A program made the position numbers and the translations under genes. This document shows, one piece after another, positions 1-36,764 of a stretch of 36,764 nt of DNA. The notes under the pieces were generated by a model. That model worked only from the letters and a program-made list of their open reading frames with translations. It was not told where the DNA came from and ran no database searches. The stretch is from Candidatus Uhrbacteria bacterium. GTDB lineage: Bacteria; Patescibacteriota; Patescibacteriia; UBA9934. The first letter of the stretch is position 1. Every line of letters starts with the position of its first letter. The stretch spans positions 1 to 36,764 of the forward strand of contig CALRGN010000002.1 of the NCBI GenBank assembly GCA_943357745.1, written 5' to 3'.

Positions 1-18
1 AAAAGCTGTAATAACAGT

Positions 19-1428
19 ATGACTGATAAGAGAGTATTCGGGGATCGGATCATTGATGGAATCAAAAATCTCGGCAAATTCATTAAAGATGATGCTGGTA
101 AGGCGCCCAACGTTGACACGCTGTTGGTGAACTTGGTAGATCAACTTAGCCCTCCAATTAAAGCGAAAGAAATTATCACCACACCCGATTGGGCCAAAAA
201 TCAGCCCCAGTCGGCTGGTCGGTGGGGAAGCGAGTGGCCAAGGGTGGCCGTTGATTTAGAAATAATTCTCGGGAACCAAATCGCAAAAACCGAGCCGGTA
301 ACGGACGGCTTGGAGCCGATCATTGGTCGTCATCAACAATTCATAGAACAAAACGCCGGTGATCAAGTGGTATCTGTCCTTAAGACAAAAGATAAAATTA
401 GGTGTGAGGACCGAAAAATCGTTGATGAGTCCCACGGACTTTATGCGGTTATGGACGGAGTATCCACCGCCAAAGGAAAATATAAAGGAGCCGCCGCCGC
501 AGAAATTTTATCTAGAGTGGTGCAATACAACTTGGGAGGGAAATTGGATCAATCGCTAAGAATCTTAGTTGAGTCTGGCGTTGTTTCTGAAGTTGATCTT
601 GATCGCTTAGTTAGAACTGCCTTTTGCGAAACTATTAGATTATCAGAAAAGGCAATTGGAAGAGCTCAACGGTTAGACCCAATCCGATACGGTGCGGTAA
701 CCACCACCCTATCTTGCGCAAAAGTAGTTGAGCTTCCTAGTGGAATAGAGCGCCTCTACTACACTAATTTTGGAGATAGCCGAATTCAAATTGTAAATCC
801 TGACGGTAGTTTTAAACCAGTAACGGTTGATGATAATTTAGTTGGCAATGATGTTAAAGCAGGAGTAATTTTTAGAGCTGACGGCAATCCAATTGATCAG
901 GCGTTTTTAGATGAACTTGATCAATATTCCGATCTCGCCGGTCTTTCTCACAAATATAAAGATTTAGGCCTATTACAGCTGAATGGATCGGGAGGATCAA
1001 GACCAATTGGCATCCGTCAATTGGTCAATAAAAGAAATATCATCACAAATGCGCTGGGGATGTCATATGAGACCGCCACCAATCCACAATTAGCCGATAT
1101 TCAATTTATAGATCTGCTTCCGGGACAATATTTTGTTATAACTTCTGATGGCGTGCATGATAGTGCCAGGCGGGTGGAGATGGAGGCGACTGTTAACCAA
1201 ATTATCGCTGACCCAAATCTAACTGATGATGAAAAACCTAAATTAATTGCTCAAGCCCTTCAAGATCTAGCCTACAAAATTCAAACCACTCCAGATCACC
1301 TACGCGCCAAACCAGATGATACCGCCGCCGTGGTCGGTCGAGCCACTCAAAAACGAGGAATCGTTCAACCGGGCGTTATCCAAGCATTGCCGCGCGAAAT
1401 TTCCGATGAACAGTCAATGGCCGCTTAA
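19..1428 (+). CDS. PP2C-family Ser/Thr protein phosphatase with a ~130-aa N-terminal extension
   Basis: 469-aa ORF. PP2C motifs occur in canonical order: RCED, YAVMDGVS, FGDSR, VITSDGVHD, PDDTAAVV. Confidence 0.7.
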   Translation: MTDKRVFGDRIIDGIKNLGKFIKDDAGKAPNVDTLLVNLVDQLSPPIKAKEIITTPDWAKNQPQSAGRWGSEWPRVAVDLEIILGNQIAKTEPVTDGLEPIIGRHQQFIEQNAGDQVVSVLKTKDKIRCEDRKIVDESHGLYAVMDGVSTAKGKYKGAAAAEILSRVVQYNLGGKLDQSLRILVESGVVSEVDLDRLVRTAFCETIRLSEKAIGRAQRLDPIRYGAVTTTLSCAKVVELPSGIERLYYTNFGDSRIQIVNPDGSFKPVTVDDNLVGNDVKAGVIFRADGNPIDQAFLDELDQYSDLAGLSHKYKDLGLLQLNGSGGSRPIGIRQLVNKRNIITNALGMSYETATNPQLADIQFIDLLPGQYFVITSDGVHDSARRVEMEATVNQIIADPNLTDDEKPKLIAQALQDLAYKIQTTPDHLRAKPDDTAAVVGRATQKRGIVQPGVIQALPREISDEQSMAA

Positions 1429-2565
1429 CTAGAAATTATCGTCAATTGAAGTAACCCCACTCTCGGCTGTATTTGGATTGTAATCGGAGGAACTATCAAT
1501 CACCGTACCGATGCTGTAATTGTCAAAGAAAACATCGCTAACCGTAACTAGATCGGCGCCATACCAATCACTGCCGTAATCAGCTACCACTAAAGCTGGG
1601 GTCAGATAATGTCTTAGCACCGCTCCTTCTGCTACAGCGTATACCTCGGCACTACTCGCAAATTTAATCGTGGTTGTACCCGGCTTGATGGTGACATTTT
1701 CACCAATCACCAAACTAGACATAAAACTGGTAGTAACTTCAACTACATCATCAAAGTCATTGTACCAACTAAAGAACACTGCTTCATTTGGGAATGTATG
1801 ACGCTTGTTATCTGTTCCCCAATAGTAAACCGTTTTGCAGGGATCATTTGCCAAGACTTTACTTCCGCATGTGGTCTTAATCAAATCTCCCTCATCAGCT
1901 GATCCGGAGCTCACGGTTGGGGTCGGTATCGGGGTCGCGGTAATAGGAGAAACCGTAACCGTTCTAGCACCACCAACGCTGGTGTTATTATCGCCATCAA
2001 TACAGCTGGTATAAACGCTAAAACTTCCCGGATTCACAAAAGTATAAATTTTGGTGAACAAACCATTACTCCCAGCGGACATAGTTCCCACAGAAACCGA
2101 ACTCACATACAAAGTACAACTGGAAACCAGCGATTCACCACTGGTATTAACCGAGATCGTCAACGCCTTATCTTCAGTGGCGTAATATTGATTGACCAAT
2201 GGCACGGTTGGCCCCACGGTATCAATCTCAAAAGTCAGGGTGGTCTCCGAACTTACCTCGTTGTAATTATTATGCGCCCGTACAGCAATGGTGTGATAAC
2301 CATTCGCAAGAGTGGGTAGTGTAATAGAGTAGACATTAGCAAGATCAAGATATCCGCCATTGTCTAACCGGTAGTCATACCAAGTTGCACCGGCGCTGGC
2401 TTGCCAAGTAAAAGTGGGGGTAGCATCATTGCCGGAAATAGTGCCAACAATTGATAGGTTGAGCGGAGCGCTAACGGCGGCTAAGGATAAAGTTGGGGTC
2501 ATCAAAAGTCCCATTACAACTCCAAGGATCAAACCTAACCGGTAATTAAGGGGAATTATTAACAT
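1429..2565 (-). CDS. Secreted or membrane-anchored protein with Ig/FN3-like N-terminal domains and C-terminal repeat modules
   Basis: 378-aa ORF with a hydrophobic N-terminal signal/anchor (LGLILGVVMGLLMTPTLSLAA). Beta-rich T/S/V-rich domains follow. The C-terminus carries two copies of a VY-x-V-x-x-G-x-x-R-H module. Confidence 0.55.
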   Translation of the reverse strand: MLIIPLNYRLGLILGVVMGLLMTPTLSLAAVSAPLNLSIVGTISGNDATPTFTWQASAGATWYDYRLDNGGYLDLANVYSITLPTLANGYHTIAVRAHNNYNEVSSETTLTFEIDTVGPTVPLVNQYYATEDKALTISVNTSGESLVSSCTLYVSSVSVGTMSAGSNGLFTKIYTFVNPGSFSVYTSCIDGDNNTSVGGARTVTVSPITATPIPTPTVSSGSADEGDLIKTTCGSKVLANDPCKTVYYWGTDNKRHTFPNEAVFFSWYNDFDDVVEVTTSFMSSLVIGENVTIKPGTTTIKFASSAEVYAVAEGAVLRHYLTPALVVADYGSDWYGADLVTVSDVFFDNYSIGTVIDSSSDYNPNTAESGVTSIDDNF

Positions 2566-2644
2566 AATGTATTAATCGACCAATTATTATAATATAGAAC
2601 CTCTAATATCAGGTTAGTCAGATTTTAAGAAAAAGTCAAATCTA

Positions 2645-2719
2645 TGGTCGGGCTGGCGGGGGTTGAACCCACGACCTCTTGCACCCCATGCAAGCGCGCT
2701 ACCACTGCGCTACAGCCCG
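2645..2719 (-). tRNA. tRNA-Pro (anticodon GGG), CCA encoded
   Basis: Hand-folded cloverleaf from the reverse complement: CGGGCTG-TA-GCGC-AGTGGTA-GCGC-G-CTTGC-ATGGGGT-GCAAG-AGGTC-GTGGG-TTCAACC-CCCGC-CAGCCCG-A-CCA. The acceptor stem is 7 bp, the T-loop is TTCAACC, and the anticodon loop is A-T-GGG-G-T. Confidence 0.9.
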
Positions 2720-2746
2720 ATATTTTCCGCTCAATTTAGTCGCCCG

Positions 2747-2775
2747 AATATAGCACCGCTTGCCAAGAATGTAAA
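2747..2775 (-). promoter_or_regulatory. Sigma70-like promoter for tRNA-Pro (TTTACA-17-TATATT on the minus strand)
   Basis: The minus strand reads TTTACA (2775-2770), a 17-nt spacer, then TATATT (2752-2747). This lies about 28 nt upstream of the tRNA 5' end. Confidence 0.5.
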
Positions 2776-2788
2776 CCCGTGCTATGAT
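2760..2788 (+). promoter_or_regulatory. Sigma70-like promoter (TTGCCA-17-TATGAT) driving the ORF-free structured region
   Basis: TTGCCA at 2760-2765, a 17-nt spacer, TATGAT at 2783-2788. It sits back-to-back with the tRNA-Pro promoter. Confidence 0.5.
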
Positions 2789-2794
2789 CTTCCC

Positions 2795-3131
2795 TGAAGT
2801 CTGGTGACATTAAGCTAGACAAATTTCTCCCGTCCCGTTAGGGGTAGCGGGTTAAACCGAAGCTGTGTAGAGGGCAGTAGCGGTCACACTAACGAGTACG
2901 CAGAACTCGTTAATTCATTTCAGTGTTGATGAGAATCATAGCTGACATGCGTTGTGTGTGGGGAGCAGGGGTTTGGCCGGTCCATGTGGCGGGTGAGTCT
3001 CAACGGACATTAAAAAGTGGACTATCTGTAGCAGGCTAAGCTCCTCTTGCCTGTGGCCAAATCTCTGCTGCTCCCCCGCAGCATAACCATCCCGAAAGTT
3101 ACCGTGAAGCTCCACCGCTGGTGGGGCTTTT
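2795..3131 (+). ncRNA. Candidate structured RNA of unknown class (~335 nt), or a long attenuator-type leader
   Basis: No ORF of 60 aa or more in any frame. The region is bounded by a promoter and an intrinsic terminator. Hand-found helices: 2829-2836/2841-2851; 2890-2897/2905-2912 (8 bp, loop ACGCAGA); long-range 2960-2978/3055-3076 (~19 bp with two small bulges) enclosing 2979-2984/3018-3023 and 3031-3036/3049-3054. Confidence 0.45.
3109..3131 (+). terminator. Rho-independent terminator-like hairpin
   Basis: GCTCCACC-GCT-GGTGGGGC forms an 8-bp stem with one G.U pair and a 3-nt loop, followed by TTTT. Confidence 0.5.
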
Positions 3132-3180
3132 GCATTGTCACTGGTCTACTCTCTTAGATTGCGCTACCATACTGACACCT

Positions 3181-3759
3181 ATGTTGAATGAGATTGTCTT
3201 TGATATTGAAACTCAAAATACCTTTGATGAAGTGGGCGGTTATTTTACGGATAAATTAAAACTCTCGGTCATTGGTGTCTATTTTTTTGCCACTGATGAA
3301 TATAAGGCGTTTGAGCAAGCAGATCTGCCCACGCTCTTTCCGCTTTTTGAGAAAAGCACCCGCCTAATTGGTTTCAATTCCATTTCTTTTGACTTACCGG
3401 TTTTAAATAATTATTACATGGGTGATTTGCGTGGGCTCCCTCAACTAGACATCTTAAAAGAAGTAGAAAAATCAATTGGGTTTAGGTTGAAACTAGATTC
3501 AATTGCGCAAGCAACTCTGGGTATGGGGAAGTCTGGGCACGGTCTCCAGGCAGTCCAGTGGTGGCGTGAGGGGAAGGTGCAGGCAGTGAAAGACTACTGT
3601 CTTCAAGATGTAAAAGTGACTAAGGAGATTTATGAATTTGGTCTCAAAAACGGTTACCTTTTATATGACGACCGCGCCGGTGAACGGCAAGTAATTGAGG
3701 TGGATTTCCGGGTGGTGGCAACTCCCCCCAGCGCCGTAAATTTAACCCTAGGACTCTAA
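3181..3759 (+). CDS. DEDD-family 3'-5' exonuclease (RNase H-like fold)
   Basis: ExoI motif FDIET lies right after ATG 3181. ExoII-like motif is GFNSISFDLPVL and ExoIII-like is DYCLQDV. The ORF-track GTG start at 3121 lies inside the terminator hairpin, so ATG 3181 is preferred. Confidence 0.65.
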   Translation: MLNEIVFDIETQNTFDEVGGYFTDKLKLSVIGVYFFATDEYKAFEQADLPTLFPLFEKSTRLIGFNSISFDLPVLNNYYMGDLRGLPQLDILKEVEKSIGFRLKLDSIAQATLGMGKSGHGLQAVQWWREGKVQAVKDYCLQDVKVTKEIYEFGLKNGYLLYDDRAGERQVIEVDFRVVATPPSAVNLTLGL

Positions 3760-3825
3760 TGGTGAGAGCTGACCCTGCCGTTTTCTTCTAACCTCACCGC
3801 CGTTTCCAGATTATCCACACAATAA

Positions 3826-3854
3826 TTCACCAACACAACCCATAGTTGTATACT
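3826..3854 (+). promoter_or_regulatory. Putative nrd promoter (TTCACC-17-TATACT)
   Basis: Hexamers at 3826-3831 and 3849-3854 with 17-nt spacing, about 29 nt upstream of the nrdB ATG. Confidence 0.4.
3833..3848 (+). promoter_or_regulatory. NrdR-box-like site 1 (degenerate)
   Basis: ACACAACCCATAGTTG matches about 11 of 16 positions of the NrdR consensus acaCwAtATaTwGtgt. It starts exactly 32 bp upstream of box 2 and lies between the -35 and -10 hexamers. Confidence 0.4.
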
Positions 3855-3864
3855 GCTCAAAGAC

Positions 3865-3880
3865 ACACAATATGTTGTGT
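3865..3880 (+). promoter_or_regulatory. NrdR-box-like site 2
   Basis: ACACAATATGTTGTGT matches 15 of 16 positions of the NrdR-box consensus and lies immediately upstream of the nrdB start codon. Confidence 0.65.
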
Positions 3881-3882
3881 TT

Positions 3883-4878
3883 ATGTATCAAACCTCTCTT
3901 CAAACATTTGCGCCCATAATGCCCGCCAAACCGGTGGGGCTTTTTAACCCTAGGAAGGTTTATCGGCCCTTTGAGTACCCCCATTTTTATGAATATTTCC
4001 AGAAACAACAACAAGCTCACTGGTTGCCCACTGAAGTTCCCATGGAGAGCGATATTGCTGATTATCGTTTCCGTCTTAGTGAGTCAGAAAAATACCTCAT
4101 CATTCAAATTCTCCGGTTTTTTACCCAAGGTGATATTGAGGTCAATAATAATTACAATCAGCATTTAATCCCTGCCTTTCCCAAGCCAGAAATCAAAATG
4201 ATGCTCTCCGCTTTTGCCTCCACGGAAACCATTCATGTCTGGGCCTATTCCTATCTTAACGACTCGCTAGGCCTTCCGGAACGAGAATATTCCGCCTTTC
4301 TAGATTATCAATCCATGCGCAACAAGTACGAATATTTACAACAATTTAAGGCCGGTACCACCGCCGAGCTCGCTTTGAACATGGCCGTCTTTGGTGGCTT
4401 TATGGAAGGGGTAAATTTATTTGCCTCCTTTGCCATCCTCATGAATTTTCCTAGACTAGGAAAAATGAAAGGGGTGGGACAGATTATTACTTGGAGTATC
4501 AGAGATGAAACTTTGCATTCTAAAGGAGTCTGTCATTTATTTAGAGATCTGATTGCTGAAAACAGAAATATTTGGACCGATTCCTTCCGCTCTGAAATTT
4601 ATAAACGCTGTGATGAGATGGTTGGATTAGAGGACGCCTTTATTGATACTTGCTTTGGGCTCGGTGAAGTTCCCGGCCTCACTCCGGGAGAGGTGAAGCA
4701 ATATATCAGATACATCGCTGATCGCCGTTTGCATGATTTAGGCCTAGACGCCAAGTATCTAGTGAGCAATCCTTTGGAGTGGCTGGATACCATGATCAAT
4801 GCAAAAGAGCACACCAACTTTTTTGAAAACCGAGCCACTGAATATTCTAAAGGGGCGGTGGTTGATGATTGGACTTAG
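3883..4878 (+). CDS. nrdB: Class I ribonucleotide reductase small (beta, R2) subunit
   Basis: Ferritin-like metal ligands and the radical Tyr are present: QGDIEV, ETIHVWAY (E-x-x-H then Y), EGVNLFASF, RDETLH. ATG 3883 is preferred over GTG 3877. Confidence 0.85.
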   Translation: MYQTSLQTFAPIMPAKPVGLFNPRKVYRPFEYPHFYEYFQKQQQAHWLPTEVPMESDIADYRFRLSESEKYLIIQILRFFTQGDIEVNNNYNQHLIPAFPKPEIKMMLSAFASTETIHVWAYSYLNDSLGLPEREYSAFLDYQSMRNKYEYLQQFKAGTTAELALNMAVFGGFMEGVNLFASFAILMNFPRLGKMKGVGQIITWSIRDETLHSKGVCHLFRDLIAENRNIWTDSFRSEIYKRCDEMVGLEDAFIDTCFGLGEVPGLTPGEVKQYIRYIADRRLHDLGLDAKYLVSNPLEWLDTMINAKEHTNFFENRATEYSKGAVVDDWT

Positions 4879-4937
4879 GGACGCCGTAACTTTTCACTGC
4901 CAAGACAGTTACCGAACTTAAATAATTTTTTTTAACT

Positions 4938-6845
4938 ATGCCCACTTACACCACCGTGATTGAAGCCTTAACTGCTAATGATTTGGTCGCCGCCCGAGAT
5001 TTGTTGTTAGCCGATCTTATTGATCAAACTCGGGAATTAAATTCTTGGAGTAGTGAATATTATAATGGCAATCGGGAAATTCAAGAGAATCTTAAGCTTG
5101 ATTATTCCAGAAACCAAAACTTCACTTTTTTTGGACTAGAAAATTTAAGAGACCGATATTTATTAAGAGATGAGGGTAATCTGGTGGTAGAAGATCCGCA
5201 AAAGTTTTTTGCCCGCGTTGCCACCGGCATGGCTAGAGGAGATGCCGCCCACGCCCAATATCTTTATGACATCATGAGCAAAGGCTGGTTCATTGCCTCA
5301 TCACCCACACTCATGAATATCGGCACCAAAAAAGGTCTGCCCATCTCCTGTTTCTTAAATACGGTGCCGGATGATCTAGGAGGGATTTTTGATATTTTTA
5401 AAGAGAACGCTTTCTTAGCCAAATATGGTGGGGGCATTGGCACCGATTGGTCTCGTCTCCGTGGTCAAAATTCTCCTCTTAAATCAAGTGGGCTTCGTTC
5501 CAGCGGTGTAATCCCGTTTCTTAAAGTAATGGATTCCGCCACCATTGCGGTGGCAAGAAACGGCGTCCGTCGCGGCGCCGCCGCCGCCTACTTGAGAATT
5601 GACCATCCCGATATTGAAGATTTTTTGGAGATGAGACGCCCCACTGGTGGCGATACTGATCGCAAGTGTTTAAATTTGAATCACGGTTTGATTATCACCG
5701 ATAAGTTCATGCAAGCGGTGGAGAACAATGAAAAATTTGCGCTTATTGACCCGCATTATGGCACCGTTACTAAAGAATTAGAAGCACTTGCCCTCTGGCG
5801 TCGCATCCTCTCCCTCAGAGCGGAGACGGGGGAGCCGTATTTAATTTTCATTGACACTGTGAATCGTGCCCTCCCTCCTCACCATCAAGCCTTGGGGCTA
5901 ACAGTACGGCAGTCCAATCTCTGCACCGAGATCGTACTTCCCACAGATGACACTCGCACCGCCGTTTGCTGTCTTGGCTCAGTGAACTTAGAAAAATGGG
6001 AAGATTTTTCACCAGAGCTAGAGCAAGTCATCGCTGCCTGCATTAGAGCGCTTGATAATAATCTTGAAACATTTTTAGATAACGCTCATCCCGAGCATTA
6101 CGCTAAAGCAATTAATTCTGTTAAGCATGAGCGCTCCATTGGTCTCGGCACTTTGGGGTATCACGGCCTACTCATGTCTAAGCGGTTACCGTTTGAATCC
6201 GTTTCCGCTCGCACCTTAAACAAAGTCGTCTTTAAAGCAATTTACAGCGCCGCCGTAAAAGCGTCAGAGGCACTGGGCGTTGAACGCGGTTTACCATTAG
6301 ACGGCGGCACTAGAAGAAATTCCTACATAATGGCGATCGCTCCCAACGCCTCCACCTCATTTCTTTGTAACGCTAACTCTCCCTCCATTGAACCCATCGC
6401 TGGCAATGCCTATTTACAGAAAACTCTCTCCGGCAGTTTCCTTGCTAAAAATCGCTATCTTGATGATCTACTCACGGAAAAGGGGATTAATACCCCGGAG
6501 ATTTGGAAACGCATTATCGCCGCCAAGGGTAGTGTAGCTGGACTGTTAGAGCTCACCGAGGAGGAAAAAGCGATTTTCCGTACCGGTTATGAAATGAACA
6601 TGCGGGAAATAGTTGAACAAGCCGCTGATCGTCAACCGTTTGTTGATCAAGCTCAATCAGTCAATTTATTCTTCGAGACTCCAATCTCCGGTAAATATCT
6701 CCATGAAACTCATATGCTTGCCTGGAAGAGTGGGGTAAAAACTCTTTATTACCTTAGATCTTCAGCCCCAATTCAGGCCGATAACATCGCCATTGCTAGC
6801 CAAAAAAGAGACCTTGCCAATGAAGAGTGCGCTGTTTGCCAATAA
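4938..6845 (+). CDS. nrdA: Class I ribonucleotide reductase large (alpha, R1) subunit, no ATP-cone
   Basis: Motifs PTLMNIGT, SCFL, SNLCTEI (active-site N-x-C-x-E) and a C-terminal CAVCQ redox pair. The protein is only 635 aa and has no N-terminal ATP-cone (KRDG-type) sequence. Confidence 0.85.
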   Translation: MPTYTTVIEALTANDLVAARDLLLADLIDQTRELNSWSSEYYNGNREIQENLKLDYSRNQNFTFFGLENLRDRYLLRDEGNLVVEDPQKFFARVATGMARGDAAHAQYLYDIMSKGWFIASSPTLMNIGTKKGLPISCFLNTVPDDLGGIFDIFKENAFLAKYGGGIGTDWSRLRGQNSPLKSSGLRSSGVIPFLKVMDSATIAVARNGVRRGAAAAYLRIDHPDIEDFLEMRRPTGGDTDRKCLNLNHGLIITDKFMQAVENNEKFALIDPHYGTVTKELEALALWRRILSLRAETGEPYLIFIDTVNRALPPHHQALGLTVRQSNLCTEIVLPTDDTRTAVCCLGSVNLEKWEDFSPELEQVIAACIRALDNNLETFLDNAHPEHYAKAINSVKHERSIGLGTLGYHGLLMSKRLPFESVSARTLNKVVFKAIYSAAVKASEALGVERGLPLDGGTRRNSYIMAIAPNASTSFLCNANSPSIEPIAGNAYLQKTLSGSFLAKNRYLDDLLTEKGINTPEIWKRIIAAKGSVAGLLELTEEEKAIFRTGYEMNMREIVEQAADRQPFVDQAQSVNLFFETPISGKYLHETHMLAWKSGVKTLYYLRSSAPIQADNIAIASQKRDLANEECAVCQ

Positions 6846-6902
6846 AATGGCTGGGGAAAAACTGGTCGCAAAAAATCTAGATTACAGTATACTCATCCCC
6901 GT

Positions 6903-7331
6903 ATGAAAATAATCCAAGCAATTGAAGCCTTTATTAACGACCAGCCGGTAGTTGTGAAAGATATTACCGTTCAATCAAATGGTTTTGAAGAAGTTACTCT
7001 AGAGACCGGAGAGGTGGTTTACTGGATCTATACCAATACTAACCTTTGGCTCTCGCTCGATCCCACCGCCGAGGAAATCATCTTGTTTGAAGAGATCCCT
7101 GAAGAACTAGAGCCAGAAGATGAGACGGTGGTCTATCAAGGCGAAGACTTTGAGTTTAGCTATGAAGGGATCGCTCGCCATCAAGATGGTGACACTTCAG
7201 AGATTTATAATTTCCGTGAATATGAAAATTCCCATGGTAAGATTGTAAGAATCACGGAGGATGAAACTACCGGCAACATTACCATCGGTATTGGCACCAA
7301 GGTTACTGAAGATGAATTACAGACCACCTAG
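6903..7331 (+). CDS. Small acidic hypothetical protein (possibly DUF4178-like)
   Basis: 142-aa ORF, strongly acidic (EEIPEELEPEDE), sitting in a tight same-strand gene array. The family assignment rests on recall only. Confidence 0.45.
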   Translation: MKIIQAIEAFINDQPVVVKDITVQSNGFEEVTLETGEVVYWIYTNTNLWLSLDPTAEEIILFEEIPEELEPEDETVVYQGEDFEFSYEGIARHQDGDTSEIYNFREYENSHGKIVRITEDETTGNITIGIGTKVTEDELQTT

Positions 7332-7367
7332 CAGTTACGCTAATTTAAATTACCGGTTTTGGACGGT

Positions 7368-9290
7368 ATGAATTTTCCCAAACGCCAGCAGACTAGCGAT
7401 CCCTGGCGTTTTGTGTTAATTAAGATTTTTGGTTGGTCGGCCCTACTCATTGTCATATGCCGTCTAGGATTTTTAGCGATCTATCAGGGTGAATATTATC
7501 AAGCCATCGCCGCGAGTCAGCACGCCGTTTCAGAAGAGCTAGTGCCGGAACGCGGTTCAATCTACTCCCTTGATTACGGCGATGAAATTGAATACGCTCT
7601 GGCCACAGAAGCGCCCAGCGCCACTCTCTACGCCGTTCCTACGGAAATAAATGCCAGAGATCCTAAAAACGGTGAGGTGACGGCTTTATCACTGGCCACG
7701 GTTTTAAAATTGGGCGGTTATGAAGAATATTTATGGGCCAAAGAACTAGCCCTGCTTAGAGCCTTAGAAACCGAGCAGAATGCGAACACCTTAAATAACA
7801 TTGAACCTTCCAGAGCTAATGCTTTAGCCTCCCTTGGCGCGGTTGAGCACGGTTGGGAGGAGGGAGTCATCAAAAATCCAGCCACCACCGAGTTGGTGAA
7901 TAGACTTAAAAAAACATCTGATCCCTATGAACCGGTTGCTGACCAACTTTCATTGGTGGAGATTAAACAAATTGAAAGTTTAAATCTGGACGGGATTTAT
8001 CTTATTAAAACCAGAGAGAGAATTTATCCAGAAATCGGTTGGAGTGGTCAGGTGCTAGGCTTTGTTTCTAATCCGGATAAAATAAATACTTACGGGCAAT
8101 ATGGCTTGGAAGGTTATTTTGACCAATTTTTGCGTGGCGAAGGGGGATTACTAAGCGGGGATGCAGATAGAGAGGGTAGATTACTCGCTCTTGGCATTGC
8201 TGATTTTAAACCGGCAATTAACGGGGGAGATCTGGTAGTTACAATTGATCGTCGCTTACAGCTTAAGGTTTGTGAAATTGTCTCCGCCGCTAAAATTAGA
8301 TATGAGGCCAAAGCCGTAAGCGTTATCATTCTCAACCCATTCAACGGCGAGATCCTATCACTATGCTCTGTTCCAAATTTTGATTCGGAAAATTACGGCG
8401 CGATTCAAGAGATAAATCACTATAATAATCCCGTAATTTTTGACTCCTATGAACCGGGATCGGTTATTAAGCCGCTAGTAATGGCCGGCGCGATTGACCT
8501 TGGGGTAATCACGCCAGAATCAACTTTTGTGGATCCGGGTGTTGTAACATTTGATGAGTTTACCATCACTAATGCCAATGATAAAGAGTTCGGTACAGTA
8601 AACATGACTCAGGTGTTGGAGGATTCTATTAATACCGGGATGATTTGGGTGATGAGACAAATGGGTCCGGAAAATCTTAAAAAATACCTCACAAATTTTG
8701 GCTTTGGTAGAAAATCCGGAATTGAACTTTCCACGGAGGTTGGCGGATCATTAGAACAGCTTGATAATCCGGCCGAGATTTATGCCGCCACTGCCGCTTT
8801 TGGTCAGGGGATCTCCACTACAATGTTGCAATTAGCACTTGGCTATGCCGCTTTAGCTAATGGCGGTGAACTGATTAAGCCCCAGATTATCAAAGAATAT
8901 CGGTATTCAGATGGCACCACGGAAACGTCAAAACGAACGGTGGTGAGGCGGGTGATCAACGAATCAACCGCTAAATTGGTGGGTGCCATGTTAGTTTCTG
9001 TTGTAGATAACGGTCACGGCAAAAGAGCTGGTGTACCCGGTTACTATATTGCTGGCAAAACCGGTACCGCTCAAATCGCTGAGCGGGGTGCTTATTCAGA
9101 AAGTAATTTTAACGGTACCTTTGCCGGTTACGGACCAATCACTAGTCCAAAATTTGTGATGGTGGTGCGAGTAGACAGTCCGGCTGTAGGCGCTCTCTAT
9201 GCCGAAGCCTCCGCCGCCCCAGTTTTTTCTGAAATCGCTCGCTTCCTTTTAAGCTATTACGGGATTGCACCGGATCGAGCGCAGGAGTAG
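7368..9290 (+). CDS. Class B penicillin-binding protein (FtsI/PBP2-type transpeptidase)
   Basis: N-terminal TM segment, then SVIKP (SxxK), SINT (SxN) and KTGTA (KTG) motifs. It lies directly upstream of murF, as in dcw clusters. ATG 7368 is preferred over TTG 7359. Confidence 0.85.
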   Translation: MNFPKRQQTSDPWRFVLIKIFGWSALLIVICRLGFLAIYQGEYYQAIAASQHAVSEELVPERGSIYSLDYGDEIEYALATEAPSATLYAVPTEINARDPKNGEVTALSLATVLKLGGYEEYLWAKELALLRALETEQNANTLNNIEPSRANALASLGAVEHGWEEGVIKNPATTELVNRLKKTSDPYEPVADQLSLVEIKQIESLNLDGIYLIKTRERIYPEIGWSGQVLGFVSNPDKINTYGQYGLEGYFDQFLRGEGGLLSGDADREGRLLALGIADFKPAINGGDLVVTIDRRLQLKVCEIVSAAKIRYEAKAVSVIILNPFNGEILSLCSVPNFDSENYGAIQEINHYNNPVIFDSYEPGSVIKPLVMAGAIDLGVITPESTFVDPGVVTFDEFTITNANDKEFGTVNMTQVLEDSINTGMIWVMRQMGPENLKKYLTNFGFGRKSGIELSTEVGGSLEQLDNPAEIYAATAAFGQGISTTMLQLALGYAALANGGELIKPQIIKEYRYSDGTTETSKRTVVRRVINESTAKLVGAMLVSVVDNGHGKRAGVPGYYIAGKTGTAQIAERGAYSESNFNGTFAGYGPITSPKFVMVVRVDSPAVGALYAEASAAPVFSEIARFLLSYYGIAPDRAQE

Positions 9291-9320
9291 AGTGGCGTCA
9301 GGTATAACCGCAAACATTTC

Positions 9321-10664
9321 ATGCAAAAAACCTTCATTCAATTGCTCTGGTTTGTAACTAGGCGCTACCTCACCCGCTTTAATCCGCGGATCATTGGCGT
9401 TACTGGCTCGGTTGGCAAGACCTCCGTTTGTGAAGCTATTAGTCTGGCCATCCAAACTAAATACACCGTCCGCCATCCCAAAAAAAACTACAATACCCCG
9501 ATCGGTCTCCCTTTGGCTGTTTTGGGGGAGAATTCTCCCGGTCGCTCGCCCATGGCTTGGGCCGGTCTTTTTTACCGTGCCTTCACTGCCCAGTCTGCTC
9601 CCCAATTTATCGTACTTGAATACGGTGCCGATGCTCCTGGTGACATCCTCGCCCTCACAAAATTGGTGACACCAGAGATCGCCGTCATCACCGCCATCTC
9701 TCCTGTCCATCTTGTGAACTATCCTTCCTTGAACGACCTAATTGAAGAAAAGGCCACCTTGGGCGATAAAGTTCCGGCCACCGGATTGGTGATTCTAAAC
9801 AATGATGATCGCTTTCTCGCCCTTATGAAAAATCGGTTTACGGCACCGATTTTAAGCTACGGTTTTAAATCAGCCGCCATTCAGGGAAAAGTACAAGAGT
9901 TGAAGGTTGACCAACCGCTCAGCCACCAACCCACCATCACTACAAATTTTGCAATCACAGTCAATCGGTCGGTCGATTCCACTCCGTCTGTTTCCATCTC
10001 ATCCGATTCGCCCCCTCCCCAGTCACCACTTTTTCTACCTCTCCAAATCCATCTAACAGACACCGTAAGTAACGCCTTGCCCAGCGCCGCTCTCGCCGCC
10101 GTAGCGGTGGCGGTTCATTTGAACTTGAATCTTCAAGCCGTTGCCACCGCTCTTGGGAATTTAAAACCCTTGCCTGGTAGGGGAAGAATTATTTCTGGGA
10201 TCAAGAACAGTTTAATTATTGATGACAGTTATAACGCCGCCCCCGCCTCGATGGCGGCTGGTTTAATCGGACTCGGAAAATTTAAAACACTATTACCGGA
10301 TCGCCGTCGCCTAGCGGTTATCGGGAAGATGGCGGAACTAGGTGATCGATCAGATGCGGAACACGCCGAGATCGGAAAACTTGCCTTTGAGGTGGCTGAT
10401 ATTTTAATTTTTGTGGGGGAGCTAACTCGTACAGCCATGCATGCCGCCTTGAGCGCCGGCGCCGATACCGCCACGGTGGAATGGTTTAGTAACCCCGTGG
10501 AGGCGGCGCGGTTTCTTGATCGTTATATAAAATTCGGGGACATAATTTATGTTAAGGGCTCGCAATCTGCTAGAATGGAAAAGGTAGTTTATCAAATTAT
10601 GGCTCAACCGCTTCAGGCCACAAAGTTGCTGGTTCGGCAGGAGGCAAAATGGTTGGCAGATTAG
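9321..10664 (+). CDS. murF: UDP-N-acetylmuramoyl-tripeptide--D-alanyl-D-alanine ligase
   Basis: Mur ligase P-loop GVTGSVGKTS and IIDDSYNAAPASM, which is typical of MurF. Length is 447 aa. Confidence 0.8.
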   Translation: MQKTFIQLLWFVTRRYLTRFNPRIIGVTGSVGKTSVCEAISLAIQTKYTVRHPKKNYNTPIGLPLAVLGENSPGRSPMAWAGLFYRAFTAQSAPQFIVLEYGADAPGDILALTKLVTPEIAVITAISPVHLVNYPSLNDLIEEKATLGDKVPATGLVILNNDDRFLALMKNRFTAPILSYGFKSAAIQGKVQELKVDQPLSHQPTITTNFAITVNRSVDSTPSVSISSDSPPPQSPLFLPLQIHLTDTVSNALPSAALAAVAVAVHLNLNLQAVATALGNLKPLPGRGRIISGIKNSLIIDDSYNAAPASMAAGLIGLGKFKTLLPDRRRLAVIGKMAELGDRSDAEHAEIGKLAFEVADILIFVGELTRTAMHAALSAGADTATVEWFSNPVEAARFLDRYIKFGDIIYVKGSQSARMEKVVYQIMAQPLQATKLLVRQEAKWLAD

Positions 10665-10720
10665 TCTGAAGCAAGCACTCAACTATCACCCCATCCCTAA
10701 CCAACAACTTCAACGCCATT

Positions 10721-12199
10721 ATGATTAGCCTCAATTTTCTAAACAGTTTTGGTCGTAAACTAGAACTATTCAATCCAATCAAAGCTGGTAAAGTGGGCAT
10801 CTATTCTTGTGGACCAACTGTTTACGGTCGGGCCCATATTGGGAATTTTAGAGCCTTCATCACGGCAGACCTGATTCGCCGATTATTAGAGGCGGTGGGT
10901 TATGAAGTTAACCAAGTGATGAATATTACCGATGTTGGCCATTTGGTTGGCGATGGTTCAGTGGGGGAGGATAAAGTTCTTCTCGCCGCCCAAGCGTCCG
11001 GAAAAACCGCTTTAGATATTACCGAGCACTTTACTAATATTTTCTTCGCCGATTCCATCGCTCTTAATATTCTCCCCGCTCATCACTATCCCAGAGCTAC
11101 CAATCATATCAAGGAACAAATAGAAATTATAATCGCCTTGGAAAAAAATAATTACACCTACAAAATTACCGATGGCATTTATTTTGACACCAGTAAATAT
11201 CCAGCCTATGGGGAACTCTCCGGTCAAGATCAATCAGAAAAATTGTCTGGCGCTAGAGTGGAAACCGGTGACAAAAAAAATCCGGCCGACTTTGCCTTGT
11301 GGAAATTCTCTCCGGTGAGTGATCAGGAGGCAACTCCCACGGGAACTCAAGCCATTGCTCTAAAGCGGGAGATGGAATGGGACTCTCCGTGGGGAATTGG
11401 TTTTCCTGGTTGGCATATAGAATGTTCGGCCATGAGCGCCAAATATTTGGGTGTGCCCTTTGATATTCATACCGGTGGGGCTGATCATGTGGCTGTGCAT
11501 CATGAAAATGAACTGGCTCAAACCGGCGCCGCCACTGGTCTCCGACTTGCCAATTTGTGGATTCACAATGAGTTCCTCTTGATTGATGGTGGCAAGATGA
11601 GCAAGTCTTTAAACAATACTTACACCTTGAGTGACCTTGCCCAACATAATATCAGCCCGCTCGCTTTCCGGTATCTTTTATTAAACGCTCACTATCGCTC
11701 CCAACTTAACTTCACCTTTGAATCCGCTCAAGCCTCTCAAACCACTCTCACCAAAATCCAAACTCAAGTTACCACTTGGAAAAATGAGGTCGGCGGGCCG
11801 GTAAATTATCAAACTCACCCACTCTGGCTGAAGTTTATGTCAGAGCTTGCAAACGACCTTAACACCGCCGCCGCCTTAGCGGTTTTTCATCAGGTGCCTA
11901 AGTCAGATCTAACCACCAGCGCCAAGCTGGAATTGTGGCTGGCGATGGATTCCATCCTCGGTCTAAATTTAGCCGCCCTCACCTCAAATAACACCAATCT
12001 TGCCAATCAGGTCAATTCAGAATCAGGTCAAATCACTATCCCAGCTCAAATCACCGCGCTCGCCACTGCCCGCGCCAACGCTCGCGCCGCCGGCGACTAT
12101 GTCACTGCTGATCAGCACCGCGCTACCCTCACCCAAGCGGGCTACGAAGTGATTGATAATCCGGATGGAAGTTACGCGCTTAAATTGAACGCCATTTAA
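10721..12199 (+). CDS. cysS: Cysteinyl-tRNA synthetase
   Basis: Motifs CGPTVYGRAHIGN (HIGH), GWHIEC and KMSKS. Confidence 0.9.
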   Translation: MISLNFLNSFGRKLELFNPIKAGKVGIYSCGPTVYGRAHIGNFRAFITADLIRRLLEAVGYEVNQVMNITDVGHLVGDGSVGEDKVLLAAQASGKTALDITEHFTNIFFADSIALNILPAHHYPRATNHIKEQIEIIIALEKNNYTYKITDGIYFDTSKYPAYGELSGQDQSEKLSGARVETGDKKNPADFALWKFSPVSDQEATPTGTQAIALKREMEWDSPWGIGFPGWHIECSAMSAKYLGVPFDIHTGGADHVAVHHENELAQTGAATGLRLANLWIHNEFLLIDGGKMSKSLNNTYTLSDLAQHNISPLAFRYLLLNAHYRSQLNFTFESAQASQTTLTKIQTQVTTWKNEVGGPVNYQTHPLWLKFMSELANDLNTAAALAVFHQVPKSDLTTSAKLELWLAMDSILGLNLAALTSNNTNLANQVNSESGQITIPAQITALATARANARAAGDYVTADQHRATLTQAGYEVIDNPDGSYALKLNAI

Positions 12200-12227
12200 C
12201 CGCCGCTCGATTCAAATTTCCTCTACT

Positions 12228-13097
12228 ATGTCGCTAAAGCTAATCGATACTCACGCCCATGTTCAGTTTTCTGCTTTTGAATCTGATCAAGATCAGGTAG
12301 TTCAGCACGCCCTTGATCAAGGAATCGGGATGGTGGTGGTTGGCACTCAAACCGATACTAGCCTCGCCGCTGTTAAGCTGGCCGAGCGTTATGAGAATGT
12401 CTGGGCGGCAGTCGGTCTCCATCCTAGCCATCTTCACGCTCAACCGTTCCACGATGCCCAAGAATCAATTCATGTTAAAACTCGAGCCGAAATTTTTGAT
12501 CCGGAATTTTACGCCACTTTAGCTAAGAGTAAAAAAGTAGTAGCGATCGGCGAGTTTGGTCTGGACTATTATCGGTTGGAAGAATTTACTCAAACCCCGG
12601 ACGAGAAAATAGAGGTCACCACCAAAATCGAACAAATCAAAGCCGACCAACAATTAGTCGCCACTGCACATCTCCGCCTCGCCACCAGTCTAAACCTTCC
12701 GGTTGTAATCCACTGCCGTGATGCTCACGCCGACCTGATCGTTCTCATTAAACAGGAGCTCGCCACCGGCGGTTTAACTCGTCGCGGGATTCTCCACTGC
12801 TTCACCGGTACGCCAGCGGAAGCAAAGCAATACACCGACCTCGGTTTTTACATCTCTTTCAGTGGGATAGTTACTTTTGGGGCGAATGTCCAAGCCACCG
12901 CTCAGAGCGTCCCTCTGGATAAAATACTCGTAGAAACAGATTCCCCCTATCTCGCCCCCGTTCCCAATCGAGGCAAGAGGAATGAGCCGGCTAATGTCGC
13001 TCATATCGCTCAATTTCTAGCTACTCTATTGAACATCAAACAAGAGGTTTTTTACGCCCAACTTCTTACTAATACAAAATCGGTTTTTAAGATTTAG
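12228..13097 (+). CDS. TatD-family metal-dependent hydrolase/DNase
   Basis: N-terminal IDTHAHV, then GEFGLDY, VIHCRDA, and LVETDSPYL near the C-terminus. Confidence 0.8.
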   Translation: MSLKLIDTHAHVQFSAFESDQDQVVQHALDQGIGMVVVGTQTDTSLAAVKLAERYENVWAAVGLHPSHLHAQPFHDAQESIHVKTRAEIFDPEFYATLAKSKKVVAIGEFGLDYYRLEEFTQTPDEKIEVTTKIEQIKADQQLVATAHLRLATSLNLPVVIHCRDAHADLIVLIKQELATGGLTRRGILHCFTGTPAEAKQYTDLGFYISFSGIVTFGANVQATAQSVPLDKILVETDSPYLAPVPNRGKRNEPANVAHIAQFLATLLNIKQEVFYAQLLTNTKSVFKI

Positions 13098-13143
13098 TCT
13101 CGCTTCAGGCCTACAATACTTTGTTATACTGCTACTAGGAGGT

Positions 13144-14769
13144 ATGTTCAACGAATTATTTTTACAGCTCGCCATTATTTTGTTAGTTAGTTCAGCCTTG
13201 GCGCTGATCGCTAAGCAAGCTAAACAGCCGTTAATTTTAGCGTACCTGATTACCGGAGCGGTACTTGGTCCCAGTGTGGCGGCGTGGTCTTCAGACAGTA
13301 ATATATTCTCCACCTTGGCCGCTTTTGGCACCTCATTACTTCTTTTTATTGTTGGTCTAAATTTAAATTCCCGAGTCTTCAAAGAAATTGGGTTGGGAAC
13401 GATCCTTGTTGCCATCACTCAAGTACTAATGTTTCTGGGGTTTAGTCTTGGGTTCGCTTGGATTTTTGACTGGTCGTTAAGTACGGCGTTTTGGATTGGC
13501 TTAGCGCTCGCCCTATCTTCCACCATTGTTGGAGTAAAATATCTAGACGAGCAACAGGGTTTGGATCGGTTGCATGGCCGAATCACCATCGGGTTATTGA
13601 TCGCTCAAGATTTGATTGCCTTGATTGCCTTGATTGCGGTTACTTCCACGCAGTCGGCCGCAATCTCTGGCGATTGGAATTATTTATTGGGAGGACTACT
13701 CGCCCTCTCCGCCTTTCTTATTGCGCGCTTTATTTGGCCTCTGCTTTGGCGTGCCACCGCGAGCTCTGGCGAACTACAACTTTTACTTTGCCTCACTTGG
13801 TGCTTTGGTTTAGCGGCTGCTACTTCTTTGTTTGGGTTGGGATTGGAGATTGGAGCGTTGTTCGCTGGCGTATTGTTAGCTAGCCTTGGTTACCAAGGCG
13901 TGATTGAGCATAAGGTAAAAGTTTTAAGTACTTTTTTCTTGATTGTATTTTTTACACTCTTAGGATCTAAAGTTAATCCTAGTGCCGTTCTGGCCGCTTG
14001 GCCACTGGTGCTGGCATTACTAGGCGTTACCGTTATTTTAAAAACAGTGGTGATCTCAGTTTTATTGAATCTTGCCGGTCATCACCCTCGTTTGAACTGG
14101 CAGGTGGCCGCTAGCCTTTGTCATGTATCAGAATTTTCCTATATCTTGATTGGACTCGCCGCCGCCCGTGGTTGGGCTGACCCAGACACTGTTTCCCTGA
14201 TCGCCGCTGTTGGTCTTTTATCTTTAGCTATCTCTCATTATTGGATCAAGCTGGTGGCTTGGGGCTATAACAAGTTTCATTCCACCATCGGTTCCACTGA
14301 CCAAGGACTGAAGCAAAAAACCGGCTTAGAGGTGGTACTAATCGGTTTTGATAAGTTGGGAGAGATCCTGCTTAAAACCATTACTCATCAAGGGGTGGTA
14401 ACGGTGGTGGATTATAATCCGGAGGCAGTAGAAAAACTTGGTCGGTCCGGTCTGCCGGTAATTTACGGCGACATCAGTGAAGAGTCGTTTTTAAAGGCAA
14501 TCCAAATTGAGCGCGCTCAGCTGGTAATTTCCACTGTACCCGATATGGGGATAAACTCGGTCTTGGCAAATTACTTGGAAAGTAAGCGCTTTTCTGGGGA
14601 TCTTGTGCTAACCGCCCGCGTTTCGGCTGAGGCCGCCGCTGGCTATGCCCTGGGAGCGGATTTTGTGATAATACCCAGTATTTTGGGGGGTGAGGCGATC
14701 GGATTGCTCACCAAGGGTAAAGGTTTCTCTAAACTAAACCTAAAAAAACTGAGGAAGCAGTACGGCTAG
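13144..14769 (+). CDS. CPA2 (Kef-type) cation:proton antiporter with a C-terminal RCK/TrkA-N domain
   Basis: A polytopic membrane domain of roughly 12 TM segments is followed by a Rossmann-like VVLIGFDKLGE region. AGGAGG lies 4 nt upstream of the ATG. Confidence 0.75.
   Translation: MFNELFLQLAIILLVSSALALIAKQAKQPLILAYLITGAVLGPSVAAWSSDSNIFSTLAAFGTSLLLFIVGLNLNSRVFKEIGLGTILVAITQVLMFLGFSLGFAWIFDWSLSTAFWIGLALALSSTIVGVKYLDEQQGLDRLHGRITIGLLIAQDLIALIALIAVTSTQSAAISGDWNYLLGGLLALSAFLIARFIWPLLWRATASSGELQLLLCLTWCFGLAAATSLFGLGLEIGALFAGVLLASLGYQGVIEHKVKVLSTFFLIVFFTLLGSKVNPSAVLAAWPLVLALLGVTVILKTVVISVLLNLAGHHPRLNWQVAASLCHVSEFSYILIGLAAARGWADPDTVSLIAAVGLLSLAISHYWIKLVAWGYNKFHSTIGSTDQGLKQKTGLEVVLIGFDKLGEILLKTITHQGVVTVVDYNPEAVEKLGRSGLPVIYGDISEESFLKAIQIERAQLVISTVPDMGINSVLANYLESKRFSGDLVLTARVSAEAAAGYALGADFVIIPSILGGEAIGLLTKGKGFSKLNLKKLRKQYG
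13612..13638 (+). repeat. In-frame 9-bp tandem repeat x3 (TTGATTGCC/TTGATTGCC/TTGATTGCG) inside the antiporter gene
   Basis: Read directly from the sequence. It encodes (LIA)x3 within a TM segment. Confidence 0.9.
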
Positions 14770-14808
14770 AATTCAGCCGTTGTTTAGGTTGGATATTCAT
14801 TGTAAGCC

Positions 14809-14836
14809 TTGACATCAAATCAGGTCATGATATAAT
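14809..14836 (+). promoter_or_regulatory. Near-consensus sigma70 promoter (TTGACA-16-TATAAT) for the infA/alpha operon
   Basis: TTGACA at 14809-14814 and TATAAT at 14831-14836, about 72 nt upstream of infA. Confidence 0.65.
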
Positions 14837-14908
14837 CCTCCCGTTAATTCTTTAAGTTTCCCTCATGCGTTTTGAGCGATATCTAGGTCAAATACAGTTA
14901 GGCCAAAT

Positions 14909-15124
14909 ATGGTAGAGAAAGATTTTCTTGAAGTAAGAGGCACTGTGATTGAGACCCTACCGGGAGGTGATTTCAGAGTAAAGCTTGAAACCGAGCTTGA
15001 AGTGATCGCCTATCTCGCCGGACGGTTAAGAAAAAATCGCATCAGAATCATGCCGGGAGACGACGTCAAGTGTGAGATCAGTCCATATGATCTTACCAAG
15101 GCTAGAATCACATTCCGTTTCTAA
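14909..15124 (+). CDS. infA: Translation initiation factor IF-1
   Basis: 71-aa S1-like OB protein: VIETLPGGDFRVKLE...RIRIMPGDDVKCEISPYDLTKARITFR. Confidence 0.95.
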   Translation: MVEKDFLEVRGTVIETLPGGDFRVKLETELEVIAYLAGRLRKNRIRIMPGDDVKCEISPYDLTKARITFRF

Positions 15125-15202
15125 CGGGTGGCATCTCTAGTCTCAGCCAATCATCCAAGGGTATTAACTGGGTGATTTTGCGTATTAGAAGAGTCATTTC
15201 GG

Positions 15203-15218
15203 TCAATCAATCAATCAA
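15203..15218. repeat. (TCAA)x4 tetranucleotide microsatellite in the infA-rpmJ spacer
   Basis: Read directly: ggTCAATCAATCAATCAAtt. Confidence 0.9.
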
Positions 15219-15236
15219 TTAGTAACTACTGTCTTT

Positions 15237-15350
15237 ATGAAAGTTCGCGCCTCGGTTAAGAAAATCTGTGCCAAGTGTCAAGTTGTCCGCCGAGAAGGCC
15301 GGATCAGAGTGATTTGTATTGTGCCTAAGCACAAACAAAGACAGGGTTAA
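15237..15350 (+). CDS. rpmJ: 50S ribosomal protein L36 (zinc-ribbon form)
   Basis: Not in the ORF track because it is under 60 aa. Hand translation gives [37 protein letters not shown], with C-x2-C...C-x4-H. It occupies the canonical position between infA and rpsM. Confidence 0.9.
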
Positions 15351-15373
15351 TTTATATTTATATTATATAGCGT

Positions 15374-15760
15374 ATGGCTCGTATTGCTGGCGTCACTCTT
15401 CCTTCTAATAAAAGGCTGATCATTGCCTTAACTTATATCTTTGGCATTGGTGAAACCCGGGCCGCTAAAATCTTAGCCGCCACCAAAGTCTCTGGTGACA
15501 TCAGGGTAAAAGACCTCACCTTGGACCAAGAGAACTTGGTTAGAACGGCGGTAGAAAAAGAATATCGAGTGGAAGGGGAGTTGAGACGGGAAATCATGGG
15601 TAACATTAAACGGTTGAAAGATGTGGGCGCGTATCGGGGCACACGGCACATCAAAGGTTTGCCGGCCCGCGGACAACGCACCAAATCTAACTCCAGAACC
15701 GTCAGAGGCAATGTGAGAAAGACCGCCGGTAGTGGTCGTCGCATGTTAACTAAGACTTAA
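15374..15760 (+). CDS. rpsM: 30S ribosomal protein S13
   Basis: [10 protein letters not shown]...[15 protein letters not shown], in canonical operon position. Confidence 0.95.
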
Positions 15761-15764
15761 ACCT

Positions 15765-16244
15765 ATGTCTGAAGAAGAAAAAATTGAAACTCCGTCCGCA
15801 ACTACACCGGTCGCAAACGCCAAGGCCCCTGTCGCCGGCTCTAAAAACAAACCAGAGAAAGTTCTCACCGCCAAGGGCAAGAAACGGATTATCCGCCAAA
15901 TTCCTCAAGGCCGAGCCTACATTCATGCTAGTTACAACAATACTATTGTAACCATCACTGATCCTAACGGAAACACCGTTGGTTGGGCCTCGGCTGGCAA
16001 CTGCGGTTTTAAAGGCCCCAAAAAAGCCACTCCTTATGCCGCCAGTGTGGTGGTAAAAAAGGTGGCTGATCAAGCGGCCCTCATTGGTCTAAAAGATCTT
16101 CATGTTCATCTCTCTGGGATCGGAAATGGTAGAGATGGCGCGCTAAGAGCTCTTAATACCCACGGATTCAACGTCCTCTCCATCAAAGAAACCACCCCGG
16201 TTCCTCACAATGGTTGCCGTCCGCGCCGCGCTCGAAGAGTTTAA
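15765..16244 (+). CDS. rpsK: 30S ribosomal protein S11 with a ~30-aa Lys/Ala-rich N-terminal extension
   Basis: AYIHASYNNTIVTITDPNGN...GFKGPKKATPYAA...VPHNGCRPRRARRV. Length is 159 aa against a typical ~130 aa. Confidence 0.95.
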   Translation: MSEEEKIETPSATTPVANAKAPVAGSKNKPEKVLTAKGKKRIIRQIPQGRAYIHASYNNTIVTITDPNGNTVGWASAGNCGFKGPKKATPYAASVVVKKVADQAALIGLKDLHVHLSGIGNGRDGALRALNTHGFNVLSIKETTPVPHNGCRPRRARRV

Positions 16245-16257
16245 TTAAAATACTAAT

Positions 16258-16881
16258 ATGGGAAAAATTAGCACACCACTAGGAAAATTGAGTCGCCGAG
16301 AAGGCGTGGCGCTTTCAAATAGCACTAGCATTATTAAGGTAATGCAAAGACGCCCTTATGTTCCCGGAGTTCATGGTAAAGCGGGCGGATTTGCCCCCAA
16401 AATTTCCGTTTTCGGTCAACAGTTAAGAGAGAAGCAAAAAGCCAAGCGTCTATACGGTTTAATGGAGAAGCAATTTAGAAATTATTTCACCAAAGCCGCG
16501 GCAAAAGACGGTAACACTGGTGATAACCTAGCCCAATTTTTAGAGATGCGTTTGGATAACGTAGTCTTTAGAATGGGGTTTGCAAAAACCAGAGCCCAAG
16601 CCAGACAAATGGTGAGCCATGCTATGATGAGCATCAATGGAGCCACCAACAACATTCCCTCATACCAAGTAAAAGTTGGCGAGGTAATTGAGATTAGAGC
16701 CACCAAGGCCAAGAAAAAACTATTTTCAGATCTCTCCGAGCGTCTCAAAACTCATACCGCTCCCGGCTGGTTATTCAGAGAGAGTGATATCAGGGGGAAA
16801 ATTGTCAGTTTGCCTCAAGGGGATGAATTGGTTGAGGTCTACGACCCCAAACTGATTGTAGAATTTTATTCAATGCGATAA
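16258..16881 (+). CDS. rpsD: 30S ribosomal protein S4
   Basis: GQQLREKQKAKRLYG...LEMRLDNVVFRMGFA.TRAQARQMVSH, an S4 domain. Confidence 0.95.
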   Translation: MGKISTPLGKLSRREGVALSNSTSIIKVMQRRPYVPGVHGKAGGFAPKISVFGQQLREKQKAKRLYGLMEKQFRNYFTKAAAKDGNTGDNLAQFLEMRLDNVVFRMGFAKTRAQARQMVSHAMMSINGATNNIPSYQVKVGEVIEIRATKAKKKLFSDLSERLKTHTAPGWLFRESDIRGKIVSLPQGDELVEVYDPKLIVEFYSMR

Positions 16882-16895
16882 TTATTATTATTTTT

Positions 16896-17648
16896 ATGGA
16901 ATCAATTTTCCTCCCGTCAAAAATGTTTCTTACGCCGGGTGTTCAGGAAAACGAATCAATCTTAACCATTGAACCGCTCCATCATGGATACGGTACTTCA
17001 GTGGGGAATGCCTTGAGACGAGTTTTGCTCTCTTCACTACCCGGTTCCGCCGTTACAGCTATGAAAATCAGAGGCGTTCAGCACGAATTCGCTGGTTTAA
17101 CTGGAGTGAAGGAAGATATCCTAGACATCGGTCTTAATCTTAAACTTTTGCGACTAAAAGTTCACTCTGATGAACCGGTGGTTCTAACCCTAAAAGCTAA
17201 AGGAAACAGTGTTATCACCGCCGGTGATATTGAAAAAAATGCTGATGTTGAGATTGTAAATCCGGATTTAGTGATTGCCACTCTTACCTCTAAAACCGCC
17301 GTGCTAGATATGGAGATAACGGTAGAGAAGGGTCGGGGCTACTCAACTACAGAGACAAGAAACGAGCACAAGCAAGAAATCGGTTTAATCTACCTAGATG
17401 CTCTTTTTTCTCCAGTAAAAACAGTGGGATTAAAAGTTGAGAACACCCGCGTTGGTGAGGTCACTAACTACGATAAGTTAATTATGAACATCATTACTGA
17501 CGGCACTATTACTGCGCAAGAAGCCACGGAGCAAGCCACTAAAATTATCTTAAATCACTTTAGCTGGATTCAAGGGCAATTACAGCACGCTTCTCTTACA
17601 GAGCAAATCGCCCGATCATCTGAAGATCACAAAAGTGCTGGAGAATAA
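16896..17648 (+). CDS. rpoA: DNA-directed RNA polymerase alpha subunit, N-terminal domain only (250 aa)
   Basis: IEPLHHGYGTSVGNALRRVLLSSLPG... is typical of the alpha-NTD. The stop falls 8 nt before rplQ, and no alpha-CTD helix-hairpin-helix region is present. Confidence 0.85.
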   Translation: MESIFLPSKMFLTPGVQENESILTIEPLHHGYGTSVGNALRRVLLSSLPGSAVTAMKIRGVQHEFAGLTGVKEDILDIGLNLKLLRLKVHSDEPVVLTLKAKGNSVITAGDIEKNADVEIVNPDLVIATLTSKTAVLDMEITVEKGRGYSTTETRNEHKQEIGLIYLDALFSPVKTVGLKVENTRVGEVTNYDKLIMNIITDGTITAQEATEQATKIILNHFSWIQGQLQHASLTEQIARSSEDHKSAGE

Positions 17649-17656
17649 TTCAAAAT

Positions 17657-18007
17657 ATGCGCCATAGAAATAAAAATAAAACCTTAGGAAGGAAGGATTC
17701 TTCAAGAAAAGCTCTACTCCGTGATTTGGTCACGGCGGTAATAACTTATGATCGGATTGAGACTAGTCTTGGCAGAGCCAAGGTGGTAAAGCCGTTGATT
17801 GATAAAATGGTTACGGTTGCCAAAAAGAACAACTTGGCCGCCAGAAGACAATTACTAGGTTTCTTTACCACTGAACCAACCGTCAAAAAGCTTTTGGAAG
17901 TAATCGCACCAAAGTACGCCACCAGAGCCGGTGGGTATACTAGATTGACCAAGATTGGCACTAGACACGGTGATGCGGCACAGATGGCGGTGATTGAGTT
18001 TGTTTAA
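17657..18007 (+). CDS. rplQ: 50S ribosomal protein L17
   Basis: MRHRNKNKTLGR...GGYTRLTKIGTRHGDAAQMAVIEF. Confidence 0.95.
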   Translation: MRHRNKNKTLGRKDSSRKALLRDLVTAVITYDRIETSLGRAKVVKPLIDKMVTVAKKNNLAARRQLLGFFTTEPTVKKLLEVIAPKYATRAGGYTRLTKIGTRHGDAAQMAVIEFV

Positions 18008-18042
18008 ACCCACCAGCGAATAGTTATTATTAATAAAGAAGT

Positions 18043-18450
18043 ATGACTTCCAAGACAAAATCCGTTGGCTACACCACCCTCAAACCGGTGGCCGTAAAAA
18101 CCCCAAGAAAAACCTATCGTTGTGATGCCCAAGATAAAATTTTGGGTCGCTTAGCAACCGATATCAGCCATCATTTAATTGGTAAGACCAATGTAAATTT
18201 TCAATCCCATGTAGATAATGGAGACCTAGTTGTGGTCTCGAATGTTGGTGGAATGAAACTTACCGGAGATAAGCTGAATCAAAAGTTGTATTACCGGCAC
18301 TCTGCTAGACCAGGTGGTTTAAAAATTAACAAACTTAGTGATCTTTGGAAAAAAGATCCTTCCGATGTCTTAAAGAGAGCCGTTTGGCGGATGCTCCCAA
18401 AAAACAAACATCGCACCGCGAGGATTCTTAGATTAAAATTCACCCGCTAG
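18043..18450 (+). CDS. rplM: 50S ribosomal protein L13
   Basis: DAQDKILGRLAT.ISHHLIGK...YYRHSARPGGLK. Confidence 0.9.
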   Translation: MTSKTKSVGYTTLKPVAVKTPRKTYRCDAQDKILGRLATDISHHLIGKTNVNFQSHVDNGDLVVVSNVGGMKLTGDKLNQKLYYRHSARPGGLKINKLSDLWKKDPSDVLKRAVWRMLPKNKHRTARILRLKFTR

Positions 18451-18458
18451 ACTATATT

Positions 18459-18851
18459 ATGTCAACTGAATATTTCACCGGTTTAGGCAGAAGAAAATCA
18501 GCCATTGTAACTGCTAAAATTACTCACGGTACCGGGCTAATCACCGTCAATGGACGAGATTTTTCGGCATATTTCACCACTCCAGTTTTGCAAGGTCAAG
18601 TTAAACGGTCCCTTACTCACACTGGAAAACTAGACAGCTTTGATATCCGCATGAAGGCCAGCGGTGGTGGAATGGTGGGGCAAGCCGACGCCGCTAGATT
18701 AGCGATCGCTAGAGCTTTGATTAATTTTGAAGCCGAGTTAAGACCAACTTTAAAAGCCGTTAAATTACTCACTCGCGATCCAAGGATTAAAGAGCGCAAG
18801 AAACCAGGTAAAAGAGGAGCGCGTAGATCACCGCAATGGAGAAAGCGTTAA
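18459..18851 (+). CDS. rpsI: 30S ribosomal protein S9
   Basis: GLGRRKSAIV...GGGMVGQADAARLAIARAL...TRDPRIKERKKPG..GARRSPQWRKR. Confidence 0.95.
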   Translation: MSTEYFTGLGRRKSAIVTAKITHGTGLITVNGRDFSAYFTTPVLQGQVKRSLTHTGKLDSFDIRMKASGGGMVGQADAARLAIARALINFEAELRPTLKAVKLLTRDPRIKERKKPGKRGARRSPQWRKR

Positions 18852-18867
18852 TCAGCCAAATTGGTTT

Positions 18868-18915
18868 GATACAATCGTTAACCGATACAATCGCAAACCG
18901 ATAGAATTGCTAACC
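18868..18915. repeat. Three tandem 16-bp direct repeats (GATACAATCGTTAACC / GATACAATCGCAAACC / GATAGAATTGCTAACC) upstream of the polysaccharide locus
   Basis: Read directly from the rpsI-flippase spacer. A fourth, degenerate unit follows at 18916-18931. Confidence 0.85.
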
Positions 18916-18968
18916 AATACTGATAGTTTACAACCGTTACTTTGGTAAACTGGTATATTGTTAACAAT

Positions 18969-20429
18969 ATGTCTAGACTCTTTGGGAACACCATCTATCT
19001 TACCAGCGCCGCAGTTGCTCAAAAAATCCTCGCCTTCTTCTATTTTGCCTTGGTGGCCAGGATTCTAGGGGAGATTAATCTTGGGGAATACGCTCTGTTT
19101 CTGGCAGTAATCATGACCGCCCAAGTCTTATTTGATGCCGGCCTTTCCTCTGTGCTGGTGCGAGAAGTTGCCAAAAAACCGCAATTAGCTTTGGAGTGGT
19201 GGCGAGGAACCGCTTGGTGTAAATTATTGATTTTACCAGTTGCCACTGGATTATTTTTGTTCTCACCTTGGGAGTTGCTATGGCCAGCCTTTGCCAATCA
19301 ATCACCAGTATTGATTGCAATCGCCATTGGGATAATCTATGCGGACACCATTTCTCAATTGGCTTATGCCGTATTGCGTGGCTTGCAAACCACTAAATTT
19401 GAAGCGATCGGTATCGCCGTTGGTCAATTATTTATCTGCTTTACCGGAACCGCCTTCCTGCTTTCAGGATGGAGTACTTTAGAGGCGCTTACTCTGGCAC
19501 TGTTGGTGGGAAGCGTTTGGAATTTAATATTTTCATTATTCAAATTAGTTCAACGACTTGGAGCATCGATCTTAGTTCCAAAATCAATTTTGGGCCTTCA
19601 GCCCCTTCGGTTGGCCTTCATGTTTTTTATCGCTGCTTTGGCGGTTAAAGTATATTCATTCGCTGACAGTTTTATTCTCAACCATTTGGCTGGTCCAGCG
19701 GCAGTGGGTAATTACAGTGTTGCCTTTAAATTGACCAACGCTTTCCAGTTCTTACCGATTGCTTTAGTGGGCGGACTGTATCCCGCTTTAAGCGCCGAAC
19801 TAAATACCCCCGACAGACTGAAGGATTTGCTAATCAAATCCTGGCGCTATCTCTCATTAATTATTTTACCGGTCAGCGTTGGTTTAAGTTTGTATGCAGA
19901 AGAATTAATCCCCTTCATTTTTGGCAATCAATTTCCTCAAGCCGCCCCGGTTTTGGCAATCCTACCGTGGTTATTATGGCCTCTATTTTGGGACTATCCC
20001 ATTGGCTCGCTTTTAAATGCCGCCGGTCTACAGTCAAAAAAAACCTTAGCAATCATCATCGCCTTGGTGGTTAATATTGGTTTGAACCTAATTTTGATTC
20101 CAGAGGCAGGAGTAGTGGGAGCGGCGATTGCCTCCATAATTAGTAGCATTGTATTACTCGGCGTGGGCGCGTTCTTTGCGAGGAGTCTCATCTCTCTTTC
20201 TGTTAAGGAGATCAACCATGCCCTCATAACTCCATTACTAATTGGGGTAGTAGTTTGGCTATTTGTGCACGAACTTTTAACGGTGCTCCCTTGGATCCTA
20301 ACTTGGCCATTTTTTGCCGGAGCCATGCTAGTGGGCCTTTATCTCACCAAAACCGTTACTAACGATGATATTAAGGATCTGATCAATCGGTTTAAAAACC
20401 GATCCGTCCCAGTACCAAGTACAAATTAA
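18969..20429 (+). CDS. Polysaccharide/oligosaccharide flippase (MOP/Wzx-like), polytopic membrane protein
   Basis: The N-terminus MSRLFGNTIYLTSAAVAQKILAFFYFALVAR is typical of Wzx-type flippases, and there are roughly 12-14 TM segments. ATG 18969 is preferred over TTG 18942. Confidence 0.7.
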   Translation: MSRLFGNTIYLTSAAVAQKILAFFYFALVARILGEINLGEYALFLAVIMTAQVLFDAGLSSVLVREVAKKPQLALEWWRGTAWCKLLILPVATGLFLFSPWELLWPAFANQSPVLIAIAIGIIYADTISQLAYAVLRGLQTTKFEAIGIAVGQLFICFTGTAFLLSGWSTLEALTLALLVGSVWNLIFSLFKLVQRLGASILVPKSILGLQPLRLAFMFFIAALAVKVYSFADSFILNHLAGPAAVGNYSVAFKLTNAFQFLPIALVGGLYPALSAELNTPDRLKDLLIKSWRYLSLIILPVSVGLSLYAEELIPFIFGNQFPQAAPVLAILPWLLWPLFWDYPIGSLLNAAGLQSKKTLAIIIALVVNIGLNLILIPEAGVVGAAIASIISSIVLLGVGAFFARSLISLSVKEINHALITPLLIGVVVWLFVHELLTVLPWILTWPFFAGAMLVGLYLTKTVTNDDIKDLINRFKNRSVPVPSTN

Positions 20430-20432
20430 CCT

Positions 20433-21491
20433 ATGCCGAATATTTTTTTACTAACAATGGAATCGCCAGACTTTAATGGCGGAATTGGTCAGTATATTCG
20501 GAGTCTAGTAGCAATGCGACCGGATATTAAAGTAATTATCATTACCAAATCTTCATACCGCCAAATCATTAGCTCAATCAATTTTTTAATCTCTGCAACC
20601 GTCACTCTACATCGGCAAACAATTAATCAGACCACCCTTCAAGTTCATCACATCTTACCGGTTGGCACGGTGGTTTGGTTTTTGAGTTTATTTGGTGGAC
20701 CAAAATACGAAATTTTCTTGCATGGTTTAGATTTTTATTTAGCCACTTCAAATTTTAAAAAACGATTGCTCACAAAAATGATTCTAAAGCGGGCCACTCG
20801 GGTTGTGGTCAACAGTAACGCCCTAGCCCTAACAGTGGAAAGCTTTTCCGGAAAAACGCCCTTAGTTATTTATCCACCACTCACCGAATTCTTTTCCAAT
20901 CATCTCGCCCCCCAATTATCGTCAATTTTAGAGCCCGGTCCCGATCACAATCTCAGCCCCAGTCCCAACACACAAATCCAACTAATCACCGTCTCCCGAT
21001 TAGTGGCTCACAAAGGTCATGATCGGGTCTTAAAACTAATCGCCAGCGGTGAAATGTTTTCAAACCTTCATTATCATATTGTTGGGGAGGGACCAAATGA
21101 AGAAAATCTTAAAAATATCGTGCAAGAATTACAATTAAACAATCAGGTTACTTTTCACGGGACGGTTAGCAATGAAGATCTCCTAACCCTTTATCGCCAA
21201 TCCGATATTTTTATTATGCCCACCATAGTTACGCCCACTGGCAGGGAAGGGTTCGGAATGGTCTATTTAGAAGCGGCCAGTCAAGCCCTACCGGTGATTG
21301 CAAGTAATTTATCGGGGGTAAATGAGGCTGTGAGTGACAATCAAACCGGTCGGCTTATCAATTCCGACGCCGAACTCAGTCTGGTGTTAGCTGAGTTCAT
21401 TGAAAACCCCACTCTTAGAATGGCCTTAGGTCAAGCGGGACGGCAACGGGTGCTAGATTTCCTTCCAGCGCGGGTCTTTGCTAAGCTCTAG
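20433..21491 (+). CDS. GT4-family glycosyltransferase
   Basis: E-x7-E region REGFGMVYLEAASQALPVIASN in a GT-B C-terminal half. Confidence 0.75.
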   Translation: MPNIFLLTMESPDFNGGIGQYIRSLVAMRPDIKVIIITKSSYRQIISSINFLISATVTLHRQTINQTTLQVHHILPVGTVVWFLSLFGGPKYEIFLHGLDFYLATSNFKKRLLTKMILKRATRVVVNSNALALTVESFSGKTPLVIYPPLTEFFSNHLAPQLSSILEPGPDHNLSPSPNTQIQLITVSRLVAHKGHDRVLKLIASGEMFSNLHYHIVGEGPNEENLKNIVQELQLNNQVTFHGTVSNEDLLTLYRQSDIFIMPTIVTPTGREGFGMVYLEAASQALPVIASNLSGVNEAVSDNQTGRLINSDAELSLVLAEFIENPTLRMALGQAGRQRVLDFLPARVFAKL

Positions 21492-21494
21492 TCT

Positions 21495-23858
21495 ATGCCC
21501 GCTATTTCCATCATCATCCCTACCTTTAATCACGCCCGCTCTTTGCCAACAACTTTGGCTAGTATTTTTAAACAGACTTTTCAGGACTTTGAAGTAATCG
21601 TGGTTGACGATGGTTCCACCGATCAGACCTTCAATGCCGTCGCCCCGTATTTAGATAAAATCACCTATTTTAAGACCATAAATTCCGGTGCTAATTCTGC
21701 TAGAAATCGGGGCGCGGCGCGGGCGAGAGGGGACCAACTTCTATTTTGTGATGCCGACATCATCCTCGCCACTAATTTTCTTGAAATTCTCAACACCGCC
21801 TTAAAAAACAATCCATCCGCCAGCTTTGCCTACTCTGCTTTTAAATTCGGTTGGAAAAACTTCCCCTTGCAACATTGGTCCGTAACCAACCTCAAAAAAT
21901 TTAATTACATCCACACTACTAGCCTAATAAGAGCAAAAGATTTTCCCGGCTTTGATGCTAATATTAAACGCCTGCAAGATTGGGACCTATGGCTTACAAT
22001 GGCAGATCAAGGAAAGATCGGCATCGGAGTGGCAAACACATCCTTTCAGGTGGAACTTGATGGACTATCTAGAATCGGTTCGCATTGGATGCCAAAGTTA
22101 TTCTACACTCTTCCTTGGGAAAAGCTCGGTTGGGTTCCTGAAATACTCCAAAAATATTTCCAAGCCAGAGCGGTGATCGCAAATAAGCACAGCCTTGATA
22201 AAAGCTTCATCGCCACCCGGTTAGTCACTCCTCCTCCCACCACCGATGCGACCAATCTCCCCACCAGTAAGCCATTTTTCAGCTCCACTATTCTCATCGG
22301 GTTGATCGCCTTTCACGGCTTGGCCGCACTTGCCTCTACTCGCCCGGATTTAGCTACCTTTATGCTGGTTGCGATTTTCTTAACCGGCTTTTATTTGAGT
22401 ATTCGTTCTTTGCCGGCTGCCCTCGGAATCGCGCTGATTGAGTTGATGGTTGGTGGTCACGGTCATCTTCTTGAAGGAGAATTGGGCGGAGTAAGCATAT
22501 TTCTGCGACTAGCAATATTTGCCGGCATAATGAGCGGTTTTTCCGGTGGTTTACTACTCAAAAAATACAAGCCAATCGTATATTATCCTCAATTAATAAT
22601 CTATGGATCGTTGGCGCTCACCGTGATCTATGGAGTTTTGATTGGTCTAAAAACAAACCCAATCGCCACTGTCTTTGATGATAGCAATTCCTATAGCTTC
22701 CTCCTCTATTTCATCCCCCTTATCTCCATCAATTGGACCAAGGCGTTACAAGATCAGGTGGTCAGATTGTTATTTAACGGGGCAATCTTTATTGCTGGTT
22801 GGACTATCTTACAAGTTTATTTATTTAATCATCTAGGGGGTATTCCCATTCAGGATCTTTATACCTTCGTAAGAGACTCCAGAACTTTTGAAGTTACCTT
22901 GCTGAAAAATGAGTTTATAACCGCTTGGCTTGGAAATCATCCGTGGTATTTTAGAATTTTTGGGCAAGGCCAGATATTTTTAGCAGTCAGTCTTGGCGCC
23001 TGGTGGTGGGTATTAGCCACAACTAAGTGGCAGCCTAAAATCATCATTCCGTTTATTTTGATTATCACGGCACTTGTTGCAAGTTGGTCACGCTCCATCA
23101 TCATCGGAATTATTCTCGCTTTACCGATTTTATATTATTTACCAAGATTAAACAAAACCATTAAATCAATCATAATTTTGGGCTTCAAAACTTCAACCCT
23201 GGTGTTGATTAGCTTCCTTGGATTTTTTGTAATTACAATCATCCCCCCTACAGTTGACCTAACCTCAGCTTCATTTTATAAAAATACTGCCCAGAACACT
23301 CGTGATTTAGCGGTGACCAGCCGTTGGAACCTACTTCCGCCATTAAATTCGCTCATCATGGCTGATCCATTGCTGGGTAGTGGGCTGGGCAGATCCGTTA
23401 CCTACATTTCTGATGATCCCAGGATCAGAGCAGAAATCCCATCGGGAGAGCTTTCCACCTATCGCTTTGAATGGGGTTATCATGATTTGGCGGTGAAGTT
23501 TGGACTAGCTGGTTTACTAATTTGGTTACTCGCTTTAGCGGCGATAATAAAAATAATGCTCTCAGGGTCTCAAGCAATCCAACTGTCCAATCAAGCCCAC
23601 CCAACCTCCACGCCCCCTCTCACTGATTATTATTTACGAGTTTCCTATGCCTTTGGTTTAATTGTTTTAATCGGCACCAATATCTTTTCTCCTTACTTCA
23701 ATCATCCCATTGGTTTAGGCTATCTTTTATTGGGGCTAGTTTTCTGGCCCACTTTCCCTAGCATCCAACTCAAAAATCTTACCCAAACGGTCAGCGTGGT
23801 CTCTAACCAGCTCTTGTCCACTCAAGCTCCGGCCACCCGGGAACTGAACTCGCACTAA
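21495..23858 (+). CDS. Fusion protein: N-terminal GT2 glycosyltransferase plus C-terminal polytopic O-antigen ligase/polymerase-like membrane domain
   Basis: ISIIIPTFNHARSL...VIVVDDGSTD and a DAD (DxD) motif in the first ~230 aa. The remainder has roughly 12 TM helices with a SWSRSIIIG-type segment reminiscent of Wzy_C domains. Confidence 0.65.
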   Translation: MPAISIIIPTFNHARSLPTTLASIFKQTFQDFEVIVVDDGSTDQTFNAVAPYLDKITYFKTINSGANSARNRGAARARGDQLLFCDADIILATNFLEILNTALKNNPSASFAYSAFKFGWKNFPLQHWSVTNLKKFNYIHTTSLIRAKDFPGFDANIKRLQDWDLWLTMADQGKIGIGVANTSFQVELDGLSRIGSHWMPKLFYTLPWEKLGWVPEILQKYFQARAVIANKHSLDKSFIATRLVTPPPTTDATNLPTSKPFFSSTILIGLIAFHGLAALASTRPDLATFMLVAIFLTGFYLSIRSLPAALGIALIELMVGGHGHLLEGELGGVSIFLRLAIFAGIMSGFSGGLLLKKYKPIVYYPQLIIYGSLALTVIYGVLIGLKTNPIATVFDDSNSYSFLLYFIPLISINWTKALQDQVVRLLFNGAIFIAGWTILQVYLFNHLGGIPIQDLYTFVRDSRTFEVTLLKNEFITAWLGNHPWYFRIFGQGQIFLAVSLGAWWWVLATTKWQPKIIIPFILIITALVASWSRSIIIGIILALPILYYLPRLNKTIKSIIILGFKTSTLVLISFLGFFVITIIPPTVDLTSASFYKNTAQNTRDLAVTSRWNLLPPLNSLIMADPLLGSGLGRSVTYISDDPRIRAEIPSGELSTYRFEWGYHDLAVKFGLAGLLIWLLALAAIIKIMLSGSQAIQLSNQAHPTSTPPLTDYYLRVSYAFGLIVLIGTNIFSPYFNHPIGLGYLLLGLVFWPTFPSIQLKNLTQTVSVVSNQLLSTQAPATRELNSH

Positions 23859-24674
23859 TTCAACTGCTTGATCAGCCGTACCCACAAACGGTATATAACT
23901 TTTATCAATAAACAAAACTCCAGCCTCTAAACTAATCGGGCTAATTTTAACTTCCAGAATCTTTAGACCATTGAATACTGTACCGGGCCAAGAAGAAAAC
24001 GCCCTTACGGTATTAAAAATTTGTTTCGCCGTTTTGGTGAAGTCCAGGGCACCATTTTCTTTTTTTATCAGTTTACAATAAGTGGCAGAATCATGATTCT
24101 GCTCAACCGGCTTCAGGTCACCGGCAAGATACGGTAAAATTATCGAAGCTAATAGTTCTGATCCTTGAGAGGCTAATTTTGTGGACAAGGTAAAATAATT
24201 ATCAGAGGAAAGAATAGGAATCATTTCTGATTGCGCCACCACTGGACCGTGATCCATTTGTTCATCAAGTTTAATAATTGTAGAAGCGGTTTCCACCTCA
24301 CCACTAGCGATCGCCGCTTGGATAGGGGATGGGCCACGGAATTTTGGTAATTTAGAGGGATGTAGGTTGATCCAGCCAAGTTTTGGTAAATCAAGCAACC
24401 AAGGGGGCAAGATTTTGCCATACGCCACTACCACCCCCAAATCAAATTCTCTGCCAACAAAATCTTCTCTTACTAGATTTTCTGGAGTAATTACTAATAA
24501 TCCCAACTCGGAAGCTAAATCTTTAATGGGGGATGATACCGATTTCAACCCCCGCCCCGATAGACGGGCTGGTTGTGTGAGCACTAGCCCAATTTTAATT
24601 CCCGTCATCTCTGCCAATTTTTGCAAACTCGGCACGGAAAAATTAGGCGTGCCAGCAAAGAGAATTCTATACAT
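23736..24674 (-). CDS. fmt: Methionyl-tRNA formyltransferase
   Basis: MYRILFAGTPNFSVPSL..., NLHPSKLPKFRGPSPIQAAI, downstream of def. ATG 24674 is preferred over 24701. Confidence 0.9.
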   Translation of the reverse strand: MYRILFAGTPNFSVPSLQKLAEMTGIKIGLVLTQPARLSGRGLKSVSSPIKDLASELGLLVITPENLVREDFVGREFDLGVVVAYGKILPPWLLDLPKLGWINLHPSKLPKFRGPSPIQAAIASGEVETASTIIKLDEQMDHGPVVAQSEMIPILSSDNYFTLSTKLASQGSELLASIILPYLAGDLKPVEQNHDSATYCKLIKKENGALDFTKTAKQIFNTVRAFSSWPGTVFNGLKILEVKISPISLEAGVLFIDKSYIPFVGTADQAVELVRVQFPGGRSLSGQELVRDHADRLGKIFELDARESGPEN

Positions 24675-24709
24675 AATGCAAAATTTATTAACGCACCACA
24701 AAAAAACAG

Positions 24710-25192
24710 CTAAATAATTGAATCACTTGATTTTAAGTATCTTTTCACTTTATCAATAAACAATATCCCGTCTAGATGATCAATCTCATGTTGAAAAATT
24801 ACGGAAATCAATCCACTAGCCGAAATTTCTTCAGGGTGTCCAGTTTCAGAAATAACCTCCACCACCACACTCCTATGTCTATCAACCACCCCCCATATCC
24901 CCGGCACCGATAAGCAACCTTCCTCAAACTCAATCATTTTGAATGATTTGGTTTTAATTTTGGGATTAAAATATGCTTTGATACCGGTTTTTGTTTCCAC
25001 CACAATTAGGCGTTTGTTAACCCCAATTTGCGGAGCGGCTAAACCCACTCCGTGTTCTAAAACAATCGATCGTTTCATCTCGGCTACCAATTGCTTGGTG
25101 TCAGTATTGTCAATATCGGCAAGCAAAAAATCATCCGAGACCGTTCTAAGGATCGGATTGGGATCAACAATTAGTTTAAGCCGGTTTTTCAT
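24710..25192 (-). CDS. def: Peptide deformylase
   Basis: Motifs GVGLAAPQIG, EGCLSVPG and HEIDHLDG. Its ATG overlaps the priA stop (ATGA). Confidence 0.95.
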   Translation of the reverse strand: MKNRLKLIVDPNPILRTVSDDFLLADIDNTDTKQLVAEMKRSIVLEHGVGLAAPQIGVNKRLIVVETKTGIKAYFNPKIKTKSFKMIEFEEGCLSVPGIWGVVDRHRSVVVEVISETGHPEEISASGLISVIFQHEIDHLDGILFIDKVKRYLKSSDSII

Positions 25193-26757
25193 TCAGCAAT
25201 CTTAGCAAATTTTGTGAGTTCTGACAACTCCGTCTTTACTAGTCTTGCGGGGTCATTAATTCCGATCAGAAAATCGGGGTACCAGGTTTGAATTAGGAGT
25301 TTAGCCTTCGCATCGGTAGCCGAAAACTGTAACTCCCTTGCCACTCTAACTGCTTCTAGTCTAGCCCGAGGTGAAGCGTGATTAAGATCTAATTCCCACA
25401 AAGCGTTAATAAATAACTGGCATTTTGGGAATCTGCTAGAGATTGGTGGTCGTTCCAGAAAAATTGAAGTGGTTAAAAGTATTTCCCAGTGTTCCGCTGG
25501 TTGTTCTGTTTTACTCCAAACCTCGATTTTCAATTGGGGGAAGAGTTTAAGCAACTCTTTTTTAAGGCTAGTTAATCCCATCCCAACCAGTTTTAATTCT
25601 TTATTTGGGCATACCACGCAACGCTCCGGCCACCACATTTCCGCTCCGCAAGCAGTGCACTTTAAATCATCGGCTCTAATAAGGGGCAATTCGCCGCATT
25701 GGCATAAAGGTAGCCAACCACATTTATTGCAACGCCAAAACTTACCCACCCCAACTCTATTCAAATAAATTATTGATCTTCCACCAGCAGCCAAATTGGC
25801 TGTCAGCTCCTCAACCGCCACCAATGAAAGCAGGTCGCCGGCTGGTGAATTAAGTGGTTGATGCAAATCAACAACTTCCGGTTCCGTGATTAATCTCACG
25901 GGCCAAACTGTGTTAGTTGAGAAACTAGGTAGCGGATCTTGTAGCCAAAGTTTGGCGCTGTGGGCAGAGGCTAATTTGGTAGCTAGCGTCACTGCGCTGT
26001 AGAATGGCGGCCTTCGTGATTCATTGTACTCATCATGCTCGGCTTGTAGTAAAAAAATATTAGTAAGCTTAGGAGGTAACCGGAAAATTGACGACCTAGT
26101 TCCAACTAGATGCTTAATTTTTCCAGTTCGCCAATCTGCCCAAAGTTGAGCTCGCATTTTCACTGGTAGGGAAGGGGAGTCAATTTTTACCCCCTTCACC
26201 CCCAAAAGCACCGCCGCTGTTCTGGTGAGCCACTCCTTAGTTGGTACCAGGATAAGCGAATGTCCCGGTTGCTTGAGGAGTCCGTAAATCACTCCCCAAC
26301 CGATTTTAAAATTATCACCAACTGCAACGGTCGGCGAGTTGATCGCTAAATATTGTTTAATGTCTTGAATCTCTGCTGGAGTGAAACTAAGTTGCATTGA
26401 AGCACCGTCGCTGGGAGCAAGAAAATCATTACTAGGAATTGCTCGGTCAATAATTGGGAGTCGGTCCAGACCGGCCATAGTGAGAAGTGTATTGGGGCTG
26501 GTTAAAAGCTCGGCCCCCAAATCAGCCATCAGGCCGATCTCAGCTCTAGATAGGAATCCTTTTGCTAATACCGTTGTAACTTCTTTGGCGTTATCTGGGG
26601 CGGGACCGTTTGTTCCCACTACAATCGCCCGTAAAAAACCGCCTCTAAACGGGGCTATTACCAAATCACCAACCGCTAAATTTAACTGAGAATAATAGGT
26701 GAAAACTGAATTCTGGACGGGAAAGCGTCTAATCGGCCAGAGATCAACACCCACCAT
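25189..26757 (-). CDS. priA: PriA-like primosomal protein N' homolog with degenerate helicase motifs
   Basis: It is collinear with PriA: N-terminal VGDLVIAPFRGG, VGTRSSIF, IYLNRVGV, and the Cys-rich zinc region CNKCGW..CQCG..CTACG..CVVC. It has the priA-def-fmt synteny. There is no GxGKT Walker A, and DEEH is replaced by QAEH. ATG 26757 is preferred because it avoids overlap with the upstream gene. Confidence 0.65.
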   Translation of the reverse strand: MVGVDLWPIRRFPVQNSVFTYYSQLNLAVGDLVIAPFRGGFLRAIVVGTNGPAPDNAKEVTTVLAKGFLSRAEIGLMADLGAELLTSPNTLLTMAGLDRLPIIDRAIPSNDFLAPSDGASMQLSFTPAEIQDIKQYLAINSPTVAVGDNFKIGWGVIYGLLKQPGHSLILVPTKEWLTRTAAVLLGVKGVKIDSPSLPVKMRAQLWADWRTGKIKHLVGTRSSIFRLPPKLTNIFLLQAEHDEYNESRRPPFYSAVTLATKLASAHSAKLWLQDPLPSFSTNTVWPVRLITEPEVVDLHQPLNSPAGDLLSLVAVEELTANLAAGGRSIIYLNRVGVGKFWRCNKCGWLPLCQCGELPLIRADDLKCTACGAEMWWPERCVVCPNKELKLVGMGLTSLKKELLKLFPQLKIEVWSKTEQPAEHWEILLTTSIFLERPPISSRFPKCQLFINALWELDLNHASPRARLEAVRVARELQFSATDAKAKLLIQTWYPDFLIGINDPARLVKTELSELTKFAKIAE

Positions 26758-26770
26758 AATTATTTTAAAA

Positions 26771-27505
26771 TCACTTATCGGGAGAGAAACGTGCAATTAG
26801 ATAGGCTAATTGCGACGAGCCTTCATAACTTAGCACCTCTCCTTTAATTTGCCAACCATCCATCAACCCCAGGAGAAAACCAATCGTCCGATCAATCGCC
26901 GCTGTTGTTTCATCAGTTCTATTGTTTGCCGCGGTGAGCAGACCAGTCACATTCCCACCTTTTAATTTAGTTACAATCTCCTCACTAATCGCTAAACCAA
27001 ATCCAGGCAGATTACCCACCGCCACTACCACCACCTTGCGGGCAATTTGGTCGCAAACCTCTCTTAAAATTTGACCGATATGATAGTGCTCTTTGGCGCT
27101 AGCAGTACCAATCAGCACCGGAAGAATTTTAAGGACCGGATTTTTATCAGCCAGTAATTGGTTGAGTACAATGCTAGCTTGAAGTGGCAGTTGATTGTTG
27201 GTGTTCAAGGTAACCGGCCAGTCAAACTGGCGTAACACTCTCTGCAGTTTATCAATTAATTGAAAATCAGGATGATAAGTAGCCGGTAATCCCAAATCAC
27301 CTAACTCCAATAAAGAGCCAAGATAAGGATCGGCAATTTCAAAACTGATTGCCTCATCATTGTGGAGATCGCTTTGGACAATTAAAATAATCGTCTCGGG
27401 TTGGATTAATCGCAAGTCATTTTTAACTTCATTTAAATAAGCGGCCGTGGAACTAAATTCACCAAATTCCGGCAAAGCAGGAACCAAAAAACCGGCCAAC
27501 AACAT
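26771..27505 (-). CDS. Hypothetical protein (weak resemblance to the LigB/Memo-type fold)
   Basis: 244-aa ORF tightly coupled to its neighbours. The fold assignment is only a weak impression from the N-terminal FLVPALPEF segment, and the usual His there is absent. Confidence 0.4.
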   Translation of the reverse strand: MLLAGFLVPALPEFGEFSSTAAYLNEVKNDLRLIQPETIILIVQSDLHNDEAISFEIADPYLGSLLELGDLGLPATYHPDFQLIDKLQRVLRQFDWPVTLNTNNQLPLQASIVLNQLLADKNPVLKILPVLIGTASAKEHYHIGQILREVCDQIARKVVVVAVGNLPGFGLAISEEIVTKLKGGNVTGLLTAANNRTDETTAAIDRTIGFLLGLMDGWQIKGEVLSYEGSSQLAYLIARFSPDK

Positions 27506-27506
27506 A

Positions 27507-28865
27507 TTAGTTAACTGGCAAACCCAACTTGTGTACTTTTAACCCCTCTCGGGAAACCGTAACAATATTGCCAAAGTTATAGCCTAGGCTCAAAAAGGTT
27601 GCTTCAGAGGCGATCGGTCGCGCCTGTCCCTCTGAAATCACATAAACGGCCGGATCACCAGCAGTTTTAAGCAATGTCCCCTCCGGAAGTAACAGTGGCC
27701 CAATTTCTCGATACTGCTCCACTATGGAAGCGGTAGCTTGCTCCGGATTCCTCCCTGGGAATTTTAAACTAGCGATAATCGGATCAACGATTAGTTGTCT
27801 CTCACCGGCCGAGATATAGTACATACTAGTTGTGCCCGGTAGGGTCAACAAACGGTCAGCAACGCCAGCGCTGGCTTGGATTGGTCTACCAATTGAGTAA
27901 TCCAAGAGGTCTTTGGCTTTTACCTGCACTAATTCATCTTCGGAATAACCGATTAATTTATAATCAGCCTCAGAAATTAATCGCAAGCTGTCATTTGCAA
28001 ATAAATATCGTGTCCCAACTTCCGTAATCAAGAGTGAATAATTAGGCCAGCTAATTTTGCTTCCTTCAGGATAGGTGGCGATGGTTTGCTCAGAAACTTC
28101 AATAATGAGTTGGGGGTTATAACGGGAATGAAGCACGCTCTCGGTGGCAATCTCGCGTCGCTCTCCGTTTTTTAAAACCCAAACAATCGGATCGGTGGCG
28201 GTTTTTAATAAAGTTCCGTTGGGGTAACTTTTACCAAACCAGCCTTGCCATAACTTAGCAAAATTTTCATTCCCGTGGAGATGAGGGGTATAAGAGTACA
28301 AAGCGGCGGTAGCAGCGTTGACTGGTGTAACTTTTAGGCCGTTAACAACTACAGAAATTCCGGGGCCAAACCCACCGGAGGTGGAACCAGTATTTTTAAT
28401 GTCATCCAAATATCCAGCGGTAAACTGCATCGCAGCTGAATTCACTTGCTTACCAAATCCTTGCCAGCGCGCAAGGGCGGGATCATTCATACTACAGCTA
28501 TCGCAGACTCCGTATCCAGTGGCCCAATCAAGTTGTTTTTGAGTTGGTTGACTGGCGCTAATCAAACTTTGTTCTTTTTGTAGCAAGACTAATAACACTT
28601 GCGGATTAAGCCCGTTCTGTTTGGCCGAACGCCAGATAATATCGGCCGCAGTTCTAAGCCGACCCTGATAGTCAGCTGTTCGAAAACTTCCTAAATAACC
28701 CTTTTGCAAAAAATCCCTAATTTGAGCCATGTTCATGGCGCCAACATTGGTCATCTCTGCATCAGAGATAATGAAGTTTGGATCAAACGCAAACGCCGAT
28801 TGCTGTACCCCAAGTAAACTAGCCAATAAACTTGTAACCACCGCCCAGTTTTGATACCTTTTCAT
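27507..28865 (-). CDS. Secreted protein: conserved N-terminal domain plus four C-terminal ~55-60-aa repeat modules
   Basis: Signal peptide MKRYQNWAVVTSLLASLLGVQQSAFA. The LNPQVLLVLLQKEQSL motif follows. Repeated modules are DPIVWVLKNGERREI, GTRYLFANDSLRLI, SMYYISAGERQLI and DPAVYVISEGQARPI. Confidence 0.6.
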   Translation of the reverse strand: MKRYQNWAVVTSLLASLLGVQQSAFAFDPNFIISDAEMTNVGAMNMAQIRDFLQKGYLGSFRTADYQGRLRTAADIIWRSAKQNGLNPQVLLVLLQKEQSLISASQPTQKQLDWATGYGVCDSCSMNDPALARWQGFGKQVNSAAMQFTAGYLDDIKNTGSTSGGFGPGISVVVNGLKVTPVNAATAALYSYTPHLHGNENFAKLWQGWFGKSYPNGTLLKTATDPIVWVLKNGERREIATESVLHSRYNPQLIIEVSEQTIATYPEGSKISWPNYSLLITEVGTRYLFANDSLRLISEADYKLIGYSEDELVQVKAKDLLDYSIGRPIQASAGVADRLLTLPGTTSMYYISAGERQLIVDPIIASLKFPGRNPEQATASIVEQYREIGPLLLPEGTLLKTAGDPAVYVISEGQARPIASEATFLSLGYNFGNIVTVSREGLKVHKLGLPVN

Positions 28866-28981
28866 ACCACTAGATTATGAGTCTGTAGACAGTCTCATTA
28901 TACCGCAATTTGAGATTTTCCCATCGATTTCACAAAAATCAGTCCACAGGCGGATAGCTTTAAACTATAGAGGGCATAAAT

Positions 28982-29009
28982 TTGCTTTTAAAAAAATCTC
29001 AACTATAAT
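28982..29009 (+). promoter_or_regulatory. Promoter of ppa (TTGCTT-16-TATAAT), predicting a leaderless or near-leaderless mRNA
   Basis: The -10 hexamer ends at 29009 and the ATG is at 29019. Confidence 0.45.
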
Positions 29010-29018
29010 ACTTACATT

Positions 29019-29528
29019 ATGAATTTATCTATTGGTTCCAAGGCCCCAGCGATCTGTCAGGTCATTATTGAGGTTCCTCGTGGCAGTCAGAATAAATATG
29101 AGTTTGATAAAGAGCAGGGGATAATGAGGTTGGATCGAGTATTGTTTGCCCCAATGTTCTACCCTTGTGACTACGGTTTCTTTCCTGAAACCTTGGGCGG
29201 TGATGGTGATCCGCTAGATGCTCTGGTTATGGTAACCAACCCGCTCTTTCCTGGGGTAGCGGTGGATGTTAGACCAATAGGTGTCCTCATTATGAGTGAT
29301 GATAAAGGTCAAGATGAAAAAATCCTTACTGTCGCTATCAATGACCCGCGCTTCAAGCACATTAATGATCTAACTGATGTGCCAGAACATATTCGTAACG
29401 AGATCTCATTTTTCTTTGAATCTTACAAAATCCTGGAGAAGAAAATCACAACAATAGAAGGCTGGAAAGACGCCTCCGCCGCCAAGGCAATAATTGTTGA
29501 AGGAATGAATCGCGCCAAGCAGAGTTAG
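29019..29528 (+). CDS. ppa: Family I inorganic pyrophosphatase
   Basis: [33 protein letters not shown]. Confidence 0.9.
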
Positions 29529-32161
29529 GAGCTCTTAAGAACAATCTGGTTATTCTTGCAGTCAATGTTAACCTTAGAATCTTCTTTGATCTCTCCACTA
29601 ATCAGTTTACTCGACAACTCATCTAGCACCACCGTTTGTATTAGTCTCTTCAGTGGTCGGGCGCCGTACTGTTGGTCGTAACCTCTTTTGCCTAACCAGT
29701 TTATTGCGGCTGTAGTTACTGTAATGTGGATCCGTTTTTTGGCGTCTAGCCGTTTGGCTAGCGACGCCACTTGAATTGCCACAATTTTACACACTTCAGC
29801 TTCCGTTAACGGATCAAAAATAATTACTTCATCCACCCGATTCAAAAATTCTGGTTTAAAATATTCTTTCAATCGCTCCAGTAGGGCTTTGTTAGTGGCT
29901 TGATGATCATTCTCGTTATTATTCCCAAACCCAATTCCATTAGCCTTGCCCTTAGATAGAATCAAGTCGGAACCAATGTTACTAGTCATGATCACAATTG
30001 TGTTACTGAAGTTTACCGTTCTCCCTTTTGAATCAGTTAGCCTACCATCGTCCAATACCTGAAGCAGGGAATTGAAAACATCGGGATGTGCTTTCTCAAT
30101 TTCATCCAACAGTAAAACCGAATAAGGCTGTCTCCTCACTTTCTCAGTCAGTTGCCCCGCCTCTTCATAGCCCACATATCCCGGTGGCGCGCCGATCAGT
30201 TTAGAAACCGAGTGCTTTTCCATATACTCACTCATGTCTAATCTCACCAACGCTTTTTCATCATTAAACATAAACCGCGCCAACGCTTTGGCAAGTTCTG
30301 TTTTTCCCACTCCGGTTGGCCCCATGAAAATAAAAGACCCAATCGGTTTCCGCTCTTCACTAATGCCGGCTCTTGAACGCCGCAAAGCCCGGCTCACGGC
30401 AGAGATTGCCGGCGCTTGCCCAATTACTTCTTTGCCAAGCTCCGCTTCCATTCTGGATAATTTATTTAGTTCGCCCTCTAGCATTTTGGTAACAGAAATT
30501 CGGGTCCATTTAGAAACCACTTCCGCAATCTCTTGCTCGGTAATTACCTCCTTAAGCATCCCCCGCTCAGCTTGGAATTTTCGGAGCTCCTCTTCAAGAT
30601 TCTGTAGCGCTTGCCGTTTGCTAGGCAAAGTGGCGTATCTAATCTCTGCCACCGTTTGCAAGTTACCCCGCCGCTCCTCATATTCCGCTTGATTGGATAA
30701 ACTATCAATCTCGGATTTCAACTGCCGAAGACCGGCAATTCTTTCTTTCTCTCCATTCCAACGCACTTCCAACTCTCCCGCGTTTTCCGATACTTCCGCT
30801 AAATCTTTTTCAATTTCTGCTAATCGTAATTTAGAATCCTTATCATCCTCTTGTAATAGAGCCTGTTTGGCAATCTGCAAACGAATTTGTTCTCTTTTCA
30901 AACGATCCAGCTCCACCGGCATTGATTCAATTTGAAGCCGCAACGCCGCCGCCGCCTCATCAATTAAATCCACCGCCTTATCCGGTAATTGACGGTCAGA
31001 AATATATCTTGAAGATAGTTCAACCGCAGAGACAATCGCGTTATCACTAATCCTCACACCATGATGAATCTCATAGCGTTCCTTCAAACCACGCAACATT
31101 GAAATCGCGTCGTCAACACTCGGTTCCACCACAAATATCGGCTGAAACCTACGCTCTAAAGCTTGATCCTTCTCAATGTGTTTTTGATATTCTCTAGTTG
31201 TGGTGGCGCCAATCACTCTTAATTCTCCCCGTGCCAAAGCCGGTTTCAATAAATTAGACGCATCCATGGGGGATTCATCGCCCTTGCCTGCACCCACCAA
31301 AGTATGCAACTCATCAATAAACAAAATATATTTTCCATCGGCTTGTTGCACCTCTCGCACCAACGCCTTCAATCTTTCTTCAAACTCACCCCTAAATTTA
31401 GTACCAGCAATCAATGCCCCCAAATCAAGCGCCACCACTTCTCGCTTAGCCAAGCTCTCCGGCACATCACCGCTCACAATTCTCTGGGCCAATCCTTCCA
31501 CAATGGAAGTCTTGCCCACTCCAGCTTCACCAATCAAAACCGGATTATTTTTAGTGCGTCTTGATAAAACTTGCATCACCCGCCTAATCTCTTCTTCTCT
31601 TCCAATGGTCGGGTCCAGCTTTCCGTGCCTTGCTCGTTCCGTTAAATTTAAGGAATATTTCTCAATCGCTTGATATTTACTTTCTGGTTCCGGAGAATTC
31701 ACTCTTTGATTGCCTCGCAGCGCCTTTAACGCCTCCAAAACCCGATCTTCTTTTAATTGATGATCGGCACAAAGAGACGCTAAACCCGGTTCGTTTATTA
31801 ATCCCAAAAAAAGATGCTCAGTGGAAATATATTCATCGCCAAACTGACGCGCCTTGTTCAATGCTAATTGCAGTACTCCGGCCAACGCCGGCGTGAGCAT
31901 CACTTGGCCTGGTCCCACCTGCCCAACGGTGGGATGTTTAGGAAGTTCAGACAAAAGGCGGTCAATATCACCTCTAATGGCCGGCAAACTAACATTTAAA
32001 TGTTTCACTAAAGTCCGCACAAATCCATCCTCCTGAATGATCAATGCCGCCAAGAGATGGAGCGGTTCAACCCCTTGTTGACCATGATCATGAGCGATCA
32101 ATTGCGCCTGTTGAATTGCCTCTTGCGATCGGCTCGTAAAATTATTTGGAATCATCGGCAT
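29525..32161 (-). CDS. clpB: ATP-dependent chaperone/disaggregase ClpB
   Basis: 878 aa with a Clp N domain, NBD1 GEAGVGKTS, a long coiled-coil middle domain and NBD2 GPTGVGKTE. It overlaps the ppa stop by 4 nt in convergent orientation. Confidence 0.95.
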
Positions 32162-32252
32162 AGCTAGCAGTCAGTATATTAGAGTGCTAATTAGAAGTCA
32201 ATTCTCTAATTTTCTTTACTAATGGGGAGAATTTAGGTAATCTACACTCAGT

Positions 32253-32666
32253 ATGAAGAGTCTAGCCAATGTTTGGCAGGGGATTTATCTCTTGCTTATT
32301 ATAAACCTATTTTTATCTGGAGCACACGCCTATTATTATTGGCCCAATTTGGACTTATTTATGCACACCGCTGGCGGATTTTTATTGGCCGCCTGGGGCT
32401 GGCAGGCATGCGGTCTCCGAAATTATCCTTGGCAAATCGCCAGTCTGACCATGATCGGGATCTCTCTTTCAGTTGGTTGGGCCTATGAAGTCCTGGAATT
32501 TATGGGTGATGCCTTCTATGGTGCGGGCAGTAAGTCACTGGTACCACTTCAGGTTGGCTTGGGCGATACTTTGCTTGATTTTGCTTGTGATTTGTTAGGA
32601 GCGGTGGTTGCCTTTATTTTCTATTCCACCCGTATTGCCAGCCCGTATGAATCACCCCTTAAGTAA
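32253..32666 (+). CDS. Small integral membrane protein, unknown function
   Basis: 137-aa ORF with about 4 TM segments. Confidence 0.5.
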   Translation: MKSLANVWQGIYLLLIINLFLSGAHAYYYWPNLDLFMHTAGGFLLAAWGWQACGLRNYPWQIASLTMIGISLSVGWAYEVLEFMGDAFYGAGSKSLVPLQVGLGDTLLDFACDLLGAVVAFIFYSTRIASPYESPLK

Positions 32667-34983
32667 GTTTTCAATCTTTGATCTAGAGCTCGATAACCTC
32701 ACTCCAGCGGAATTACTAAATGATTTTTCGGAGACACTCGGTCAAACAATTGAAACCATGGTTGTGATCACTCCCAATCCCGAGATGATTGTACTCGCAG
32801 AGAAAAATAAAAAGTTTAAAAAAATTATACAATCGGCTAATCGGCTACTACTTGATGGCACTGGATTACGATTCGCTCTATGGTGGCGGTATGGACCGGT
32901 TACACCAGATTGCCTCACCGGTGTGAATGCTTTGAAACTCTTAGCAACCGCTTGTGCCCACAAAAAAGTTGAATTATGTATAATTGGCGGCCCCAGTGAT
33001 TATATCTTGGACGACTGTGCCAAACAGCTGGTGGCCCTCAATCCCTCGCTAAAAATTTCTTGGCAGAATCCCGGGTTGATTGACGCTATTGCCCCGCAAT
33101 TACCAGAAGCCACCCTTAGGTATCTGAAGCAAGAAAAACCCAGAGCAATCGCGGTTGGCCTGGGAATGTTCAAGCAGGAAAATATAATAATTGAGCTGAA
33201 AAAATTATTTCCCACGGAGCGAATTCTAATTGGAGTGGGGGGTGCGTTTGATATTATTTCCGGTCACCTGCCAGCCGCACCAAACTGGCGTGGCCGAGAT
33301 CAAATAATAAAAGCGGTGGGGGATTGGTGGTGGCGTTGGTATTTAGAACCACACCGAACCAACCGAATGTTTACAGCTTTGGTGAAGTTTCCTATACTCT
33401 TTCTATCTCAATACGGACGCACCATTAATTGGCGGTCTAGATTTCAAGATTGTGAACAAACTTTAAGGGCAAAACTACTAAAAAAATCGGCTATGTCGCA
33501 ACCCAAGCAACCAATCAACAAAGTCCGAGTAAGAATCGCTCCATCACCTACCGGATTTATTCACATTGGTACCCTTAGAACCGCTTTGGTCAATTATCTT
33601 TTTGCAAAAAAACAAGGGGGAGATTTTATTATTCGGATTGAAGATACTGATGCCAAAAGATTTGTGCCCAACGCCATTGAGAGCATGCTCAAAACTCTGA
33701 TGGCCTTGGGGCTAGTAGCCGATGAAGGACCAACTTTGGTGAATGATCAACTTAGTGAAAGCGGTCCCTTAGGGCCCTATCAACAATCCAAGCGCTTGCC
33801 ACTCTACCTTGATGCCGCTCAAAACTTGCTCAAGAACGGCCAGGCCTACTACTGTTTCTGTTCAGAGGCAGTTTTGGAAGAATTGCATACCTCCCAAGTG
33901 TCCGCCAAACAAACTCCCAAGTATGATCGCCGTTGTTTCGCTCTCACCGGCGTGCAAGTACAGGATAAACTAGCTCGCTTGGAACCCCATGTGATTAGAC
34001 TGCTAATTCCAGAAGGTGAATCAAGTTGGAACGATTTGGTAAGAGATCAAATCGTTATCAACCATAAAGATTTAGACGACCAAATTCTCATCAAATCAGA
34101 CGGTTTTCCCACCTATCATTTAGCGGTGGTAGTGGATGATCACCTGATGCAGATCTCCCATGTGCTAAGAGGGGAAGAATGGATCTCTTCTACCCCCAAA
34201 CATCTGATTTTATACAAGGCTTTTGGTTGGGGCTCACCAGAATTTGGACACCTTTCCCTACTTGTAAACCCTGATCGGAGCAAACTTTCTAAGCGCCAGG
34301 GGGATGTGGCAGTGGAAGAGTTTTTGAACAAAGGCTATCTCAAAGAAGCGCTAATTAATTTCATCGGCACTTTTGGTTTCAACCCCCAAGGAGACCGGGA
34401 GTTGTATTCAATTGAGGAATTACAATCGGCCTTTGATATTAGTAAATTTAAATCTAGTCCGGTGGCGTTGAATCTTCCCAAATTAGATTGGATGAACAGT
34501 CATTATCTCAAAACCTTAGGGGAGGGTGAATTATTAAACCGGTTCTCACCATTCTCCAAATTTCCGCTCACCAACCCTACGGTAGTTAGGGCGGTGTTGA
34601 TGGCGCGGGCGCGGGCGGTGGTTCTCCCTGATTTGAACGCCGGCCCAGAAGCGTTGCTTGAACGGCGGGATTATGAACCTACATTGCTAATGAACAAAAA
34701 CCCAAGCCCAGCGGAAACTAGAGCGGTTTTAATTTGGTTGAAACTGATCATTAGTGGTTGGTCGGATGAGACCTTCACCGCGCTTTCAATCCTAGAGAAT
34801 CTATTGAAAGAGGAAATTCTAGCAACTGAAAGAAAAAATGGTCTAGTACTTTGGCCCCTCCGAGTAGCTTTAAGTGGTCAAGCCCAGTCCGCCAGTCCGT
34901 TTGAATGTCTTTGGGTCTTAGGAAAGACTGAATCATTAGCTCGTCTTGAGCTCGCCATCGCCAATTTAGATGCTATAATTTAG
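32647..34983 (+). CDS. gltX: In-frame fusion: WecG/TagA-family glycosyltransferase domain (~280 aa) plus full-length glutamyl-tRNA synthetase (~496 aa)
   Basis: N-terminal part: ITPNPEMIV, LLLDGTGL, GLGMFKQE, GVGGAFDIISG..AAPNW, WRWYLEPHR, the WecG/TagA pattern. From ATG 33493: RIAPSPTGFIHIGTLRTAL (HIGH-type motif), IRIEDTD, KLSKRQGD (KMSKS-type motif). No stop codon lies between the two parts in this frame, and the other two frames are closed. Confidence 0.7.
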   Translation: MNHPLSKFSIFDLELDNLTPAELLNDFSETLGQTIETMVVITPNPEMIVLAEKNKKFKKIIQSANRLLLDGTGLRFALWWRYGPVTPDCLTGVNALKLLATACAHKKVELCIIGGPSDYILDDCAKQLVALNPSLKISWQNPGLIDAIAPQLPEATLRYLKQEKPRAIAVGLGMFKQENIIIELKKLFPTERILIGVGGAFDIISGHLPAAPNWRGRDQIIKAVGDWWWRWYLEPHRTNRMFTALVKFPILFLSQYGRTINWRSRFQDCEQTLRAKLLKKSAMSQPKQPINKVRVRIAPSPTGFIHIGTLRTALVNYLFAKKQGGDFIIRIEDTDAKRFVPNAIESMLKTLMALGLVADEGPTLVNDQLSESGPLGPYQQSKRLPLYLDAAQNLLKNGQAYYCFCSEAVLEELHTSQVSAKQTPKYDRRCFALTGVQVQDKLARLEPHVIRLLIPEGESSWNDLVRDQIVINHKDLDDQILIKSDGFPTYHLAVVVDDHLMQISHVLRGEEWISSTPKHLILYKAFGWGSPEFGHLSLLVNPDRSKLSKRQGDVAVEEFLNKGYLKEALINFIGTFGFNPQGDRELYSIEELQSAFDISKFKSSPVALNLPKLDWMNSHYLKTLGEGELLNRFSPFSKFPLTNPTVVRAVLMARARAVVLPDLNAGPEALLERRDYEPTLLMNKNPSPAETRAVLIWLKLIISGWSDETFTALSILENLLKEEILATERKNGLVLWPLRVALSGQAQSASPFECLWVLGKTESLARLELAIANLDAII

Positions 34984-34985
34984 CC

Positions 34986-36197
34986 ATGGCAAAACCCTTC
35001 AGGATCGCAACTCTATCAATAATCGGCGCTCTCTTGAGTTTGGTTTTAAGCATTCCGCTCGGAACTCTAGCAGCCGAGATTGATTTAGACGCTTTAAAAG
35101 ACCAACTTAGATCAAAACAAGCTGAAGTTAATCTGCTAGACACCCGCTTGGCGGAATACAATCAAACCCTAAAAGAACTATCCGGAAAATCGTCAAGCTT
35201 AAGAAATGACATCAATTATTTGGATGGACAGGTGATTGCCCTAGACTTGGATATTCTCACTCTTCAATCTCAACAAGAAGAAAAAGAGTTGAGACTCCGG
35301 GTGTTAGCGCAAGAAAAAATCAAAACTGAACTGCGGTTGGTGAATCAAAAAGAATTACTCAAACGCCTACTAAAAGAGCTGAACGCTAAAGATCAAGGGA
35401 GCGATAATATGCTCACCCACGCTTTGGTAGCACCAGCATTAAACGGTTGGTTGGAAGGCATGGCCCAGTTAGAACAATTTTCTTTGAGTTTAAAAACGGT
35501 CCTTGGTGCCACCAAAGGCGCAAAGGCACAATTAGAACGAGATGCAAATACTCAAACGGTTGCCCTCAATTCACTATTGGAAATTGAACAAGAATTAATC
35601 GTTAAGCAAGATCAACTAGAGCAATCCAAAACTGCCAAAGTAATTCTCCGTTCACAAACCAAAGAATCAGAAAATCAATACACCGTTTTAGTGAGCGAGC
35701 TTCGGTCAGAACAAAGTGCGATTGAATCGGCGCTACAGGCGCTGCAAGATGAAATTCAAAACCGATTGCTGGCCGAGGATGACCAAAATGGCGGCCCCAC
35801 GGTTATCACCTGGCCGGTTGACGGCATCATCACCGCTCTTTTTCATGATCCCGACTACCCCTTTAGAAATCTCTTTGAACATTCCGGATTAGACATTGCC
35901 GTTCCCCAGGGCACGGCGGTGGCTGCCGCCGCTCCCGGAGTGGTGGCTTGGGCCAAGACCGGAAAAATGTACGGGAATTACATCATGATCATCCATGCCA
36001 ATGGGTTGGCCACCTTGTATGCCCATTTATCAAGACTAGATGTCAGCCAAGATCAACTAGTTAAACGCGGGCAAATCATTGGTCTGTCAGGCGGTCGCGC
36101 CGGTTCTGCGGGTGCCGGTTTCTCCACTGGTCCTCATTTGCATTTTGAGGTCCGCCAAGACGGCATCCCTTCCAATCCACTCTCATTTTTACCCTGA
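34986..36197 (+). CDS. M23-family peptidoglycan metalloendopeptidase with an N-terminal coiled coil (EnvC-like architecture, catalytic residues intact)
   Basis: Signal/anchor segment, a ~230-aa heptad-rich Q/E/L region, then HSGLDIAV (HxxxD) and GPHLHFEV (HxH). Confidence 0.8.
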   Translation: MAKPFRIATLSIIGALLSLVLSIPLGTLAAEIDLDALKDQLRSKQAEVNLLDTRLAEYNQTLKELSGKSSSLRNDINYLDGQVIALDLDILTLQSQQEEKELRLRVLAQEKIKTELRLVNQKELLKRLLKELNAKDQGSDNMLTHALVAPALNGWLEGMAQLEQFSLSLKTVLGATKGAKAQLERDANTQTVALNSLLEIEQELIVKQDQLEQSKTAKVILRSQTKESENQYTVLVSELRSEQSAIESALQALQDEIQNRLLAEDDQNGGPTVITWPVDGIITALFHDPDYPFRNLFEHSGLDIAVPQGTAVAAAAPGVVAWAKTGKMYGNYIMIIHANGLATLYAHLSRLDVSQDQLVKRGQIIGLSGGRAGSAGAGFSTGPHLHFEVRQDGIPSNPLSFLP

Positions 36198-36212
36198 AGC
36201 CCGGATGAGGTT

Positions 36213-36221
36213 ATGTTATAA
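36213..36221 (+). promoter_or_regulatory. Extended -10 element (TGtTATAAT)
   Basis: Read directly, 7 nt upstream of ATG 36228. This implies a leaderless or very short-leader transcript. Confidence 0.4.
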
Positions 36222-36227
36222 TCAGCT

Positions 36228-36764
36228 CATGACTGATCGTGGCGTTTTAGATTTAGAAACCCTCACCACTCCAATTCCGTCCGAGTCGGATTCGTTTGAA
36301 GTTGGTGAAATAATCACTCCGGATAGTCCAATTACCGCCGGTGAATCGATTGGTCCCGACCACTCCAGTGCAACCGCGCCCTTTGATTCCGCCACCGCGT
36401 CTATCGGAAAACTAGACACAGAAACAATGCAACCCCCTCCTGTCATAGGCCAACCCCGCTCCGTCTCCTTAGACACACCCACTGATCGCCACAAAAACCT
36501 CATATCTGCTTTTTGCCTTGAGCGCTACAAAACCCTTTATGAACAGTTAGATCCTCCCACTAAAAATAGTTTCAACCAAGCGGGCGATCAGTTTGTCGCT
36601 TGGGTGCTGGCCCATCCCAGCGCCAGCCCCTATCAACTAGAAATGGAAATTCTTAGGTGGCTTCAGACTGCCAACATCACTGATCCCAACTGGCTCCATC
36701 TAGAACAAGTAAACCTAGCCACGGAGATTATCGCCCTCAACACCGCCAAGACAAAAGAGCAAAC
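36228..36764 (+). CDS. Hypothetical protein, 5' partial view (the ORF runs off the window end)
   Basis: 179 codons are open from ATG 36228 to the window end. It is not in the ORF track because no stop is reached. It is preferred over the antisense 93-aa ORF at 36222-36503. Confidence 0.5.

Follow-up and report, generated by a model that had tools for sequence, protein, structure and literature searches.

The structured RNAs OLE, ROOL, GOLLD and raiA are long, GC-rich outliers among the intergenic regions of compact genomes of lower GC content, contain many well-defined helices and no open reading frame (ORF), and have functions that cannot be read from their neighboring genes; they span many genera and show strong covariation. 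The genomes of the CPR (Patescibacteria) are tiny and tightly packed, and to our knowledge almost nothing is known about the non-coding RNAs of this uncultured radiation; a literature search on CPR non-coding RNAs returned nothing relevant. The locus described here resembles the four RNAs in composition, in its wealth of well-defined helices, in lacking an ORF and in the silence of its neighbors as to function, but in contrast to their wide distribution it is known from one species-level lineage only. The predicted RNA, ∼335 nt, is smaller than OLE, ROOL and GOLLD, and the Rfam models of all four RNAs give no match to it.

The window, that is, the whole stretch of 36,764 nt that was analyzed, comes from the genome of a groundwater Uhrbacteria. 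Its longest and most GC-rich non-coding stretch, positions 2720–3180, comprises 461 nt with 50.3% GC against 24–46% in the other intergenic regions and is the sole long GC-rich one, and the predicted transcript reaches 51.9% GC compared with 45% for the window. A preliminary description of this DNA had called the region the largest non-coding stretch, with no ORF of 60 aa or more, and both statements hold: the other large gap in the window is occupied by infA and rpmJ, an open frame fills the 567 nt at the window end, and the longest ORF of the region, on the − strand, has 59 aa. The gene for tRNA-Pro(GGG) adjoins the locus (2645–2719, − strand). On the other side, at 3181–3759 of the + strand, lies the gene of a 192-aa RNase_H_2/PolB-exo-like DEDD exonuclease, identified by Pfam matches, whose homologues align from residue 1. 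This gene is the first of a conserved exo-nrdB-nrdA cluster, with synteny of nrdB and nrdA in relatives, in which nrdB possesses a promoter of its own together with a DnaA-box-like site and a palindrome resembling the NrdR box. The features of the locus are collected in Table 1.

Table 1. Predicted features of the non-coding locus and its borders (window positions).
Feature	Position	Strand	Description
Divergent tRNA-Pro promoter	2747..2775	−	TTTACA-17-TATATT; overlaps the RNA promoter back-to-back; not part of the RNA
Sigma70-type promoter of the RNA	2760..2788	+	−35 TTGCCA 2760–2765, 17-nt spacer, TG-extended −10 TATGAT 2783–2788
Predicted non-coding transcript, ∼335 nt	2795..3131	+	Ends placed from promoter and terminator
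Hairpin H1	2799..2820	+	7 bp, variable 8-nt loop; U-G to C-G in L094 and L097
Hairpin H2	2829..2851	+	CCCGUCCC / GGG..GCGGG, loop GUUAG
Hairpin H3	2856..2884	+	Variable 7-nt loop, differing among alleles; U-G to C-G in L097
Hairpin H4	2890..2912	+	8 bp, invariant loop ACGCAGA; compensatory U-A to A-U in L002
Hairpin H5, hypervariable module	2917..2949	+	Stem remade with different sequence among alleles
3′ Y-shaped domain	2946..3090	+	∼30-bp closing helix 2946–2978/3055–3090
Linker, predicted single-stranded, conserved	3091..3105	+	UCCCGAAAGUUACCG; unpaired probabilities 0.5–0.9; one C-to-T in L086
Intrinsic terminator	3106..3131	+	11-bp stem 3106–3116/3120–3130, GCU loop, then UUUUGCAUU
Spacer, terminator to exonuclease start codon	3132..3180	+	No recognized promoter, no Shine-Dalgarno; 1 difference in 45 nt vs L086

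The promoter of the RNA, which had been described as lying back-to-back with that of tRNA-Pro, was recovered in this arrangement by a promoter scan, with 10 of 12 hexamer matches and an upstream TG. Both hexamers are invariant in 4/4 alleles, with two spacer substitutions in L094 and L097, and promoter-like sites number 6 in 1.5 kb where 2.3 ± 1.2 are expected. Judged by the promoter, transcription would start near 2795. The scan found no promoter between 3132 and 3180, where by eye only a weak TCTACT-17-CATACT can be discerned, in agreement with the earlier view that the exonuclease gene has no convincing promoter there. The terminator, proposed as an 8-bp GC-rich hairpin followed by a U-run, is likewise present, its 8-bp core (3109–3127) sitting inside the 11-bp stem and the Us extending to 3131. 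It escaped a simple terminator scan, probably owing to partial pairing of the U-run within the stem; the scan flagged instead the weak hairpin at 2890–2912, after which a weak terminator-like site (AUUCAUUUCA) follows. The terminator is invariant wherever sequenced in four alleles; in L097 a run of N covers the start of the stem. In stepwise folding its 5′ strand is free until the partner strand is transcribed, the unpaired probability of the stem is ∼0 in the full-length ensemble, and folding of successively longer transcripts gave no antiterminator or other pairing against the terminator. The terminator is thus predicted by these models to form by default, and most transcripts should therefore end in the region of 3131 as a discrete RNA.

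The locus has a promoter of its own, an intrinsic terminator and no conserved ORF, as does a stand-alone non-coding RNA gene. The account we favor, tentatively and at slightly less than even confidence, is that of a stand-alone, lineage-restricted structured RNA whose terminator forms by default but is probably leaky, read-through feeding the promoter-less exonuclease gene. The preliminary description had set an unclassified non-coding RNA beside a terminator-containing leader of the exonuclease gene; a structured RNA locus on the + strand, equipped with a promoter and a terminator of its own, has gained support, whereas the leader is weakened. A leader acting in cis would make 2795–3180 a long 5′ UTR, in which a protein, a ligand or a physical signal, sensed through the conserved 3′ domain, would override the terminator. 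The RNA does lie directly upstream of the exonuclease gene on the same strand, that gene has no recognized promoter in the spacer, the terminator U-run is short, and the most conserved block (3019–3180) runs unbroken out of the 3′ domain, across the terminator and up to the start codon. However, stepwise folding yields no antiterminator or alternative pairing, although the mechanism may be protein-dependent; no riboswitch or T-box match is found at E up to 10; and the 5′ half, the usual site of an aptamer, is the fast-evolving half. The exonuclease is carried by 75 relatives, many of which retain exo-nrdBA synteny, and in 33/33 mapped Patescibacteria loci it lies directly behind other genes, and no intergenic region comparable to the present one precedes it. 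The absence of the RNA from the exonuclease loci of relatives indicates that it is not a conserved leader, and a conserved leader function, for the exonuclease gene or for nrdBA, was rejected on the grounds that relatives keep exo-nrdB-nrdA without the RNA and that nrdB has its own promoter. Taken together, these observations make a cis-acting leader rather unlikely.

Folding of the predicted transcript gives a minimum free energy (MFE) of −137.2 kcal/mol, corresponding to z = −4.35 on the + strand (0/100 shuffles as low) and only −0.57 on the − strand, so that folding stability is strand-specific. The region ranks second by fold z among 94 windows of 346 nt; because one coding window is more extreme, thermodynamics alone is not decisive, and the placement of allele substitutions described below constitutes the stronger evidence. 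The predicted shape consists of five local hairpins, a Y-shaped domain with a closing helix of ∼30 bp, and a strong hairpin with a U-run, with pairing probabilities near 0 or 1 for most helices. The helices first proposed at 2829–2851 and 2890–2912 and the long helix, now placed at 2953–2978/3055–3080, all reappear in the MFE structure, most with pairing probabilities near 1. The Y-shaped domain encloses a poorly defined arm (2979–3023) and a well-defined hairpin (3031–3054) whose CU-rich loop, UAAGCUCCUCUU, is invariant; its closing helix is also found as an inverted repeat, in which C-G to U-G and A-U to G-U changes retain pairing. An anti-Shine-Dalgarno role for the CUCCUC loop was considered and dropped because Shine-Dalgarno sequences are nearly absent among the genes of the window.

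Four alleles, closely related and all from one species-level lineage, were compared (the window, L002, L086, L094 and L097 are named in the comparisons). With pairs predicted from the window alone, the substitutions in L086 break 2 predicted pairs where 9.0 are expected (P = 0.0002), and those in L002 break 5 where 10.4 are expected (P = 0.01). Double changes convert a U-A pair of H4 to A-U and a U-A pair of H5 to G-C, the latter being U2926/A2940 of the window, which is G/C in other alleles, and at least eight one-sided changes retain pairing; in H2 of L097 the inner C-G becomes U-G while loop and bulge vary. H5 forms a hairpin at the same place in 3/3 tested alleles (−12.1, −12.9 and −15.5 kcal/mol). 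The fold of the RNA appears to be maintained by selection within the species-level lineage. The placement of substitutions in L086 and L002 is significant, whereas a column-shuffle covariation test on three close alleles only, with one double change that was reached in 159/500 shuffles, is not significant.

The two halves of the RNA differ in rate. The sequence of the 5′ half (H1–H5) evolves at about the synonymous or neutral rate, and the H3–H5 module differs by 22% between strains with identical flanking proteins. Toward the 3′ end, 3019–3180 shows 2 differences in 162 nt, against 34/320 at nrdB third codon positions; 3019–3090 is nearly invariant across alleles, and so is 3019–3135, compared with ∼11% difference at neighboring synonymous sites. 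Since the intergenic region 3760–3918 is likewise highly conserved (0 differences in 159 nt), regulation at the level of DNA could account for the constancy of the 3′ half. These rates also bear on a reading of the locus as a non-functional remnant at a rearrangement junction, with an incidental or decaying promoter, hairpins and terminator and any transcript a side effect of driving expression of the exonuclease. The near-synonymous rate of the 5′ half would suit a remnant, as would the absence of synteny with relatives over 1429–3180, where the neighboring 378-aa gene has homologues in other contexts and the exonuclease gene follows different upstream genes, and the lack of homologues found outside the species. 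Substitutions that spare pairs far beyond chance, compensatory changes in H4 and H5, strand-specific fold stability and the near-invariance of 3019–3135 nevertheless argue against a remnant, which we consider quite improbable, and in genomes so compact a non-coding locus of 460 nt whose fold is under selection is unlikely to be idle. A decayed pseudogene of the upstream genes of relatives was rejected separately, tblastn being negative and six-frame peptides of the region giving no significant Pfam match (best E = 0.12).

The same conserved block contains a − strand ORF with a GTG start (3022–3141), and a small basic protein of 39 aa encoded there would explain the conservation of the block. 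By our own codon count its two substitutions are one synonymous and one V-to-I, but these two are the only informative ones, no − strand promoter lies nearby, none of the contigs listed has the ORF annotated as a gene, and fold stability is specific to the + strand; a coding explanation of this kind is highly improbable. In the L002 allele, frameshifts disrupt both the other overlapping − strand ORF (59 aa) and an ORF of 38 aa.

Searches against Rfam 15 at gathering thresholds, covering the window and 20 loci of relatives, returned tRNA and chance-level matches only. At E up to 10 with lax filters (stretches of 651 nt and 351 nt), no family matched the RNA on the + strand, and the sole tmRNA-type match is a 9-bit beta_tmRNA on the − strand, inside the exonuclease gene. 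ARAGORN thresholds of 90% and 80%, like the default, gave no tmRNA, and at 70% its calls were all unrelated. The comparison with Rfam proposed at the outset thus recovered no family, and the reported absence of known-family signatures stands. As judged by these models the RNA matches no known RNA family in Rfam, and the negative results of Rfam 15 and ARAGORN leave tmRNA, RNase P RNA, SRP RNA, 6S RNA and T-box unsupported.

Homologues of the RNA were sought more widely. Blastn gave no match in loci of relatives (L001–L084) or in phage genomes, and a search of 283 kb from 41 sources (the window and 40 loci of relatives) with a covariance model built on the 3′ domain found nothing in the relatives. 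Metagenome contigs scanned with six codon-degenerate 24-nt patterns, derived from a pseudo-protein, yielded only another strain, L086. The pseudo-protein, read from a stop-free frame of the RNA, gave nothing in viral contigs, and the frame found nothing among 1.84 billion protein representatives; synteny of the 378-aa gene likewise led to no RNA homologue. In the searches made, homologues therefore appear confined to one species-level lineage, and of the two sides of the earlier proviso, that function would be doubtful if neither sequence nor structure were conserved, conservation outside the species fails while structure is kept within it.

In the stand-alone reading, an RNA of ∼335 nt would be transcribed from the TG-extended sigma70-type promoter. 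The 5′ half (H1–H5) would be retained as a set of shapes despite sequence drift, and the 3′ half would be constrained in sequence, with the invariant CU-rich loop of the Y domain, the single-stranded linker and the terminator. We take the 3′ half as the probable functional core, where a protein or another nucleic acid would probably bind. The short, interrupted U-run probably permits a fraction of read-through, which would supply the exonuclease gene at 3181, so that this gene, itself without a promoter, is probably expressed from the promoter of the RNA. We infer the transcript ends, the leakiness of the terminator, an action in trans and the identity of the functional half. The locus stands as a well-supported single-lineage candidate rather than as the discovery of a function; if expressed, it would constitute a new RNA family and offer a way into regulation specific to the lineage, beside a conserved exonuclease and ribonucleotide reductase cluster.

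The order of promoter, structured RNA, terminator and gene is shared with terminator-containing leaders such as T-box elements, riboswitches and attenuators, but the mutually exclusive antiterminator of such leaders is absent from the present RNA. Beyond the negative Rfam search, neither a specifier nor a T-box sequence nor an antiterminator is found, and the downstream gene encodes a DEDD exonuclease, where a T-box would precede an aminoacyl-tRNA-related gene; no riboswitch aptamer matches at E up to 10. SRP RNA domain IV (helix 8, with its GNAR tetraloop) is not matched by the bacterial small and large SRP models at E up to 10. For RNase P RNA, the CR-I (GGAAAGUCC) and CR-IV/V (ACAGAA..GGCUUA) sequences are absent on reading the sequence, Rfam gives no match at E up to 10, and the predicted fold lacks a long-range helix between the two ends of the RNA.

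The terminator invites comparison with tmRNA (SsrA), including its circularly permuted two-piece form, which is of similar length. The terminator core (hairpin 3107–3129), AAGCUCC/GGGGCUU with ACC behind it, reproduces the acceptor stem of E. coli tRNA-Ala and tmRNA (G3:U70, A73, CC), except that the 3′ strand comes first, as it does in permuted tmRNA genes. In contrast to tmRNA, however, the acceptor-like stem occurs only as this permuted terminator hairpin and is not built from the 5′ and 3′ ends, the T-arm (GGNUCGANNCC) is absent from 2795–3135, no tag reading frame has the usual hydrophobic end, and the sequence past GGGGCUU enters the exonuclease gene 50 nt later; tmRNA in either form, prompted by the acceptor-like terminator, was rejected on the ARAGORN results down to 80% and the Rfam negatives. 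A housekeeping RNA (tmRNA, RNase P RNA, 6S or SRP RNA) so divergent that current models miss it would suit the ∼335-nt length, which fits a tmRNA or RNase P RNA, the acceptor-stem copy with its G3:U70, and the position next to a tRNA gene, in a genome that, though reduced, has to contain genes for such RNAs. It is nonetheless very unlikely: apart from the + strand negatives of Rfam 15 and ARAGORN and the missing T-arm, the 5′ end of the RNA has no partner strand, the P4, CR-I and CR-IV motifs and a central-bubble rod are absent on reading the sequence and fold, and long stretches conserved in related genera would be expected where the metagenome scan found the same species only.

The acceptor-like hairpin also permits a speculative proposal, to which we give little credence: the RNA might represent a new class of CPR structured RNAs, of which it would be the first to be sampled, its 3′ hairpin a permuted mimic of the tRNA-Ala/tmRNA acceptor serving as a processing signal and its H3–H5 module under diversifying selection or frequent exchange. 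RNase P would then cut 5′ of GGGGCUU, freeing an RNA of ∼330 nt and an exonuclease mRNA with a short 5′ leader, and the 3′-end formation of MALAT1/mascRNA would, by analogy, be the model for such a release.

The present RNA differs from 6S RNA in having about twice the usual length, the 6S rod being ∼150–200 nt, and in a long helix that closes a three-way junction where 6S RNA has a central bubble between two stems; Rfam gives no 6S match at E up to 10. The resemblance lies in the long irregular helix and in the setting, since here, as with ssrS, a non-coding RNA gene immediately precedes a protein gene lacking a separate promoter and is probably transcribed together with it.

The interval 2720-3180, between tRNA-Pro(GGG) and the gene of an RNase_H_2/PolB-exo-like DEDD exonuclease (exo), is the largest non-coding stretch of the window, as the preliminary description held, the remaining big gaps containing infA and rpmJ or an ORF that continues past the end of the window. 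Its GC content is 50%, compared with 24-46% in the other intergenic regions of the window. A promoter scan recovered both promoters previously described there, TTGCCA-17-TATGAT with a TG (2760-2788, plus strand) for the predicted RNA (2795-3131) and, back-to-back with it, TTTACA-17-TATATT (2775-2747, minus strand) for the tRNA. The window is a chromosomal segment of a Candidatus Uhrbacteria (Patescibacteria/CPR) genome, and its gene content is ordinary housekeeping (ribonucleotide reductase, PBP, Mur ligase, CysRS, ribosomal proteins, RpoA, ClpB, GluRS), with no reverse transcriptase, Cas protein, transposase or integrase among the window genes. A 791-aa ORF (32608-34983) joins a WecG/TagA-type glycosyltransferase domain (residues 80-254) to a class I Glu/Gln-tRNA synthetase (residues 305-784), and is either an unusual fusion or the result of an over-extended TTG start. 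The identical exonuclease protein is found in MAG GCA_943354445.1 and in contigs from metagenomes, groundwater among them; the nearest relatives that the genome collection offers are labeled Uhrbacteria or Patescibacteria. Homologues of the neighboring 378-aa secreted protein lie behind an ABC-F ATPase, a different context from that in the window, and the gene arrangement at 1429-3180 is thus lineage-specific.

The plus strand of 2790-3135 folds with an energy of -137.2 kcal/mol (z = -4.35; 0 of 100 shuffles as stable), compared with z = -0.57 for the minus strand. The predicted fold bears out the hairpins at 2829-2851 and 2890-2912 and the long-range helix (within 2946-2978/3055-3090) proposed earlier, with pairing probabilities near 0 or 1 for most helices and the arm 2985-3016 as the sole poorly defined part. 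The RNA comes second in a scan of 94 segments, each 346 nt long (z = -3.9; background -0.58 ± 1.07); because a coding segment where the peptide deformylase and PriA-like genes adjoin (24901-25246, minus strand) is more extreme (z ~ -4.9, 20 shuffles), folding stability alone does not prove function.

Predicted elements of the RNA and neighboring features
Feature	Position	Strand	Remark
tRNA-Pro(GGG)	2645-2719	-	
H1	2799-2820	+	local hairpin, predicted fold
H2	2829-2851	+	local hairpin, predicted fold
H3	2856-2884	+	local hairpin, predicted fold
H4	2890-2912	+	local hairpin, predicted fold
H5	~2917-2949	+	local hairpin, predicted fold
Y-shaped domain	2946-2978/3055-3090	+	positions are those of the ~30-bp closing helix, predicted fold
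Single-stranded linker	between Y-shaped domain and terminator hairpin	+	predicted fold
Hairpin with U-run	3106-3131	+	11 bp, predicted fold
DnaA-box-like TTATCCACA	3811-3819		perfect; exo-nrdB spacer
-10 TATACT	within 3760-3918		exo-nrdB spacer
NrdR-box-like palindrome ACACAATATGTTGTGT	3865-3880		exo-nrdB spacer

Searching for exact matches to the exonuclease and NrdB proteins yielded four alleles of the RNA, all from one species-level lineage: the type seen in the window, that of L002, L086/L094, and L097. The promoter hexamers are unchanged in all four, and the terminator is unchanged wherever sequenced, a run of N covering the stem start in L097. Substitutions were placed on the fold predicted from the window alone, in which 63% of positions are paired. 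In L086 only 6 of 22 substitutions fall at paired positions, breaking 2 pairs where 9.0 are expected (P = 0.0002), and in L002 5 pairs are broken where 10.4 are expected (P = 0.01). H4 contains a compensatory-type double change from U-A to A-U, H5 is rebuilt in the tested alleles and still folds (U2926/A2940 to G/C), and at least eight one-sided changes interconvert G-U with G-C or A-U. The covariation proposed earlier as a check on function is not significant in a column-shuffle test on three alleles, whereas the placement of substitutions is; the evidence that the fold is maintained is real, although the alleles behind it have diverged little.

The nrdB genes of the window and L086 encode identical proteins but have 34 nucleotide differences, affecting ~11% of third codon positions. 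In the same comparison, 24 of 224 sites have changed in the 5′ portion of the RNA (2795-3018), approximately the neutral rate, and 2 of 162 in 3019-3180, suggesting that the 5′ hairpins are conserved by shape and the 3′ portion by sequence. Regulatory DNA in general is, however, well conserved here, the nrdB regulatory region (3760-3918) differing at 0 of 159 sites. That the locus is a neutral remnant we consider improbable. In the L002 allele a patch at 2867-2951 has 19 differences (22%), five to ten times the neutral level, although the strains differ by ~0.5% in the flanking 6.5 kb and share the same exonuclease and NrdB proteins. The hairpins persist despite this divergence. The hypervariable patch distinguishes L002-L006, L008, L091, and L093 from the window; change at this level would fit either diversifying selection or the import of a short stretch from another, more divergent carrier of the RNA that has yet to be sampled.

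The locus contains no ORF of 60 aa or more, as reported before, and a 38-aa plus-strand and a 59-aa minus-strand ORF are both frameshifted in L002. Six-frame peptides of the region gave no significant Pfam match (best E = 0.12), and the longest stop-free frame had no match among 1.84 billion proteins. A search for a decayed copy of genes upstream of the relatives' exonuclease was negative. A basic 39-aa ORF with a GTG start (3022-3141, minus strand) falls within the best-conserved block of the RNA, where its two allele substitutions are one synonymous and one V-to-I. This position would suit a small minus-strand protein, but the ORF has no promoter, none of the contigs listed has it annotated as a gene, and its strand is the one without a stable fold; this is the least probable reading considered.

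Relatives of the exonuclease (≤71% amino-acid identity) were fetched with 75 loci, and 33 Patescibacteria loci were mapped for ORFs; in these the exonuclease lies directly behind other genes. Rfam detected neither a tRNA nor any other family in the first 20 relatives' loci, blastn of the RNA against relatives' loci gave no match, and a covariance model of the 3′ domain over 283 kb (the window and 40 relatives' loci) matched only the window itself. A direct search with the translated stop-free frame, equivalent to six codon-degenerate 24-nt patterns, found nothing in viral contigs and a single match in metagenome contigs, another strain of the same species. The protein database has no exonuclease at identity between 71% and 99%; the lineage is one without sampled close relatives, to which, as a single species-level lineage, the RNA so far appears confined.

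Many relatives keep the exo-nrdB-nrdA order without the RNA, and nrdB has its own promoter, with the DnaA-box-like and NrdR-box-like elements. The preliminary description left open a structured RNA or an exonuclease leader; these observations argue against a conserved leader of the exonuclease or reductase genes and favor a stand-alone RNA, leaving a cis-acting leader as the main rival, though a rather unlikely one. In Patescibacteria, this exonuclease gene consistently neighbors those of ribonucleotide reductase (window 3181-6845; L010-L039), with nrdB-nrdA directly after it in some relatives and, in others, a large subunit ~1.5 kb downstream having only ~25% identity to the window nrdA. The exo-nrdB spacers of L010, L011, L013, L016, L017, L019, L020, L022, L025, and L028 contain after the palindrome an extra ~100-nt leader (CGTCGGTGGAGGAGG..CCACACCCATCCTCAC..) that is absent from the window, ends in a hairpin and U7 before nrdB, and has no Rfam match at gathering thresholds.

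The terminator was confirmed as an 11-bp hairpin with a U-run that is short and interrupted (UUUUGCAUU), and, as previously noted, no exonuclease promoter was recognized by the scan. Folding successively longer transcripts revealed no structure competing with the terminator, so that a discrete RNA of ~335 nt is the predicted default product, and partial read-through probably expresses the exonuclease. A weak TCTACT-17-CATACT site at ~3146-3174 may give the exonuclease a nearly leaderless transcript. Shine-Dalgarno-like sequences are missing before the start codons of almost all 34 window genes, suggesting that translation mostly initiates without them; for the same reason, sequestration of ribosome-binding sites by the invariant CUCCUC loop was dropped as an idea. 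We tentatively prefer to read the locus as a structured RNA that stands alone and is restricted to this lineage, with the conserved 3′ module as its putative functional part and a terminator whose leakiness would supply the downstream gene. The RNA is a real, reasonably well-supported candidate for a new family.

Rfam 15 at gathering thresholds matches only tRNA, and at E up to 10 (651 nt, then 351 nt) only chance-level matches appear, the top plus-strand one (14.8 bits, a Pseudomonas leader) being driven by the terminator. ARAGORN runs at the default threshold and at 90% and 80% were negative for tmRNA, and signature elements of RNase P RNA, tmRNA, and SRP RNA are absent, in agreement with the preliminary description, as are those of 6S RNA and T-box leaders from the RNA locus; a divergent housekeeping RNA is, on these results, very improbable. 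The terminator core, AAGCUCC/GGGGCUU then ACC (3107-3129), is identical to the tRNA-Ala/tmRNA acceptor stem down to the G3:U70 wobble, discriminator A73, and CC, except that its strands are permuted, the 3′ one leading. The string GGTGGGGCTT recurs at 3933-3942 inside the nrdB start. Identity as tmRNA was rejected because the T-arm is absent and the exonuclease gene begins 50 nt downstream; the likeness to the acceptor stem may have arisen by chance, may be a remnant, or may serve as a processing signal of the tRNA type.

Follow-up and report, generated by a model that had tools for sequence, protein, structure and literature searches.

Background

Characterised homologues of the WecG/TagA family transfer the second sugar onto undecaprenyl-PP-GlcNAc at the cytoplasmic face of the membrane. 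In TagA of Thermoanaerobacter italicus (structures 5WB4, 5WFG and 7MPK), the active site is completed by a C-terminal appendage that also binds the membrane (PMC6493773, PMC8784642). Aminoacyl-tRNA synthetases (aaRSs) have been found fused to membrane- or envelope-directed enzymes in LysX, an MprF-LysRS protein of Mycobacterium (PMC2713425), and in ErdS, an AspRS-DUF2156 protein of fungi (PMC13219428).

The window analysed here, a stretch of 36,764 nucleotides from a Candidatus Uhrbacteria bacterium, carries a gene that resembles LysX and ErdS in uniting a complete aaRS with such an enzyme in one polypeptide. However, LysX and ErdS combine an aa-tRNA-dependent transferase with an aaRS that is an additional copy dedicated to feeding it, whereas in the window protein the partner is a nucleotide-sugar glycosyltransferase without known use of aa-tRNA, and the aaRS, a glutamyl-tRNA synthetase (GluRS), is encoded by the syntenic housekeeping gene. 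In its origin the gene does not differ in principle from Rosetta stone fusions that form by stop loss at an ATGA overlap, and it belongs to that class: the genes of unfused relatives are adjacent with a 4-nt overlap, and the fusions are sporadic and recurrent, with unrelated linkers. What is unusual is the pairing itself, and the breadth of the wecG-gltX linkage.

The initial annotation of this locus, made from the sequence, did not recognise the architecture as a known one. This holds for the literature, as our searches on WecG with gltX and on aaRS fusions in CPR/Patescibacteria found no description of it; several fused proteins are nevertheless already present in NCBI, JGI and ENA, labelled only as “glutamate--tRNA ligase”. 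The novelty is also narrower than first proposed, in that fusions of envelope enzymes with aaRSs are known from LysX and ErdS, while the partner domain is different here.

Architecture of the fused gene

The features of the locus are as follows, with the evidence for each in brackets.

29525 to 32161, minus strand: ClpB gene, divergent, the conserved left border of the cluster (synteny)
32253 to 32666, plus strand: small ORF of 137 aa, candidate DUF2238 membrane protein (synteny; its own Pfam score is below threshold)
32647 to 34983, plus strand: fused wecG-gltX ORF, 778 aa (ORF calling, Pfam, NCBIfam)
32647 to 33300, plus strand: WecG/TagA core domain (GT26, GT-E fold), aa 1–218 (HMM, TagA alignment, predicted fold)
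33301 to 33414, plus strand: TagA-type C-terminal appendage helices, aa 219–256 (TagA alignment, model)
33430 to 33495, plus strand: extra C-terminal helix, aa 262–283 (alignment, models)
33480 to 33486, plus strand: A7 homopolymer (sequence; strain comparison)
33493 to 33495, plus strand: in-frame ATG (M283), candidate internal GluRS start (sequence)
33496 to 33519, plus strand: short low-confidence linker, aa 284–291, SQPKQPIN (full-length model)
33520 to 34491, plus strand: GluRS catalytic domain (PF00749), aa 292–615 (Pfam, NCBIfam, alignment)
33562 to 33573 and 34282 to 34296, plus strand: HIGH-type motif HIGT and KMSKS-type motif KLSKR, respectively (alignment)
34531 to 34959, plus strand: GluRS anticodon-binding domain (PF19269), aa 629–771 (Pfam, structure alignment)
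34986 to 36197, plus strand: M23 peptidase gene, a conserved cluster member, 2 nt past the fusion stop codon

Reading of the ORFs and their translations gives a 778-aa protein on the plus strand, from ATG 32647 to the stop at 34983, with an alternative start at TTG 32608 that has AGGAG 6 nt on its 5′ side. The initial annotation had described a complete WecG/TagA domain joined in frame to a complete GluRS with HIGH- and KMSKS-type motifs, and ORF, Pfam and NCBIfam evidence agree with this description. The three Pfam families proposed for the check all match and place the domain boundaries: PF03808 (WecG) at aa 67–241 (E 1.8e-23, 83.6 bits against a cutoff of 27.4, profile positions 4–167 of 168), PF00749 at aa 292–615 (E 3e-92) and PF19269 at aa 629–771 (E 3e-17). 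The motifs are located at H306-I-G-T309 and K546-L-S-K-R550. The N-terminal part, whose failure to match a WecG profile had been named as a possible objection, matches both the WecG HMM and the TagA fold. At the junction, an example peptide of which is LLKKSAMSQPKQPINK (aa 275–295), the fusion frame alone is open, as had been reported, and stops occur in both remaining frames. The in-frame WecG-GluRS fusion is genuine, with an uninterrupted and reproducible frame; each of the two halves is complete and evolves under purifying selection. For the Candidate Phyla Radiation it is a clean and well-supported example of an essential aaRS joined to a membrane-associated envelope enzyme.

The 137-aa ORF on the 5′ side extends 20 nt into the gene that starts at ATG 32647. 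It is read as a membrane protein solely because its syntenic counterparts match DUF2238 (PF09997).

Ancestral state and independent origins of the fusion

Uhrbacteria-like Patescibacteria, including unfused relatives, share the cluster ClpB (on the opposite strand), DUF2238, wecG, gltX and M23 peptidase. In the unfused relatives the gap between wecG and gltX is −4 (ATGA), 1, 32 or 100 nt, with the stop of the first gene and the start of the second usually overlapping as ATGA. Among 80 species-representative wecG loci, gltX lies downstream on the same strand in about 58, and in about 40 of these the genes overlap or are at most 40 nt apart (automated scoring, with a few loci mis-scored). Adjacency is found in roughly three quarters of the sampled loci with enough flank, in MAGs named Uhrbacteria, Magasanikbacteria, Buchananbacteria, Komeilibacteria, Kerfeldbacteria and Parcubacteria. 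Ancestrally, wecG and gltX formed a pair in which the stop of the first gene and the start of the second overlapped or almost abutted. This linkage is widely conserved in Patescibacteria and has seemingly not been discussed so far.

Comparison of orthologous loci, as the initial annotation had suggested, reveals the same fusion in relatives. Proteins P0002–P0006 contain all three Pfam domains and are 43–47% identical to the window protein, and L080, from a Candidatus Uhrbacteria MAG, has all three domains as well. In a neighbour-joining tree of GluRS with 200 bootstrap replicates, fused L001 pairs with unfused L016 in 200 of 200 replicates and fused L004 with unfused L012 in 178, while L004, L005 and L006 are monophyletic in one replicate and all fused proteins together in none. 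The linkers of the fused proteins vary in length and show no sequence relationship to one another. In-frame fusion therefore arose at least five times independently, each time in a tip lineage that is nested among unfused relatives; the wecG stop was lost through a small indel or because a short spacer came to be read through. At least five origins from an ATGA-overlapping pair amount to a natural replicate experiment on the fusion of operon neighbours. One further candidate, L025, was rejected as a fused locus on account of a stop at position 3720 in its ORF.

WecG and GluRS were modelled separately; a mixed alignment placed only 10–19% of WecG residues in WecG columns. A representative-library search with the WecG domain, which is no measure of how widespread the fusion is, gave a best match of 36% identity and no fused protein among the best 150. 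The 120 matches listed in a WecG profile search are all unfused proteins of 215–310 aa, and this search is not a census because its word filter misses the known fused proteins, even though these were in its own query.

We consider it likely that the window gene is a genuine and recurrent in-frame fusion of translationally coupled neighbours, encoding a bifunctional protein of independent modules, and that the fusion is probably near-neutral. The host would be one of the Uhrbacteria-like Patescibacteria (CPR) of fresh water or groundwater. The product would then be a bifunctional protein of ~88 kDa whose two modules act independently, with the TagA-like module held on the membrane by its C-terminal amphipathic helices and GluRS hanging from those helices by a short flexible linker. 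GluRS would charge tRNA-Glu and, as a non-discriminating enzyme, probably also tRNA-Gln, and the fusion would fix a 1:1 stoichiometry and place GluRS at the membrane. Repeated independent merging points to an easy and tolerated merger rather than to new biochemistry. The fusion is most likely selectively near-neutral, with no new reaction. The parts are otherwise ordinary and the likeliest mechanism requires no new biochemistry, although if GluRS is indeed tethered to the membrane, this would be relevant to the organisation of translation in very small cells.

A candidate internal start for GluRS

A full-length structure model gives pLDDT above 90 for GluRS and below 50 at aa 280–288, with a pTM of just 0.65, and shows no confident interface between the halves. 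The low-confidence stretch includes M283 (ATG 33493), which lies 10 codons upstream of the point where unfused GluRS proteins begin. As the initial annotation noted, this ATG could serve as an internal start, and one can envisage that the fusion ORF is real and yet initiation at ATG 33493 yields most of the GluRS as a free protein of ~56 kDa, with the full-length product minor or additional.

We judge such dual products unlikely, while acknowledging several features that agree with them. Bacterial GluRS usually begins 2–3 residues before the R-x-R-[IF]-A-P-S-P-T-G strand, and every fused protein has a Met at or near this ancestral start. In L001, L004, L005, L006 and L080 the Met is 1–3 residues before R-x-R-[IF]-[AP]-P-S-P-T-G, its counterpart in the window protein being M283. 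The DNA on the 5′ side of 33493 is A-rich, as at other starts here, and the GGGGGGAGAAG stretch of L001 ends 8 nt before its internal ATG. An SD-like 4-mer occurs in three of the 31 start regions of the window, one of which is the TTG 32608 start itself, where the AGGAG may be a chance occurrence. Because the genes of the window hardly use Shine-Dalgarno motifs, the SD scan is uninformative for an internal start, and the missing motif is no argument against one. However, the Met of the window protein is off the ancestral position, where N-K now stands; a single Met per ~30 residues is close to the expectation by chance; and most other fusions are young tips, in which a retained Met may be plain inheritance. 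The three metatranscriptomes from the same study gave no contigs on this locus.

The WecG/TagA domain

The N-terminal half matches TagA over the full length of the latter and has the same fold. Its AF2 model has a pLDDT of 91.7, and the best 14 Foldseek matches of this model are all TagA/TarA (E 2e-12 to 3e-10, target TM 0.85–0.88); the next match has an E of 1e-3, so that the significant matches are TagA/TarA only. Aligned with TagA (7MPK) over residues 3–236, the window protein has T42, N44, D70, Q177 and E178 in the places of the catalytic-pocket residues T37, N39, D65, Q167 and E168. Across 96 homologues the first four are invariant and E178 is ~90% conserved. Appendage helices are predicted at 219–233 and 235–256, and carry R230, R237 and R240, the invariant equivalents of TagA R214, R221 and R224. 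The catalytic Thr/Asn/Asp, the Gln-Glu pair and the three-arginine C-terminal appendage of TagA are thus retained.

Differences from TagA are also evident. Identity is only ~23–36%, and the equivalents of R83 and R199 are replaced. Furthermore, the window protein has an extra C-terminal helix (aa 262–283), common to the Patescibacteria clade, which aligns with the tail of the clade's unfused WecG proteins, and its C-terminus is not free but runs on into a 55-kDa GluRS. NCBIfam TIGR00696 (wecG_tagA_cpsF) scores 70.7 bits, barely above its cutoff of 69, and the TarA (NF041710) and WecG (NF002980) equivalogs reach 67 and 52 bits, far under their cutoffs of 350 and 323. On these sequence scores the assignment holds for the superfamily (WecG/TagA/CpsF, GT26), and the donor sugar is left unassigned because both equivalog scores are so far below their cutoffs.

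The window WecG is the most divergent of the family, with a PF03808 score of 84 bits versus ~150–167 in relatives. It departs from the family at 10 of 48 highly conserved positions, including TagA R83, which becomes C89, and R199, which becomes A210. R83, which is highly conserved, is modelled beside the lipid-alpha diphosphate; its site holds Arg in 98% of 95 homologues, and R-H-T-G is retained there in every other relative, fused or unfused. In view of these ten deviations, the activity or substrate of the window WecG may differ from those of its relatives.

Alternatively, the N-terminal domain could be a pseudo-enzyme that is decaying or has been repurposed, for example as a membrane anchor or a regulatory appendage of GluRS. 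The lowest Pfam score in the family, the loss of the R83 and R199 equivalents and of eight more conserved positions, and its long branch all fit this idea. We nonetheless find it improbable, as differences between strains are 20 synonymous against 6 non-synonymous, and all 15 positions that are invariant among the 96 WecG proteins are kept in the window protein, including the catalytic Asp, Thr and Asn and the appendage arginines. The divergence is, moreover, lineage-wide, with ClpB, M23 peptidase and GluRS likewise less similar to their relatives. Purifying selection by itself would equally fit a functional non-catalytic domain.

The GluRS domain and possible functional coupling

The C-terminal half resembles bacterial GluRS (TIGR00464; 1J09; unfused Candidatus Uhrbacteria GluRS) in having both domains complete, together with the HIGH and KMSKS motifs, and differs in its ~290-residue N-terminal glycosyltransferase extension. 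NCBIfam TIGR00464 (gltX_bact) scores 458.4 bits against a cutoff of 289.95 and is covered at 1–465 of 470 profile positions, and the domain aligns to residues 3–468 of 468 of T. thermophilus GluRS (1J09) and to 24–504 of 4GRI. In a 72-sequence GluRS alignment H306, G308 and K546–R550 are invariant and conservation of I307 is at least 90%; T309 is absent from the conserved positions of this alignment, although a nine-sequence alignment shows it invariant. The aligned GluRS proteins also share C403, C405 and C430 without exception. By its identical place in the cluster ClpB, DUF2238, wecG, gltX, M23, the window GluRS is the orthologue of unfused gltX. JGI labels some homologues “nondiscriminating”.

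Functional coupling could in principle explain both the linkage and the repeated fusion, if GluRS were tethered because Glu-tRNA or GluRS feeds or regulates a membrane-proximal process, on the model of LysX, ErdS and the Fem-type users of aa-tRNA. Adjacency of wecG and gltX in about three quarters of the sampled loci from several Patescibacteria groups exceeds what an accidental neighbourhood would lead one to expect, and thus leaves room for a functional link. The recurrence of the fusion, envelope-gene neighbours (at this locus M23 peptidase and DUF2238, in relatives alanine racemase) and the precedents LysX (PMC2713425) and ErdS (PMC13219428) can be cited in the same sense. The coupling might act through a membrane-localised GluRS supplying Glu-tRNA for envelope modification, or through reciprocal regulation of wall glycopolymers and translation; we hold either mode to be very improbable, and if true, each would add a novel form of aaRS moonlighting, found in ultra-small bacteria. 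Tethering as the reason for linkage and fusion seems to us likewise very improbable. Pfam detects on the fused protein no aa-tRNA transferase domain (DUF2156/MprF, Fem), the glycosyltransferase partner being PF03808 only, and GT26 enzymes use UDP-sugars. By synteny GluRS is the housekeeping orthologue and probably not an extra paralogue, the fusions are confined to tree tips, as neutral events predict, and the predicted linker is flexible, with no confident interface.

Continuity of the reading frame across the A7 tract

The initial annotation had cautioned that an artefact or slippage at the A7 tract should be excluded, and proposed looking for A6 or A8 versions. We inspected the junction in assembled contigs (Logan) of seven public runs from three studies, and neither version occurs in any of the seven assemblies. 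Four of the runs, X1, X2, X3 and X5, which come from two studies, give contigs with an identical junction. Runs X4, X6 and X7 contain a variant groundwater strain, ~97–98% identical to the window, with 47 substitutions and 0 gaps in a contig covering 32577–34185, and 27 substitutions and 0 gaps in one covering 33385–34980. In this strain A at 33480 is replaced by T, a synonymous change (CTA to CTT) that interrupts the tract as T plus A6 and leaves the frame unchanged.

Strain differences in the WecG part bear the mark of the fusion frame: 20 of 26 are at third codon positions, and 20 of 26 are synonymous in this frame, versus 3 and 2 in the other frames. The synonymous pattern carries on in the fusion frame through the tail and linker. 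The junction DNA of P0002–P0006 is without an A-tract, and that of L004, L005 and L006 without any homopolymer. We also rejected the idea that A7 is a conserved device for slippage, transcriptional or translational, because the tract is broken in the sister strain and missing from the other fusions.

That the locus is truly two genes, with wecG ending ~16 codons past the tract and gltX starting from 33493, is already effectively refuted: the homopolymer does lie directly 5′ of the internal ATG, and an A6 version would give two overlapping genes, overlap being the norm among relatives, but seven runs from three studies are without an indel, the variant strain keeps the frame with T plus A6, the fusion-frame pattern of synonymous change extends through tail and linker, and a comparable tract is missing from the other fused genes. 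In MAG annotations, the “glutamate--tRNA ligase” entries of ~780 aa are therefore real, probably bifunctional genes and not frameshift errors.

Some details of the tract differ from those first given. It occupies 33480–33486 instead of 33479–33485, and the spacing to ATG 33493 is six bases (TCGGCT) rather than eight. The hypothetical A6 version does run into a stop, as had been stated, at a distance of 16 codons rather than ~17, reading KNRLCRNPSNQSTKSE before the stop.

The fused gene and its reading frame

The initial annotation described a WecG/TagA domain fused in frame to a glutamyl-tRNA synthetase (GluRS). A single ORF does carry all three Pfam domains proposed for it, each matching well over its gathering score, and it encodes 778 aa when counted from ATG 32647. 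With the NCBIfam bacterial GluRS equivalog TIGR00464 (cutoff 290 bits) the protein reaches 458 bits, and it barely passes the WecG superfamily model TIGR00696 (70.7 against a cutoff of 69).

Features of the fused gene and its product
TTG 32608 or ATG 32647 through the stop codon (last base 34983), + strand: fused wecG-gltX gene, a single ORF
aa 67–241: WecG/TagA/CpsF domain (Pfam PF03808)
aa 292–615: GluRS/GlnRS catalytic domain (Pfam PF00749)
aa 629–771: anticodon-binding domain (Pfam PF19269)
33480–33486, + strand: run of seven A, followed by TCGGCT and then ATG 33493

As first read, the fusion frame alone is open across the junction, both alternative frames containing stops. The A-run ahead of the GluRS ATG is likewise present, one base to the right of its original placement. 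The concern that an indel in this run had created the fusion was not borne out by assembled contigs from seven public metagenome runs containing the sequence. Over 33200–33800, contigs from X1, X2 and X3, drawn from two studies, match the window exactly, with no indels, and the X5 contig is likewise identical. A second strain, approximately 97–98% identical, is present in three groundwater runs (X4, X6 and X7); one of its contigs covers 32577–34185 with 47 substitutions, another 33385–34980 with 27, both without gaps. In this strain A>T at 33480, a synonymous change (CTA to CTT), converts the run to T followed by six A and leaves the frame intact. Because independent assemblies and a diverged strain agree, an artefact at the junction, as judged from assembled contigs, is very unlikely.

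The differences between the strains also identify the translated frame. The WecG part has 26 listed differences; read in the fusion frame, 20 of them are synonymous, and 20 occupy third codon positions. The same differences give just 3 and 2 synonymous changes in the alternative frames. The pattern extends through the tail and linker into GluRS. Mostly synonymous differences to either side of the junction thus mark the fused frame as the one under selection there.

Fusions in relatives and their origins

The same fusion occurs in related gltX loci. All three Pfam domains recur in five more clusters returned by a protein search (P0002–P0006, from NCBI MAGs, JGI, ENA and Logan assemblies). These align with the window protein over its whole length at 43–47% identity; their linkers are of unequal lengths and show no sequence relation. 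The GTDB species representatives contain one further fusion, L080 (MGDT01000007.1, a Candidatus Uhrbacteria MAG), with the three domains confirmed. At the junctions of the five search clusters the other frames are closed in each instance, and no homopolymer was found in the junction DNA of L004, L005 and L006. The contigs of these five clusters repeat the layout seen in the window: ClpB (− strand), then a gene for a DUF2238 membrane protein, then the fusion and an M23 peptidase, often followed by peroxiredoxin, alanine racemase and SerRS.

Among unfused GluRS proteins, the closest (P0007–P0010 and others, named Uhrbacteria or Patescibacteria) are 52–55% identical and have an identical cluster layout, with a separate wecG of 267–292 aa immediately upstream of gltX. 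In L008, L012 and L016 the wecG stop and gltX start share an ATGA; the gap measures 1 nt (L014), 32 nt (L009) or 100 nt (L011) in the others. Because unfused relatives have the two genes adjacent or overlapping in the same cluster, the fusion is the result of losing the stop codon that separated a closely coupled gene pair. The A-run of the window may be a scar of the underlying single-nucleotide indel, since it lies exactly where such an indel would turn an overlapping pair into a fusion.

In neighbour-joining trees of the GluRS part (200 bootstrap replicates; a modest method applied to a single protein), fused proteins are dispersed among unfused ones, and the window protein takes a lone position on a long branch.

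Bootstrap support for groupings of GluRS parts
L001 (fused) with L016 (unfused): 200/200
L005 with L006 (both fused): 200/200
L004 (fused) with L012 (unfused): 178/200
L080 (fused) with L017 (unfused): 139/200
L004, L005 and L006 together: 1/200
All six fused proteins together: 0/200

These scattered positions, together with the unrelated linkers, indicate at least five independent fusions: in the window lineage, L001, L004, L005/L006 and L080. The nesting of fused tips beside unfused sisters is robust despite the limits of neighbour joining. Every sampled fusion lies at a tree tip, with no deep clade of fused proteins in the sample, which is how near-neutral events, easily made and easily lost, would look.

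The gene pair is widespread. In 80 species-representative GTDB wecG loci (L017–L096) retrieved with a WecG profile, gltX lies downstream on the same strand in about 58, of which about 40 overlap or are at most 40 nt apart by a script that scored some loci wrongly (L025, L067, L084, and probably L049 and L059). Another 17 loci with approximately 3 kb of flank have no gltX, and the remaining 11 are truncated. Where enough flank is available, about three quarters of the loci show the order wecG then gltX, often with the 4-nt ATGA overlap. The linkage is seen in MAGs named Uhrbacteria, Magasanikbacteria, Buchananbacteria, Komeilibacteria, Kerfeldbacteria and Parcubacteria.

Two other Patescibacteria-type MAGs encode a WecG whose C-terminus is fused to a NUDIX hydrolase domain (PF00293; L067:2986–4197, E 1e-12; L084:2980–4230, E 5e-19), with gltX directly downstream of the gene, so the WecG C-terminus tolerates other partners also.

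The two modules

The WecG part aligns with full-length Thermoanaerobacter italicus TagA (7MPK residues 3–236). The TagA pocket comprises T37, N39, D65, R83, Q167 and E168, and R214, R221 and R224 sit on the C-terminal appendage, which is required for catalysis and binds the membrane (PMC6493773). The window protein has equivalents in T42, N44, D70, Q177, E178, R230, R237 and R240, but Cys and Ala in place of R83 and R199. It keeps 15 of 15 columns invariant in 96 family members and 38 of 48 positions with conservation of 85% or more. An AlphaFold model of this part (96 sequences; mean pLDDT 91.7) has significant PDB matches to TagA/TarA only (target TM 0.86–0.88), with appendage helices at aa 219–256 and another helix at aa 262–283, which aligns with the C-terminal tails of this clade's unfused WecG proteins. 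Scores for the TarA and WecG equivalog models fall well under their cutoffs, and we therefore assign no donor sugar.

The WecG domain is the most divergent member of its family. As the lineage's ClpB, M23 peptidase and GluRS are also uniformly less similar to their relatives, this divergence is a lineage-wide effect, not decay of a single domain, and the WecG part is evidently under purifying selection, as judged from its substitutions. A small ORF upstream of the fusion (32253–32666, + strand) has no Pfam match at E≤0.01, although DUF2238 (PF09997) is matched by the syntenic counterpart in every relative, a further sign of unusual lineage-wide divergence.

Over its whole length, the GluRS part aligns with solved structures of bacterial GluRS (for example, 1J09 residues 3–468), with class I motifs present and C403, C405 and C430 invariant among aligned GluRS proteins. 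In the full-length model GluRS has pLDDT above 90; the WecG part is weaker, just six sequences covering that region. With residues 280–288 below 50, a pTM of 0.65 and no confident inter-module interface predicted, the model fits two modules joined by a short flexible tether.

Proposed function and alternatives

The fused gene would yield one polypeptide of approximately 88 kDa. Its N-terminal module is probably a TagA-like peripheral membrane enzyme, whose C-terminal helices would fold on the membrane to complete the active site, moving a sugar from a UDP-sugar onto a polyprenyl-PP-GlcNAc acceptor. The C-terminal module is the putative syntenic housekeeping GluRS, and would be kept close to the membrane because the tether begins directly after the membrane-binding helices. 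Judging by homology, we saw no sign that either activity would depend on the other.

Free GluRS could possibly be made by internal initiation at ATG 33493: every fusion retains a Met near the old start, and the genome scarcely uses SD motifs. However, the window Met has shifted from its ancestral place, and the remaining retention is accounted for by chance and recency. Functional coupling, as in LysX and ErdS, is attractive in view of the conserved linkage, but here the partner is not an aminoacyl-tRNA transferase and, judged by synteny, the synthetase is probably not an extra paralogue. That the N-terminal domain is a pseudo-enzyme is argued against by its conserved catalytic residue set and by the substitution pattern between strains, although the lost arginines (R83 and R199 equivalents) leave some doubt. 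A sequencing or assembly artefact at the A-tract is effectively excluded.

Among the 31 predicted start regions of the window, an SD-like motif occurs within 25 nt upstream only at 13144, 17657 and TTG 32608, A/T-rich sequence standing in place of SD motifs. Among fused genes, L001 (GCA_022565055.1) alone has such a motif ahead of the old gltX start: at 6840–6870, a run of six G and GGAGAAG ending 8 nt upstream of the internal ATG.

Novelty and the rest of the window

We found no paper on the WecG-GluRS architecture and no discussion of wecG-gltX linkage in the literature, and databases name the fused proteins plainly as glutamate--tRNA ligase. Fusions of aminoacyl-tRNA synthetases with other enzymes, and of operon neighbours, are both well known; the interest lies mainly in the repeated origin and the broad linkage in Patescibacteria.

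Elsewhere in the window, a glycan-assembly trio at 18942–23858 (+ strand) comprises a Wzx/MurJ-like flippase (PF01943), a glycosyltransferase of family GT4 and a GT2 protein of 787 aa, and suggests synthesis of a lipid-linked glycan by the organism. The Pfam GT2 match covers only the first ~130 residues of the last, leaving ~650 without a match. Six sizeable ORFs (142–535 aa) lack any match to Pfam at E≤1e-4.

ORFs without a Pfam match
19–1428, + strand
6903–7331, + strand
1429–2565, − strand
25189–26796, − strand
26771–27505, − strand
27507–28865, − strand

A stretch of approximately 600 nt (14770–15373) separating the Na+/H+ exchanger gene from rpsM contains no ORF of at least 100 aa and may include small genes (such as infA or rpmJ) or a promoter region. 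The sole Rfam or ARAGORN match in the window is a tRNA-Pro(GGG) at 2645–2719 (− strand).
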